A stretch of 37,808 nucleotides of DNA, taken from assembly GCA_036257695.1 (NCBI GenBank), contig DATAFB010000131.1:1-37808 (forward strand). The letters run 5' to 3'. A program made the translations under genes and the position numbers. Shown in pieces: positions 1 through 37,808 of the stretch (positions are counted from its first letter, which is position 1; the number at the start of each line of letters is the position of its first letter). This stretch comes from Solirubrobacterales bacterium. GTDB lineage: Bacteria > Actinomycetota > Thermoleophilia > Solirubrobacterales > 70-9. The notes under the pieces are model-generated. The model made no database searches, was not told the origin of the DNA, and saw only the letters and a list, made by a program, of their open reading frames with translations.

Positions 1-741
1 ATCAACGGACGCTCGGCGCTGGTGCTCGGGGCGAGCGCCGGGATCGGGCGCGGGATCGCCGCGGTGCTGGCGCGGGAGGGCGCCCGGGTCGCGATCGCCT
101 CGCGATCGCGCGAGCGGATCGAGGCCGCCGCGCGGGAAATCGGCGGCGACGTGGCCCCGTTCGTGTGCGACACGCATGACCTCGATCGGGTTGCGGGGCT
201 CCCAGGCGAGGCGGCGGACGCCCACGGGCCGGTCGAGATCCTCGTCACAAACACAGGCGGCCCGCCGCCCGGTGGCGTGCTCGACCACTCGATGGAGGAG
301 TGGGAGGCCGCGTACCGCTCCCTGGTGCTGGCGCCGCGGGTGCTGATCGAGGCGGTGCTGCCCCGGATGCGCGAGCGCGGCTGGGGCCGGATCGTCAACG
401 TGGGGTCGAGCTCGACGCGCGAGCCGATCCCGGCCCTGGCGCTGTCGAACATCCACCGCATGGCCGCGGTCGGCTTCTTCAAGACGCTGGCGCGCGCGGT
501 CGCTGCCGACGGGATCACCGTCAACACGGTGGCGACGGGGCGGTTCGCCACCCAGCGCCTGGCCGACAACGCGGGCTCGATCGAGGCGGCCGAGGAGGGG
601 GCGCGCGGGGAGGTCCCGGCAGGGCGCCTCGGGATGCCGGAGGAGTTCGGCGACCTGGTCGCGTTCCTGGCGTCGGAACGGGCCGCGTACCTGACCGGCG
701 CGGTGATCCCGCTGGACGGCGGGTTGCTACGGTCGGCGTAG
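1..741 (+). CDS. SDR-family oxidoreductase (5' end outside the window)
   Basis: The frame is open from base 1. Rossmann glycine motif LGASAGIGRGIA and an NTGG (NNAG-like) motif are present, and the C-terminal IPLDGG is typical of classical SDRs. The canonical YxxxK is not obvious (the region reads SNIHRMAAVGFFK). Confidence 0.8.
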   Translation: MNGRSALVLGASAGIGRGIAAVLAREGARVAIASRSRERIEAAAREIGGDVAPFVCDTHDLDRVAGLPGEAADAHGPVEILVTNTGGPPPGGVLDHSMEEWEAAYRSLVLAPRVLIEAVLPRMRERGWGRIVNVGSSSTREPIPALALSNIHRMAAVGFFKTLARAVAADGITVNTVATGRFATQRLADNAGSIEAAEEGARGEVPAGRLGMPEEFGDLVAFLASERAAYLTGAVIPLDGGLLRSA

Positions 742-743
742 GC

Positions 744-1526
744 TCAGGTGGGCTGTGGCTCAAGGCCGTCGCGGCGCGCCTTGACGACCAGCCACGCCGC
801 CCCCGCGGCGAGCATCGCGAGGCTTAGGAGCTGCGCCGTGGTCAGCCCCGCGACGACTGCGTCGTTGCGGCGGATGAGCTCGACCAGGAAGCGCTCGGTC
901 CCCGCCAGCACGAGGTAGATCGCGAACAGGATTCCGGGCGCGAACCGCTCCCGCCACCGCCACAGCACGAGCGCGACCAGCCCCATCGCGAGCGTCTCGT
1001 AGATCGGCGTCGGGTGAACCGGAGTGTCGATCGGCTCGGTCCCGTCCGGATACGCCATCGCCCACGGCCCGTCCCAGTCCTCCCCGTAGTCGCCGTCGCC
1101 CGACACCTGACAGCCGATGCGGCCGATCGCATAGCCGAGCGCGAGCGCCGGGGCGGCGAGGTCGAGCAGCCCCAGTCCCAGCATCTTCCGCCGCCACGCC
1201 CACAGCACCACCCCGAGCGCGCCTCCGACGGCGCCACCGAACCACACCAGCCCGCCGCCCGAGAAGATGTTGCCGACGAGGTCGCCGGAGACGTCGTCCC
1301 AGTTCTGGAACACGAAGTCGAGCCGGGCGCCGACGATCCCGCCGACCAGCGCGGCGAAGGTCATCTCGTACGCCCAGTCGGACGGCTTGCCCAGCTCCTT
1401 CAGCCGCCGGGCAACGAGCGCGCCGGCGGCGAGGAAGGCAAGCGCGAAGCAGATCCCGAAGGTCTGCAGCGTCAGCGGGCCGATCTCGATCTCGGGCTGC
1501 ACGAGGGGGTAGGTTGATCTTGGCAT
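744..1526 (-). CDS. lgt: Prolipoprotein diacylglyceryl transferase
   Basis: 260-aa polytopic membrane protein. It carries Lgt signatures (GGLVWFGGAVGG, GRIGCQVSGDG) and has the typical length. Confidence 0.9.
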   Translation of the reverse strand: MPRSTYPLVQPEIEIGPLTLQTFGICFALAFLAAGALVARRLKELGKPSDWAYEMTFAALVGGIVGARLDFVFQNWDDVSGDLVGNIFSGGGLVWFGGAVGGALGVVLWAWRRKMLGLGLLDLAAPALALGYAIGRIGCQVSGDGDYGEDWDGPWAMAYPDGTEPIDTPVHPTPIYETLAMGLVALVLWRWRERFAPGILFAIYLVLAGTERFLVELIRRNDAVVAGLTTAQLLSLAMLAAGAAWLVVKARRDGLEPQPT

Positions 1527-1685
1527 GAGGGCAACGTCCGCCGTCGACGCCGAGCGCGAGCCGAACTTCCTCGCCCGGTGGGAGCGCGAGCCGGCGGCGC
1601 CGCGACACGGTAACCGGGAGCGGGTGGGTGGGTAGACGTCAACATCGACGGCTCCCGATCATGGACGCGCGACGACGCCATCGAG

Positions 1686-2747
1686 GTGCTCGTCGACCTG
1701 CTCGCCGAGGCCGACTCGGCGGCCCAAACCGGCGAGTTCTACGACGACGTCTGCGACGCTCTGTGCCGGCTGACCTCGCTGCGCCGCGCCGCGCTGCTGC
1801 TGTACGACCCCGCCTACCGCGCCGTCGTCCCGGTCGGCTCGCACGGCACCGACCCCGACCTCGTCGCCCAGATCGAGGGCACCCTGGACGAGACGCCGAT
1901 GGCCCAGCGCGCGCTGGCCGAGAACCGGGTGGTCGAGGCGTCGGAGGACCACGCCAGCCACGTCCCGGCCCGATACGCGCGCTTCGCGGGCATCACGACG
2001 ATCACCTGCACTCCGATCTCCGCCGGCGGGCGGTGGCTGGGCGTGATCTTCGCCGACCGCGGCGGAGGCCGGTTCGAGCTCACCGACGACGAGCGCCGCA
2101 CGATGCTGACCCTGGGCCGGCTCGCGGCGCTCGCCGCGAGCGTCGAGCGCGCGACCAGCCAGCGCGAGCACGCTCGGCGGCTGTCGGAGCGGGTGTCGCT
2201 GACGCGCGAGATCCACGAGCAGGTGATCCAGCGGCTGTTCGGCCTCCTGCTCGTCGTCGGGTCCGACCAGCCGCTCACCGAGGCCGACCGCGGCCGCGTC
2301 GACGAGGAGCTGCGCGCGGTGCTGTCGGAGCTGCGCGGGGCGCTCGATCGCTCGCTCACCCCGCGCGAGCACGAGACCCGCACCACCCTTCGCCATCTCC
2401 TCGACCGCCTCGGGCGGCGGCCCGAGCTGAGCGTCGTGTGGCCCGACGGAGTCGAGATACCGAGCGAGCTCGAGCCGCTCCTCCAGGCGACGCTCGCCGA
2501 GGCGCTGCGGAACATCGATAAGCACGCACGCCCGACGACGATCGAGGTAGAGGTCGCCGCCGAGCCGGAGGCGCTGATCCTCGAGGTGACCAATGACGGC
2601 GCCGTCGGGGAGAACGGCGAAAGCGGGGGGCTCGGGCTGCGGCTGATGTCGCTGGAGGCGCTCCAGCACCGCGGGATCGTCGAGTTCGGGCCCGTCCCGC
2701 CCGACCGGTGGCGGGTCAGGCTCGTGGTGCCGCCGGGACGCCGATGA
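1686..2747 (+). CDS. Soluble sensor histidine kinase (GAF domain + HisKA_3 + HATPase_c)
   Basis: GTG start. The N-terminal ~150 aa are GAF-like with no TM segments. H-box REIHEQVIQRLFG (HisKA_3 type), N-box EALRNIDKHA and G-box GGLGLRLM are present. The stop overlaps the regulator start (ATGA). Confidence 0.8.
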   Translation: MLVDLLAEADSAAQTGEFYDDVCDALCRLTSLRRAALLLYDPAYRAVVPVGSHGTDPDLVAQIEGTLDETPMAQRALAENRVVEASEDHASHVPARYARFAGITTITCTPISAGGRWLGVIFADRGGGRFELTDDERRTMLTLGRLAALAASVERATSQREHARRLSERVSLTREIHEQVIQRLFGLLLVVGSDQPLTEADRGRVDEELRAVLSELRGALDRSLTPREHETRTTLRHLLDRLGRRPELSVVWPDGVEIPSELEPLLQATLAEALRNIDKHARPTTIEVEVAAEPEALILEVTNDGAVGENGESGGLGLRLMSLEALQHRGIVEFGPVPPDRWRVRLVVPPGRR

Positions 2748-3349
2748 GCACCGAGCAGGAGCTCCGCGTGCTCGTGGTCGACGACCACGACGTCGTCCAC
2801 TGGGGCTTCCGGCTGCTGCTCGAGCGCCAGCCGTGGGTCGAGCGCTGCGTCGCCGCGGCCGACGCGGCCGACGCGCTCGAGCAGGCGCGCCGGCTGCGCC
2901 CCCACGTCGCGCTGGTCGACCTGCTGCTGCGCGACGAGTCAGGGGCCGAGCTGTGCGAGGAGCTGCGCGCGGCGTCCCCAGAGACGCGGATCCTGCTGCT
3001 GTCGGGAGTCGGCTCGATCTCGCCCGCGGTCGCGCGCGCCGCGGGCGCGTCGGGGTTCGTCTCGAAGCAGCTCGGCGCCGGCGACATCGTCAAGGCGGTG
3101 CGGATGGTCGCACTCGGAATGGAGGTGTTCGGGCGCGAGGAGGAGGAGCGGCCGGGCGCGCTGTCGGGTCGCGAGCGCGAGGTGGTGGGGCTGATCGCGG
3201 CAGGGGCCACGAACCGCGAGATCGCGCAGCGCCTGTACCTCTCTCCGCACACCGTCAAGGAGCACACGAGCACGATCTACCGCAAGCTCGGCGTTCGCAA
3301 CCGCGCCGAGGCGGTCAAGCGGGCGCAGCGGCTCGGGATCATCACCTAG
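2744..3349 (+). CDS. NarL/LuxR-family response regulator
   Basis: Receiver domain (RVLVVDDHD ... DLLLRD) plus a C-terminal LuxR HTH (LSGREREVVGLIAAGATNREIAQRLYLSPHTVKEHTSTIYRKLGV). I chose ATG 2744 (ATGA overlap with the kinase stop) rather than the track start at 2708. Confidence 0.9.
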   Translation: MSTEQELRVLVVDDHDVVHWGFRLLLERQPWVERCVAAADAADALEQARRLRPHVALVDLLLRDESGAELCEELRAASPETRILLLSGVGSISPAVARAAGASGFVSKQLGAGDIVKAVRMVALGMEVFGREEEERPGALSGREREVVGLIAAGATNREIAQRLYLSPHTVKEHTSTIYRKLGVRNRAEAVKRAQRLGIIT

Positions 3350-3367
3350 CGATTTGGGCGCCGAGCA

Positions 3368-3385
3368 TTGGGGCGCAGCCCCCAA
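3368..3385 (+). terminator. Hairpin TTGGGG-N6-CCCCAA just after the regulator stop
   Basis: A 6-bp inverted repeat lies 19 nt downstream of the stop at 3349. There is no U-tract. Confidence 0.2.
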
Positions 3386-3441
3386 CTGCGAGGCGACTGG
3401 CAGGTCATCCGTACTGATTCCCCCCGACGCGGTCGCCTCGA

Positions 3442-3458
3442 CCCCCCCGACCGGGGGG
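3442..3458 (+). terminator. C6/G6 hairpin (CCCCCC-GACC-GGGGGG-TT) between the two-component system and fabD
   Basis: Perfect 6-bp G:C stem with a 4-nt loop, followed by TT, about 50 nt upstream of fabD. It could be a terminator or part of the fab leader. Confidence 0.25.
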
Positions 3459-3510
3459 TTCACCGTGTGCGCGCCTTAACAGCGGGTGGGTAGCGGGGAA
3501 GTATGCGGCG

Positions 3511-4380
3511 GTGGGCAACGACCACGACACTGCGCTGCTCTTCCCCGGCCAGGGAAGCCAGAGTGACGATATGCGCGAGCTCGTCGCCCGGGTGCGCCCC
3601 GGGCTGCTCGACCAGGCGATCGCCGAGCTCGGAGCCGACCCGTTCGCATGCGTCGACGAGGGGACCGCGTACGCACAGCCGGCCCTTTACTGCGCCAGCC
3701 TCGCCGGATGGGCGGAAGGCGGCAGCCCGGCGGCGGCGTACATGGCCGGCCACTCGCTCGGCGAGCTGGCGGCGCTCGCCGCGGCCGGCAGCGTCAGCGA
3801 GGAGGACGGTTTGGCGCTCGCGATCGCGCGCGGACGGGCGATGCAAGCCGCGGCCGAGAGCGGCCCCCCAGGCGGGATGCTCGCCGTGCTCGGCGATGAG
3901 GCGCCGACACGCGAGATCGCCGAGCGCCTCAGGCTGACGCTAGCGAACGAGAACGCCCCCGGGCAGGTCGTGCTGTCGGGGCCCGCCGACGCCCTCGCCG
4001 CCGCCAAGCCGGAGCTGAAGCGCGCGGGGCTGAAGGCGATCCGGCTGCGCGTGCAGGGAGCGTTCCACTCCCCCGCGATGGAGTCGGCGGTGCCGGAGTT
4101 CGAGCGCGCGCTCGCCGCCGTCGACGTCGGCCCGCCGCGGGTCCCGGTGATGTCGAGCATCGCCGCGCGGCCGTTCGACGACGTGCGCGCGCGCCTCCTC
4201 GAGGCGCTGACGAAGCCGGTGCGGTGGCGCGAGGCGCTGATCGCGCTGTACCGCGCCGGGGTGCGGAGGTTCGTCGAGACCGGCCCGGGGACGGTGCTGA
4301 CCGGGCTCGTGCGGCGCACCCTCGACTCGGTCGAGGCGACGACGGTCGGCGCGCTGGATCCGGAGGCCGCCCGTGCCTGA
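3511..4380 (+). CDS. fabD: Malonyl-CoA:ACP transacylase
   Basis: LLFPGQGSQ and the active-site GHSLGE motif are present. Length is 289 aa and the gene sits in a fab cluster. Confidence 0.93.
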   Translation: MGNDHDTALLFPGQGSQSDDMRELVARVRPGLLDQAIAELGADPFACVDEGTAYAQPALYCASLAGWAEGGSPAAAYMAGHSLGELAALAAAGSVSEEDGLALAIARGRAMQAAAESGPPGGMLAVLGDEAPTREIAERLRLTLANENAPGQVVLSGPADALAAAKPELKRAGLKAIRLRVQGAFHSPAMESAVPEFERALAAVDVGPPRVPVMSSIAARPFDDVRARLLEALTKPVRWREALIALYRAGVRRFVETGPGTVLTGLVRRTLDSVEATTVGALDPEAARA

Positions 4381-5380
4381 GGCGCTCGCCACGACGACGC
4401 GCGCGGCGTCCGATGGGCTCGCCACCAGGCGCGGCGCCGCGGTGGCCTCGGTGGCGATGGCGGTGCCGCCCGAGGCCGTCGACAACGCCCCGATCGCCGA
4501 CCGGCTCGGAGTCAGCGAGCGCTGGATCGTCGAGCGGACCGGGGTCGTCGAGCGCCGCGTGGCCGCGGACGGCGACCGGCTCGCGAGCTACGCCGCCGAG
4601 GCGGGATCGGCGGCGCTCGCCGACGCGGGAGTCGATGCCGCGGACCTCGACCTGGTGATCGTCGCGACGATGAGCCACGAGCAGCTGACGCCGCACGCCG
4701 CGGCGCTCGTCACCGATCTGATCGGGGCGACCCGCTCCGGCGCGATCGACCTCAACGCCGCGTGCACGGGCTTCCTCTCCGCGCTTTCGCTGGCCACCGG
4801 CCAGATCGAGAGCGGCAGAGCGCGCTCGGTACTCGTGATCGGCGCCGACCTGCTCAGCCGCCTGACCGATCGCGACGATCGCAGCACCGCGGGGCTGTTC
4901 GGGGACGGCGCCGGCGCCTTCGTCGTCCGCGCCACCGACCCGCCCGGGCGGATCGGCCCCGTCGTGCTCGGCGCCGACGGCGCCCGCGCGGGGCTGATCC
5001 AGGCGGACCGCGCCGAGGGCCTAGTCCGCATGAAGGGGCCGGACACCTTCCGCCAGGCGGTCGACCGGCTCGCCGAAGGGACGCTGGACGCGCTTGCGGC
5101 CGCCGGACGCGACCTGGCCGACGTCGACGTGTTCGCCTACCACCAGGCGAACAGCCGCATCATCCGCGCCGTCGGCGAGCGGCTCGAGCTCCCCACCGAG
5201 CGCGTGATCGACTGCGTGCCGCAGTACGCGAACACCTCCGCCGCGACGATCCCGATCGCGCTGACCGTGGCGCGCGACCGCGGCCTGCTCGCGGACGGCG
5301 CGACGGTGCTGTGCGCCGCGTTCGGCGGCGGCCTGGCGTGGGGGGCGACGGTCATCGACTGGGGCTCGGATGGGCGCTGA
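4373..5380 (+). CDS. fabH: Beta-ketoacyl-ACP synthase III
   Basis: Active-site NAACTGF, YHQANSRI and a GGGLAWGA C-terminus are present. It overlaps the fabD stop by 8 nt. The exact start is uncertain because the N-terminal ~25 aa are low complexity. Confidence 0.9.
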   Translation: MPEALATTTRAASDGLATRRGAAVASVAMAVPPEAVDNAPIADRLGVSERWIVERTGVVERRVAADGDRLASYAAEAGSAALADAGVDAADLDLVIVATMSHEQLTPHAAALVTDLIGATRSGAIDLNAACTGFLSALSLATGQIESGRARSVLVIGADLLSRLTDRDDRSTAGLFGDGAGAFVVRATDPPGRIGPVVLGADGARAGLIQADRAEGLVRMKGPDTFRQAVDRLAEGTLDALAAAGRDLADVDVFAYHQANSRIIRAVGERLELPTERVIDCVPQYANTSAATIPIALTVARDRGLLADGATVLCAAFGGGLAWGATVIDWGSDGR

Positions 5381-6110
5381 GGAGACCAACGGAAGCGCGC
5401 TCGTGACCGGCGCCGCTGGCGGGATCGGTGCGGCGATCGCGCGCGTGCTGGCCGCCGACGGATGGCCGGTGGGCGTCAACTACCGCAGCGACGCCTCCGG
5501 CGCGGAGCGCGTCGCGGCCGAGATCGCCGAGGCCGGCGGCCGCGCGCTGGCGCTGCCCGGCGACCTGCGCGACGAGGACGCCGCAGAGTCGCTGTTCTCG
5601 CGCATGGAGGAGGAGTTCGGGCCGGTGCTGGTGCTGGTCAACAACGCCGGCGTACGGGCCGACGGCCTCTCCCCCCAGCTCGGCGACGAGCAGTGGGAGC
5701 GGGTGATCGACACGAACCTGTCGGCCGCGTTCCGCACGACCCGCCGGGCGCTGAAGCCGATGCTGCGGGCGCGCTTCGGGCGGATCGTCAACGTCGCCTC
5801 GGTCGTCGGACCGCGCGCCAATGCCGGGCAGGCGAACTACGCCGCGTCGAAGGCGGGGCTGATCGGGTTCACGAAGACGGTCGCCGTCGAGGTCGCGCGG
5901 CGCCGGGTGACGGTCAACGCGGTCGCCCCCGGGTTCGTGCAGACGAAGCTGACCGAGGACGTCATGGGCAACGGGCTCGTCGACGCGATCCCGGCGCGCC
6001 GCGTCGGCACCCCCGAGGAGGTTGCCGCCTGCGTGCGCTTCCTGACCTCGGACGGAGCGTCGTACGTGACCGGCACCACCTTGACCGTGGACGGAGGGAT
6101 GAGCGCATGA
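5370..6110 (+). CDS. fabG: 3-oxoacyl-ACP reductase
   Basis: SDR motifs TGAAGGIGAAIA, NNAG and YAASKAG, with a GTTLTVDGGM C-terminus. It overlaps the fabH stop by 11 nt. Confidence 0.9.
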   Translation: MGAEETNGSALVTGAAGGIGAAIARVLAADGWPVGVNYRSDASGAERVAAEIAEAGGRALALPGDLRDEDAAESLFSRMEEEFGPVLVLVNNAGVRADGLSPQLGDEQWERVIDTNLSAAFRTTRRALKPMLRARFGRIVNVASVVGPRANAGQANYAASKAGLIGFTKTVAVEVARRRVTVNAVAPGFVQTKLTEDVMGNGLVDAIPARRVGTPEEVAACVRFLTSDGASYVTGTTLTVDGGMSA

Positions 6111-6126
6111 TCGAAAGGAGCAGACG

Positions 6127-6375
6127 ATGGAAGCGGCAGTGACGACGGAGCGGGTCGAGAAGGTGATCTTCGACGGCCTCGCCGAGGTCGGCGCGGAGCG
6201 CGATCAGATCTCGCGCGGGGCGACGTTCGAGACGCTCGAGGTCGACTCTCTCGACCTGGTCGAGATCTCGCAGATCGTCGAGGACGAGTTCGGAGTCGAG
6301 CTCGAGGGCGACGACGTCAAGGACCTGAAGAACGTCGGCGAGGTAATCGACCTCGTGGTGGCGCGCTCGTCATGA
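6127..6375 (+). CDS. acpP: Acyl carrier protein
   Basis: 82 aa and acidic, with the phosphopantetheine site LEVDSLDLVE. A strong RBS (AAAGGAG) sits upstream of the ATG. Confidence 0.93.
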   Translation: MEAAVTTERVEKVIFDGLAEVGAERDQISRGATFETLEVDSLDLVEISQIVEDEFGVELEGDDVKDLKNVGEVIDLVVARSS

Positions 6376-7580
6376 GACGGCGCGTCGCCATCACGGGCAT
6401 CGGCGCGGTCACCCCGCTGGGGGTCGGCGCCGATGCGCTGATCGACCGCTGGATCGACCGCCGTTGCGGGATCGAGGACGGCGAGGGTCAGGCCGACGAG
6501 TTCGATCCGATCGAGTTCATGACCCGCAAGGAGGCGCGGCGCAGCGATCGCTTCGCCCAGTTCGCGATCGCGGCTTCGGACGAGGCCGTGAGCCAAGCGG
6601 GCTGGTCGGAGGGGCTCCCGTACGTGCCGCAGCGCGTCGGGTGCGTTGTCGGCACCGGGATCGGCGGGTTGAGCTCGCTCGAGGAGCAGGAGAACGTGCT
6701 GCGCGAGCGCGGCGCCAAGGCGGTCTCGCCGCTGTCCGTCCCCCTGATGATGGGCAACGCGGGCGCCGCGGCGCTGGCGATGCGCCACGGAATCCATGGC
6801 CACACCTACGGCGTCGTGTCGGCGTGCGCCGCCGGTGCGCACGCGGTCGGTGCCGGCACGCGGCTGATCGAAGGCGGCGACGCCGACGCGGTCGTGGTCG
6901 GAGGCGCGGAGGCGGCCCTGACCGGGCTGGCGGCCGCCGCGTTCATGGCGATGGGCGCGACCTCGCCGACCGGCGTTTCGCGTCCGTTCGACCGCCGCCG
7001 CGACGGGTTCGTGATGGGCGAGGGCGCCGGTGTCCTGGTGCTCGAGGACGCCGAGGTGGCCGAGCGGCGGGGCGCGGAGGCTGTCGGCGAGGTGCTGGGA
7101 TACGCCGCGACCTCGGACGCCCACCACCTCACGGCGCCGGAGCCGTCGGGAGCCGAGGCGGCGCGGGCGATCGAGTTGGCTCTCGACGACGCGGAGATCG
7201 GGCCCGCAGACCTCGACTACGTCAACGCGCACGGCACCTCGACCCCGCTCAACGACCGCTCCGAGACCGAGTCGCTGAAGACGGCGCTGGGCGACGACGC
7301 CCGCCGAGTCCCGGTCTCGTCTACCAAGTCGGCGATCGGACACTTGCTCGGAGCCGCGGGCGCGGTCGAGGCGATCGCCACCGTCCAGGCGCTGCGCCGC
7401 CGCACCGCCCCACCGACGCTGGGGTGGGAGGAGCGCGACGATGGCCTCGACCTCGACTACGTCCCGGGCGAGGCGCGGGCCCTGGGCGCCAACGGCAACG
7501 GCGCCGGAGATCCACTGGTCGCGATCTCGAACTCGTTCGGGTTCGGCGGCCACAACGCCGTCCTCTGCCTGCGCGCATGA
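6372..7580 (+). CDS. fabF: Beta-ketoacyl-ACP synthase II
   Basis: KAS I/II motifs: active-site SACAAG, AHGTSTP and NSFGFGGHN. It has an ATGA overlap with the acpP stop. Confidence 0.93.
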   Translation: MRRRVAITGIGAVTPLGVGADALIDRWIDRRCGIEDGEGQADEFDPIEFMTRKEARRSDRFAQFAIAASDEAVSQAGWSEGLPYVPQRVGCVVGTGIGGLSSLEEQENVLRERGAKAVSPLSVPLMMGNAGAAALAMRHGIHGHTYGVVSACAAGAHAVGAGTRLIEGGDADAVVVGGAEAALTGLAAAAFMAMGATSPTGVSRPFDRRRDGFVMGEGAGVLVLEDAEVAERRGAEAVGEVLGYAATSDAHHLTAPEPSGAEAARAIELALDDAEIGPADLDYVNAHGTSTPLNDRSETESLKTALGDDARRVPVSSTKSAIGHLLGAAGAVEAIATVQALRRRTAPPTLGWEERDDGLDLDYVPGEARALGANGNGAGDPLVAISNSFGFGGHNAVLCLRA

Positions 7581-9013
7581 GCGGGACGGCCGCCCCCACC
7601 GCCGCCGTCCAGGTCCCGACACAGAAGGAGGCCGCGGTCGGCGCTCGCCAGCGCCTCGAGGCGCTGTGCGACCCGGGCTCGTTCCGGCCGCTGCGTTCGC
7701 GGGTGCTGTCGCGCCGGCTCGGCGAGCGGGCGCACGGTGGCGACGGTGTGCTCGCTGGGGCGGGCCGCGTTTCGGGGCGACCCGTGTTCTGCTACGCGCA
7801 GGACCCGGCGTTCATGGGCGGCTCGCTGGGGGAGGCCCACGCCGACTCGATCGTCCGGGTCATGGAGCTCGCCGGCGAGGCGAGCGCGCCGGTGGTCGGG
7901 TTCATCGAGTCGGGCGGAGCGCGCCTCCAGGAGGGGCACGCCGGCCTCGCCGGGTACGGGCGGATCTTCCGCAAGAGCGTCGAGCTGTCGTCACGCGTCC
8001 CCCAGATCTCCGTCGTAACCGGCGTGTCCGCCGGCGGCGGCTCGTACTCGCCGGCGCTGACCGACTTCGTGCTGATGACAAGCTCGGCACGGATGTTCCT
8101 CACCGGCCCCCGCGTCGTGCGCGAGGCGCTCGGCGAGGAGGTGACGATGGAGGAGCTCGGCGGTCCGCGCGTCCACGAGGGGAACGGCGTCTGCCAACTC
8201 GTGGCCGACTCGGAGGAGGAGGCGACCGATCGCGTGCGCGAGCTGCTCGGGCTGCTTCCGCAGGTGATCGGCGAGCGCTCCCCGCTCGCCGCCCCGGGCC
8301 CCGCCGGCGGGAGCGACCCGAGCGCCCCCGTGCCGGCCGAGGCGCGGCGGGTGTACGACGTCCGCGAGGTGATCGCCGCGATCGTCGACCAGGGGCGGCT
8401 GCTGGAGATCTCGTCTCGATGGGCGCGGAACATGGTCACGGGGTTCGCCCGCCTCGACGGCCGGCCGGTCGGCATCGTCGCCAACCAGCCGCGTCGCCTC
8501 GGCGGAGTGATCGACGCGGTCGCGTCCGAGAAGGCGGCCCACTTCGTCGACATGTGCGACCGATTCGGCATCCCACTCGTCGTCCTCGTCGACACGCCCG
8601 GCTTCATGCCGGGCACCCGCCAGGAGGGGGCGGGCGTGATCCGTCACGGCGCCTCGCTGCTGCGGGCGTTCGCCGGCGCTTCGGTTCCGCGGGTCACGGT
8701 CGTGCTGCGCAAGGCGTACGGCGGCGCCGTGATCACGATGAACTCCAAGGACCTCGGCGCGAACGTCGTCTTCGCATGGCCCGGAGCCGAGATCGGGATC
8801 ATGGCTGCAAACCAGGCCGTGGGCGTGGTCCACCGCCGCCGGCTGCGCGACGCGGACGACCCCGAGGCGCTCGGCGCCAACCTCGCGGCGGCGTACGCCG
8901 AGGAGCATCTGACCGCGGCAGCGGCGGCGGCCAGCGGGTTCATCGACGAAGTCATCGAGCCGACGGACACCCGCCGCTCCCTGGCATGGGCGCTCGGATC
9001 GCTGGAGAGATGA
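7577..9013 (+). CDS. Acyl-CoA carboxylase carboxyltransferase (beta) subunit
   Basis: This is the C-terminal 478 codons of the 849-aa track ORF, beginning at ATG 7577 (ATGA overlap with the fabF stop). Two-domain carboxyltransferase signatures are present (DGVLAGAGRVSGRPVFCYAQDPAFMGGSLGE, ESGGARLQEG, DTPGFMPG). The upstream part of the ORF is out of frame with fabF and Arg/Gly-rich. Confidence 0.88.
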   Translation: MSGTAAPTAAVQVPTQKEAAVGARQRLEALCDPGSFRPLRSRVLSRRLGERAHGGDGVLAGAGRVSGRPVFCYAQDPAFMGGSLGEAHADSIVRVMELAGEASAPVVGFIESGGARLQEGHAGLAGYGRIFRKSVELSSRVPQISVVTGVSAGGGSYSPALTDFVLMTSSARMFLTGPRVVREALGEEVTMEELGGPRVHEGNGVCQLVADSEEEATDRVRELLGLLPQVIGERSPLAAPGPAGGSDPSAPVPAEARRVYDVREVIAAIVDQGRLLEISSRWARNMVTGFARLDGRPVGIVANQPRRLGGVIDAVASEKAAHFVDMCDRFGIPLVVLVDTPGFMPGTRQEGAGVIRHGASLLRAFAGASVPRVTVVLRKAYGGAVITMNSKDLGANVVFAWPGAEIGIMAANQAVGVVHRRRLRDADDPEALGANLAAAYAEEHLTAAAAAASGFIDEVIEPTDTRRSLAWALGSLER

Positions 9014-9705
9014 TGGCTCCGGAGGACCCGTTCGCGCTCATGGCCCGACACCTGCCGAAGCGGGGGAAGGGCGGCCAGCGAGCGGTGTCCTGCTTCGTGG
9101 CGCTCGGCGACAGCTTCACGGCCGGCAAGGGGTGCGCTCCGGGCGAGCCGTGGGCCGATCGCGTCGCGGACGCGCTGCGCGCGCGCGAGCCGAAGCTCAC
9201 GTACCGCAACCTTGCCGTGGACGGCGCAACGAGCGACGCCGTCCTCGCCCAGCAGGTCGGCCCCGCCCTGCAGCTGGAGCCGGACCTCGTGACCGTGATC
9301 TGCGGGGCCAACGACGTCCTGCGCAGCGTGCGCCCCGACGTCGACGGGTACGGCGAGCGGCTGGCGGAGATCCTCGACCGGCTGCGCTCGGCGCTCCCCG
9401 GGGCGGCGATCTTGACCGCGACGTCGCCCGAGGGAATGAGGTTCATGGAGCTCGGCCCGAGGACCCGGGCCCGCGTCACGGGCGGCATCGGGCGCGTCAA
9501 CGAGGCCACCCGCGCGATCTCCGCCCGGCGCGGGATTCCGTGCTTCGACGTGGTCGACCACCCCGGGCTCGCCGACCGCGCCAACTTCTCGGCCGACGGG
9601 CTGCACCCGTCGCCTGTGGGACACGAGCGGGCAGCGTGGGAGCTCGCCCGCGTGCTTCGCGACGAGTTCGGGATCGACATCGAAACCGAAGGGAGAAAGC
9701 CGTGA
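9010..9705 (+). CDS. Cytoplasmic SGNH/GDSL-family hydrolase
   Basis: Starts at ATG 9010, overlapping the carboxyltransferase stop. All SGNH blocks are present: ALGDSFTAG (I), AVDGATS (II), CGANDV (III) and ADGLHPSPVGH (V). There is no signal peptide. Confidence 0.85.
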   Translation: MMAPEDPFALMARHLPKRGKGGQRAVSCFVALGDSFTAGKGCAPGEPWADRVADALRAREPKLTYRNLAVDGATSDAVLAQQVGPALQLEPDLVTVICGANDVLRSVRPDVDGYGERLAEILDRLRSALPGAAILTATSPEGMRFMELGPRTRARVTGGIGRVNEATRAISARRGIPCFDVVDHPGLADRANFSADGLHPSPVGHERAAWELARVLRDEFGIDIETEGRKP

Positions 9706-10235
9706 GCGCCAACGGGATCTTCGAGCGCGACTTCGACCAACTCGAGCCAGGAGCCGGGTTCGCAACCGCGAGCCGCACGATCACGGAGTCGGATCTGGTG
9801 TCGTTCGCGGCGCTGACCGGCGACCGCCATCCGCTGCACACCGACGCACGGTGGGCCGCGGACAGCCCGTTCGGCGAGCGGGTCGCGCATGGGATGCTGG
9901 TGCTGTCGTATGCGCTCGGGCTCGTCCCGTTCGATCCCGCGCGGGTGCTCGCGCTGCGCGGCGTCGACGGCGTGACGTTCAAGCGCCCCGCCCACATCGG
10001 CGACACGATCCGGGTCGAGGGACGGGTCGACTCGGTGGAGCCCCTCGACGCGTCGACCGGGCTCGTCACGTGCGGCTGGAAGGTGCTGAACGACCGCAAC
10101 GAGACGCTCGCCCGGGCGAAGCTGAAGGTTCTGTGGAGACGCGAGGAGGGACAGGAAACGTCGTCCCGCCCGCAACCCCGCGGAAGCGGAGGCGTAGCCG
10201 AGCATTTCGCTGGCAATGGTGAGGTCTACCTGTGA
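9702..10235 (+). CDS. MaoC-like (R)-specific hydratase/dehydratase
   Basis: GTG 9702 (GTGA overlap with the SGNH stop). Hot-dog fold signature: SDLVSFAALTGDRHPLHTD ... FGERVAHGML. The ~35-aa C-terminal tail is low complexity. Confidence 0.85.
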   Translation: MSANGIFERDFDQLEPGAGFATASRTITESDLVSFAALTGDRHPLHTDARWAADSPFGERVAHGMLVLSYALGLVPFDPARVLALRGVDGVTFKRPAHIGDTIRVEGRVDSVEPLDASTGLVTCGWKVLNDRNETLARAKLKVLWRREEGQETSSRPQPRGSGGVAEHFAGNGEVYL

Positions 10236-11053
10236 TCCTCGAGGGCAAGCGGATCCTCGTCACTGGCGTCGTCAACCGCCACAGCATCGCCTTCGCCGTC
10301 GCCGAGCAGGCGCAGAACGCCGGCGCCGAGGTCCTGCTGACGAGCTTCGGCCGCGTGCGCCGGATGACCGAGCGCGCGGCCAAGCGGCTTCCGGAAGAGC
10401 CCGAGGTGCTGGAGCTGGACGTCAACCGGCCCGAGGACTTCGCCGCCCTGCGCGACGAGCTGCGCGGGCGCTGGGGAAGGGTGGACGGGGCCGTGCACGC
10501 GATCGCGTTCGCGCCCCCCGATGCGCTCGGCGGCGAGTTCCTCAACACGCCGCGCGAGAGCGCCACGGCGGCGTTCGAGACAAGCGCCTTCTCGCTCAAG
10601 GCGCTCGCCGAGGCGCTGATGCCGCTGTACGCGAACGGCGCCGAGGGCGGGGGCGGCAGCCTCGTCGGGCTCGACTTCGACGCCTCCGTCGCGTGGCCGG
10701 CGTACGACTGGATGGGGGTGTCGAAGGCGGCGCTCGAGTCGGCGGCGCGCTACCTGGCGCGCGACCTGGGGCCGCACGGGGTGCGCGTCAACCTCGTCTC
10801 CGCGGGCCCGCTGGCGACGCCGGCGGCGAGCGGGATTCCCGGGTTCGGCGACCTGGCGAAGATGTGGGGCACCCAGGCGCCGCTGGGGTGGGACGTCGAA
10901 GATCCCGGCCCCGTGGCGGCGGCGATCGCGTTCCTGCTCTCCGACATGGCGCGCGGGATCAGCGGCGAGATCCTGCACGTCGACGGCGGATTCCACGCCA
11001 TGGGCGCCCCCGTACGGGGCGACGCCGAGGCCGCCGGAGCGCCGGCGAGCTAG
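10232..11053 (+). CDS. fabI: Enoyl-ACP reductase (FabI/InhA type)
   Basis: GTG 10232 (GTGA overlap). N-terminal KRILVTGVVNRHSIAFAVA, plus YDWMGVSKAALES (Y-x6-K) and ILHVDGGFH. Confidence 0.9.
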   Translation: MILEGKRILVTGVVNRHSIAFAVAEQAQNAGAEVLLTSFGRVRRMTERAAKRLPEEPEVLELDVNRPEDFAALRDELRGRWGRVDGAVHAIAFAPPDALGGEFLNTPRESATAAFETSAFSLKALAEALMPLYANGAEGGGGSLVGLDFDASVAWPAYDWMGVSKAALESAARYLARDLGPHGVRVNLVSAGPLATPAASGIPGFGDLAKMWGTQAPLGWDVEDPGPVAAAIAFLLSDMARGISGEILHVDGGFHAMGAPVRGDAEAAGAPAS

Positions 11054-12045
11054 CGGCAGTCGACCCAGGCGCCCTCGGCGGCGGCGCGCAGCGCGCGGTC
11101 GACGACCTCCGCCGCACGCAGCCCGTCTTCGATCGCGGGCGGCCGCGCGTCCTCGTGACCCTCGACGGCGGCATAGAAGTCGAACACGAGGTTGCGAACG
11201 GCGTCGGCCCAGCCCTCCACGTGTCCGGGGGGAAGGCCGGGCGGGCCGCTCGGGGCCCAGTCGGGTGAGCGCATCTCGACCGCGGTGCCGCCGCCCCGGC
11301 GAGCGACGCGCAGCTCCTCCGGGTGCTCCTGAGCCCACGCCACCGACCCGAGCTCGCCGTCGACGGCAAGCCGCAGGTCGTTCTTCGACCCCGCGGCGAC
11401 CTGGGAGAAGACGAGCGCGACCCGCGCCCCGCCCTCGAGTCGCGCCACGACCGACCCGTGGTCGTCGAGGCCGTCATCGTCCGCCAGCGCCGAGCCCAGC
11501 GTCGCGGCGACGGCCTCGAACGCGATCCCGGTCACGTGCGTGACGAGGTCGAATAGGTGCGTGCCGAGGTCGGCGAGCGTGCACGACGGCCCGGATCGCG
11601 CCGCCGAGCGCCGCCACCCGGGGTCCGGGATCTCGAGCAGCCAGTCCTGGAGATAGGTCCCGCGGACCGTCGTCACCTCGCCGACGGCCCCGTTGGCAAC
11701 CAGCTCGCGCATGCGGGCGATCGCCGGGAAGTAGCGGTAGGTGAACGTGACGCATGCGTGGCGGCCCGAGGCGGCGACCGCCTCGGCCAGCCGCTGCGCC
11801 TCGCCGAGGTCCCTGCCGAGCGGCTTCTCGGCGACGAGGTGCGCCCCGGCCTGGACCGCCCGCGTCCCGAGCCGAAGATGGAGGTCGTTGGGAGTGCAGT
11901 TGTGGACGACGTCGGCGGCGGCGAGCAGAGGGTCGGGGTCGTCCGATGAGGCCGCCATGCCGATCAGCTCGACGCCGGGGACGCGCCGCAGGGCGTCGAC
12001 GTGGGCGCGGCCGGAGAAGCCGACTCCGATCACCGCCGCCTTCAC
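11050..12045 (-). CDS. Gfo/Idh/MocA-family NAD(P)-dependent oxidoreductase
   Basis: N-terminal Rossmann segment MKAAVIGVGFSGRAHV and an EKPL motif (LVAEKPLG). It is the last gene of the sugar operon, and its stop shares the CTAG tetranucleotide with the fabI stop. Confidence 0.85.
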   Translation of the reverse strand: MKAAVIGVGFSGRAHVDALRRVPGVELIGMAASSDDPDPLLAAADVVHNCTPNDLHLRLGTRAVQAGAHLVAEKPLGRDLGEAQRLAEAVAASGRHACVTFTYRYFPAIARMRELVANGAVGEVTTVRGTYLQDWLLEIPDPGWRRSAARSGPSCTLADLGTHLFDLVTHVTGIAFEAVAATLGSALADDDGLDDHGSVVARLEGGARVALVFSQVAAGSKNDLRLAVDGELGSVAWAQEHPEELRVARRGGGTAVEMRSPDWAPSGPPGLPPGHVEGWADAVRNLVFDFYAAVEGHEDARPPAIEDGLRAAEVVDRALRAAAEGAWVDCR

Positions 12046-12055
12046 GCCGATGCCG

Positions 12056-13270
12056 CTAGGTGGTGCCGGTCTGTCGCCGCAGCCGCGTGGCCGCGTCGAT
12101 CGTCACCGCGAGCAGCAGCACGGCGCCGGTGATCATGAACTTGATATCCGACGACAGCGCCAGCAGGTCCATGCCGTTCGAGATCGACCCGATGACCAGC
12201 GCGCCGAGCAGCGCCGACCACACGAAGCCGCGCCCCCCGAACAGGCTCGTGCCGGCGATCACGGGACCGGCGATCGCGAGCAGCAGCAGGTCGCTGCCGC
12301 CCGAGCTCTGGTTGACCGCGAGCAGCCGTGAGGCCGCCAGAATCCCCCCCGCCGCCGCGAGCGTCGAGCCGAGCGTGAAGACGGTGATCCGGACCCACTT
12401 GGTCGAGATCCCGGCGCGCCGCGCCGCCTCGGCGTTGCCGCCGACGGCGAAGATGTGGCGCCCGTACCGCGTGCGCTTGGTGATGAACGAGAAGATCGCC
12501 ATGAGGCTGAGCATGATCACGGCGGCGAGCGGCACGCCGCGGTCCTCGTTGAGGATCGCGACGGCGGCGATCATCGCGGCGGCGACGACCGCGGTCTTCG
12601 CGACCGCGGCGCCCAGGGCTCCCGTCTCGAGCCCCGCCTTCTCGCGCAGGCGGCGCTCTCGGATCACGGTGGCCGTGTAGGCCGCGATCACCACCGCGGC
12701 GACCGCCCACCCGAGCTCCTGCGAGAAGAACGTGGTCGTCAGGTCGGTGATCAGGTTGTCGGGGAGGTTCACCGTCCCGGTGTCGCCGAGCACCGCGAGC
12801 AGCGCCCCCTGCCACGCCAGCAGCCCCGCGAGGGTGACGACGAACGACGGGATCCCGAAGGTCGTGACCATGAAGCCGTTGAAGAGGCCGATCGCCGCGC
12901 CGGTGGCGAGCCCGGCGAGGATCGCGAGCTCGGGGGCCCACCCTTCCTTGACATTGAGCACCGCCATCACCCCCGCGGCGAGGCCGCTGACGGCGGCGAC
13001 CGAGAGGTCGATCTCCCCGAGCAGCAGGATCAGGACGACACCGATCGAGATCGTCGCCACGGCGGTGATCTGGAGGATGAGGTTGGAGAGGTTGATCGCC
13101 GTCAGGAAGCGGTCGTTGGCGATCTGGAAGATCGTCCAGATCACGGCGATCCCGAGCAGGACCCGCAGCGTCCCGTACTCGCCGAGCGCCATCCGGCGCA
13201 GGAACTCCGCCACGGCCCCGCGCTCGCGGGCGGCCGGCGCGGCTGCCTCTCCGGTGGCGACTCCGCTCAC
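12056..13270 (-). CDS. Sugar ABC transporter permease (XylH/RbsC-like)
   Basis: 404-aa polytopic protein of the branched-chain/monosaccharide permease type. The permease start overlaps the ATPase stop by 4 nt. Confidence 0.85.
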   Translation of the reverse strand: MSGVATGEAAAPAARERGAVAEFLRRMALGEYGTLRVLLGIAVIWTIFQIANDRFLTAINLSNLILQITAVATISIGVVLILLLGEIDLSVAAVSGLAAGVMAVLNVKEGWAPELAILAGLATGAAIGLFNGFMVTTFGIPSFVVTLAGLLAWQGALLAVLGDTGTVNLPDNLITDLTTTFFSQELGWAVAAVVIAAYTATVIRERRLREKAGLETGALGAAVAKTAVVAAAMIAAVAILNEDRGVPLAAVIMLSLMAIFSFITKRTRYGRHIFAVGGNAEAARRAGISTKWVRITVFTLGSTLAAAGGILAASRLLAVNQSSGGSDLLLLAIAGPVIAGTSLFGGRGFVWSALLGALVIGSISNGMDLLALSSDIKFMITGAVLLLAVTIDAATRLRRQTGTT

Positions 13271-14100
13271 AGAGCGTGCTCCTCCGTCGTTCGCGCGACG
13301 TCCTCCTGTCCGAACTCCGCCCCGGTGATCGCGCCGACGACCTGCTCGCGGTTGGTCTCGTCCGCGTCGAGGACCGCGGCGACCCGGCCGAGGCGCAACA
13401 CGACGATCCGATCGGCGACCCGGAACACGTTGGCGAGGTTGTGGCTGATCACGACGACGCCGAGCCCGCGCTCGCGCAGCCGCTGGACCAGCTTCAGGAT
13501 CTCGCGGGTCTGGACGACGCCGAGCGCGGCGGTCGGCTCATCGAGCAGCACGAGCCGCGGCTCGCCGAGCAGCGAGCGGGCGATCGCGACCGCCTGTCGC
13601 TGTCCGCCGGAGAGCTGGGCGACCTCGGTCCGAACGCTGCGGATCGTCGTCACGCCGAGCGAGTCGAGCAGCTCGAGGGTGCGGTGCTCCATCGACGGCT
13701 CGTCGAGCAGGTCGAGGCCGGGGATGTGGTTGCCGACCTCCTGGCCGAGATAGAGGTTCTGGACAACGTCGAGGTTCTCGCACAACGCGAGGTCCTGGTA
13801 CACGGTGGCGATCCCGAGCCTGTACGCCGCCTGGGGGGTGTTGAGAGTGACCCGATTCCCCTCGAAGTAGGCCTCACCCTCATCGGCGGGCTGGACTCCG
13901 GAGATTGCCTTGATCAGGGTCGACTTGCCGGCGCCGTTGTCGCCGACTAGGCCTACCACCTCGCCGGCGCCGAGCTCGAAGTCGACGTCCTTGAGGGCCT
14001 CGACGGGCCCGAAGCTCTTGCTGACCCCCTTCAGCGCGAGGAGAGGCGAGTTCGCCGGAGTGCGCTCAGTTGCCGCTTGCTGGCTCTGAGTCCCGTTCAT
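13267..14100 (-). CDS. Sugar ABC transporter ATP-binding protein (single NBD)
   Basis: Walker A GDNGAGKST, signature LSGGQRQ and Walker B LVLLDEPT. It has only one nucleotide-binding domain (277 aa). Confidence 0.9.
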   Translation of the reverse strand: MNGTQSQQAATERTPANSPLLALKGVSKSFGPVEALKDVDFELGAGEVVGLVGDNGAGKSTLIKAISGVQPADEGEAYFEGNRVTLNTPQAAYRLGIATVYQDLALCENLDVVQNLYLGQEVGNHIPGLDLLDEPSMEHRTLELLDSLGVTTIRSVRTEVAQLSGGQRQAVAIARSLLGEPRLVLLDEPTAALGVVQTREILKLVQRLRERGLGVVVISHNLANVFRVADRIVVLRLGRVAAVLDADETNREQVVGAITGAEFGQEDVARTTEEHAL

Positions 14101-14134
14101 CTCCGTGCCTCTCCTCGCGCCTCGGGGTCAATGG

Positions 14135-15232
14135 CTACTGCAGGCCCGCGTCCTTGCAGTCCTGAGCGTATGCCTTGGTGCAGATCTCGTCCACGCTCCA
14201 GAAATCGTCCTTGATGATCGTGTCTTCGATGTTGTCCTGGAAGACGGGGATCGTCTCGAGGAACACCGTCGGGACCTGCTCCTGTCCGTTGTCCTCCTCG
14301 CCGTTGATGAGGCCCTCAGGGGGATCCTCACCCTGGGCGAGCGCGACCGCGAGCTCGGCGGCCGCGTCGGCGAGCGGCGTGATCGGCTTGTACACCGTCA
14401 TGTACTGCTCGCCCGCGAGGATGCGCTGGATCGCGGCCAGCTCGGCGTCCTGCCCGGTGGTCGGCTTCGACTCCGGGTCGATGCCGGCGGACTTCATCGC
14501 CGCGATCGCGCCGCCGGCGGTGCCGTCGTTCGCCGCGTACACCCCGGCGAACCCGTTCTTGCCCTCGGCCGTGATCGCCTGCTCCATCTCGAGCTGCGCT
14601 TCGTCCGGCGACCAGTCGGGCGTGTCGTACTCCTTCGCGATCTCGACGCCCTCCTGGTCGAAGATCTCCGTCGAGCCCTCGTTGAACAGCTTCGCGTTGT
14701 TGTCGGTGGGCGCGCCGTTGATCTGGACGATCGGGCCCTTGGGGGAGCCGTCCTCCGCCAGCTTCTCGGACAGGGCCTCGCCCTGCTGGCGCCCGACCTC
14801 GACGCTGTCGAACGACACGTAGTAGTCCAGGTCGGCGTCGAGGATCAGCCGGTCGTAGCTGATCACCGGGATGCCGGCTTCCTTCGAGCGGCTGACCAGT
14901 CCCGCGGCCGCGGCCGAATCGACCGGGTCGAGGACCATCACGTCGACGCCCTCGGTGATCGCGGCCTCGACCTGCTGCTGCTGCTTGGCGGTGTCCTGGT
15001 CGGCGTTGCTGTACACGATCTCGCACTCCGAGCACAGCTCGTCGACCTTGGCCTCGAACGTCGGCCGGTCCTGGGTCTCGTACCGCGCTGTCTTCGACTC
15101 CGGAAGCAGGTAGGCAATGCTGCCGCCGCCTTCACCGCCGCCATCGTCGTCGTCGCCGCCGCACGCGGCCAGCCCGAGGGCCAGTCCGAGCACGACGATC
15201 GGCACGAGCACCCGAGGTGCTCTCACTCGCAT
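14135..15232 (-). CDS. Sugar ABC transporter substrate-binding lipoprotein (XylF/ChvE-like)
   Basis: Lipobox LAACGG after a signal peptide. Periplasmic-binding-protein type I fold signatures place it in the D-xylose/multiple-sugar binding family. The substrate is not determinable here. Confidence 0.85.
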   Translation of the reverse strand: MRVRAPRVLVPIVVLGLALGLAACGGDDDDGGGEGGGSIAYLLPESKTARYETQDRPTFEAKVDELCSECEIVYSNADQDTAKQQQQVEAAITEGVDVMVLDPVDSAAAAGLVSRSKEAGIPVISYDRLILDADLDYYVSFDSVEVGRQQGEALSEKLAEDGSPKGPIVQINGAPTDNNAKLFNEGSTEIFDQEGVEIAKEYDTPDWSPDEAQLEMEQAITAEGKNGFAGVYAANDGTAGGAIAAMKSAGIDPESKPTTGQDAELAAIQRILAGEQYMTVYKPITPLADAAAELAVALAQGEDPPEGLINGEEDNGQEQVPTVFLETIPVFQDNIEDTIIKDDFWSVDEICTKAYAQDCKDAGLQ

Positions 15233-15299
15233 TCGCTCCTCCTCTCGTTGGTGATCACGTTCCCGTCTTGCCCTGTTTCCAAGCCTGTCCGTCCCGGTG

Positions 15300-16562
15300 T
15301 CACGCGGCCTCCTTCGTCGGCAGCGCCGGGGTGAGGAAGCGGTCCGACTCGTGCATGACGAGGGCGAGCGCGCCGAGCAGCTCAGCGCGCTCGCCCAGCA
15401 CCCCTGGGACGATCTCGAGCTGCTCGACCGCGTTGGGGATCGCGTTGTGGCGCACCGAGCGCCGGACGGGGTCGAGCAGCACGTCGCCGGCGGCGCTGAG
15501 GTCGCCGCCGACGATCACGCATTCGGGGTTGAGCAGGTTGCAGAGGTTGGCGACGGCGATCCCGACGGCTCGGCCGGCGTCGCCGATCAGGCGCTGAGCG
15601 GCGGCGTCGCCGGCGGCCGACAGCTCGAGCAGGCGCCTCGTGGTGACCTCCTCGCCGCGGCTGGCGCTGAGGAGCTGGGTGATCGCCCGTGTCGAGGCGA
15701 GGGTCTCGAGGCAGCCGCGGTTCCCGCACCGGCACACCGGGCCGCCGTCGGCGAGCACGGTGTGGCCGATCTCGCCCGCCGTCCCGCCGACGCCGTGGTG
15801 GAGGCGGCCGGCGGAGATGAAACCGGCGCCGATCCCGGTCGCCAGCTTGATGTAGGCGACGTCGGAGCGGCCCTGGCCCGCGCCCCACACGAGCTCAGCG
15901 AGGGCGCCGATGTTGGCGTCGTTCTCGACCTCGACCGGCATCTCGAGCCGGCGGCTGGCCTCGGCCGCGGCATCGACGCCGACCCAGCCGGGGAGGATCG
16001 AGGACGCCTGGACGGCGCCGGTGGCGCGGTCGATCGGCGCCGGGAGGCCCATCCCGGCACCGATCACGCGGCTGCGGTCGGCGCCCGCCTCGTCGAGGAC
16101 GTTGGCGACGAACTCGGCGGCGGCGTCGAGGCCGTGGTCGGCGGAGTGGTCGACGTCCATCTCACCCCACGTCTCGGCGAGGACGGCGTGGGAGAGGTCG
16201 GAGACGGCGACGCGAAGGTGGCGGTGGCCGAAGTCGATTCCAACCGCGAGCCCGGCGGAGCTGTCGAGCGAGATCATCACCGGGGGTCGGCCGGTGTGGG
16301 CCTCCTGCGACGGCGGGAGCCCGTTCTCGCGCTCGATCGCGAGGCGGGCCTCGAGCAGGTCGGACACGATCGTCGACACCGTCGAGCGCGACAGGCCGGT
16401 GATCCGGGCGAGGTCGGCGCGGCTGGCGACGCCGCGCTGGCGCAGCGCGTCGACGATCCGGCGGCGGTTGCCCTCGCGCAGCGACGTGAGCGAGCCACTC
16501 GCGCTTCGTCCTCCTCCCGTGCCCACGCGGCTGAGTCTTTCCGCCGCACGGGGATTTGTCAA
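15300..16562 (-). CDS. ROK-family transcriptional regulator
   Basis: N-terminal wHTH (RADLARITGLSRSTVSTIVSDLLE), ROK sugar-kinase-like core with the zinc motif GHTVLADGGPVCRCGNRGCLE. The track start is TTG 16562. An internal GTG at 16526 is an alternative start, because TTGACA-17-AAGACT lies directly upstream of it. Confidence 0.85.
   Translation of the reverse strand: MTNPRAAERLSRVGTGGGRSASGSLTSLREGNRRRIVDALRQRGVASRADLARITGLSRSTVSTIVSDLLEARLAIERENGLPPSQEAHTGRPPVMISLDSSAGLAVGIDFGHRHLRVAVSDLSHAVLAETWGEMDVDHSADHGLDAAAEFVANVLDEAGADRSRVIGAGMGLPAPIDRATGAVQASSILPGWVGVDAAAEASRRLEMPVEVENDANIGALAELVWGAGQGRSDVAYIKLATGIGAGFISAGRLHHGVGGTAGEIGHTVLADGGPVCRCGNRGCLETLASTRAITQLLSASRGEEVTTRRLLELSAAGDAAAQRLIGDAGRAVGIAVANLCNLLNPECVIVGGDLSAAGDVLLDPVRRSVRHNAIPNAVEQLEIVPGVLGERAELLGALALVMHESDRFLTPALPTKEAA
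16534..16562 (-). promoter_or_regulatory. Candidate sigma-70-type promoter for the ROK gene (-35 TTGACA, 17-nt spacer, -10 AAGACT)
   Basis: On the minus strand the sequence reads TTGACA-AATCCCCGTGCGGCGGA-AAGACT-CAGCCGC-GTG. This would put the transcription start at or next to GTG 16526, giving a leaderless mRNA. Confidence 0.3.
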
Positions 16563-16570
16563 GAGTCGGG

Positions 16571-16591
16571 CGGAAAGATCTGCGCTTTCCG
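16571..16591 (-). terminator. Hairpin CGGAAAG-N7-CTTTCCG downstream of tRNA-Glu
   Basis: Perfect 7-bp stem with a 7-nt loop. No U-tract. Confidence 0.25.
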
Positions 16592-16603
16592 GTTGTTTAT
16601 GTC

Positions 16604-16645
16604 CGGAACACGAACAATCGGCTGTGCCTGTGTTCCGTCTGTTCC
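16604..16645 (-). promoter_or_regulatory. Inverted/direct TGTTCC repeats (CGGAACAC-N18-GTGTTCCG-TC-TGTTCC)
   Basis: An 8-bp inverted repeat plus an extra direct copy lies between the tRNA 3' end and the ROK promoter. It could be a tRNA 3' processing or terminator structure, or an operator. Confidence 0.3.
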
Positions 16646-16650
16646 AGCGA

Positions 16651-16723
16651 TGGCCCCGACGGGATTCGAACCCTGCTCTTCCGGCTTGAAAGGCCGGCGT
16701 GCTGACCCTTACACCACGGGGCC
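16651..16723 (-). tRNA. tRNA-Glu (anticodon UUC)
   Basis: Reverse complement: GGCCCCGTGGTGTAAGGGTCAGCACGCCGGCCTTTCAAGCCGGAAGAGCAGGGTTCGAATCCCGTCGGGGCCA. It has a 7-bp acceptor stem, a D-arm, anticodon stem CCGGC/GCCGG with loop CUUUCAA, and a TTCGAAT T-loop. No CCA is encoded. The T-stem shows two apparent mismatches (see findings). Confidence 0.85.
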
Positions 16724-16743
16724 GAGGGCCGTCTGAGTGTAGG

Positions 16744-17631
16744 TCAGTTCAGGAGCCGGTCGAGCAGCGCCTTCTGCGCATGGAGGCGGTTCTCCGCCTG
16801 GTCCCAGACGGCCGAGCGCGCGCCGTACAGGACGTCCTCGGCGATCTCCTCGCCGGGATGGGCGGGGAGGCAGTGGAGGGCGATCGCGCCGTCCGCCGCG
16901 GCCGCGAGCTGGTCGGCGTCGACGCGAAACGGGGCCAGGTCCGCCCGCCGGCGATCTGCGTCGGCCTCGTCGCCCATGCTCACCCACACGTCGGTGTAGA
17001 CAGCGTCGGCGCCCGCCACGGCCGCGCGCGGGTCGTCGGCGTCCTCGGCGGCCACCCCGGGCTCGAGCCGGTAGCCCTCGGGCGACGCGACGACGACGTC
17101 GACGCCGGCGGTCCTCCCCAGGATCGCCAGCGAGCGGGCGACGTTGTTGCCGTCGCCGACGTACGCGACGCGCAACCCGCGCAGCTCTCCGAACCGCTCC
17201 CGCAGGGTCAGCAGGTCGGCGAGCGCCTGACACGGATGGTGGGCCGGCGTCAGCCCGTTGACGACCGGAACCGCCGACGCCCGGGCGAGCTCGCCCACCT
17301 TCTCGTCCGACGCCGACCGGATCACGATCGCGTCGAGGTACCGCGACAGCACCCGCGCCGTGTCCCCGATCGACTCGCCGCGCGACAGCTGGAGCTCGTC
17401 GCCGCGCAGGACCACGGGCGTCGCCCCCAGCTCAGCGACGCCGACCTCGAACGACACGCGGGTCCTGGTCGACGGCTTCTCGAACACGAGCGCCACCGAC
17501 CGTCGCGCGAGCGCGTCCGCGCCCACGCCCTCGCGCCGCCCCGCCTTCAGCTCCAACGCGCGGTCGAGCAGCGCCGCCAGCTCGTCCGCCGACAGCTCCT
17601 CGCCGGTGAGGAAGTGGAGCGGGGCCGTCAT
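16744..17631 (-). CDS. argF: Ornithine carbamoyltransferase
   Basis: STRTR carbamoyl-phosphate motif, HPCQALAD, DVWVSMG (ornithine-type DxxxSMG) and HCLPAH are all present. Confidence 0.88.
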   Translation of the reverse strand: MTAPLHFLTGEELSADELAALLDRALELKAGRREGVGADALARRSVALVFEKPSTRTRVSFEVGVAELGATPVVLRGDELQLSRGESIGDTARVLSRYLDAIVIRSASDEKVGELARASAVPVVNGLTPAHHPCQALADLLTLRERFGELRGLRVAYVGDGNNVARSLAILGRTAGVDVVVASPEGYRLEPGVAAEDADDPRAAVAGADAVYTDVWVSMGDEADADRRRADLAPFRVDADQLAAAADGAIALHCLPAHPGEEIAEDVLYGARSAVWDQAENRLHAQKALLDRLLN

Positions 17632-17669
17632 CGAAGCCGCCGATACTACGCCGCATCGAGATCCGGGCC

Positions 17670-18464
17670 TTGAACTGGAACCTGTTCCACGGCCGCGACG
17701 GGCCGCCGGACCCGTCGCTGTACACGCTGCGGTCGAAGTTGCTGCGGATCACCGAGCGCAACGACACCCACGTGCAGGTCAACCGCGACCTGTTCGACGA
17801 GTTCGTCCGCGTGATCGCGGACGCCGAATGGGACGTCGCGCTGCTCCAGGAGTGCCCGCCACGGTGGGCGCGGCCGCTGGCGCAGGCGGCGGGCGCCGAG
17901 GCCCAGCGCGTGCTGACCTCGCGCAACTTGATCCCTCCGCTCCAAGGCGCGCTGCATCGCCTAAACCCCGACCTTCCGGGATCGTGGGAGGGCGGGTCAA
18001 ACACGACGCTGATACGCGGGCTCCGGATCGCCGAGCCGCGGGAGCTCGTGATCCGCCCCGGCGACCCCGAGCGTCGCACGATGGCGTTCTCGCTGCTCGA
18101 CAACGGCGTCTGCGTCGCCAACTTCCACGCCAGCAACGACAACTACCCGCTCGCCGAGGAGGAGGTCAGGCTCGCGGCGGAGACCGCCAGCGGCTGGGCG
18201 ACCGACTCCCCGCTGATCTTCGGCGGCGACTTCAACCTCCGCCCCGCGCGATCGCCGCTTTTCGACGAGCTCGCCGAGCGCTTCGGGCTCCGCGCCCCCA
18301 CCTCGCCCGACGCGATCGACCACCTGCTGGTGCGCGGGCTCGAGGTCCGCGAGGAGCCCCGCCAGTGGCCCCCCGAGGGGCGCGAGATCCCGTGGAACGG
18401 CCTCGCACTGCGGCTCTCGGACCACGCCCCGGTCGAGGCGCTGTTCGCGGCGCCGGCGAGCTAG
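17670..18464 (+). CDS. Endonuclease/exonuclease/phosphatase (EEP) family protein
   Basis: NWNLFHG near the N-terminus, GGDFN, and a C-terminal SDHAPV motif. The only conventional start is TTG 17670. The in-frame upstream codons (RIEIRA) resemble the usual N-terminus, so the true start is uncertain. Confidence 0.75.
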   Translation: MNWNLFHGRDGPPDPSLYTLRSKLLRITERNDTHVQVNRDLFDEFVRVIADAEWDVALLQECPPRWARPLAQAAGAEAQRVLTSRNLIPPLQGALHRLNPDLPGSWEGGSNTTLIRGLRIAEPRELVIRPGDPERRTMAFSLLDNGVCVANFHASNDNYPLAEEEVRLAAETASGWATDSPLIFGGDFNLRPARSPLFDELAERFGLRAPTSPDAIDHLLVRGLEVREEPRQWPPEGREIPWNGLALRLSDHAPVEALFAAPAS

Positions 18465-18515
18465 ATCCGGTTCGCGTACGCCAGGACGTCGCCGGTTAGC
18501 GGTTAGGCTTCGACC

Positions 18516-18794
18516 GTGGCCGAGCGATCACGCAAGCCGAGCCCGGGCGACGCCGAGGAGGGACGAGCCGATAAGAGCGTGCAGGCGTTTCGCGACGCGC
18601 TCGAGAAGAGCGTCACGCTGCCCCGTGACCGGCTGCAGGAGGTCTTCGACGACGCCGTCGCACACGGGCGGATGACCCGCGACGACGCCAACGAGCTCGT
18701 CAGCCGGCTGATCAGCCGCGGCCGGCAGCAGACCGAGTCGATGCTCCGAGACCTCGAGCGCGTCCTCCAGCAGGCGCAGAAGCGCCTGCGCTAG
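18516..18794 (+). CDS. Small helical protein, phasin-like (COG3937-type) hypothetical
   Basis: 92 aa, with a charged helical repeat pattern (RDRLQEVFDDAVAHGRMTRDDANELVSRLISRGRQQTE) like proteins annotated as PHA-granule/phasin-family regulators. High GC3 supports coding. Confidence 0.6.
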   Translation: MAERSRKPSPGDAEEGRADKSVQAFRDALEKSVTLPRDRLQEVFDDAVAHGRMTRDDANELVSRLISRGRQQTESMLRDLERVLQQAQKRLR

Positions 18795-18797
18795 CCG

Positions 18798-19196
18798 TCA
18801 GGACTTCGACGAGCCGCCGCCGCTCGACTTCGCGGCGCCGGACTTCTTGGCGCTGCCTGACTTCGCGCCGGACGACTTCGCGCCGCCCGACTTGGCGCCG
18901 GACTTCTTCGCCCCGTCGCCCTGGAGCTGCTCGCGCCGCTTGCGAACCTCCTTCTCGATCTCGTCGAGCACGTCGGCGGTGGCGCTCTGGAGCCAGTCCC
19001 TGAAGCTGTCGAGCTGGGCGCGCAGGTCGCCGGACGAGGCGGCGGTGGAGGCGTCCCGGATCCGGGAGACCGCGGACTCGATGCCCGAGCGAACGTCCCC
19101 GGTGGCGCTCTCGCCCGCCTTCCTCAGGTCCTCGAGTGCCTTCTGGAGGTCGCTGGTGAGCCGCTCGCGCCGGCCCTTGGTCTGGCTGGATTCCAT
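18798..19196 (-). CDS. Hypothetical helical protein with a Lys/Ser/Gly/Ala-repeat C-terminal tail
   Basis: I chose ATG 19196 (MESSQTKG...), preceded by RBS AAAGGAG, over the track TTG at 19211. The C-terminus is GAKKSGAKSGGAKSSGAKSGSAKKSGAAKSSGGGSSKS. Confidence 0.6.
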   Translation of the reverse strand: MESSQTKGRRERLTSDLQKALEDLRKAGESATGDVRSGIESAVSRIRDASTAASSGDLRAQLDSFRDWLQSATADVLDEIEKEVRKRREQLQGDGAKKSGAKSGGAKSSGAKSGSAKKSGAAKSSGGGSSKS

Positions 19197-19218
19197 AGAA
19201 ACTCCTTTCAAAACGCCC

Positions 19219-19234
19219 GATCTGCAAGCAGATC
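19219..19234 (-). promoter_or_regulatory. Inverted repeat GATCTGC-NN-GCAGATC between the peptidase stop and the small gene's RBS
   Basis: On the minus strand it is followed by GGGCGTTTTG and then AAAGGAG-N5-ATG. It could be an intrinsic-terminator-like hairpin for the peptidase gene or an operator for the 132-aa gene. Confidence 0.3.
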
Positions 19235-19276
19235 GTGCGGTCGCTGGCGGGCTCGCTCAAGCCTAACCCTTCACGG

Positions 19277-20770
19277 TCACGGCGAGGCCGTCGCGAAGTC
19301 GGCCTCCAGCACCCCCAGGTCGAGCTCCTCTCCGAGCGTCTCCGAGAGCAGCTCTGCGGCGCCGAGCCGCTGGCCCTGCGACCACAGCTCGCGCAGCCAC
19401 CCGCCGGCTGCCTCGGCCTCGAACCACCGCTGCCCGAAGCGATCGCGCAGCGCCCGCCGCCACGACGTCTCCAGCGCCCACGCGCGCAGGTAGCACGCCG
19501 CGTAGAACCCCGGGTCGACGTCCGCGAGCCAGCTCGCCCGGGGCCACGGCACCCGGGTGTCGGCTCCGAGCAGCTCCGCGTACCGGTCCGGCATCGCGTC
19601 GAGGTCCGGGTCCGCGTCGTGCAGCTCGAGCTCGTACGCGATCTTCGCCGCGTAGCGGCGCAGCATCACCAGCTTGACCGCGCGCGCGTAGCCCAGGATC
19701 GGCTCCGGCTCGGCGATCCCGAGCCGCGCCCGCAGCCACTCCGGGTCCTCGGTCAGGTGCTGGAGCAGGAACGCGAACGACTCGGTGACCGAGTTGTCCC
19801 CGAGGTGGCGGAACTCGAACGCGAGCGCCGGGTCGACGTGAGCGAAGTGCTCGACGTGTCCCCCCTCGTGGAACAGGGACTCGTAGTCGTCGCGACCGCC
19901 GCTCGGGGCGATGACGAGGTGGATCTCGCCCGGCACCCTGGGCGTGGCGCAGAAGGCGCGCGAGCTCTTGCTGGGCCGCGACTCCGTGTCGAGGTGGACG
20001 TTTCGCTGCGCCTCGAGGTCGATCCCGATGCCGGCGAGGGTGTCGGCGAACGTGGGCACCAGCCGGTCGGCCGGGAATCCGGCGTCCAGCCCCGGGGCGC
20101 GGAAGAAGCGCGGCAGGTCGGATCGGCGCAGCTCGCCGAGCGGCGGCAGGGCGACGGACTCAAGCCGTGGGTCGACGAGGCCGGCATAGGCGTCGTCGGT
20201 CGCGCGCACGAACCCCCGTGCCTGGTCCGCGAGCGCCTCGACGTCGACCCCGCGCAGATCCGCGAACGCGGCGCGGTAGCTCGCCCAGCCGAGCTCGCGC
20301 GCGAGCTCGTGCGCGCGCTCGAGCGAGACGCGGTGGATGGGGTTGAGGCGCTCGATCAGCAGCTCGTCGCGGGCCGCCTCGATCGCAGCGCGCCGCCTCG
20401 CGTCGGGCTCGTTGGCGAGCGCGACCGGCACGCCGCGATACGGGATCGCGGCCGAGTCGACCGCGACCTCGAGCGACGACTCGAGCTCGGCGAGCTCGGT
20501 GGCCTCGCGCTTGTTCGCCTGCCCGAGGTGGCCCTCGAACGCGAACGCGAGCAGGTAGCGGACGCCTCGCGCGCGCTCGCCGCTCGCCGCCTCCGCGGCG
20601 TCGCGCAGGCCCTCGACCGCACGGCGCGAGAATAGCTCCGCGTGGCGGTCGTAGATCGGCTCGATCTCGAACTCGCGCTTGCGGCCGGAGAGGTGGAGGT
20701 AGTACTCGCGGTCGATCTGCTCGGTGAACTCCTCCGCGGAGTCCCGGAAGCTGTCGAGCTCCAGGGCCAT
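19277..20770 (-). CDS. M3-family-like zinc metallopeptidase (oligoendopeptidase F-like)
   Basis: HExxH in M3-like context (AFCATPRVPGEIHLVIAPSGGRDDYESLFHEGGHVEH). I chose ATG 20770 (MALELDSFRD...). The upstream 148 codons of the track ORF are Arg/Ala-rich and overlap rlmD. Confidence 0.75.
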   Translation of the reverse strand: MALELDSFRDSAEEFTEQIDREYYLHLSGRKREFEIEPIYDRHAELFSRRAVEGLRDAAEAASGERARGVRYLLAFAFEGHLGQANKREATELAELESSLEVAVDSAAIPYRGVPVALANEPDARRRAAIEAARDELLIERLNPIHRVSLERAHELARELGWASYRAAFADLRGVDVEALADQARGFVRATDDAYAGLVDPRLESVALPPLGELRRSDLPRFFRAPGLDAGFPADRLVPTFADTLAGIGIDLEAQRNVHLDTESRPSKSSRAFCATPRVPGEIHLVIAPSGGRDDYESLFHEGGHVEHFAHVDPALAFEFRHLGDNSVTESFAFLLQHLTEDPEWLRARLGIAEPEPILGYARAVKLVMLRRYAAKIAYELELHDADPDLDAMPDRYAELLGADTRVPWPRASWLADVDPGFYAACYLRAWALETSWRRALRDRFGQRWFEAEAAGGWLRELWSQGQRLGAAELLSETLGEELDLGVLEADFATASP

Positions 20771-20790
20771 GACGCTGCAACGATAGGTCG

Positions 20791-22125
20791 GTGGAGACTT
20801 CGCAGCGGGAGCGGCCGCGCAAGGGAGACGAGCTCGAGCTCGACGTCGAGGGGCTGGCGTTCGGCGGGCGCGGGGTCGCGCGCTCGAACGGCTACGTCGT
20901 CTTCGTCGCCGGCGCCCTGCCGGGCGACCGGGTACGCGCGGCGCTGACCAAGGCCAAGCGCGGCTACGCCGAGGCGCGCGCCGTCGAGCTCGTGCGGCCG
21001 AGCGCCGAGCGTGTCCCTGACCGCTGCATGCACGGCGGCGAGCCGTGCCCCGGCGCCCCGTGGCAGGGGCTTCCGTACGAGCGCCAGCTCGAGCACAAGC
21101 AGGAACAGGTCGCCGACGCCCTCGAGCGGATCGGCGGGCTCGAGGGGCTCGAGCTCGAGCCGATCGAGCCCGCCGTCGACGGGTGGCGCTACCGCAACAA
21201 GCTCGAGTACTCATTCGGGGCCGGCGACGACCGGCTCGTGCTCGGCTTCCACGCCCGCGCCCGCTGGGACGTGGTAGTAGACGTCGACGACTGCCTGCTC
21301 GCCTCGGAGCCCAACAACCGCGCCCGCAACGAGCTACGCGAGTGGGCGCGGACGGAGGGTATCCCGTCGTACGACCGGCGCGCCCGCGACGGGGTGCTGC
21401 GCAACCTCGTCGTCCGCGAGGGCCGGCGCACGGGGCAGCTTCAGACCCGCCTCGTCACCTCGCCCGCCGCGTTCGCCCGCCCGCCGGTCGACCTCCACAC
21501 CGTGATCGAGGGCCCCTCCGGCGGCACCCACGGACCGACCGGCGCGCTCGGCGAGGAGCATCTCACCGAGCGGGTGTCCGGGCTCGACATGCGGATCTCG
21601 CCGTATGCCTTCTTCCAGACGAACACGGAGATGGCCGAGCGGCTGTACGCGATCGCGGGCGAGTACGCCGCCCTGCGCGGAACCGAGCGCCTCTTCGACC
21701 TCTACTGCGGGATCGGGACGATCGGGCTCACCCTCGCCCCAGGCGCAGGCGAGGTGTGGGGGCTCGAGGTGGTCGAGGCGGCGATCGCCGACGCGGAGCA
21801 CAACGCCCGCGCGAACGGGATCGCCAACGCCCGCTTCGTCGCCGCCGACGCGCGGCTCGGCGTCCGCCCCCTGATCGAGCGCGCGGGACGTCCCGACGTC
21901 GTCGTCGTCGACCCGCCCCGGGCGGGCCTGTCGAAGAAGGTCGTGCGGCGCGTGATCGAGTGCGGCGCGCGGCGGATCGTGTACGTGTCGTGCAACCCGA
22001 CCACGCTGGCGCCGAACGCGGACCAGCTCGCGTCCGCCGGCTATAGGCTGGGCCGCGTGCGCCCGGTTGACATGTTCCCCCAGACCCCGCACATCGAGTG
22101 CGTGGCGCTGCTGGAGAGAGATTGA
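20791..22125 (+). CDS. rlmD: TRAM-domain 23S rRNA (uracil-C5)-methyltransferase (RlmD/TrmA family)
   Basis: N-terminal TRAM-like segment (LELDVEGLAFGGRGVARSNGYVVFVAGALPGDRV), SAM motif DLYCGIGT, catalytic VYVSCNP, and FPQTPHIECVALLE at the C-terminus. Confidence 0.85.
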   Translation: METSQRERPRKGDELELDVEGLAFGGRGVARSNGYVVFVAGALPGDRVRAALTKAKRGYAEARAVELVRPSAERVPDRCMHGGEPCPGAPWQGLPYERQLEHKQEQVADALERIGGLEGLELEPIEPAVDGWRYRNKLEYSFGAGDDRLVLGFHARARWDVVVDVDDCLLASEPNNRARNELREWARTEGIPSYDRRARDGVLRNLVVREGRRTGQLQTRLVTSPAAFARPPVDLHTVIEGPSGGTHGPTGALGEEHLTERVSGLDMRISPYAFFQTNTEMAERLYAIAGEYAALRGTERLFDLYCGIGTIGLTLAPGAGEVWGLEVVEAAIADAEHNARANGIANARFVAADARLGVRPLIERAGRPDVVVVDPPRAGLSKKVVRRVIECGARRIVYVSCNPTTLAPNADQLASAGYRLGRVRPVDMFPQTPHIECVALLERD

Positions 22126-22925
22126 GCCGAGCGTTCGGGGTCACCGCAGGGCTGGAGCGGGGAATCGCGGAGCCGCTCGCGGGACGCTGCCAGATGCTCG
22201 GCTACGAGTCGATGTGGTCGAACGACCACCCGGCGGCGAGCGGTCTCGACACGCTGGCCGCGTTTGCCCGGTCGGTGCCGGGGATCGATCTCGGGGTCGC
22301 GGTGCTGCCGCTGGATCGTCACTCCCCGCGCGAGATCGCACGCAGGATTCAGGAGCTCGGGTTGCCGCGCGAGCGGTTGTGGATCGGCGTGGGGGCGGGC
22401 TTCTCCGAGCGCCCGTTAACCCGGATGCGAGATGCGTTGCCAGCGCTGCGAGATGAGCTTCCCGATGTCCGCCTCGTGCTCGCCGCGATGGGACCGAAGA
22501 TGTGCTCGCTCGCCGGCGCCGCGTACGACGGCGCGTTCCTTAACTGGATGACGCCCGAGTTCGCCGCCGGTGCCCGCCGGCAGGTCCACGCCGGGGCGCG
22601 CGAGGCCGGCCGCAAGCCGCCGCCGGTGCTCGGCTACGTACGGGTCGCGGTCGGGCGCGACGCGCGGGAACGCCTGCTCAAGGACGAATCCTTCTATCGC
22701 GACCTTCACGACGGCTATCGCAGCCACTTCGCTCGGCTCGATGCGGAGCCCGGCTCCGTCGGGGTCGCGAGCGAGAGCCCCCACGCGGCGCATGCGGACC
22801 TCTCTCGTTACGAGGGACCGCTCGACGTCGTCGTGATCCGCGCGCTGGCGAGCGCGACACTGCGGGCGATGACGGCGCTCGCCGAGGCGGTTGCCCCGGG
22901 CGGCTCGGAGGCGCGGCTCACGTGA
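22122..22925 (+). CDS. Luciferase-like (LLM class) flavin/F420-dependent oxidoreductase
   Basis: I chose TTG 22122 (TTGA overlap with the rlmD stop), giving the N-terminus SRAFGVTAG typical of LLM proteins. GYESMWSNDH and the rest of the LLM fold pattern follow. Confidence 0.75.
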   Translation: MSRAFGVTAGLERGIAEPLAGRCQMLGYESMWSNDHPAASGLDTLAAFARSVPGIDLGVAVLPLDRHSPREIARRIQELGLPRERLWIGVGAGFSERPLTRMRDALPALRDELPDVRLVLAAMGPKMCSLAGAAYDGAFLNWMTPEFAAGARRQVHAGAREAGRKPPPVLGYVRVAVGRDARERLLKDESFYRDLHDGYRSHFARLDAEPGSVGVASESPHAAHADLSRYEGPLDVVVIRALASATLRAMTALAEAVAPGGSEARLT

Positions 22926-24412
22926 CCGCGCGGCGGGTGGCGCTGGTGGCGCGTCCGCTCGGCGTCGCGGCCGCGCTCCATCTCGCGGCGGCGGCCCCGT
23001 CCTTCGCCGCGCCGAAGCCCCCGCTCGGCCACGAAGGGCGCTGGATCACCGACGCCGCGGGGCGGGTCGTGATCCTGCACGGGTTCAACATGGTCTACAA
23101 GGTCGGCTCCTACCGCCCCGAGGACACCGGTTTCGGTCGCGACGACGCGCGCTTCCTGCACCGGCACGGCTTCAACACGGTTCGGCTCGGGATCATCTAC
23201 AAGGGCCTGGAGCCGAACCCGCCCGGGCCGGACGGCAAGCCGCGATACAAGCGCGGCTACCTGCGCAGCATCGCCCGCACCGAGCGCGCGCTCGCGAGGA
23301 GCAAGATCTTCACCCTGCTCGACTTCCACCAGGACCTCTACAACGAGCGCTTCGAGGGCGAGGGATGGCCCGACTGGCAGACGCTCGACGATGGACTGCC
23401 GGCGGAACCCGAGAACGGGTTCCCGACCAACTACCTGACGATGCCCGCGCTGCAGCGCGCGTTCGACCACTTCTGGGCCAACGACGCGGCGCAGGGGGTT
23501 TCGCTCCAGGAGGCGTACGCGCGCGCGTGGCGGGTGGTCGCGCGGCGGTTCGAGCGCCGACCCCGGGTGGCGGGCTACGACCTGCTCAACGAGCCGTGGC
23601 CCGGCTCGGTTTTCCCAGGCTGCCTCAACCCGGCGGGATGCCCCGCTTTCGACTCCGGCTCGCTGACCCCGTTCTCGAAGCGGACGATGAGGGCGATCAG
23701 GTCGGTGGACCGCACCACGATGGCCTTCTACGAGCCCAACGTCCTGTTCGACTACGGTGCGCGGACCTCGCACGGCGATACGGGCGACCGCCACGCCGGG
23801 TTCAGTTTCCATCCGTACTGCCTGCAGGGAGGGGGTGGCGTCGGAACGACATCGTGCGAAGACAACCTGCGTTCCGTGTTCCGAAACGCTGCCAACCACG
23901 TCGAACGGACCGGCGATGCCTCGCTGGTGACTGAGTTCGGCGCCACCGATGAGCTCGCTCGGATCCGCCAGGTGATCGACCTCGCTGACCGCCACATGGT
24001 GGGGTGGCAGTACTGGCACTACTGCGACTGCGACGACCCCACGACCGATGGTCCCGGGGTGCAGGCGCTCGTGATCGACCCCTCCGAACCGCCGCGCGGC
24101 GACAACGTCAAGCGCCCGAAGCTGAAGCTGCTGGCGCGGCCGTTCCCGCAGGCGGTCGCGGGAACCCCGACGCGGTACTCGTTCGATCCCGACGCCGGTG
24201 TCTTCGAACTCGTCTACTCGACGCGCGGCCCCGACGGTGACCGGCTCCCCCGCCGCGCGCAGACCGAGATCCGGGTGCCGAGGATCAACTTCCCGGACGG
24301 CTATTCCGCGCAGGTGGACGGGGCCGCAGTGACGTCCCGCGACGACGCACCGGTGCTGCGGCTGCGGCGGGAGCTGGGTGCGGACCAGGTCAGCGTGCTC
24401 GTGCGGCCCTAG
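22922..24412 (+). CDS. Secreted glycoside hydrolase family 5 (endoglycoceramidase/cellulase-like) with a C-terminal beta-sandwich domain
   Basis: GTG 22922 (GTGA overlap with the LLM stop). Signal peptide ends ...AAAAPSFA. GH5 acid/base LLNEPWPG and nucleophile VTEFGA are present, along with HGFNTVRLG and LLDFHQDLYNERF, as in endoglycoceramidase-type GH5. Confidence 0.8.
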   Translation: MTARRVALVARPLGVAAALHLAAAAPSFAAPKPPLGHEGRWITDAAGRVVILHGFNMVYKVGSYRPEDTGFGRDDARFLHRHGFNTVRLGIIYKGLEPNPPGPDGKPRYKRGYLRSIARTERALARSKIFTLLDFHQDLYNERFEGEGWPDWQTLDDGLPAEPENGFPTNYLTMPALQRAFDHFWANDAAQGVSLQEAYARAWRVVARRFERRPRVAGYDLLNEPWPGSVFPGCLNPAGCPAFDSGSLTPFSKRTMRAIRSVDRTTMAFYEPNVLFDYGARTSHGDTGDRHAGFSFHPYCLQGGGGVGTTSCEDNLRSVFRNAANHVERTGDASLVTEFGATDELARIRQVIDLADRHMVGWQYWHYCDCDDPTTDGPGVQALVIDPSEPPRGDNVKRPKLKLLARPFPQAVAGTPTRYSFDPDAGVFELVYSTRGPDGDRLPRRAQTEIRVPRINFPDGYSAQVDGAAVTSRDDAPVLRLRRELGADQVSVLVRP

Positions 24413-24438
24413 GCGCCGTCGCCTAGACTCAGCTCGGG

Positions 24439-24618
24439 ATGGACCTCGAGGAGCGCTCGATCGAGGAGCTGCCCGACCGCTGTCAGAGCTGCGGGGCGCA
24501 GCTCACCGACGCCGAGAAGCAGGCGGCGCTGGAGTCCGGCCGCAGCCTGGTGCTGTGCACGACCTGCGCCGCAGAGCAGGTGCCGCTGGCGGACGACGTC
24601 GAGGAGCCTGACGTCTAG
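24439..24618 (+). CDS. 59-aa zinc-ribbon-like protein (not in the supplied ORF track)
   Basis: ATG 24439 to TAG 24618: MDLEERSIEELPDRCQSCGAQLTDAEKQAALESGRSLVLCTTCAAEQVPLADDVEEPDV. It has two CxxC pairs and strongly G/C-biased third codon positions, like the neighbouring genes. Confidence 0.55.
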   Translation: MDLEERSIEELPDRCQSCGAQLTDAEKQAALESGRSLVLCTTCAAEQVPLADDVEEPDV

Positions 24619-25271
24619 TAAGGCGGCAGCTCGTCGTACCACGCGCCGAGCGAGCGAAACGCGCCCCAGAACTCGCGCTTCGTGCCCTCCTCGTCGAGGG
24701 CCGCGTCGATGTCGGGGACGAACAGCGCGTCGACGGTCGGGGTCAGCGACTGCACCTCGCCGGGGTCGGGCTCCAGCCGCCGCGACAGCGGAACCTCGAG
24801 CTCGTTCAGCGTCTCCAGCGCGGGCTCGCCCATGACGACGACGATCCGCGGCGAGACGATCGCCAGCTCCTCGACCAGCCTCGCGACGCAACCCGGGTCG
24901 GCGAGCGCGGGATCCGACAGCGGGCACTTGACGCACAGCGTCCCGTACACGACCAGCGGGTCGATGCCCAGCCGCTTGAAGCTCTTCATCAGCGCGTTCC
25001 CGGCGCGACCGTAGAACGCGACGCCCTCCTCGACCTCGGCGGCGGTCGGAGCGTGCTTGAGCAGGACGACGTCGGCCTGAGGGTGGCCCGAGCCGAGCAC
25101 CGGCTGCAGCCTGCCGCGGGGGCATCCCTCGCAGGCCTGGAGCTCGCGGGTGAGGTCGTTGAGCTCGCGGATCGCCCGCTCCAGGTACTTCTCCTGGATC
25201 TCGTCGTCGGTCGTCGGCACAGTCCGGCCTCTCTTTGACGATCCGCGACCGGCTCCTGCGGAGTGCATCAC
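24615..25271 (-). CDS. Uracil-DNA glycosylase superfamily (family-4-like, Fe-S type) protein with diverged catalytic motifs
   Basis: Family-4-like layout: CEGC ... VLGSGHPQADVVLL ... FYGRAGNAL ... VKC ... GC. The start is uncertain: ATG 25271 overlaps the upstream stop, and GTG 25220 with an AGAGAGG RBS is an alternative. Confidence 0.7.
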   Translation of the reverse strand: MMHSAGAGRGSSKRGRTVPTTDDEIQEKYLERAIRELNDLTRELQACEGCPRGRLQPVLGSGHPQADVVLLKHAPTAAEVEEGVAFYGRAGNALMKSFKRLGIDPLVVYGTLCVKCPLSDPALADPGCVARLVEELAIVSPRIVVVMGEPALETLNELEVPLSRRLEPDPGEVQSLTPTVDALFVPDIDAALDEEGTKREFWGAFRSLGAWYDELPPY

Positions 25272-27262
25272 TTCTTGCCTCGGCGGTCCGTCCGTTTCAC
25301 CGATTGTCGCGTCGACGCCCTCCCCTGACGGCGGCCGCCGCGGACCGCCCGCGCCCGCTTCGCGGCCCGCGCGCGGCGGGCGGGACGCGGGCGGCCGGTC
25401 GTCTGCAGGAACTTCAGCGTCTGGACGTAGACGAGGTTCTTGCGCTTGTGGACGATGTCGGCGTCGCGCATCCCCTCGAGGAACTCCTGCGGCCCCTCGA
25501 ACTCGCTCAGTCTTATGCGGACGCTCCCGAGCCCCTGCGCGACGTGGCTGTCGGAGCCGGCGCCGGGGACGATCCGGTACTTGGTCGCGAACCGCTGCGC
25601 CTCCTCGTTAAACGACGACAGGGTGATGCGGGGGTTGAAGACCTCGAGGATGTCGATCTCGTCGACGAACTCGAGCAGGTGCTCGTAGTCGGGCACCGAG
25701 TGCATGCGATCGAACGGGTGCGGGACGTACACCAGCCCTCCCTGGCGCCGAATCTCCGCGATCGTCTCCGCCATCGTCATCCCGCGCGGGATCTCCTGCT
25801 CGAGGAAGAGACCGATCACCTCGCCCTCCTCGGCGGTCTTGATCTCCTCGGCGACGATCACCTCGATCCCGTCCATGCCCGCCGCCAGCTCGCGCGCCTC
25901 GAGCGCCCCCGAGATCACGTTGTGGTCGGTGATCGCGATCGCCCCCAGCCCGCGGTCGCGCGCCGTCTCGAGCAGCACCTCGACGGGGGTCGCCGAGTCG
26001 GGCGAGTGGTCGGTGTGCATGTGGAGGTCGCAGTGGATCGATGGCCGCGACGCGAGCCGGCGCCGGATCGCTGGGTTGCCGCGCGGATCGTGCCTCCGGG
26101 CGCAGATCTCGCGGTAGATCCCCGCGAGCCGCTCCGTCGTCGCCGCCCAGCTCGCGACGGCGTCGCGGCCGCGCCCGGCGAGCTCCGCGCGCAGCTCCGG
26201 GTCGGCGATCAGGCGCTCGACCTGGCCGGCGAGCGTGATCGCGTCGCCGGGCGGGAACAGCAGCCCCAGCTCGCCGTCCTCCGTCAGCTCCTCGTAGATC
26301 GGGAGGTGCGAGACCACTGGGACCGCGCCAGAGGCGAGCGCCTGGCGGACGATCCCCGGCGCCGGGAGCGAGCCTCCGGACGCCGCGCAGACGACGTTTG
26401 CGTCGGCGATCCAACGCTCGGGCGGGCCGTCCGCGGGGCCGACCAGCGATACGCGCTCGCGCAGCCCGCGGCTGAGACGCCGGGCGTACTCCGGCAGCCG
26501 CTCGGCCCACACGGTCGCCTCCCACTCGCGATCCGCCGGAAGGCGGCGCAGCGCGCGCAGGAACAGCCGCAGCGCGCCGCGCTCCTCGCGCAGGCAGAAC
26601 ACGATCCGGGGCGGCGCGTCGCGACTGCGCCGCGAGCCCGGTTCCGGGTCGGCGCCTGGCGGCACGAGCGCGTAGCCGCCTGGGAAGTAGCGGCCGACGA
26701 GCTCCCCGGTCCCCCGGGTGCTGACCGTCCTCGCGTCGAGGCGGCCGAAGAAGATCTCGACCAGCGGCCGCGCGACCTGGGTCGACAGCAACCGCTCGGT
26801 CGGCTCGTGGAAGCTGCCGACGTTGAGCGACCGCGAGTGGCGAAGCGCCGTCGAGGAGGTGCTGGGGACGAACGGGTCGTGGACGTGGACGACGTCGAGC
26901 TCGATCCCCCCGAGAAGCTGGTCCAGCGTGCGGCTGACGTCGAGCGGCACGGGCGCGACCCGCGGACGCGGGCCGCGGGGCATCGGGAGCCCCTGGCCGA
27001 CCGCGAGCACCGCCGCGCCGTCGGAGTCCCGCTCCGGGGCCAGCTCGAAGATCGAGTCCGGTTTTCCGTCGAGCGCGGTGCGGATCGCGCGCCTCGAGTC
27101 GCGGATCGCGGTGCGGGAATCGGACGGAGCCGCGACGAGCACCCGATGGCCGCGTTCGGCGAGCCCGGCGCTTACCTTCCGCACGAACTCGTTGACCTCG
27201 TGGTACGGGCCCCAGGTGTGCGGCGTGACGTGGGCGATCGAAAGGCGCTCGCGGCCGGGCAC
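25268..27262 (-). CDS. Fusion protein: GT4 (GT-B, PimA/MshA-like) glycosyltransferase domain + PHP-family phosphoesterase domain + basic C-terminal tail
   Basis: GTG 27262. Residues ~1-395 are GT4-like (IAHVTPHTWGPY...GHRVLVAAPS, ...ASGAVPVVS...GELGLLFPPGD). Residues ~410-620 are PHP (CDLHMHTDHSPDS, ITDHN, AEE, VPHPFD, GSDSH). The last ~45 aa are Arg/Lys-rich. Confidence 0.8.
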   Translation of the reverse strand: MPGRERLSIAHVTPHTWGPYHEVNEFVRKVSAGLAERGHRVLVAAPSDSRTAIRDSRRAIRTALDGKPDSIFELAPERDSDGAAVLAVGQGLPMPRGPRPRVAPVPLDVSRTLDQLLGGIELDVVHVHDPFVPSTSSTALRHSRSLNVGSFHEPTERLLSTQVARPLVEIFFGRLDARTVSTRGTGELVGRYFPGGYALVPPGADPEPGSRRSRDAPPRIVFCLREERGALRLFLRALRRLPADREWEATVWAERLPEYARRLSRGLRERVSLVGPADGPPERWIADANVVCAASGGSLPAPGIVRQALASGAVPVVSHLPIYEELTEDGELGLLFPPGDAITLAGQVERLIADPELRAELAGRGRDAVASWAATTERLAGIYREICARRHDPRGNPAIRRRLASRPSIHCDLHMHTDHSPDSATPVEVLLETARDRGLGAIAITDHNVISGALEARELAAGMDGIEVIVAEEIKTAEEGEVIGLFLEQEIPRGMTMAETIAEIRRQGGLVYVPHPFDRMHSVPDYEHLLEFVDEIDILEVFNPRITLSSFNEEAQRFATKYRIVPGAGSDSHVAQGLGSVRIRLSEFEGPQEFLEGMRDADIVHKRKNLVYVQTLKFLQTTGRPRPARRARAAKRARAVRGGRRQGRASTRQSVKRTDRRGKK

Positions 27263-27277
27263 CCGCGCAGGATAGAG

Positions 27278-28450
27278 CTACGTCTCGGCCTGCTCCGGCG
27301 CGAGCTCACGCGGCTGCTCGCGGATCGCGGTGCGCGCGTGGTCGCGAATGAACTCGTCGGTCATGTCGCGCGCGACGGGGTCGGGCCGCTGCGTGTGCGG
27401 AGACTTCATCAGGTAGCTGGAGGGCCCGTCGAGCTGGCCGGCGATGCCGTGGTTGAGCGCCAGCTTCACGATCCGCACGGCGTCGATCACGATCCCGGCC
27501 GAGTTCGGCGAGTCCCACACCTCGAGCTTGAGCTCGACCGTCAGCGGCACGTCGCCGAACGACTGCCCCTCGAGCCGGATGTGCGCCCACTTGCGATCTC
27601 CGAGCCACTCGACGTAGTCGGACGGCCCGATGTAGACGTTCGCGTCGGAGATCTCGCCGTCCATGATCGAGGTCACGGCGCGGGTCTTCGAGATCTTCTT
27701 CGACTCGAGCCGCTCGCGCTCGAGCATGTTGTAGAAGTCCATGTTGCCGCCGACGTTGAGCTGGCTCGTGCGCTCGATCCGCACGCCGCGGTCCTCGAAC
27801 AGCCGCGCGAGCTGGCGGTGGACGATCGTCGCGCCGACCTGCGACTTGATGTCGTCGCCGATGATCGGTAGCCGGGCCCGCATGAAGCGCTTGTTCCAGT
27901 AGTCCTCGCGGGCGATGAACACCGGCAGGCAGTTGACGAACCCGACGCCCGCCTTGATCGCCTGCTCGACGTACCACTTCGTCGCCTGCTCGGAGCCGAC
28001 CGGCAGGTAGCAGACCAGCACGTCGGTCTTCGTCTCCTGGAGGATGCCGACGATGTCGTCGGTCTCGCCCGGCGCCTTGGTGATCTTCTGCTTCAGGTAC
28101 TTGCCGAGCCCGTCGTGGGTCATCCCCCGATGCACCGGCACGCCCAGGTTGGGGACGTCGGAGAAGCGGATCGTGTTGTTCTGTCCAGCGAAGATCGCCT
28201 CCGAGAGGTCCTTGCCGACCTTGTCGGCGTCGATGTCGAACGCCGCGGTGAACTCGATCTCGCGGACGTGGTAGCCGCCGAGCTCGACGTGCATCAGCCC
28301 CGGCACCGTCTGGGCCGGATCGGCGTCGCGGTAGTAGTGCACGCCCTGGACGAACGAGCTCGCGCAGTTGCCCACGCCGACGATCGCGACGCGCACCTTG
28401 TCGTCGCGGTCCGGGGCGCCGTTTCCGTGGGCTCCGCCTGTCGTGCTCAT
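27278..28450 (-). CDS. ino1: myo-Inositol-1-phosphate (inositol-3-phosphate) synthase
   Basis: It follows the bacterial/archaeal Ino1 pattern closely: [59 protein letters not shown]. Confidence 0.92.
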
Positions 28451-28519
28451 CCGAGGGCTCCTCTCGCGGTTGGCCGTCTTATCACACCCGATCCGAGACC
28501 GGGTTACATAGCACGCCCG

Positions 28520-29182
28520 TCACACCTTCCTCGCCTCGGCGCCCTCCAGACCCGACAGCTCGCGCCGCACGTGCAACACGCGCTGCACGACCGTGATCGC
28601 GGTCAGGGCGCCCATCACGTAGATCGCGGGGGCCAGCAGCTCGACGTCGAAGATGCCGGCGCCCTTGGCGAAGACCAGGCCGATCGACAGGATCACCACC
28701 CGCACGGGCCGGCTCGCAAGCCCGACCTTGCACTCCACGCCCAGCGCCTCCGCCCGCGCGCGGGTGTAGGAGACCATCAGCGAGCTGAGCACGACGAGCA
28801 CGCAGGCCGCGGCCGCGATCTCGTCGCCGCGCTCGGCGAAGTACCACGCGACGGCCGCGAGCACGACACCCTCCTCGGTCCGGTCGAGGGTGGAGTCGAG
28901 GAAGGCGCCGAACAGCGTCCCCTTGCCCGACATCCGCGAGTAGCGGCCGTCGAGGGTGTCCATCACCGAGCCGACGATGAACGCCACGCCGGCGAGGAAG
29001 AAGAGGCGCTGCGTGACGAGCACCGCGGCGGCGAGGTTGAGCGCCAGGCCGGTGATCGAGATCGTGTTCGGCGTCAGCCGCGACTCGATCAGTGCCTCGC
29101 GCGCCATCGCGCGGAGCTCCTGGCCGCTGCGGGCGCGGCGGGGCGGGCGTCCGGTGCGGGTTGGGGGAGTCTCGATCGCCAT
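28520..29182 (-). CDS. CDP-alcohol phosphatidyltransferase (phosphatidylinositol-phosphate synthase-like)
   Basis: 220-aa membrane protein with the family motif D-x2-DG-x2-(A/S)R-x7-8-G-x3-D-x3-D (MDTLDGRYSRMSGKGTLFGAFLDSTLDR). Size and the position next to ino1 fit PgsA1-type PIP synthases. No cytidylyltransferase domain is present. Confidence 0.8.
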   Translation of the reverse strand: MAIETPPTRTGRPPRRARSGQELRAMAREALIESRLTPNTISITGLALNLAAAVLVTQRLFFLAGVAFIVGSVMDTLDGRYSRMSGKGTLFGAFLDSTLDRTEEGVVLAAVAWYFAERGDEIAAAACVLVVLSSLMVSYTRARAEALGVECKVGLASRPVRVVILSIGLVFAKGAGIFDVELLAPAIYVMGALTAITVVQRVLHVRRELSGLEGAEARKV

Positions 29183-29193
29183 CTCGCCGCCCG

Positions 29194-29982
29194 TCAGGCG
29201 GTGACCTCACCGGCCGGCTCGCGCTCCGACCCGGGCCAGGCCCAGTGGTAGGGGCGCAACGGGCTCAGCACCCGAGCGGCGATCAGCGCCGCGATGCTGG
29301 CGACGGCCGCACCGGCGGCGGCGTCGAACCAGTAATGGTTGGCCGTGACCACGATGACGAAGAACACGAGCGCCGGATACACCGACCAGAAGGTGCGCGA
29401 GGCGGCGTACTTGGCGAGCACCATTCCGGGTACCGAGATCATCAGGGCGAAGGCGATGTGCATGCTGGGGACCGCGGCGTACTGGTTGACAAGCAGCCCG
29501 ACCGCGCCCGTGTCCTGGTCGACGTTGGTTGCGATCGCGATCGTGTCCGTGAAGCCGGCCTCCGGGAAGAATCGCGGCGGCGCGGTGGGGAAGGTCGCGT
29601 AGCCGATCAGCGCAATCCCCATCGCGACCACGAACATGTTGCGGACGAAGTAGAAGTTGTCGTTGCGGGCCAGGTACAGCCACGCCAGGAACGCCGTCGT
29701 GATCACGAACTGGGCGTTGATGTACATGAAGTTCGCGGTGTCGATCAGCCACGCGTGGTCGAGCACCGCCTGCTGCAGGTTGGCCTCGAAGAACGTCCCC
29801 AGCGTGCGCTCCAGCTCGATGATCCGCTCCCCGTTCTGGAACGCGATCGCGACCTGGCCGTCGGCGAGCCCGCGGACGACCTGGTAGCCCTGGTAGACGA
29901 TCAGGAAGAGGGCGAACTGCCACAGCAGATCGCCCCACCCTCGCGGGAGGCGACGGCCGATGGATGAGACGACGGAGCGCAC
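29194..29982 (-). CDS. PAP2_C-type membrane protein (inositol-phosphorylceramide synthase/AUR1-like head-group transferase family)
   Basis: GTG 29982. Polytopic protein whose C-terminal half carries the paired motifs VPSMH and NHYWFD. These match the H/H/D catalytic signature of the IPC-synthase/sphingomyelin-synthase branch of PAP2. Confidence 0.7.
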   Translation of the reverse strand: MRSVVSSIGRRLPRGWGDLLWQFALFLIVYQGYQVVRGLADGQVAIAFQNGERIIELERTLGTFFEANLQQAVLDHAWLIDTANFMYINAQFVITTAFLAWLYLARNDNFYFVRNMFVVAMGIALIGYATFPTAPPRFFPEAGFTDTIAIATNVDQDTGAVGLLVNQYAAVPSMHIAFALMISVPGMVLAKYAASRTFWSVYPALVFFVIVVTANHYWFDAAAGAAVASIAALIAARVLSPLRPYHWAWPGSEREPAGEVTA

Positions 29983-29995
29983 GGGATGTTGCGGG

Positions 29996-30001
29996 ATTGT
30001 A
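29996..30001 (-). promoter_or_regulatory. Candidate -10 hexamer TACAAT upstream of the inositol operon
   Basis: Minus strand reads ...CCTCTTTACAATCCCGCAACATCCC-GTG. The A/T-rich hexamer lies 13 nt upstream of the first gene's GTG in otherwise GC-rich DNA. No clear -35 was found. Confidence 0.3.
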
Positions 30002-30036
30002 AAGAGGACCGAACGGCTCTCAGCGCCCGTTTCGTT

Positions 30037-30854
30037 TCAGCGCGCGTCGAGGAACGCGGCGACGCGGTCGACGACGTCGGGGCGCTCTAGCCACGGCCAG
30101 TGGCCGGCGTCTTCGAGCTCGACCAGCTCGGCGTTGGGGAGGACGCGGGCGTAGTCGCGGGCGAACCGTGCCGGGAGATAGGGATCGCCCGTCCCCCAGA
30201 CGACCAGGGCGGGGCAGGTGAGCTCGCTCTGCCGCGAACCGGCAGTCCCCAGGGTGGCCTCGTCGGCGGAGCGGTACAGCTTGAGGATCGCCCGCCGGGT
30301 GCCGCGGTCGTAAGTCTCCCAGATCATGTCGATGAACTCGCTCGGCATCGGCCCGCGGTCGGCGCGAGCCTGGCGCATGCCGAGCGCGAACCCGGCGCGA
30401 GTCGAGGTCGCGTTCACAGCTTCCCCGATCCACCGGCGCCGCCACAGCCGCGCGACCAGTGCCACCGGTAGCCCGGGAGCAGCGGGACCACGTCGATGAT
30501 CACCAGCCGCCGGACCCGCTCCGGGTCTCGCTGCGCCGCGATCAGCGCGACGACGCCCCAGTCGTGGACGACCAGCTTGTGCTCGTCGATCCCGACGGCG
30601 TCGAGGAACCGGTTCACGAACGTGGCGAGGCCGTGCATCGTGCCGTCGAATCGCTCCGGCCCGGGCCGCTCGGATCGCCCCCACCCCGGCAGGTCCAGGG
30701 CGATCGCGGGACCGCCGACCCGGTCCAGGAACGGGATCCAGTCAGCGGAGTGGCTCGGGTTGCCGTGCACGAACAGCGTCGGCACTCCCTCTCCGGGCTT
30801 GCGGCGAAGGAACGTCCGCACGCCGTCGACCTCGACCGTCGCCTTCTCGATCAC
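30037..30854 (-). pseudogene. Alpha/beta hydrolase (haloalkane-dehalogenase/epoxide-hydrolase-like) interrupted by a 1-nt frameshift near 30454-30455
   Basis: The N-terminal half (VIEKATVEVDGVRTF...LFVHGNPSHSADW...VVHDWG...GYRWHW) ends in one frame. The C-terminal half (ARLWRRRWIGEAV...VVWGTGDPYLP...DAGHWPWLERPD) continues in another. Inserting one base after TGG (56-58) restores ...YRWHW-x-ARLW... Confidence 0.75.
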
Positions 30855-30878
30855 GGTGGCGCACCATATCCTCGCCGC

Positions 30879-31604
30879 GTGGCGGTCCGAGCGTGGAAAC
30901 GGCCCTCGAAGCGCCGGGTGCGCGCGATCCGGGACCGGCTGCGCGAGATATACGGCCGGCCGACTCAGGTCCCGCATGGCAATCCGGTCGAGGAGCTCGT
31001 GCGCACGATCCTGTCGCAAAACACCAACGACACCAACCGCGATGTCGCGTACGCCCGGCTGCGGGAGCGCTTCCCCACCTGGGAGGAGGTGCGCGCCGCG
31101 CCGCTGGACGAAGTCGCCGAAGCGATCCGGCCCGGGGGGCTGGCGCCGCAGAAGGCGCCGCGGATCCAGGCCGCGCTCCAGGACATCACCAACCGCGCGA
31201 CGCCCGGACGCGGAGCGGAGGACGTCGCGCGCCCTGATTCCTTGGACCTGTCGTGGCTGAAGGACGCTCCCCGCGAGGACGCGCTGGCCTTCCTCGTCTC
31301 GCTGCCCGGCGTGGGGCGCAAGACGGCGGCGTGCGTGCTGATGTTCTCGTTCGGCCGGCCCGAGATCCCCGTCGACACCCACGTCTACCGGGTCGGCGGC
31401 CGGCTGGGATTGTTCCCCTCCAATGCGTCGTTCGAGCTCGCCCACGACGAGATGCGCGCCATCACCGACCCGGCCGACGCGTACGAGCTGCACATCAACC
31501 TGATCCGGCATGGTCGCGCGGTCTGCCGGCCGCGCCCCCGGTGCGAGGAATGCGCGCTACGACGGATGTGTCCATACTGGCGCGGCCTGGCCCGTCCGCC
31601 TTAG
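30879..31604 (+). CDS. nth: Endonuclease III (HhH-GPD DNA glycosylase with Fe-S cluster)
   Basis: ILSQNTND, HhH LPGVGRKTAACV, catalytic VDTHVYRV, and C-terminal Cys ligands CRPRPRCEECALRRMC. The start is taken as GTG 30879 (uncertain; GTG 30918 is an alternative). Confidence 0.85.
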   Translation: MAVRAWKRPSKRRVRAIRDRLREIYGRPTQVPHGNPVEELVRTILSQNTNDTNRDVAYARLRERFPTWEEVRAAPLDEVAEAIRPGGLAPQKAPRIQAALQDITNRATPGRGAEDVARPDSLDLSWLKDAPREDALAFLVSLPGVGRKTAACVLMFSFGRPEIPVDTHVYRVGGRLGLFPSNASFELAHDEMRAITDPADAYELHINLIRHGRAVCRPRPRCEECALRRMCPYWRGLARPP

Positions 31605-31693
31605 CGGCGTCGGCGGCGGGGCTCAAGCCTGTCCTCAGGCGGCCGATAGCCGATCGCGCCGGGCCCCCACCTGCCCGCAATCCCCGGCATGGC

Positions 31694-32746
31694 ATGCAGC
31701 GGGTACGCTCCGCCCGGACGATGGATCGGATAACCGGACGCCGCACACGAGCGACTCGTGCCGTCCTTCTGACCCTGGGGGTCGTTCTCAGCGCGCTGCT
31801 AACCGTCTCGGCACCGACGGCCGAGGCTGGGGGCAATCCCTGGATCGTGCGTGAACCCCTCAACATCGCCCATCAGGGCGGGGAGGACGAGTTCCCCTCC
31901 AACACGCTGTTTGCGTTCAAGCGCGCGCTCCGAGCCGGGGCGGACATGCTCGAGCTCGACATTGGGGTGACGAAGGACGGAAAGGTCGTGGTGATGCACG
32001 ACACCAGCGTGGACCGGACCACCAACGGCCACGGGTTGATCGCATCGAAGACGCTGAAGCAAATCAAGCGCCTGGACGCCGCGTATTGGTTCTCAAAGCA
32101 AGGTCCGGATCACTACCAGCACGGACTCCCGCGTCACGCATATCGGTTTCGCGGCATCGCCACCGGGAAGAAGCGGCCGCCGAAAGGTTTCAAGGCCGGC
32201 GACTTCAGAGTGCCGACGCTGCGGAAGGTGCTCCGAGCATTTCCGGACACGCCGATCAACATCGAGATCAAGGGCCGCACCGAGGCCGAGGAAACGGATG
32301 AGTACCTGGAGAACGCCGAGGTTCTGGCCGCTCTTCTGAGTAAGTTCAAGCGGCCTGACCTGATTGTCGCTTCCTTTCGGCAGCAAGCCGTGGAGCTGTT
32401 CCACGAGCTTCTGCCTCGAATCGGGCTGTCGCCCGGAATCGACGGGTTTGCCAACTGGTTCCTGACCGGCGGATCACCGGGTGCGGGGGTCGTGGCCTTC
32501 CAGGTCCCGATCACGTTCGAGTTCGGCGGGCAGCTGCTCCAGATCACGACGAAGGACAGCGTGGCCCAGGCACATGTGGACGGGTACGCGTGGCACAACT
32601 GGTTCGGCGGTGCCGACCGTGACGACCCACCCACCTGGGCGACGCTGATCGAATACTGCGTCAACGGCATCATGACCTCACGGCCGAAGAAGCTCGAGAA
32701 GGTGCTGCGCTCGCATCCCGCGCCGGAATCGTGCCCAGACAGTTGA
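31694..32746 (+). CDS. Secreted glycerophosphodiester phosphodiesterase (GDPD family)
   Basis: NIAHQGGEDEFPSNTL, ELDIGVTKDGKVVVMHDTSVDRTTNG and INIEIK. A signal-like N-terminus has an RR motif (GRRTRATRAVLLTLGVVLSALL). ATG 31694 or ATG 31721 could be the start. Confidence 0.85.
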   Translation: MQRVRSARTMDRITGRRTRATRAVLLTLGVVLSALLTVSAPTAEAGGNPWIVREPLNIAHQGGEDEFPSNTLFAFKRALRAGADMLELDIGVTKDGKVVVMHDTSVDRTTNGHGLIASKTLKQIKRLDAAYWFSKQGPDHYQHGLPRHAYRFRGIATGKKRPPKGFKAGDFRVPTLRKVLRAFPDTPINIEIKGRTEAEETDEYLENAEVLAALLSKFKRPDLIVASFRQQAVELFHELLPRIGLSPGIDGFANWFLTGGSPGAGVVAFQVPITFEFGGQLLQITTKDSVAQAHVDGYAWHNWFGGADRDDPPTWATLIEYCVNGIMTSRPKKLEKVLRSHPAPESCPDS

Positions 32747-32792
32747 CGGGGAGGCGGGAGTGAACCCGGGGATCGAGTAGGTTTGCGGAGCG

Positions 32793-33638
32793 ATGAGGCG
32801 GGTGGGAAGTCGGGGTAGCGACGGTGCCGCACCCTCACGATTTACCCGCGCGCGCGGCCTGGTCCTGGTAGTAGCGTCGTTCGCCGCAGGCGCGGCGGTG
32901 ACGACGGCGATCGCCGGGGAAAAGGGGACGTCGTCGAAGTCGCCGATCGTCTCCGTTCGGCCCACGGGGGTTGGACTGCCGGACATTGGGGCAAGCGAGA
33001 ACTTCGGCGTTCCGAAGTTGGCGGAGATGATCAGGGCCTACCACGACTCGGGGCGCTTCGAGGCCGACCTGAAGGAGATCGGTGAGCGGGCCCGGCGGTA
33101 TCTGCGCAAGCAGCTCATGCGATTGAACTACAACCGCAGCAAGGGCACCTACCAGAAGTGCGCGCGGAAGCGGGGCAGGCGCAAGTGCAAGACGATCAGA
33201 CCGGCCCTGGTACTGGACATCGATGACACCGCCCTGTCGCGGTACGCGGATCTGAACGCGGTCGACTTCGACTACAGGGGCGTGGTGATCGCTGTGGCGG
33301 AGGCCGACTCGCCCCCGATCCAGCCGACGCTGGAGCTGTATCGGTTCGCAATCGAGCGCGACGTCAGCGTCTTCTTCATCACAAGCCATCCTCCGGCGAT
33401 TCGCTCGTTGACCGAGGGCAATCTACGCAAAGCGGGATACGCTCAGTGGAGCGAGCTGGTGATGAAACCACCGGAAGCCAATGTCCTCGAGTTCAAGAGC
33501 GGCGCGCGCGAGGAGATCGAAGGTGAGGGCTTCACGATCCTGGCGAACGTCGGGGATCAGGAGAGCGATCTGGACGGAGGACATTCGAAGAAGGCGTTCA
33601 AGCTCCCCAATCCGATGTACTTCATCCCCGCCGACTAG
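32793..33638 (+). CDS. Secreted HAD-superfamily class B/plant-type acid phosphatase
   Basis: Signal peptide, then the DDDD-type motifs LVLDIDDTALS and NVGDQESDL, with a C-terminal PNPMY. Confidence 0.8.
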   Translation: MRRVGSRGSDGAAPSRFTRARGLVLVVASFAAGAAVTTAIAGEKGTSSKSPIVSVRPTGVGLPDIGASENFGVPKLAEMIRAYHDSGRFEADLKEIGERARRYLRKQLMRLNYNRSKGTYQKCARKRGRRKCKTIRPALVLDIDDTALSRYADLNAVDFDYRGVVIAVAEADSPPIQPTLELYRFAIERDVSVFFITSHPPAIRSLTEGNLRKAGYAQWSELVMKPPEANVLEFKSGAREEIEGEGFTILANVGDQESDLDGGHSKKAFKLPNPMYFIPAD

Positions 33639-33761
33639 CAGCGAGTCACGTCGCATGTCCCGTTGTTGCGAGGGCCCCCACCGGCCGGGCGGGATGGCCG
33701 CCGTGCTGGTCGCGGTCGGACCACGGTGGAGTAGTGAGCAGACTGCAGCTCAAGAAGTAAC

Positions 33762-33844
33762 TCAAGTCAATGATCAGCCGGCCGGCGTGCCCGCCGGCAC
33801 ATACCCCCCGGCGGGCCGGGGCCCGCGACACCCCGGCCCGCCGC
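33762..33844 (+). repeat. Copy A of an ~85-nt double-hairpin repeat
   Basis: TCAAGTCAATGATCAGCCGGCC, then hairpin 1 (GCCGGCG-TGCC-CGCCGGC, 33781-33798), then ACATACCCC, then hairpin 2 (CGGCGGGCCGGGG-CCCGCGACA-CCCCGGCCCGCCG, 33809-33843). It ends 40 nt before the phoD-like ATG. Confidence 0.85.
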
Positions 33845-33884
33845 ACTTGCGGCCAGGTAGTACCTCGAGCCGCCGCGATCGCAC

Positions 33885-35570
33885 ATGAAACCTGGCCTTG
33901 GCTTAAGACGTGTAGACTCGCGGCCCTTGCAGGGTGGGAGGGTCGCTTTAGTTCTCGTCGTGAGCGCCGTCGCGGCGCTCGCGATTCCGAGCGCGGCAAA
34001 CGCCGCCAAGTTCACCTTCGGCGTGACCGCGGGCGAGATTACCTCGAAGTCTGCGCGCATCTGGGGTCACGCAACCAGTAAGGGGAAGGTCAAGGCGGAG
34101 GTTGCGAAGGACAAGCGCTTCCGCAAGCTCGAGGACAAGGCGAAGGTCAAGGCGAAGAAGTCCAAAGACTTCACGGTCCAGAAGACGATGCGGGGCCTGA
34201 AGCCGGGTAGGAAGCACTACTACCGCTTCTGCAAGGGCAAGAAGTGCAGCGAGCGGGGCACCTTCGAGACCGCGCCGAAGCCGAAGCGCTCGAAGACGAT
34301 CAGGTTCGCGTACTCGGGCGACACGGATGCAAACCCAACCGCTGGCGAGACGGAGCCGTTCTGGGGTCACATGCTCGCCTTCAGGTCGATGCTGGAGGAG
34401 AAGAACGACTTCAACATCCACATGGGCGACACGATGTACTCCGACTCCGAGGTGCCGGAGCCCGGGCCGCTCGCGCTCACCCGGGCGCAGAAGTGGGCGA
34501 AGTACAAGCTCAACCTCGGCGAGCCCAACCTCACCAAACTGCGCAGGTCGGCCGGCTTCTACAGCCACTGGGACGACCACGAGTTCATCAATGACTTCTC
34601 ACCCAACCAAGACAGCTTCACCCCCTCGGGATTCGCCGAGCCGATCACGCTGGACGGAGAAAAGATCTACAAGGCCGGCCAGCAGGCGTTCCGTGACTAC
34701 GCGCCGGTCACGTTCAACAAGAAAGAGGGCATCTACCGCACCTTCCGGTGGGGCAAGAACCTGCAGCTGTTCTTCATCGACGAGCGCTCGTTCCGCTCCG
34801 CCGAGGCCTGGGTGGGAGGAACGTGCGACAACCCCGCGACGGGGCTCCCGGACCTGGCTCCGACGATGCCCCCGAGCCAGCGGACGTTCTTTTCGGTACG
34901 CGTCCCGTCGCTCGCCGAGCCGGTCTCCCAGGCCTGCAAGGACGCGATCACCGACCCGAGCCGGACGATGCTCGGCAACCGCCAGTACAAGCGGTTCGTC
35001 GACGACGTCGACGACTCGAAGGCGCGCTGGAAGCTGGTCGTCAACGAGATGCCGATCCAGCAGATGTACACGGGGGTGCCGTTCGACAACTGGGAGGGCT
35101 ACGCCTTCGAGCGCGTCAAGTTGCTCGAGGAGCTTCAGGCCCGGGGCGTCGATCGCCTCGCCTTCCTGACCACCGACGTGCACGGAGCGCTGGAGAACGT
35201 GATCCGCCTGCGGACGTGGCCGGACGACGTGGCGCCAAGCAACGCCCCGGCGCAGCCGCAGGACACGCCATACCACGACCACGTCGTCGGTCCGGTGTCG
35301 ACGAAGACGTTCTGGGGGGAGGTTGACGATGAACCCGGGGTTCCCGAGAACTCGGGCGCTCTCGTCTCGGAGCTCTTCTTCACGCCGCCCCCGACGCAGA
35401 ATCCGTCAGGTGGCGGCCTCGGAATGTCGTGCGACCAGGGTGGCGTCAACAGCTACGCCGAAGTCACGGTCAGCAAGGAGTCCGTGACGATCGAGTACAA
35501 GGATGAGAACGGCGGACCGGTCCTCGATACCAGCGGCAATCAGTGCGGTCCATACGTGCTTTCGGGCTAG
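33885..35570 (+). CDS. phoD: Secreted PhoD-like alkaline phosphatase/phosphodiesterase
   Basis: Signal peptide and a PhoD_N-like domain (FGVTAGEITSKSARIWGH...YYRF...GTFETAP). The metallophosphatase core includes WDDHEFINDF. Confidence 0.85.
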   Translation: MKPGLGLRRVDSRPLQGGRVALVLVVSAVAALAIPSAANAAKFTFGVTAGEITSKSARIWGHATSKGKVKAEVAKDKRFRKLEDKAKVKAKKSKDFTVQKTMRGLKPGRKHYYRFCKGKKCSERGTFETAPKPKRSKTIRFAYSGDTDANPTAGETEPFWGHMLAFRSMLEEKNDFNIHMGDTMYSDSEVPEPGPLALTRAQKWAKYKLNLGEPNLTKLRRSAGFYSHWDDHEFINDFSPNQDSFTPSGFAEPITLDGEKIYKAGQQAFRDYAPVTFNKKEGIYRTFRWGKNLQLFFIDERSFRSAEAWVGGTCDNPATGLPDLAPTMPPSQRTFFSVRVPSLAEPVSQACKDAITDPSRTMLGNRQYKRFVDDVDDSKARWKLVVNEMPIQQMYTGVPFDNWEGYAFERVKLLEELQARGVDRLAFLTTDVHGALENVIRLRTWPDDVAPSNAPAQPQDTPYHDHVVGPVSTKTFWGEVDDEPGVPENSGALVSELFFTPPPTQNPSGGGLGMSCDQGGVNSYAEVTVSKESVTIEYKDENGGPVLDTSGNQCGPYVLSG

Positions 35571-35572
35571 TT

Positions 35573-35657
35573 TCAAGTCAAATGATCAGCCGGCCGGCAT
35601 CGCCGGCCGGCGCATACCCCCCGGCGGGCCGGGGCCCGCGACACCCCGGCCCGCCGC
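35573..35657 (+). repeat. Copy B of the ~85-nt double-hairpin repeat
   Basis: The 5' block is the same as copy A with one extra A. Hairpin 1 differs in sequence but still pairs (GCCGGCCGGC-ATC-GCCGGCCGGC, 35589-35611). A 45-nt block including hairpin 2 (35622-35656) is identical to copy A. It starts 3 nt after the phoD stop and ends 37 nt before the cytochrome c ATG. Confidence 0.85.
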
Positions 35658-35694
35658 CCTTTGTCCCAGGCGGAGATAGGATCCGCGCTCCTGC

Positions 35695-36066
35695 ATGAGC
35701 AAGCGAACGTTCTTCATCTTCGGGATCGTGGTCGTGTTCTTCGGCCTCCTGCTCCCGTACTGGGCGATCAGCAAGGAGGGCGGCGAGAGCGCATCCCCGG
35801 AGAAGGTCGCCGCGAGCGACGAGGCGGCCAAGGAGCTGTTCCAGACCAACTGCGGCGCCTGCCACACGCTCGCCCGCGCGGGCACCGACGGCATCGTCGG
35901 CCCGAACCTCGACGATCTCCTCGGGCAGGGGACTCCGGAGGCCAACAAGCAGCGGGTGCAGACGGCGATCGAGAACGGCGTCGACGGCCGGATGCCGGCG
36001 GGCATCCTCCAGGGCGAGAACGCGGAGCAGGTCGCCGACTTCGTCGCCCGCGTCGCCGGCCAGTAG
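35695..36066 (+). CDS. Membrane-anchored class I c-type cytochrome
   Basis: N-terminal TM helix (FFIFGIVVVFFGLLLPYW), haem-binding CGACH, and a distal Met region (GRMPAG). Confidence 0.85.
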   Translation: MSKRTFFIFGIVVVFFGLLLPYWAISKEGGESASPEKVAASDEAAKELFQTNCGACHTLARAGTDGIVGPNLDDLLGQGTPEANKQRVQTAIENGVDGRMPAGILQGENAEQVADFVARVAGQ

Positions 36067-36137
36067 CGGCGGCGTGAGCGCGACAAGCCCTCGAGGCGGC
36101 GGGCATACCCTCGCAAAGGTAGGCCCGCACCGCGTCT

Positions 36138-36172
36138 AATCTGCTACGCTCAGACTCAGATTTTGTGCTGAG
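36138..36172 (+). promoter_or_regulatory. A/T-enriched inverted repeats upstream of dnaK (AATCTG-N13-CAGATT; CTCAG...CTGAG)
   Basis: They lie 27-60 nt upstream of the dnaK GTG. They do not match the HAIR (CTTGAGT-N7-ACTCAAG) or CIRCE consensus. This is only a candidate operator/promoter region. Confidence 0.2.
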
Positions 36173-36198
36173 AACGAAGCGAATGTGGAGGACTGAAA

Positions 36199-37808
<1,610 letters not shown>

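Follow-up and report, generated by a model that had tools for sequence, protein, structure and literature searches.

The minus-strand gene set PAP2_3, PIPS, Ino1 and GT4::PHP, found in the window (the whole stretch of 37,808 nt that was analysed), may well serve phosphatidylinositol (PI) biosynthesis in a soil actinobacterium of the order Solirubrobacterales (class Thermoleophilia), a reading that we consider evenly balanced on sequence grounds. The fusion of a PimA-like module with a PHP phosphoesterase domain could be tested as the enzyme turning phosphatidylinositol-3-phosphate (PIP) into PI, for which Actinobacteria still have no assigned protein; a paper of 2019 (PMC6506517) spoke of the actinobacterial PIP phosphatase as “yet-unidentified”, and a preprint of July 2026 as “as-yet unidentified”. 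According to a 2026 preprint, the mycobacterial PIP phosphatase would be a protein in physical association with PimA, which is the same logic as that of the PimA-like::PHP fusion. In the lineage itself, Conexibacter woesei has PI as its main polar lipid (PMC3035278), and both PI and PIM have been reported in Solirubrobacter, the PIMs by TLC (PMC10722151).

The coordinates of the open reading frames confirm the four-gene minus-strand cassette of an earlier sequence-only reading, with intergenic gaps of 11, 69 and 15 nt (Table 1). The family assignments of that reading agree with Pfam for the PIP synthase, Ino1 and the GT4::PHP fusion; its label of PAP2_C for the first gene was rejected, as the protein matches PF14378 (PAP2_3, AUR1/IPT1 family) at E=9e-41 and gave no Pfam match to PAP2_C at E<0.01. 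In the fusion, Glyco_transf_4 and Glyco_trans_1_4 span residues 24-366, and PHP and PHP_C residues 412-600. All four genes have a coding-type GC3 of 0.94-0.97. The promoter-like site ahead of the cassette, a consensus match only (9/12 positions), is the sole match in 6.8 kb, against 0.2 expected. A haloalkane-dehalogenase-like alpha/beta-hydrolase gene, frameshifted in the window, lies upstream of the cassette, and an EndoIII-like gene and a tRNA-U5 methyltransferase gene are located near it.

Table 1. Features of the cassette and its surroundings (positions in the window)
Feature	Position	Strand	Remarks
PAP2_3 membrane protein	29194..29982	-	262 aa; Pfam PF14378
PgsA1-type phosphatidylinositol-phosphate synthase (PIPS)	28520..29182	-	220 aa; Pfam CDP-OH_P_transf
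Ino1 (myo-inositol-1-phosphate = D-Ins-3-P synthase)	27278..28450	-	390 aa; Pfam Inos-1-P_synth
GT4::PHP fusion	25268..27262	-	664 aa; Pfam Glyco_transf_4 + Glyco_trans_1_4, PHP + PHP_C
Fusion, N-terminal PimA-like GT-B (GT4) module	26078..27262	-	aa 1-395
Fusion, PHP/PHP_C metal-dependent phosphoesterase domain	25397..26041	-	aa 408-622
Fusion, polybasic C-terminal tail	25271..25396	-	aa 623-664
UDG-superfamily (family-4-like) gene	24615..25271	-	Pfam UDG E=3e-12
Promoter-like site just 5' of PAP2_3 start	29996..30023	-	CTGAGA-16-TACAAT

Ino1 and PIPS very probably make PIP. Ino1 matches Pfam Inos-1-P_synth at E=8e-37 and aligns with TIGR03450 over the whole profile length at 558.6 bits (cutoff 638). 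PIPS matches Pfam CDP-OH_P_transf at E=1.5e-14 and has M. tuberculosis PgsA1 as its best PDB match (6h53, E=5.5e-20); against the NCBIfam PIPSynth and AIP synthase models it scores about 132 bits, under their cutoffs of 170-180. It carries the CDP-alcohol signature D-x2-DG-x2-SR-x8-G-x3-D-x3-D and matches all residues of the PgsA1 Ins-P pocket, namely R94, S132, K135 (R here), R137, R152, R155 and R195; with signature and pocket both kept, the Ino1-to-PIPS-to-PIP logic proposed earlier is borne out. Based on established family chemistry and these conserved residues, Ino1 would turn glucose-6-phosphate into D-myo-inositol-3-phosphate, which the PgsA1-type synthase would then join with CDP-diacylglycerol to form PIP.

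No part of the fusion is better conserved than the PHP domain (47-56% identity), an intact phosphoesterase domain in which each of the nine metal-ligand positions checked is retained in 42-43 of 43 sequences: D412, H414, H416, D446, H447 and E473 are invariant (43/43), while 42/43 have H515, D571 and H573. Its profile matches the TrpH-type structures 3e0f, 7ug9 and 2yb1 in two blocks that are near-contiguous in the fusion and about 100 aa apart in those structures; the TrpH insertion subdomain is therefore absent. The nearest solved PHP relatives, matched at E=3e-7 with a single sequence and 1e-14 with a profile, are nucleotide/RNA phosphoesterases of the RNase AM and pAp-phosphatase types, and no PHP enzyme with a lipid head group as its substrate is known to us. 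In the third step of the proposed mechanism, the PHP metal centre would hydrolyse the 3-phosphate monoester of PIP to yield PI; that the domain is a PIP phosphatase has, in our estimate, the same chance of being right as of being wrong. The fusion has no transmembrane segment and ends in a tail of 42 residues with 19 K/R and 1 D/E, variable among relatives and partly of low confidence in the AF2 model (residues 643-664, pLDDT <50). The whole chain reaches a pTM of 0.85, which indicates a defined two-domain assembly. The PimA-derived GT-B module and polybasic tail may anchor the soluble protein on the anionic membrane, where they would offer up the PI(P) head group.

The GT module resembles PimA by sequence (4n9w/2gej, the best PDB sequence match, E=5e-14), by profile (hhalign probability 99.9% over 355 columns) and by fold (top Foldseek match, TM 0.80-0.82). 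It is present in all full-length relatives examined and, with 57-86% identity among close relatives, is under purifying constraint. These features, together with the PIMs of Solirubrobacter the equivalents of PimA H118 and R201 kept in 38/43 sequences and the E282-equivalent glutamate of more distant clades, speak for a bifunctional fusion, as the sequence-only reading had it in a channelled route from PIP through PI to glycosyl-PI: the PHP domain would dephosphorylate PIP and the GT4 module would be a working PimA converting PI into PIM1, or PIP would be glycosylated first and its phosphate removed afterwards. The latter is the usual order for GT-phosphatase pairs; SPS-SPP and TPS-TPP are well-known examples of such fusions and pairs. 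However, G15/G16, R196, K202 and E274 of PimA are conserved nowhere in the family; across the 43 sequences, their equivalents are H/E, C (R in 3/43), G, and L/R/gap (with E outside the six commonest residues listed), respectively. In place of E282 the window protein has Q; the glutamate occurs in 11/43 sequences and is kept in more distant clades. Where the PHP domain is 47-56% identical, the much faster-evolving GT halves are 17-38% identical; of all regions, the donor-binding C-terminal half evolves fastest and shows the lowest conservation (17-29%), the opposite of the usual pattern in active GT4 enzymes. Missing hallmarks and a fast-evolving donor half make glycosyl transfer, and with it the channelled route, questionable despite the PimA-like fold; mannosyl transfer by the fusion is doubtful, and a bifunctional enzyme of this kind seems unlikely. 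We lean slightly towards a GT module that is non-catalytic or non-canonical: the residues that canonically bind GDP-mannose have been lost from it in this lineage, and it probably does not, or does not any longer, work as a conventional mannosyltransferase. Given the constraint on the module and the E282-equivalent glutamate in distant clades, it could be an unusual but active transferase.

A second suggestion of the sequence-only reading, MshA-type soluble chemistry, in which the GT4 module uses inositol-phosphate as its acceptor and the product is dephosphorylated by the PHP domain to a glycosyl-inositol such as GlcNAc-Ins or to a compatible solute, fares worse and appears very improbable. 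Ino1 lies directly upstream of the fusion in most loci, MshA and BshA are among the fold matches (TM ~0.67-0.73; 0.67-0.69 for the closed form of MshA), and, to our knowledge, the MshA2 phosphatase likewise has no enzyme assigned to it. However, the PDB sequence search gave no match to MshA at E<0.01, PimA is clearly the better fold, and the donor-site residues required for any nucleotide-sugar transfer are not conserved; in addition, PIPS directly abuts the fusion in locus L086, with no Ino1 in between, and the window holds no mycothiol genes.

The PIP-to-PI reading of the fusion is consistent with its neighbourhood. Among 80 Thermoleophilia loci, Ino1 accompanies the fusion in 75, PIPS in 71 and PAP2_3 in 69, with strand and order unchanged, and the full order PAP2_3-PIPS-Ino1-GT::PHP is found again in about 70 of 80 Solirubrobacterales/Thermoleophilia genomes; the arrangement is thus no chance juxtaposition. 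The PIPS-Ino1 pair is never interrupted in the Thermoleophilia loci; between Ino1 and the fusion, 21 of the 75 have unrelated genes, part of them on the opposite strand. Two loci (L033 and L039) have neither PIPS nor Ino1 within 8 kb upstream of the fusion, and a third (L027) has just an Ino1 fragment at its far edge. The survey that had been proposed for the fusion with ino1 and pgsA1 finds co-occurrence down to distant fusions of 36-41% identity, where PIPS lies upstream in all six contigs with upstream sequence. No other phosphatase gene was found as a constant cluster member in the relatives' loci. Since unrelated UDG-like and tRNA-U5-methyltransferase genes are also conserved beside the cluster, much of this synteny may reflect vertical inheritance inside one class. 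The UDG-like gene is the tightest and most constant neighbour: it adjoins the fusion in 76 of 78 loci, the gap having a median of -4 nt. As listed (from 25271), it overlaps the fusion stop codon, and a GTG at about 25220, with GAGAGG ahead of it, may be its real start; the co-directional unit probably continues past the fusion into this gene. Its score is far under the NCBIfam family-4 cutoffs, the GE(A/G)PG motif reads KHAPT, and its alignment to 1ui0 ends before the expected position of motif B; by sequence, the protein is without the family-4 catalytic motif.

The PAP2_3 gene is probably a frequent yet dispensable accessory encoding a head-group transferase, although transferase activity as such is proposed only tentatively; in the proposed mechanism this AUR1-like protein would probably move inositol-phosphate from PI to a hydroxyl acceptor, a plausible role. 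The protein has four hydrophobic segments (AF2 model pLDDT 80), and across 89 sequences PSMH (H175), NHYWFD (H216, D220), PPR137 and VRN114 are invariant. Its best fold matches are the IPC synthases 9vj4 and 9ivc, weak at E ~0.01 and TM 0.42. Alternatively, PIP would be dephosphorylated by PAP2_3 itself, much as PGP is by the PAP2 enzyme PgpB, with the fusion and the UDG-like protein acting on a nucleotide or nucleic acid and the proximity of PIPS and Ino1 being inherited gene order. PAP2_3 indeed lies right beside PIPS in the Thermoleophilia loci (median gap 39 nt), a second copy sits beside PIPS in both loci inspected where this gap is large, and the PAP2 superfamily includes lipid phosphate phosphatases, PgpB and LpxE being among the fold matches; the tight fusion-UDG-like linkage, the nucleotide- and RNA-acting relatives of the PHP domain and the nearby EndoIII-like and tRNA-U5 methyltransferase genes point the same way. 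However, PAP2_3 is missing from the cluster in four of six distant relatives, which keep PIPS by the fusion; the phosphatase motifs KxxxxxxRP and SRxxxxxH were not seen in the conserved pattern of the 89 sequences, and the best family and fold matches are transferases. Locus L092, from one of the distant lineages, has PIPS-Ino1 upstream of the fusion and lacks the otherwise constant UDG-like gene downstream, and neither the missing TrpH insertion subdomain nor the UDG-like protein, without its catalytic motif, favours such a role; it would also leave the PimA-like module without a reason. We regard it as quite unlikely. The whole mechanism, with the fusion at the PIP-to-PI step, stands in our judgement midway between doubt and acceptance.

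Among known systems, yeast Aur1/IPC synthase and Ipt1 belong to the same Pfam family, PAP2_3, and the Aur1/IPC synthases share with the protein here the H...H-x3-D triad and provide its best, if weak, fold matches; unlike yeast Aur1, it has no Kei1-like partner here. Ceramide is not known as a lipid of the Solirubrobacterales lineage. TrpH/YciV-type PHP proteins (RNase AM; Cv1693, a 3',5'-bisphosphonucleotide phosphatase; 3e0f) are the closest solved PHP domains, at low similarity, and have the same metal-ligand motifs; Cv1693 cleaves a phosphomonoester on a ring hydroxyl, chemically similar to the PIP 3-phosphate. By comparison, the domain here lacks their insertion subdomain of about 100 residues and is fused to a GT-B module in a lipid-synthesis context. 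In Bacteroides thetaiotaomicron, BT_1522-BT_1526 likewise cluster MIPS (BT_1526), PIP synthase (BT_1523) and AUR1-like PAP2 (BT_1522) functions (Heaver et al. 2022, PMC9246714), together with a dedicated PgpA-like PIP phosphatase, BT_1525 (PMC9246714). The present cassette has no PgpA-like gene, the PimA-like::PHP fusion being proposed in that role; its PAP2_3 scores 22.7 bits against a cutoff of 480 with the NCBIfam phosphoinositol-dihydroceramide synthase model, and no sphingolipid synthesis genes were seen within the window.

The mycobacterial PI/PIM operon (pgsA1 - patA - pimA - Rv2609c) shares with the cassette a PgsA1-type PIP synthase, a PimA-like GT-B gene within the same cluster and a two-step route via PIP. 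In mycobacteria, pimA lies in one operon with pgsA1. In contrast to that operon, the cassette includes Ino1 and an added PAP2_3 gene and is without the PatA acyltransferase and the Nudix/LemA gene, and the GG loop, R196, K202 and EX7E motif of PimA are missing from its GT module. While the candidate phosphatase here is a covalently fused PHP domain and not the alpha/beta-hydrolase EphE, the coupling to PimA proposed in 2026 for the mycobacterial phosphatase matches the fusion.

The minus strand of the window carries four closely spaced genes encoding, in order, an AUR1-like membrane protein (PAP2_3), a PgsA1-type phosphatidylinositol-phosphate (PIP) synthase (PIPS), an inositol-1-phosphate synthase (Ino1) and a glycosyltransferase fused to a PHP domain (GT::PHP); the four reading frames and their gaps of 11, 69 and 15 nt are present exactly as described in an initial, sequence-only reading. 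Pfam agrees with the families given there to the last three genes (CDP-alcohol transferase, Ino1, glycosyltransferase fused to PHP), while for the first gene the description as AUR1-like stands and the label PAP2_C gives way to PAP2_3, the AUR1/IPT1 family. All four frames show the third-position G+C of real genes (GC3 ~0.95; 72% G+C for the window), and a promoter-like site lies just 5' of the PAP2_3 start.

Features of the window and, in the last five rows, of related genome loci (L handles)
Feature	Coordinates	Strand	Product or match
PAP2_3 gene	29982..29194	minus	262 aa; Pfam PF14378
PIPS gene	29182..28520	minus	220 aa; Pfam CDP-OH_P_transf
Ino1 gene	28450..27278	minus	390 aa; Pfam Inos-1-P_synth
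GT::PHP fusion gene	27262..25268	minus	664 aa; Pfam GT4-type residues 24-366, PHP and PHP_C 412-600
UDG-like gene	24615-25271	minus	UDG superfamily, family-4-like
Endoglycoceramidase homologue	22922-24412	plus	signal-peptide-like N-terminus
Alpha/beta hydrolase	30037-30870	minus	haloalkane-dehalogenase-like; two frames
ORF divergent from the cassette	30890-31604	plus	C-terminal part EndoIII/HhH-GPD-like by eye
Phosphate-scavenging-type run	31253-35570	plus	GDPD, class-B acid phosphatase, PhoD-like phosphatase
Type-II fatty-acid synthesis genes	3511-7580	plus	Pfam Acyl_transf_1, ACP_syn_III, short-chain dehydrogenase/KR, ketoacyl-synthase
Lgt gene	744-1526	minus	prolipoprotein diacylglyceryl transferase
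L025, duplicate PAP2_3 adjoining PIPS, with large membrane protein	4085-5176 and 5160-5984
L044, duplicate PAP2_3 adjoining PIPS, with large membrane protein	3431-4834 and 4898-5911
L087, separate PHP protein	15327-16016	minus	229 aa; PHP/PHP_C
L091, ORF between Ino1 and fusion	6404-6886		160 aa; no Pfam match
L092, ORF between Ino1 and fusion	2233-2715		160 aa; no Pfam match

Together, Ino1 and PIPS very probably make PIP, and this part of the sequence-only logic is upheld by established chemistry as well as by the conservation in PIPS of the catalytic signature and the inositol-phosphate pocket. The best PDB match of PIPS is M. tuberculosis PgsA1 (E=5.5e-20); the other solved PIP synthases come next. 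PIPS harbors the CDP-alcohol signature D-x2-D-G-x2-A-R-x8-G-x3-D-x3-D in the stretch DTLDGRYSRMSGKGTLFGAFLDSTLD, which aligns to PgsA1 D68...D93 with one A to S change; all seven positions of the PgsA1 pocket (R94, S132, K135, R137, R152, R155 and R195; PMC6506517) are matched in the HMMER alignment, K135 being replaced by R. PIPS is equally placed between the NCBIfam models for bacterial PIPSynth (132.4 bits, cutoff 170) and for the synthase of the archaeal counterpart AIP (132.7 bits, cutoff 180) and, since ~132 bits falls under both curated cutoffs, is a divergent member. Ino1 matches Pfam Inos-1-P_synth (E=8e-37) and scores 558.6 bits, against an equivalog cutoff of 638, over profile positions 1-355 of 355 of the actinobacterial model TIGR03450.

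Conexibacter woesei has phosphatidylinositol (PI) as its main polar lipid (PMC3035278), and PI plus its mannosylated form (PIM) are reported in Solirubrobacter (PMC10722151). Conversion of PIP to PI, their major lipid, then requires a phosphomonoesterase. The PIP to PI step has been an acknowledged actinobacterial gap since the pathway revision of 2010; its enzyme, which the sequence-only reading rightly called unassigned, was still unidentified in 2019 (PMC6506517) and in a July 2026 preprint, where the mycobacterial candidate is the alpha/beta hydrolase EphE, put forward on a predicted complex with PimA. Only in Bacteroides is the enzyme assigned, as the PgpA-like BT_1525 (PMC9246714), and no gene of that type occurs among the window genes scanned or the related loci examined.

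With each GTDB species represented by a single genome, a scan yields 190 relatives of the fusion. Synteny was counted in the best 80 of these, nearly all of them labelled Thermoleophilia or Solirubrobacterales MAGs (other homologue names are likewise Solirubrobacterales), with neighbour genes located by tblastn using the window's proteins as queries. In this co-occurrence survey, which had been proposed along with the sequence-only reading, Ino1, PIPS and PAP2_3 stand on the same strand as the fusion and in the window's order at 75, 71 and 69 of the 80 loci, respectively. The PIPS to Ino1 pair is never interrupted; Ino1 and the fusion are tightly spaced (<=150 nt) in 49 of 75 cases and split by >500 nt in 21, PAP2_3 and PIPS are tight in 45 of 69, and the fusion and the UDG-like gene are adjacent in 76 of 78, with a median gap of -4 nt. 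The genes found between Ino1 and the fusion look unrelated, some lying on the opposite strand, and were treated as insertions rather than pathway members; one encodes a secreted protein without Pfam match, and others, read by eye, a GMC-type oxidoreductase and an opposite-strand sigma/anti-sigma pair.

Because synteny inside one order can be plain inheritance, distant fusions (35-41% identical), drawn from an all-against-all search of the representatives, were also examined. Six of these contigs include sequence upstream of the fusion; PIPS stands just ahead of the fusion gene in every one, Ino1 in five and PAP2_3 in only two. PIPS, Ino1 and GT::PHP thus form the durable core, and PAP2_3 is a frequent accessory, dispensable to the cluster in several lineages. 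At L091 and L092, in the lineage without a UDG-like gene 3' of the fusion, a small ORF separates the fusion from Ino1. In public metagenomes, the fusion has matches among at least 7,900 protein clusters defined at 90% identity, and among 467 clusters at 50% identity with E<1e-30.

The PHP domain is the sole phosphoesterase that consistently travels with PIPS and for this reason is proposed as the PIP 3-phosphatase, an assignment to which we give an even chance. All nine PHP metal-ligand positions checked are kept throughout the family (D412, H414, H416, D446, H447 and E473 in 43 of 43 members; H515, D571 and H573 in 42). The nearest solved relatives are the TrpH-type 3e0f, RNase AM (7ug9) and 2yb1, which we take to be the nucleotide bisphosphate phosphatase Cv1693. 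In TrpH/YciV-type proteins, an insertion subdomain of ~100 residues between the barrel halves contributes to nucleotide binding; it is absent from the fusion, whose profile segments 8-74 and 91-169 match 3e0f residues 15-80 and 184-264. To our knowledge, no PHP-superfamily enzyme acts on a lipid head group. Alternatively, PAP2_3 would be the phosphatase, and the fusion and the UDG-like protein would jointly act on a nucleotide or nucleic-acid substrate, as favoured by the very close linkage of their two genes and by the PHP domain having nucleases among its relatives. We regard this as improbable: PAP2_3 is missing from four of the six distant clusters, the PHP half has no TrpH insertion, the PimA fold of the other half is left without a role and, at L092, the gene 3' of the fusion is not UDG-like, yet PIPS and Ino1 stand upstream.

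Stand-alone orthologues of the PHP domain were sought as a test of the phosphatase role that would not depend on the fusion, but two (P0243 and P0258) lie on contigs of only 0.8-1.3 kb with no usable context. A third candidate, P0222, has a fragmented locus and is read as a broken fusion gene because a 162-aa piece of Ino1 and a 246-aa piece of GT4 are among its neighbours. In L087, a distant relative, the gene for the separate PHP protein lies 5 kb 3' of the fusion, and its product is possibly a free-standing paralogue of the domain.

No neighbour of the fusion is more constant than the UDG-like gene, whose start codon, as listed, overlaps the fusion's stop; an alternative GTG, with a Shine-Dalgarno-like GAGAGG, lies ~50 nt downstream. 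The UDG-like product may not be a uracil-DNA glycosylase: the GE(A/G)PG catalytic motif reads KHAPT, the match to the T. thermophilus enzyme ends before the expected motif B, and several Cys are visible. Upstream of PAP2_3, the alpha/beta hydrolase (HGNPSHSADW and VVHDWG motifs) is interrupted by a frameshift near 30456, after 'GYRWHW', reflecting either an assembly error or a pseudogene; intact versions of 272-274 aa occur at the related loci L004 and L026. As a counterpart of EphE it was set aside: the Asp nucleophile (HDWG) is kept, but the gene is frameshifted here and was detected, with its C-terminal half as query, in only 42 of 80 loci.

Beyond the hydrolase, the HhH-GPD-like ORF diverges from the cassette; at the distant loci L093 and L094, an HhH-GPD gene is likewise found upstream of the cluster. 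G+C falls to ~64% across 32-35 kb, within the phosphate-scavenging-type run. Envelope and lipid genes abound in the window, among them the Lgt gene and the fatty-acid synthesis genes; a small ORF between the latter probably encodes ACP.

The N-terminal 395 residues of the fusion form a GT-B fold whose top match is PimA, whether by sequence (E=5e-14), hhalign (probability 99.9%) or structure (TM 0.80-0.82). PimA is the GDP-Man:PI mannosyltransferase of family GT4; in mycobacteria its gene lies in an operon with the PIP synthase gene, and the PimA-like module is here encoded beside PIPS. MshA has no sequence match to this half at E<0.01, and its fold scores TM 0.67-0.69 in the closed form and lower in the open one, below PimA. 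Residue patterns were counted across the 43 fusion-family members.

Functional positions of PimA, including those that bind GDP-mannose, and their equivalents in the fusion
PimA	Window	Family
G15-G16 (diphosphate-binding loop)	H21-E22	H in 29 and E in 29 of 43
R196	C223	R in 3/43
K202	G229	G in 27 of 43
E274 (EX7E)	L299	R in 20, gap in 8, L in 5; E absent from the six commonest residues listed
E282 (EX7E)	Q307	E in 11/43, mostly distant clades
H118	H152	kept in 38/43
R201	R228	kept in 38/43

In the window's protein the EX7E motif, the GG loop, R196 and K202 are thus all lost. The donor-binding C-terminal half of the GT module is also the fastest-evolving part of the fusion, sharing 17-29% identity with the distant relatives; in the N-terminal (acceptor) half this identity is 24-38%, and in the PHP domain 47-56%. 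On these grounds, the odds lie slightly in favour of a non-catalytic or non-canonical module, a canonical GDP-mannose transferase being unlikely. R228, next to the lost K202, might substitute for it, and clades keeping the E282 equivalent may retain some transferase activity. A fully bifunctional channel, in which the PHP domain dephosphorylates PIP and the GT4 half glycosylates the resulting PI, had been the first proposal of the sequence-only reading; the PimA resemblance and the PIM reports in Solirubrobacter are in its favour, but the missing donor-site residues weaken it and we now hold it to be unlikely. Its other proposal, soluble chemistry of the MshA type, is very improbable, given that PimA outranks MshA by sequence and fold and that the donor site is degenerate.

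Rather than a transferase, the PimA-derived module could be a docking element. The fusion has no transmembrane segment, and of the 42 residues in its C-terminal tail 19 are Lys/Arg and one is acidic; module and tail would serve for docking at the anionic membrane and for binding of the PI(P) head group, and the PHP domain would remove the 3-phosphate of PIP to give PI. The confident AF2 model of the fusion (pLDDT 87, pTM 0.85) implies that the two halves hold a defined arrangement relative to each other.

PF14378, the family matched by PAP2_3 (E=9e-41; 140 bits, gathering cutoff 27), is the Pfam family of Aur1 and Ipt1. Relatives of the window's protein conserve PSMH and NHYWFD (carrying the H/H/D triad of PAP2-type enzymes, here the invariant H175, H216 and D220), PPR and VRN, a pattern in which the phosphatase motifs K-x6-RP and S-R-x5-H are not seen. 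In a fold search the IPC synthases 9vj4 and 9ivc rank first but weakly (E ~0.01, TM 0.42), followed closely by LpxE, SMSr and PgpB; a PDB sequence search with PAP2_3 gives no match. At 22.7 bits against a cutoff of 480, PAP2_3 is not an equivalog of the bacterial phosphoinositol-dihydroceramide synthase (NF052609). The most economical reading, tentatively held, is a head-group transferase using PI as donor for a putative acceptor. One possible acceptor is ceramide freed by the neighbouring secreted endoglycoceramidase homologue, which resembles the Rhodococcus enzymes (5ccu, E=5e-51; 2osw, E=4e-30), lies ~0.2 kb beyond the UDG-like gene and occupies the same place in 24 of 80 loci. No sphingolipid-synthesis genes are found among the window genes scanned; a secreted enzyme of the ceramide-releasing type stands close to an AUR1-like gene. 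A second PAP2_3 match occurs in 22 of 80 loci, and most loci in which PAP2_3 and PIPS are not tightly spaced have one. In both loci examined (L025 and L044) the duplicate adjoins PIPS and is accompanied by a large polytopic membrane protein without Pfam match, with which it may form a further lipid-modifying module.

Taken jointly, the PHP domain as the PIP 3-phosphatase of Thermoleophilia, the PimA-derived transferase turned into a PI(P)-recognition and docking domain, and PAP2_3 leading to an undescribed inositol-phospho-X lipid make up a reading to which we assign somewhat less than even odds. The long-standing gap between PIP and PI gains a concrete, clonable and simply testable candidate from an actinobacterial order that ranks among the most abundant in soil. 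If the proposal is true, the PHP superfamily would extend to lipid substrates, with this as its first known such enzyme, a glycosyltransferase fold would have been re-used as a lipid-binding module, and the "missing" actinobacterial, possibly archaeal, PIP/AIP phosphatase would have a non-homologous answer. The protein would also be a natural "Rosetta stone" fusion, independently supporting a physical coupling of PIP dephosphorylation to PimA in Actinobacteria; such comparative support for phosphatase-PimA contact bears on mycobacterial PI/PIM synthesis, which is discussed as a drug target (PMC6506517). The searchable literature, which includes few subscription journals, holds no prior description of a PimA-PHP fusion, a PHP-type PIP phosphatase or Thermoleophilia inositol lipids, in line with the sequence-only view of an undescribed variant; the "Lipocone" preprint, which mentions a PHP domain and inositol, is unrelated to the cassette.

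Two known systems come closest. Like the cassette, the mycobacterial pgsA1-pimA operon has this synthase together with a PimA relative, while the candidate GT::PHP phosphatase is absent from mycobacteria; by comparison with the EphE-PimA proposal, the same coupling logic would operate here in a sister class, through a covalent fusion and an unrelated catalytic fold. The Bacteroides BT_1522-1526 cluster has the same three functions plus its own PgpA-like phosphatase. The window's cassette differs from both by an AUR1-like gene in an actinobacterium without an evident ceramide pathway, and by a PHP domain that occupies the place expected of the phosphatase and is joined to a PimA-like module whose donor site is degenerate.

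Follow-up and report, generated by a model that had tools for sequence, protein, structure and literature searches.

A PimA-derived GT4::PHP fusion protein encoded beside phosphatidylinositol-phosphate synthesis genes in Thermoleophilia is a candidate phosphatidylinositol-phosphate 3-phosphatase

A 37,808-nucleotide stretch of DNA from a Solirubrobacterales bacterium (the window) encodes a GT4::PHP fusion protein, which we propose to be a peripheral-membrane phosphatidylinositol-phosphate (PIP) 3-phosphatase. On balance we slightly favour the interpretation that the PHP half dephosphorylates PIP at the 3-position, and that the remnant of the mannosyltransferase PimA in the N-terminal half docks the enzyme at the membrane together with a basic C-terminal tail. 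Bacterial phosphatidylinositol (PI) is made via PIP. In the excerpts cited here, the PIP phosphatase of Actinobacteria is called unidentified from at least 2019 to 2026 (PMC6506517; bioRxiv 10.64898/2026.07.15.738315), the wording of the 2026 preprint being 'as-yet unidentified' (10.64898/2026.07.15.738315). Excerpts on two genera of cultured relatives give PI as the main polar lipid in Conexibacter woesei (PMC3035278) and report PI and PIM in Solirubrobacter (PMC10722151). The features of the window on which the analysis rests are as follows:

24615..25271, minus strand: Family-4-like UDG-superfamily gene (family models), its start overlapping the fusion stop
25268..27262, minus strand: GT4::PHP fusion gene (664 aa, GTG start; Pfam Glyco_transf_4, Glyco_trans_1_4, PHP and PHP_C)
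25271..25399, minus strand: polybasic tail of the fusion (aa 622-664)
25400..26038, minus strand: PHP and PHP_C metal phosphoesterase domain (aa 409-621)
26039..26134, minus strand: last GT-B helix and linker (aa 377-408), retained in short forms of the fusion
26135..26659, minus strand: degenerate donor-binding C-terminal Rossmann domain (aa 202-376)
26342..26371, minus strand: remnant of the EX7E motif (aa 298-307)
26660..27244, minus strand: PimA-type N-terminal Rossmann domain, acceptor/membrane side (aa 7-201)
27278..28450, minus strand: myo-inositol-phosphate synthase (TIGR03450, 558.6 bits, below the cut-off of 638)
28520..29182, minus strand: CDP-alcohol phosphatidyltransferase of the PIP/AIP-synthase type (NF045883, NF040950)
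29194..29982, minus strand: PAP2_3 membrane protein (Pfam), the first gene in the run

The reading frame of the fusion gene is open, its stop and the start of the next gene share 4 nt, and the myo-inositol-phosphate synthase gene lies 15 nt upstream. Pfam placed Glyco_transf_4 at residues 25-207, Glyco_trans_1_4 at 218-354, PHP at 412-490 and PHP_C at 551-600, each above its cut-off. PF13439, PF13579, PF13692 and PF00534 scored above their cut-offs in the GT4 half, so that the two-Rossmann GT-B architecture is recognised, and PF02811 and PF13263 did so in the PHP half. The fusion occurs throughout the class (Thermoleophilia by the source labels). Both halves were found in one frame in 20 of the 22 other genomes of the class that were sampled, which rules out that two separate genes were joined by a sequencing error, and a match to the short form of the fusion was present in 149 of the 151 genomes of the order.

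The company that this gene keeps is similarly constant. The transferase at 28520..29182 matched NF045883 with 132.4 bits (cut-off 170) and NF040950 with 132.7 bits (cut-off 180), both below the cut-offs, and PgsA with 24.7 bits. At 20 loci of seven families, PIP-synthase-like genes were found beside the fusion at 18 and inositol-phosphate synthase at 19; both genes were also present at all five loci of the short forms and all eight loci of one family (f69), both described below. The order PIP synthase, inositol-phosphate synthase, fusion was kept at 31 of the 33 fetched loci, and inositol-phosphate synthase adjoined the fusion at 32. The UDG-superfamily gene was downstream of the fusion at 17/20, 5/5 (short forms) and 8/8 (f69) loci, and a PAP2_3 gene was near it at 11/20, 4/5 and 5/8 fetched loci, respectively. 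PAP2_3 (AUR1/IPC-synthase family) gave a weak match to NF052609 (E 5.4e-5). It and a nearby alpha/beta hydrolase are other hydrolase candidates at the operon and count against the fusion as the PIP phosphatase. Expression data from four RNA libraries were not informative for the fusion: the contigs stacked on the conserved inositol-phosphate synthase gene, and those on the fusion gene were only short (77-257 nt), carried 5-12 differences apiece and come from relatives.

The PHP half retains the metal ligands that were checked. The preliminary description had held its ligands to be intact, and every motif was indeed found: H414-M-H416, D446-H447-N448, E473, H515 (in VPHP) and D571-S-H573. The eight ligand positions that were checked (H414, H416, D422, H447, E473, H515, D571 and H573) are intact in the window's protein and in 31 of 34 fusions, and they are invariant or nearly so both in 54 fusion homologues and in 32 PHP domains, stand-alone ones included. 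The ninth ligand of YcdX-type trinuclear PHP sites is another His, located between motifs IV and V. Between H515 and D571 the fusion family has no invariant His; E540 and N543 are invariant there and could act as substitutes for the ninth ligand. The AlphaFold model of the PHP half has a pLDDT of 91.1, and this half is predicted to adopt the distorted TIM-barrel PHP fold. As judged from sequence, it is the more conserved half of the fusion. The model for CehA/McbA family metallohydrolases (NF038032), a name carried by some records, scored 66.7 bits, below its cut-off of 80. The fusion had no match to PgpA in Pfam, and PgpA (PF04608) was found in none of 61 genomes of the class, the control genomes giving matches. 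Since the fusion lacks PgpA homology, any membership among the PIP phosphatases would therefore be by function only. Among the literature matches listed, no paper connected PHP domains with PimA, PIP or inositol lipids.

The GT4 half is related to PimA, the GDP-mannose:phosphatidylinositol alpha-(1-2)-mannosyltransferase of M. smegmatis (GT4, GT-B fold; 2GEJ/4N9W). A likeness noted at the outset for its N-terminus was borne out by each comparison: PimA (4n9w/2gej) was the best solved relative of residues 1-400 by sequence (HMMER, E 1.3e-13, 53.5 bits), an hhalign comparison with 25 canonical PimA-like proteins from this class gave probability 100 and E 1e-61 over 373 columns, and the whole GT-B fold in the Atlas's own model (pTM 0.80) aligned to PimA-named clusters with TM 0.77-0.80. 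In the hhalign alignment the EX7E block is ungapped and without shift. PimA E274 and E282 correspond to L299 and Q307 of the fusion in the HMMER and hhalign registers, which agree; the MAFFT register differs in placing S298, not L299, opposite E274. Both EX7E glutamates are replaced, in agreement with the earlier reading of Ser/Leu and Gln. Asp and Glu are both absent from residues 288-322; therefore, there is no shifted glutamate to rescue the motif, and catalytic glutamates at displaced positions are ruled out.

The remaining donor contacts are lost as well. In PimA, the R196/K202 pair binds the donor diphosphate, E274 the sugar and E282 the ribose; the G15/G16 loop contacts the donor ribose and beta-phosphate, and the N-domain is reported, in the excerpt cited, as the PI-binding side (PMC9202250). 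The GG loop G15/G16 is H21/E22 in the fusion (hhalign and MAFFT), the phosphate-binding K202 is G229, and R196 is opposite a gap (hhalign) or R225 (HMMER), an Arg conserved in only 7 of 165 family members. The residues kept in the N-domain and cleft are N24, H126, H128, H152, E227 and R228, and the equivalents of PimA N18, H92, H94, H118, E199 and R201 are among the likenesses. Counted over 165 family members, the donor-contact residues are kept in 3 (G15), 5 (G16), 5 (K202), 9 (E274) and 26 (E282), and the other PimA residues in 146 (N18), 157 (H92), 156 (H94), 156 (H118), 137 (E199) and 153 (R201). The fusion thus differs from PimA in having G15, G16, K202, E274 and E282 replaced and in carrying a PHP domain plus a basic tail, and no mannose transfer is expected of it. 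The dN/dS of the GT4 half is 0.25-0.47, compared with 0.17-0.23 for the PHP half, indicating that the GT4 half is still constrained by purifying selection. Elsewhere in the window's genome there is a separate, canonical and intact PimA-like gene, which scores 177.9 bits to PimA (53.5 for the fusion). At 30 loci examined, no PHP part was found beside canonical PimA-like genes.

Five of the 151 genomes of the window's order carry short forms of the fusion, in which residues ~202-376, the whole donor-binding domain, have been cut in frame. These genomes belong to three families; the locus is retained and the N-terminal Rossmann domain is kept. The donor site appears to be dispensable. Because the donor contacts are lost, the donor domain is deleted in these five relatives and a separate PimA-like gene is present, the sequence evidence argues that the GT4 half of the window's protein is not a working transferase. 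The preliminary description had suggested either a substrate-binding or membrane-docking module or a transferase of atypical chemistry; the first stands as regards the absence of transferase function, and the second is unlikely. A docking or substrate-binding role itself we infer from the kept N-domain and cleft residues, the constraint on the GT4 half and the reported PI binding by the N-domain of PimA.

Two families of the class depart from this picture in opposite directions. In f69, five of eight fusions retain K202, E274 and E282; the fused GT4 half of one genome (G316) matches solved PimA with E 4.6e-59 and retains GGV, RKG and ESFG..LE, and six f69 genomes have no PimA-like match at E<=1e-30 other than the fusion. 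Since these canonical PimA motifs are on the fusion, the ancestral protein probably united two adjacent pathway steps. In f4, the operon and the fusion are kept, and five of the eight PHP ligands (H414, H416, H447, D571 and H573) are lost at 3/3 loci. A profile search of five f4 genomes returned degenerate PHP halves as the best matches in four, the fifth (G131) being without the fusion, and the remaining matches were partial and lay in unrelated PHP proteins. The fusion PHP is therefore not a universal PIP phosphatase even within the class.

The C-terminal tail (residues 622-664) contains 19 K/R and one D/E in 43 residues, a K/R share of 44%, compared with 12% for the remaining fusion protein, so that the Arg/Lys-rich terminus of about 45 residues described earlier is real. 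Its proposed binding to anionic membrane or nucleic acid fared less evenly: 140 of the 165 family members, a set dominated by close relatives, have a basic tail (net charge of at least +5), whereas the tails of the deeper branches are short and non-basic, and the data are silent on membrane versus nucleic acid.

We propose the following pathway. The synthase at 27278-28450 would make D-myo-inositol-3-phosphate, which the transferase at 28520-29182 would condense with CDP-diacylglycerol to give PIP, and the PHP/PHP_C half of the fusion would then hydrolyse the 3-phosphate of PIP to give PI. The N-terminal half would be descended from PimA, the next user of PI, with its GDP-mannose site lost in this lineage. 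The PimA remnant would serve as a non-catalytic module that keeps the phosphatase at the anionic membrane and possibly also at the inositol head group, and the polybasic tail may assist in this. Mannosylation would fall to the intact PimA-like protein that a separate gene of this genome encodes. For the wider history, we consider the chances evenly balanced that PHP is the missing PIP 3-phosphatase of the class and that the protein began as a PimA::PHP enzyme (PIP to PI to PIM1), still intact in some relatives, whose PimA half was later reduced. Once a second PimA had taken over mannosylation, the PimA half would have shrunk to its N-domain as a portable module recognising PI(P) and the membrane.

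The same membrane-side arguments would also serve a phosphatase or phosphodiesterase that acts on a different membrane head group, such as PGP, a phosphorylated PIM intermediate or an inositol-phospho-lipid made by PAP2_3. PAP2_3 is often in the operon and some stand-alone PHP relatives are near BacA, PAP2 and LCP envelope genes; however, PAP2_3 is missing near the fusion at 9 of 20 loci and PIP synthase at only 2 of 20, and we regard this reading as unlikely. For its phosphorylated-PIM version, mannosylation would come first and dephosphorylation second. That route requires a transferase active on PIP, and we know of none. Slightly more doubtful in our view is a soluble inositol-monophosphate phosphatase, whose PHP half would release inositol from the free inositol-3-phosphate that the upstream synthase makes, with the PimA remnant binding the inositol phosphate. 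The 15-nt distance to inositol-phosphate synthase and their adjacency at 32 of 33 fetched loci speak for it, as does the presence of histidinol phosphatase, a small-molecule phosphomonoesterase, among PHP enzymes (lower in the relatives' lists), but the co-encoded PIP synthase would use inositol-3-phosphate too and be its competitor. Moreover, the retained membrane- and PI-facing PimA domain and the polybasic tail fit a membrane better than a soluble substrate, and the ancestral partner, PimA, acts on a lipid.

A nucleotide or nanoRNA phosphoesterase, resembling RNase AM or the 3'-phosphatase Cv1693, would have no link to inositol lipids, the fusion and the gene order being historical accidents. 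The closest characterised PHP relatives are indeed RNase AM (7ug9, 9etk) and Cv1693 (2yb1, solved with AMP), and the polybasic tail could bind nucleic acid; yet identity to these enzymes is only 16-25%, eight families of the class share both the PimA fusion and the operon, and the PHP tree follows taxonomy and is compatible with a single origin of the fused form, with weak support (57/37). The activity of these nearest relatives on nucleotides or short RNA counts against the PIP reading, as does the gene context of stand-alone PHP relatives. Stand-alone PHP relatives outside the class, about 40% identical, adjoined PIP-synthase or inositol-phosphate-synthase genes at none of 20 loci. Their neighbours were purine genes with a B12 radical-SAM gene, or BacA, or LCP with PAP2, and this mixture of contexts gave no clear lead to function. 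The purine genes (6 loci) favour a nucleotide substrate, as do fusions of dephospho-CoA kinase to PHP (CoaE::PHP), found in another phylum; all considered, this explanation seems to us about as improbable as the soluble one. No PHP domain was fused to a CDP-alcohol transferase or an inositol-phosphate synthase among 120 listed longer proteins and the 30 nearest Atlas models. The BacA::PHP and TldD::PHP singletons seen there reflect genes that neighbour PHP and may be artefacts of read-through in gene calling. Finally, a truly bifunctional enzyme would transfer a sugar through unusual residues of the GT4 half and dephosphorylate the product with PHP, in the manner of the synthase/phosphatase pairs known for sugar-phosphate products. 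It could draw on the purifying selection on the GT4 half, the likeness of the Atlas model to the PimA-named clusters and those f69 relatives that look fully competent. We consider it very improbable for the window's protein, in which all donor contacts are replaced and residues 288-322 are without an acidic residue, whose close relatives live without the whole donor domain, and whose genome has a canonical PimA-like gene elsewhere.

Known systems offer partial parallels for the proposed PIP 3-phosphatase. Sucrose-phosphate synthase joins a GT4 transferase to a C-terminal HAD phosphatase-like domain of the next step, with one half often catalytically dead. It resembles the fusion in coupling a GT4 transferase with a next-step phosphatase, but its degenerate half is usually the HAD phosphatase-like one, whereas in the fusion it is mostly the transferase half, and the phosphatase is PHP; Tll1590 (6KIH), related to this enzyme, matched the fusion GT4 half weakly. 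The compact PHP phosphoesterases TM0559 (2ANU), BVU_3505 (3E38), BAD_1165 (3E0F/3O0F), RNase AM/YciV and Cv1693 are 21-25% identical to the fusion. The entry titles of the first three give no experimentally assigned function, RNase AM (YciV; 7UG9, 9ETK) and Cv1693 (2YB1) act on RNA ends or nucleotides, and among the entries examined none is fused to a glycosyltransferase or tied to inositol genes. BT_1525 of Bacteroides thetaiotaomicron (PgpA family) is the one characterised type of bacterial PIP phosphatase according to the excerpt cited (PMC9246714). It performs the reaction proposed here, in a similar operon of inositol-phosphate synthase, PIP synthase, phosphatase and a PAP2-type inositol-phosphoceramide synthase (PMC9246714), but its family is unrelated to the fusion PHP. 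EphE, an alpha/beta-hydrolase, is put forward in the cited part of a preprint as the mycobacterial PIP phosphatase partnering PimA (bioRxiv 10.64898/2026.07.15.738315). As in the fusion, a candidate phosphatase is there physically tied to PimA; however, the fold is unrelated and the link is a predicted complex, not a fusion. The alpha/beta hydrolase near the operon was set aside as an EphE-like protein: it retains the Asp nucleophile (HDWG), in place of which EphE has Ala by the preprint's description, the sole basis of this comparison.

Among the matches listed in a sample of the phylum, several large actinobacterial families had no match to the PHP half; therefore, the assignment would account for the step in only part of the Actinobacteria. 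PHP would be a lineage-specific solution at best, because it is not found throughout Actinobacteria and is inactivated in one family of the class. If the assignment is true, the fusion would join the PgpA type and the suggested EphE type as a third unrelated solution to PIP dephosphorylation, and it would be natural evidence for a phosphatase that works in physical association with PimA. PI is a main membrane lipid in this abundant soil class, and a PimA-fused gene beside PIP synthase across it would turn the question of the unidentified phosphatase into a simple assay. The family displays the stages from intact motifs through point losses to the deletion of a whole domain, with the opposite half dying in one lineage, and it may show how one half of a bifunctional enzyme becomes a non-catalytic docking module.

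The GT4::PHP fusion is encoded by the fourth gene of a compact run in the window, all of it on one strand, in the order PAP2_3, phosphatidyltransferase, inositol-phosphate synthase, fusion and UDG-like gene. The first four genes are separated by 11, 69 and 15 nt, and the fusion and UDG-like genes overlap by 4 nt.

Genes of the run in the window
29194-29982, minus strand: PAP2_3 gene, first of the run
28520-29182, minus strand: CDP-alcohol phosphatidyltransferase, 132 bits to phosphatidylinositol phosphate (PIP)/archaetidylinositol-phosphate synthases, under their cut-offs
27278-28450, minus strand: myo-inositol-phosphate synthase
25268-27262, minus strand: GT4::PHP fusion, open reading frame of 664 residues
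24615-25271, minus strand: family-4-like UDG-superfamily gene, last of the run

The phosphatidyltransferase scored far higher as a PIP/archaetidylinositol-phosphate synthase than as PgsA. The window is contig 69 of an assembly that is 61% complete and 1.5 Mb in size. The UDG-superfamily gene reached 47 bits in Pfam and lay far under the NCBIfam family-4 cut-offs; it follows the fusion in 30 of the 33 fetched loci, a steady partner of the inositol-lipid operon.

Conservation of the neighbourhood was assessed by tblastn with the window's own proteins as queries, leaving out one locus at a contig edge (G030). Among 20 loci from seven families, the inositol-phosphate synthase was present in 19, the PIP-synthase-like gene in 18, the UDG-like gene in 17 and PAP2_3 in 11. 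The corresponding counts were 5/5, 5/5, 5/5 and 4/5 for loci in which the fusion lacks its donor-binding domain (short forms), and 8/8, 8/8, 8/8 and 5/8 for f69, another family of the class Thermoleophilia. In G131, a genome of the class without the fusion, the best PimA-like gene (locus L078, contig C1) directly adjoins a PAP2_3 gene, which hints that PAP2_3 belongs with the metabolism of phosphatidylinositol (PI) and mannosylated PI (PIM) independently of PHP.

Several other features surround the operon. An alpha/beta hydrolase of the haloalkane-dehalogenase/epoxide-hydrolase type (30037-31511, minus strand; HGNP..., HDWG nucleophile elbow) adjoins it in many relatives. In the window this gene is broken across two overlapping frames (first half 30414-31511, second half 30037-30684), which we attribute to a frameshift or an assembly error because both parts share one frame in G236, a genome of the same genus (locus L007). 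A GH5 protein (22922-24412, plus strand), which carries the GH5 C-terminal domain and whose N-terminus is hydrophobic and signal-like, resembles endoglycoceramidase I, with 270 bits against a cut-off of 700; among the fetched loci, only the same-genus relative has it at this position. Over the inositol-phosphate synthase (27300-28550), contigs from four soil/mangrove RNA libraries stack at a likeness of 90% or higher, their depths adding up to thousands, and the neighbouring genes are almost bare. This pile-up probably stems from numerous related synthase genes with high expression and not from the organism of the window.

The fusion is real. Separate genes joined by a sequencing error, the artefact against which the preliminary description had cautioned, are refuted by its recurrence across genomes of the class. 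It was matched by 7,992 of 8,000 scored database candidates, and each of the 120 matches listed carried both domain sets; source labels were Solirubrobacterales, Solirubrobacteraceae, Gaiellaceae and Patulibacter. Across 301 sampled genomes from the phylum (six of them unpublished), both halves lay in a single frame in 20 of 22 other genomes of the class, and no match among those listed from outside the class spanned both halves. Within the order, the short form of the fusion was matched in 149 of 151 genomes, two of these unpublished.

Pfam models placed the GT4 N-domain at residues 25-207, the GT4 C-domain at 218-366, PHP at 412-490 and PHP_C at 551-600. The best solved relative was PimA (E 1.3e-13), in agreement with the PimA-like N-terminus described before. 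For the motif comparison, 18 fused GT4 halves were aligned with 25 canonical PimA-like proteins of the same class (hhalign probability 100, E 1e-61, 373 aligned columns), and the motif region was gap-free; PimA residue numbers were carried over via alignments of PimA with the fusion and with the genome's canonical PimA-like gene. PimA E274 corresponds to L299 (hhalign) or S298 (MAFFT) and E282 to Q307, so that the replacement of both EX7E glutamates by Ser/Leu and Gln is borne out. The glutamates have not shifted either, since residues 288-322 contain no acidic residue. K202 corresponds to G229, G15/G16 to H21/E22, and R196 to a gap (hhalign) or R225 (HMMER). The conserved HVHDP aligns to PimA H92/H94/E95, and PimA H118 to H152 in FHEPTE. 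As far as the account of PimA in PMC9202250 goes, G16, R196 and K202 hold the donor beta-phosphate, G15 and E282 contact the ribose, E274, S275, F276 and I278 contact the mannose, and the predicted PI side is the N-terminal domain (1-169 and 349-373). The GT4 half is akin to PimA and descends from it, but it lacks three of the four sequence hallmarks of an active GT4; we therefore do not class it as a transferase, and judged by its motifs it is a pseudo-transferase.

The PHP half shows the sequence and fold features of its superfamily, and the metal-ligand motifs noted previously are all there, invariant in 54 fusions and 32 PHP domains. It scored 66.7 bits against the CehA/McbA model, below the cut-off of 80, and some records still use that name. 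The Arg/Lys-rich C-terminus was likewise recovered, with 19 K/R and one D/E in the 43 residues 622-664.

Motif states tabulated for 34 fusions showed how the family changed. In f69, five of eight fusions retain K202, E274 and E282; one of the f69 fusions, from G316, has GGV as well. The GT4 half of this G316 protein is a better match to solved PimA (E 4.6e-59) than is the canonical PimA-like gene of the window genome (E 3.2e-51), and far better than the fused half of the window. Family f6 retains K202 and E282 and has lost E274, and none of the 17 proteins from f1-f3, the families of the window's order, retains any of the three. Five genomes of the order (G396, G450 and G444 from one f2 genus, G475 from f3 and G461 from f1) encode short forms, in which residues ~202-376, the whole donor-binding Rossmann domain, are cut in frame, so that N-domain, final helix and PHP domain remain. 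About two dozen short-form clusters of 467-496 aa occur among 120 proteins listed in a further search, several from contigs that span hundreds of kb up to Mb. Across a set of 165 family members, mostly close relatives, donor contacts are retained in 3-26 and N18, H92, H94, H118, E199 and R201 in 137-157. Against three relatives, dN/dS (NG86; dS compressed in GC-rich DNA) was 0.17-0.23 in the PHP half and 0.25-0.47 in the GT4 half, so that constraint on the latter has loosened without being lost. The reverse loss was found in f4, where H414, H416, H447, D571 and H573 are replaced in 3/3 loci and E-x7-E is retained in 2/3. In these loci (L024-L026; G197, G184 and G015), the fusion lies in the same operon with a degenerate PHP half, a mirror image of the window protein.

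Of 61 genomes of the class, 56 yielded a PimA-like gene, although for some from f69 the match is the fusion itself, which is the sole PimA-like match at E<=1e-30 in six of them. The window genome has a separate such gene, which encodes a 777-aa canonical PimA-like GT4 (contig C167; locus L002 319-2652, minus strand) with GGV, RKG and ESFG..TE and a C-terminal LPG_synthase_TM domain. In the window's order this long form was seen as open frames that run to 773-803 aa, and most other families of the class have frames of ~380-450 aa; the long form may link the mannosylation of PI with a membrane or flipping module.

Outside the class the PHP domain stands alone, at ~40% identity. In a 32-row tree the fused domains all fall to one side of a branch, with weak support (57/37), and follow taxonomy. 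Stand-alone genes neighbour purQ/purB/purD and a B12 radical-SAM gene (six loci), or BacA, or LCP and PAP2. The same PHP/PHP_C type is fused to CoaE (dephospho-CoA kinase) in an Atlas protein-model cluster with 507 members, most of all from Gemmatimonadota; this may point to a nucleotide 3'-phosphate as the substrate of the stand-alone branch.

Bacteria make PI from inositol-3-phosphate and CDP-DAG via PIP, which is dephosphorylated to PI. The fusion fits this last step because a phosphatase is joined to PimA directly after the genes for PIP synthase and inositol-phosphate synthase. The passages concerned in PMC6506517 and bioRxiv 10.64898/2026.07.15.738315 term the PIP phosphatase of Actinobacteria unidentified, and part of PMC9246714 describes that of Bacteroides as a PgpA homologue; PgpA was sought in 61 genomes of the class and found in 0/61. 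PI is given as the main polar lipid of Conexibacter in the description in PMC3035278, and PI and PIM are reported for Solirubrobacter in that of PMC10722151. The assignment is weakened by the dead PHP half in f4, where a search of five genomes found no intact orthologue, by the non-inositol contexts of the stand-alone relatives, by the nucleotides bound in the nearest characterised PHP structures, and by the other hydrolases in the operon and its surroundings. Taking both sides together, we consider the PHP half a strong candidate for a lineage-specific PIP phosphatase, and put the chance that it acts as one, on a substrate that we infer, at a little better than even.

As a PIP phosphatase, the fusion would be a functional analogue, unrelated by descent, of the PgpA-type BT_1525 of Bacteroides thetaiotaomicron and of the proposed mycobacterial EphE. 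Intact f69 fusions would catalyse both steps, from PIP to PI and on to PIM1, on a single polypeptide. In the lineage of the window, where a second PimA is present, the fused copy has been stripped of its donor site, and the PI- and membrane-facing domain and basic tail left over may serve as docking devices.
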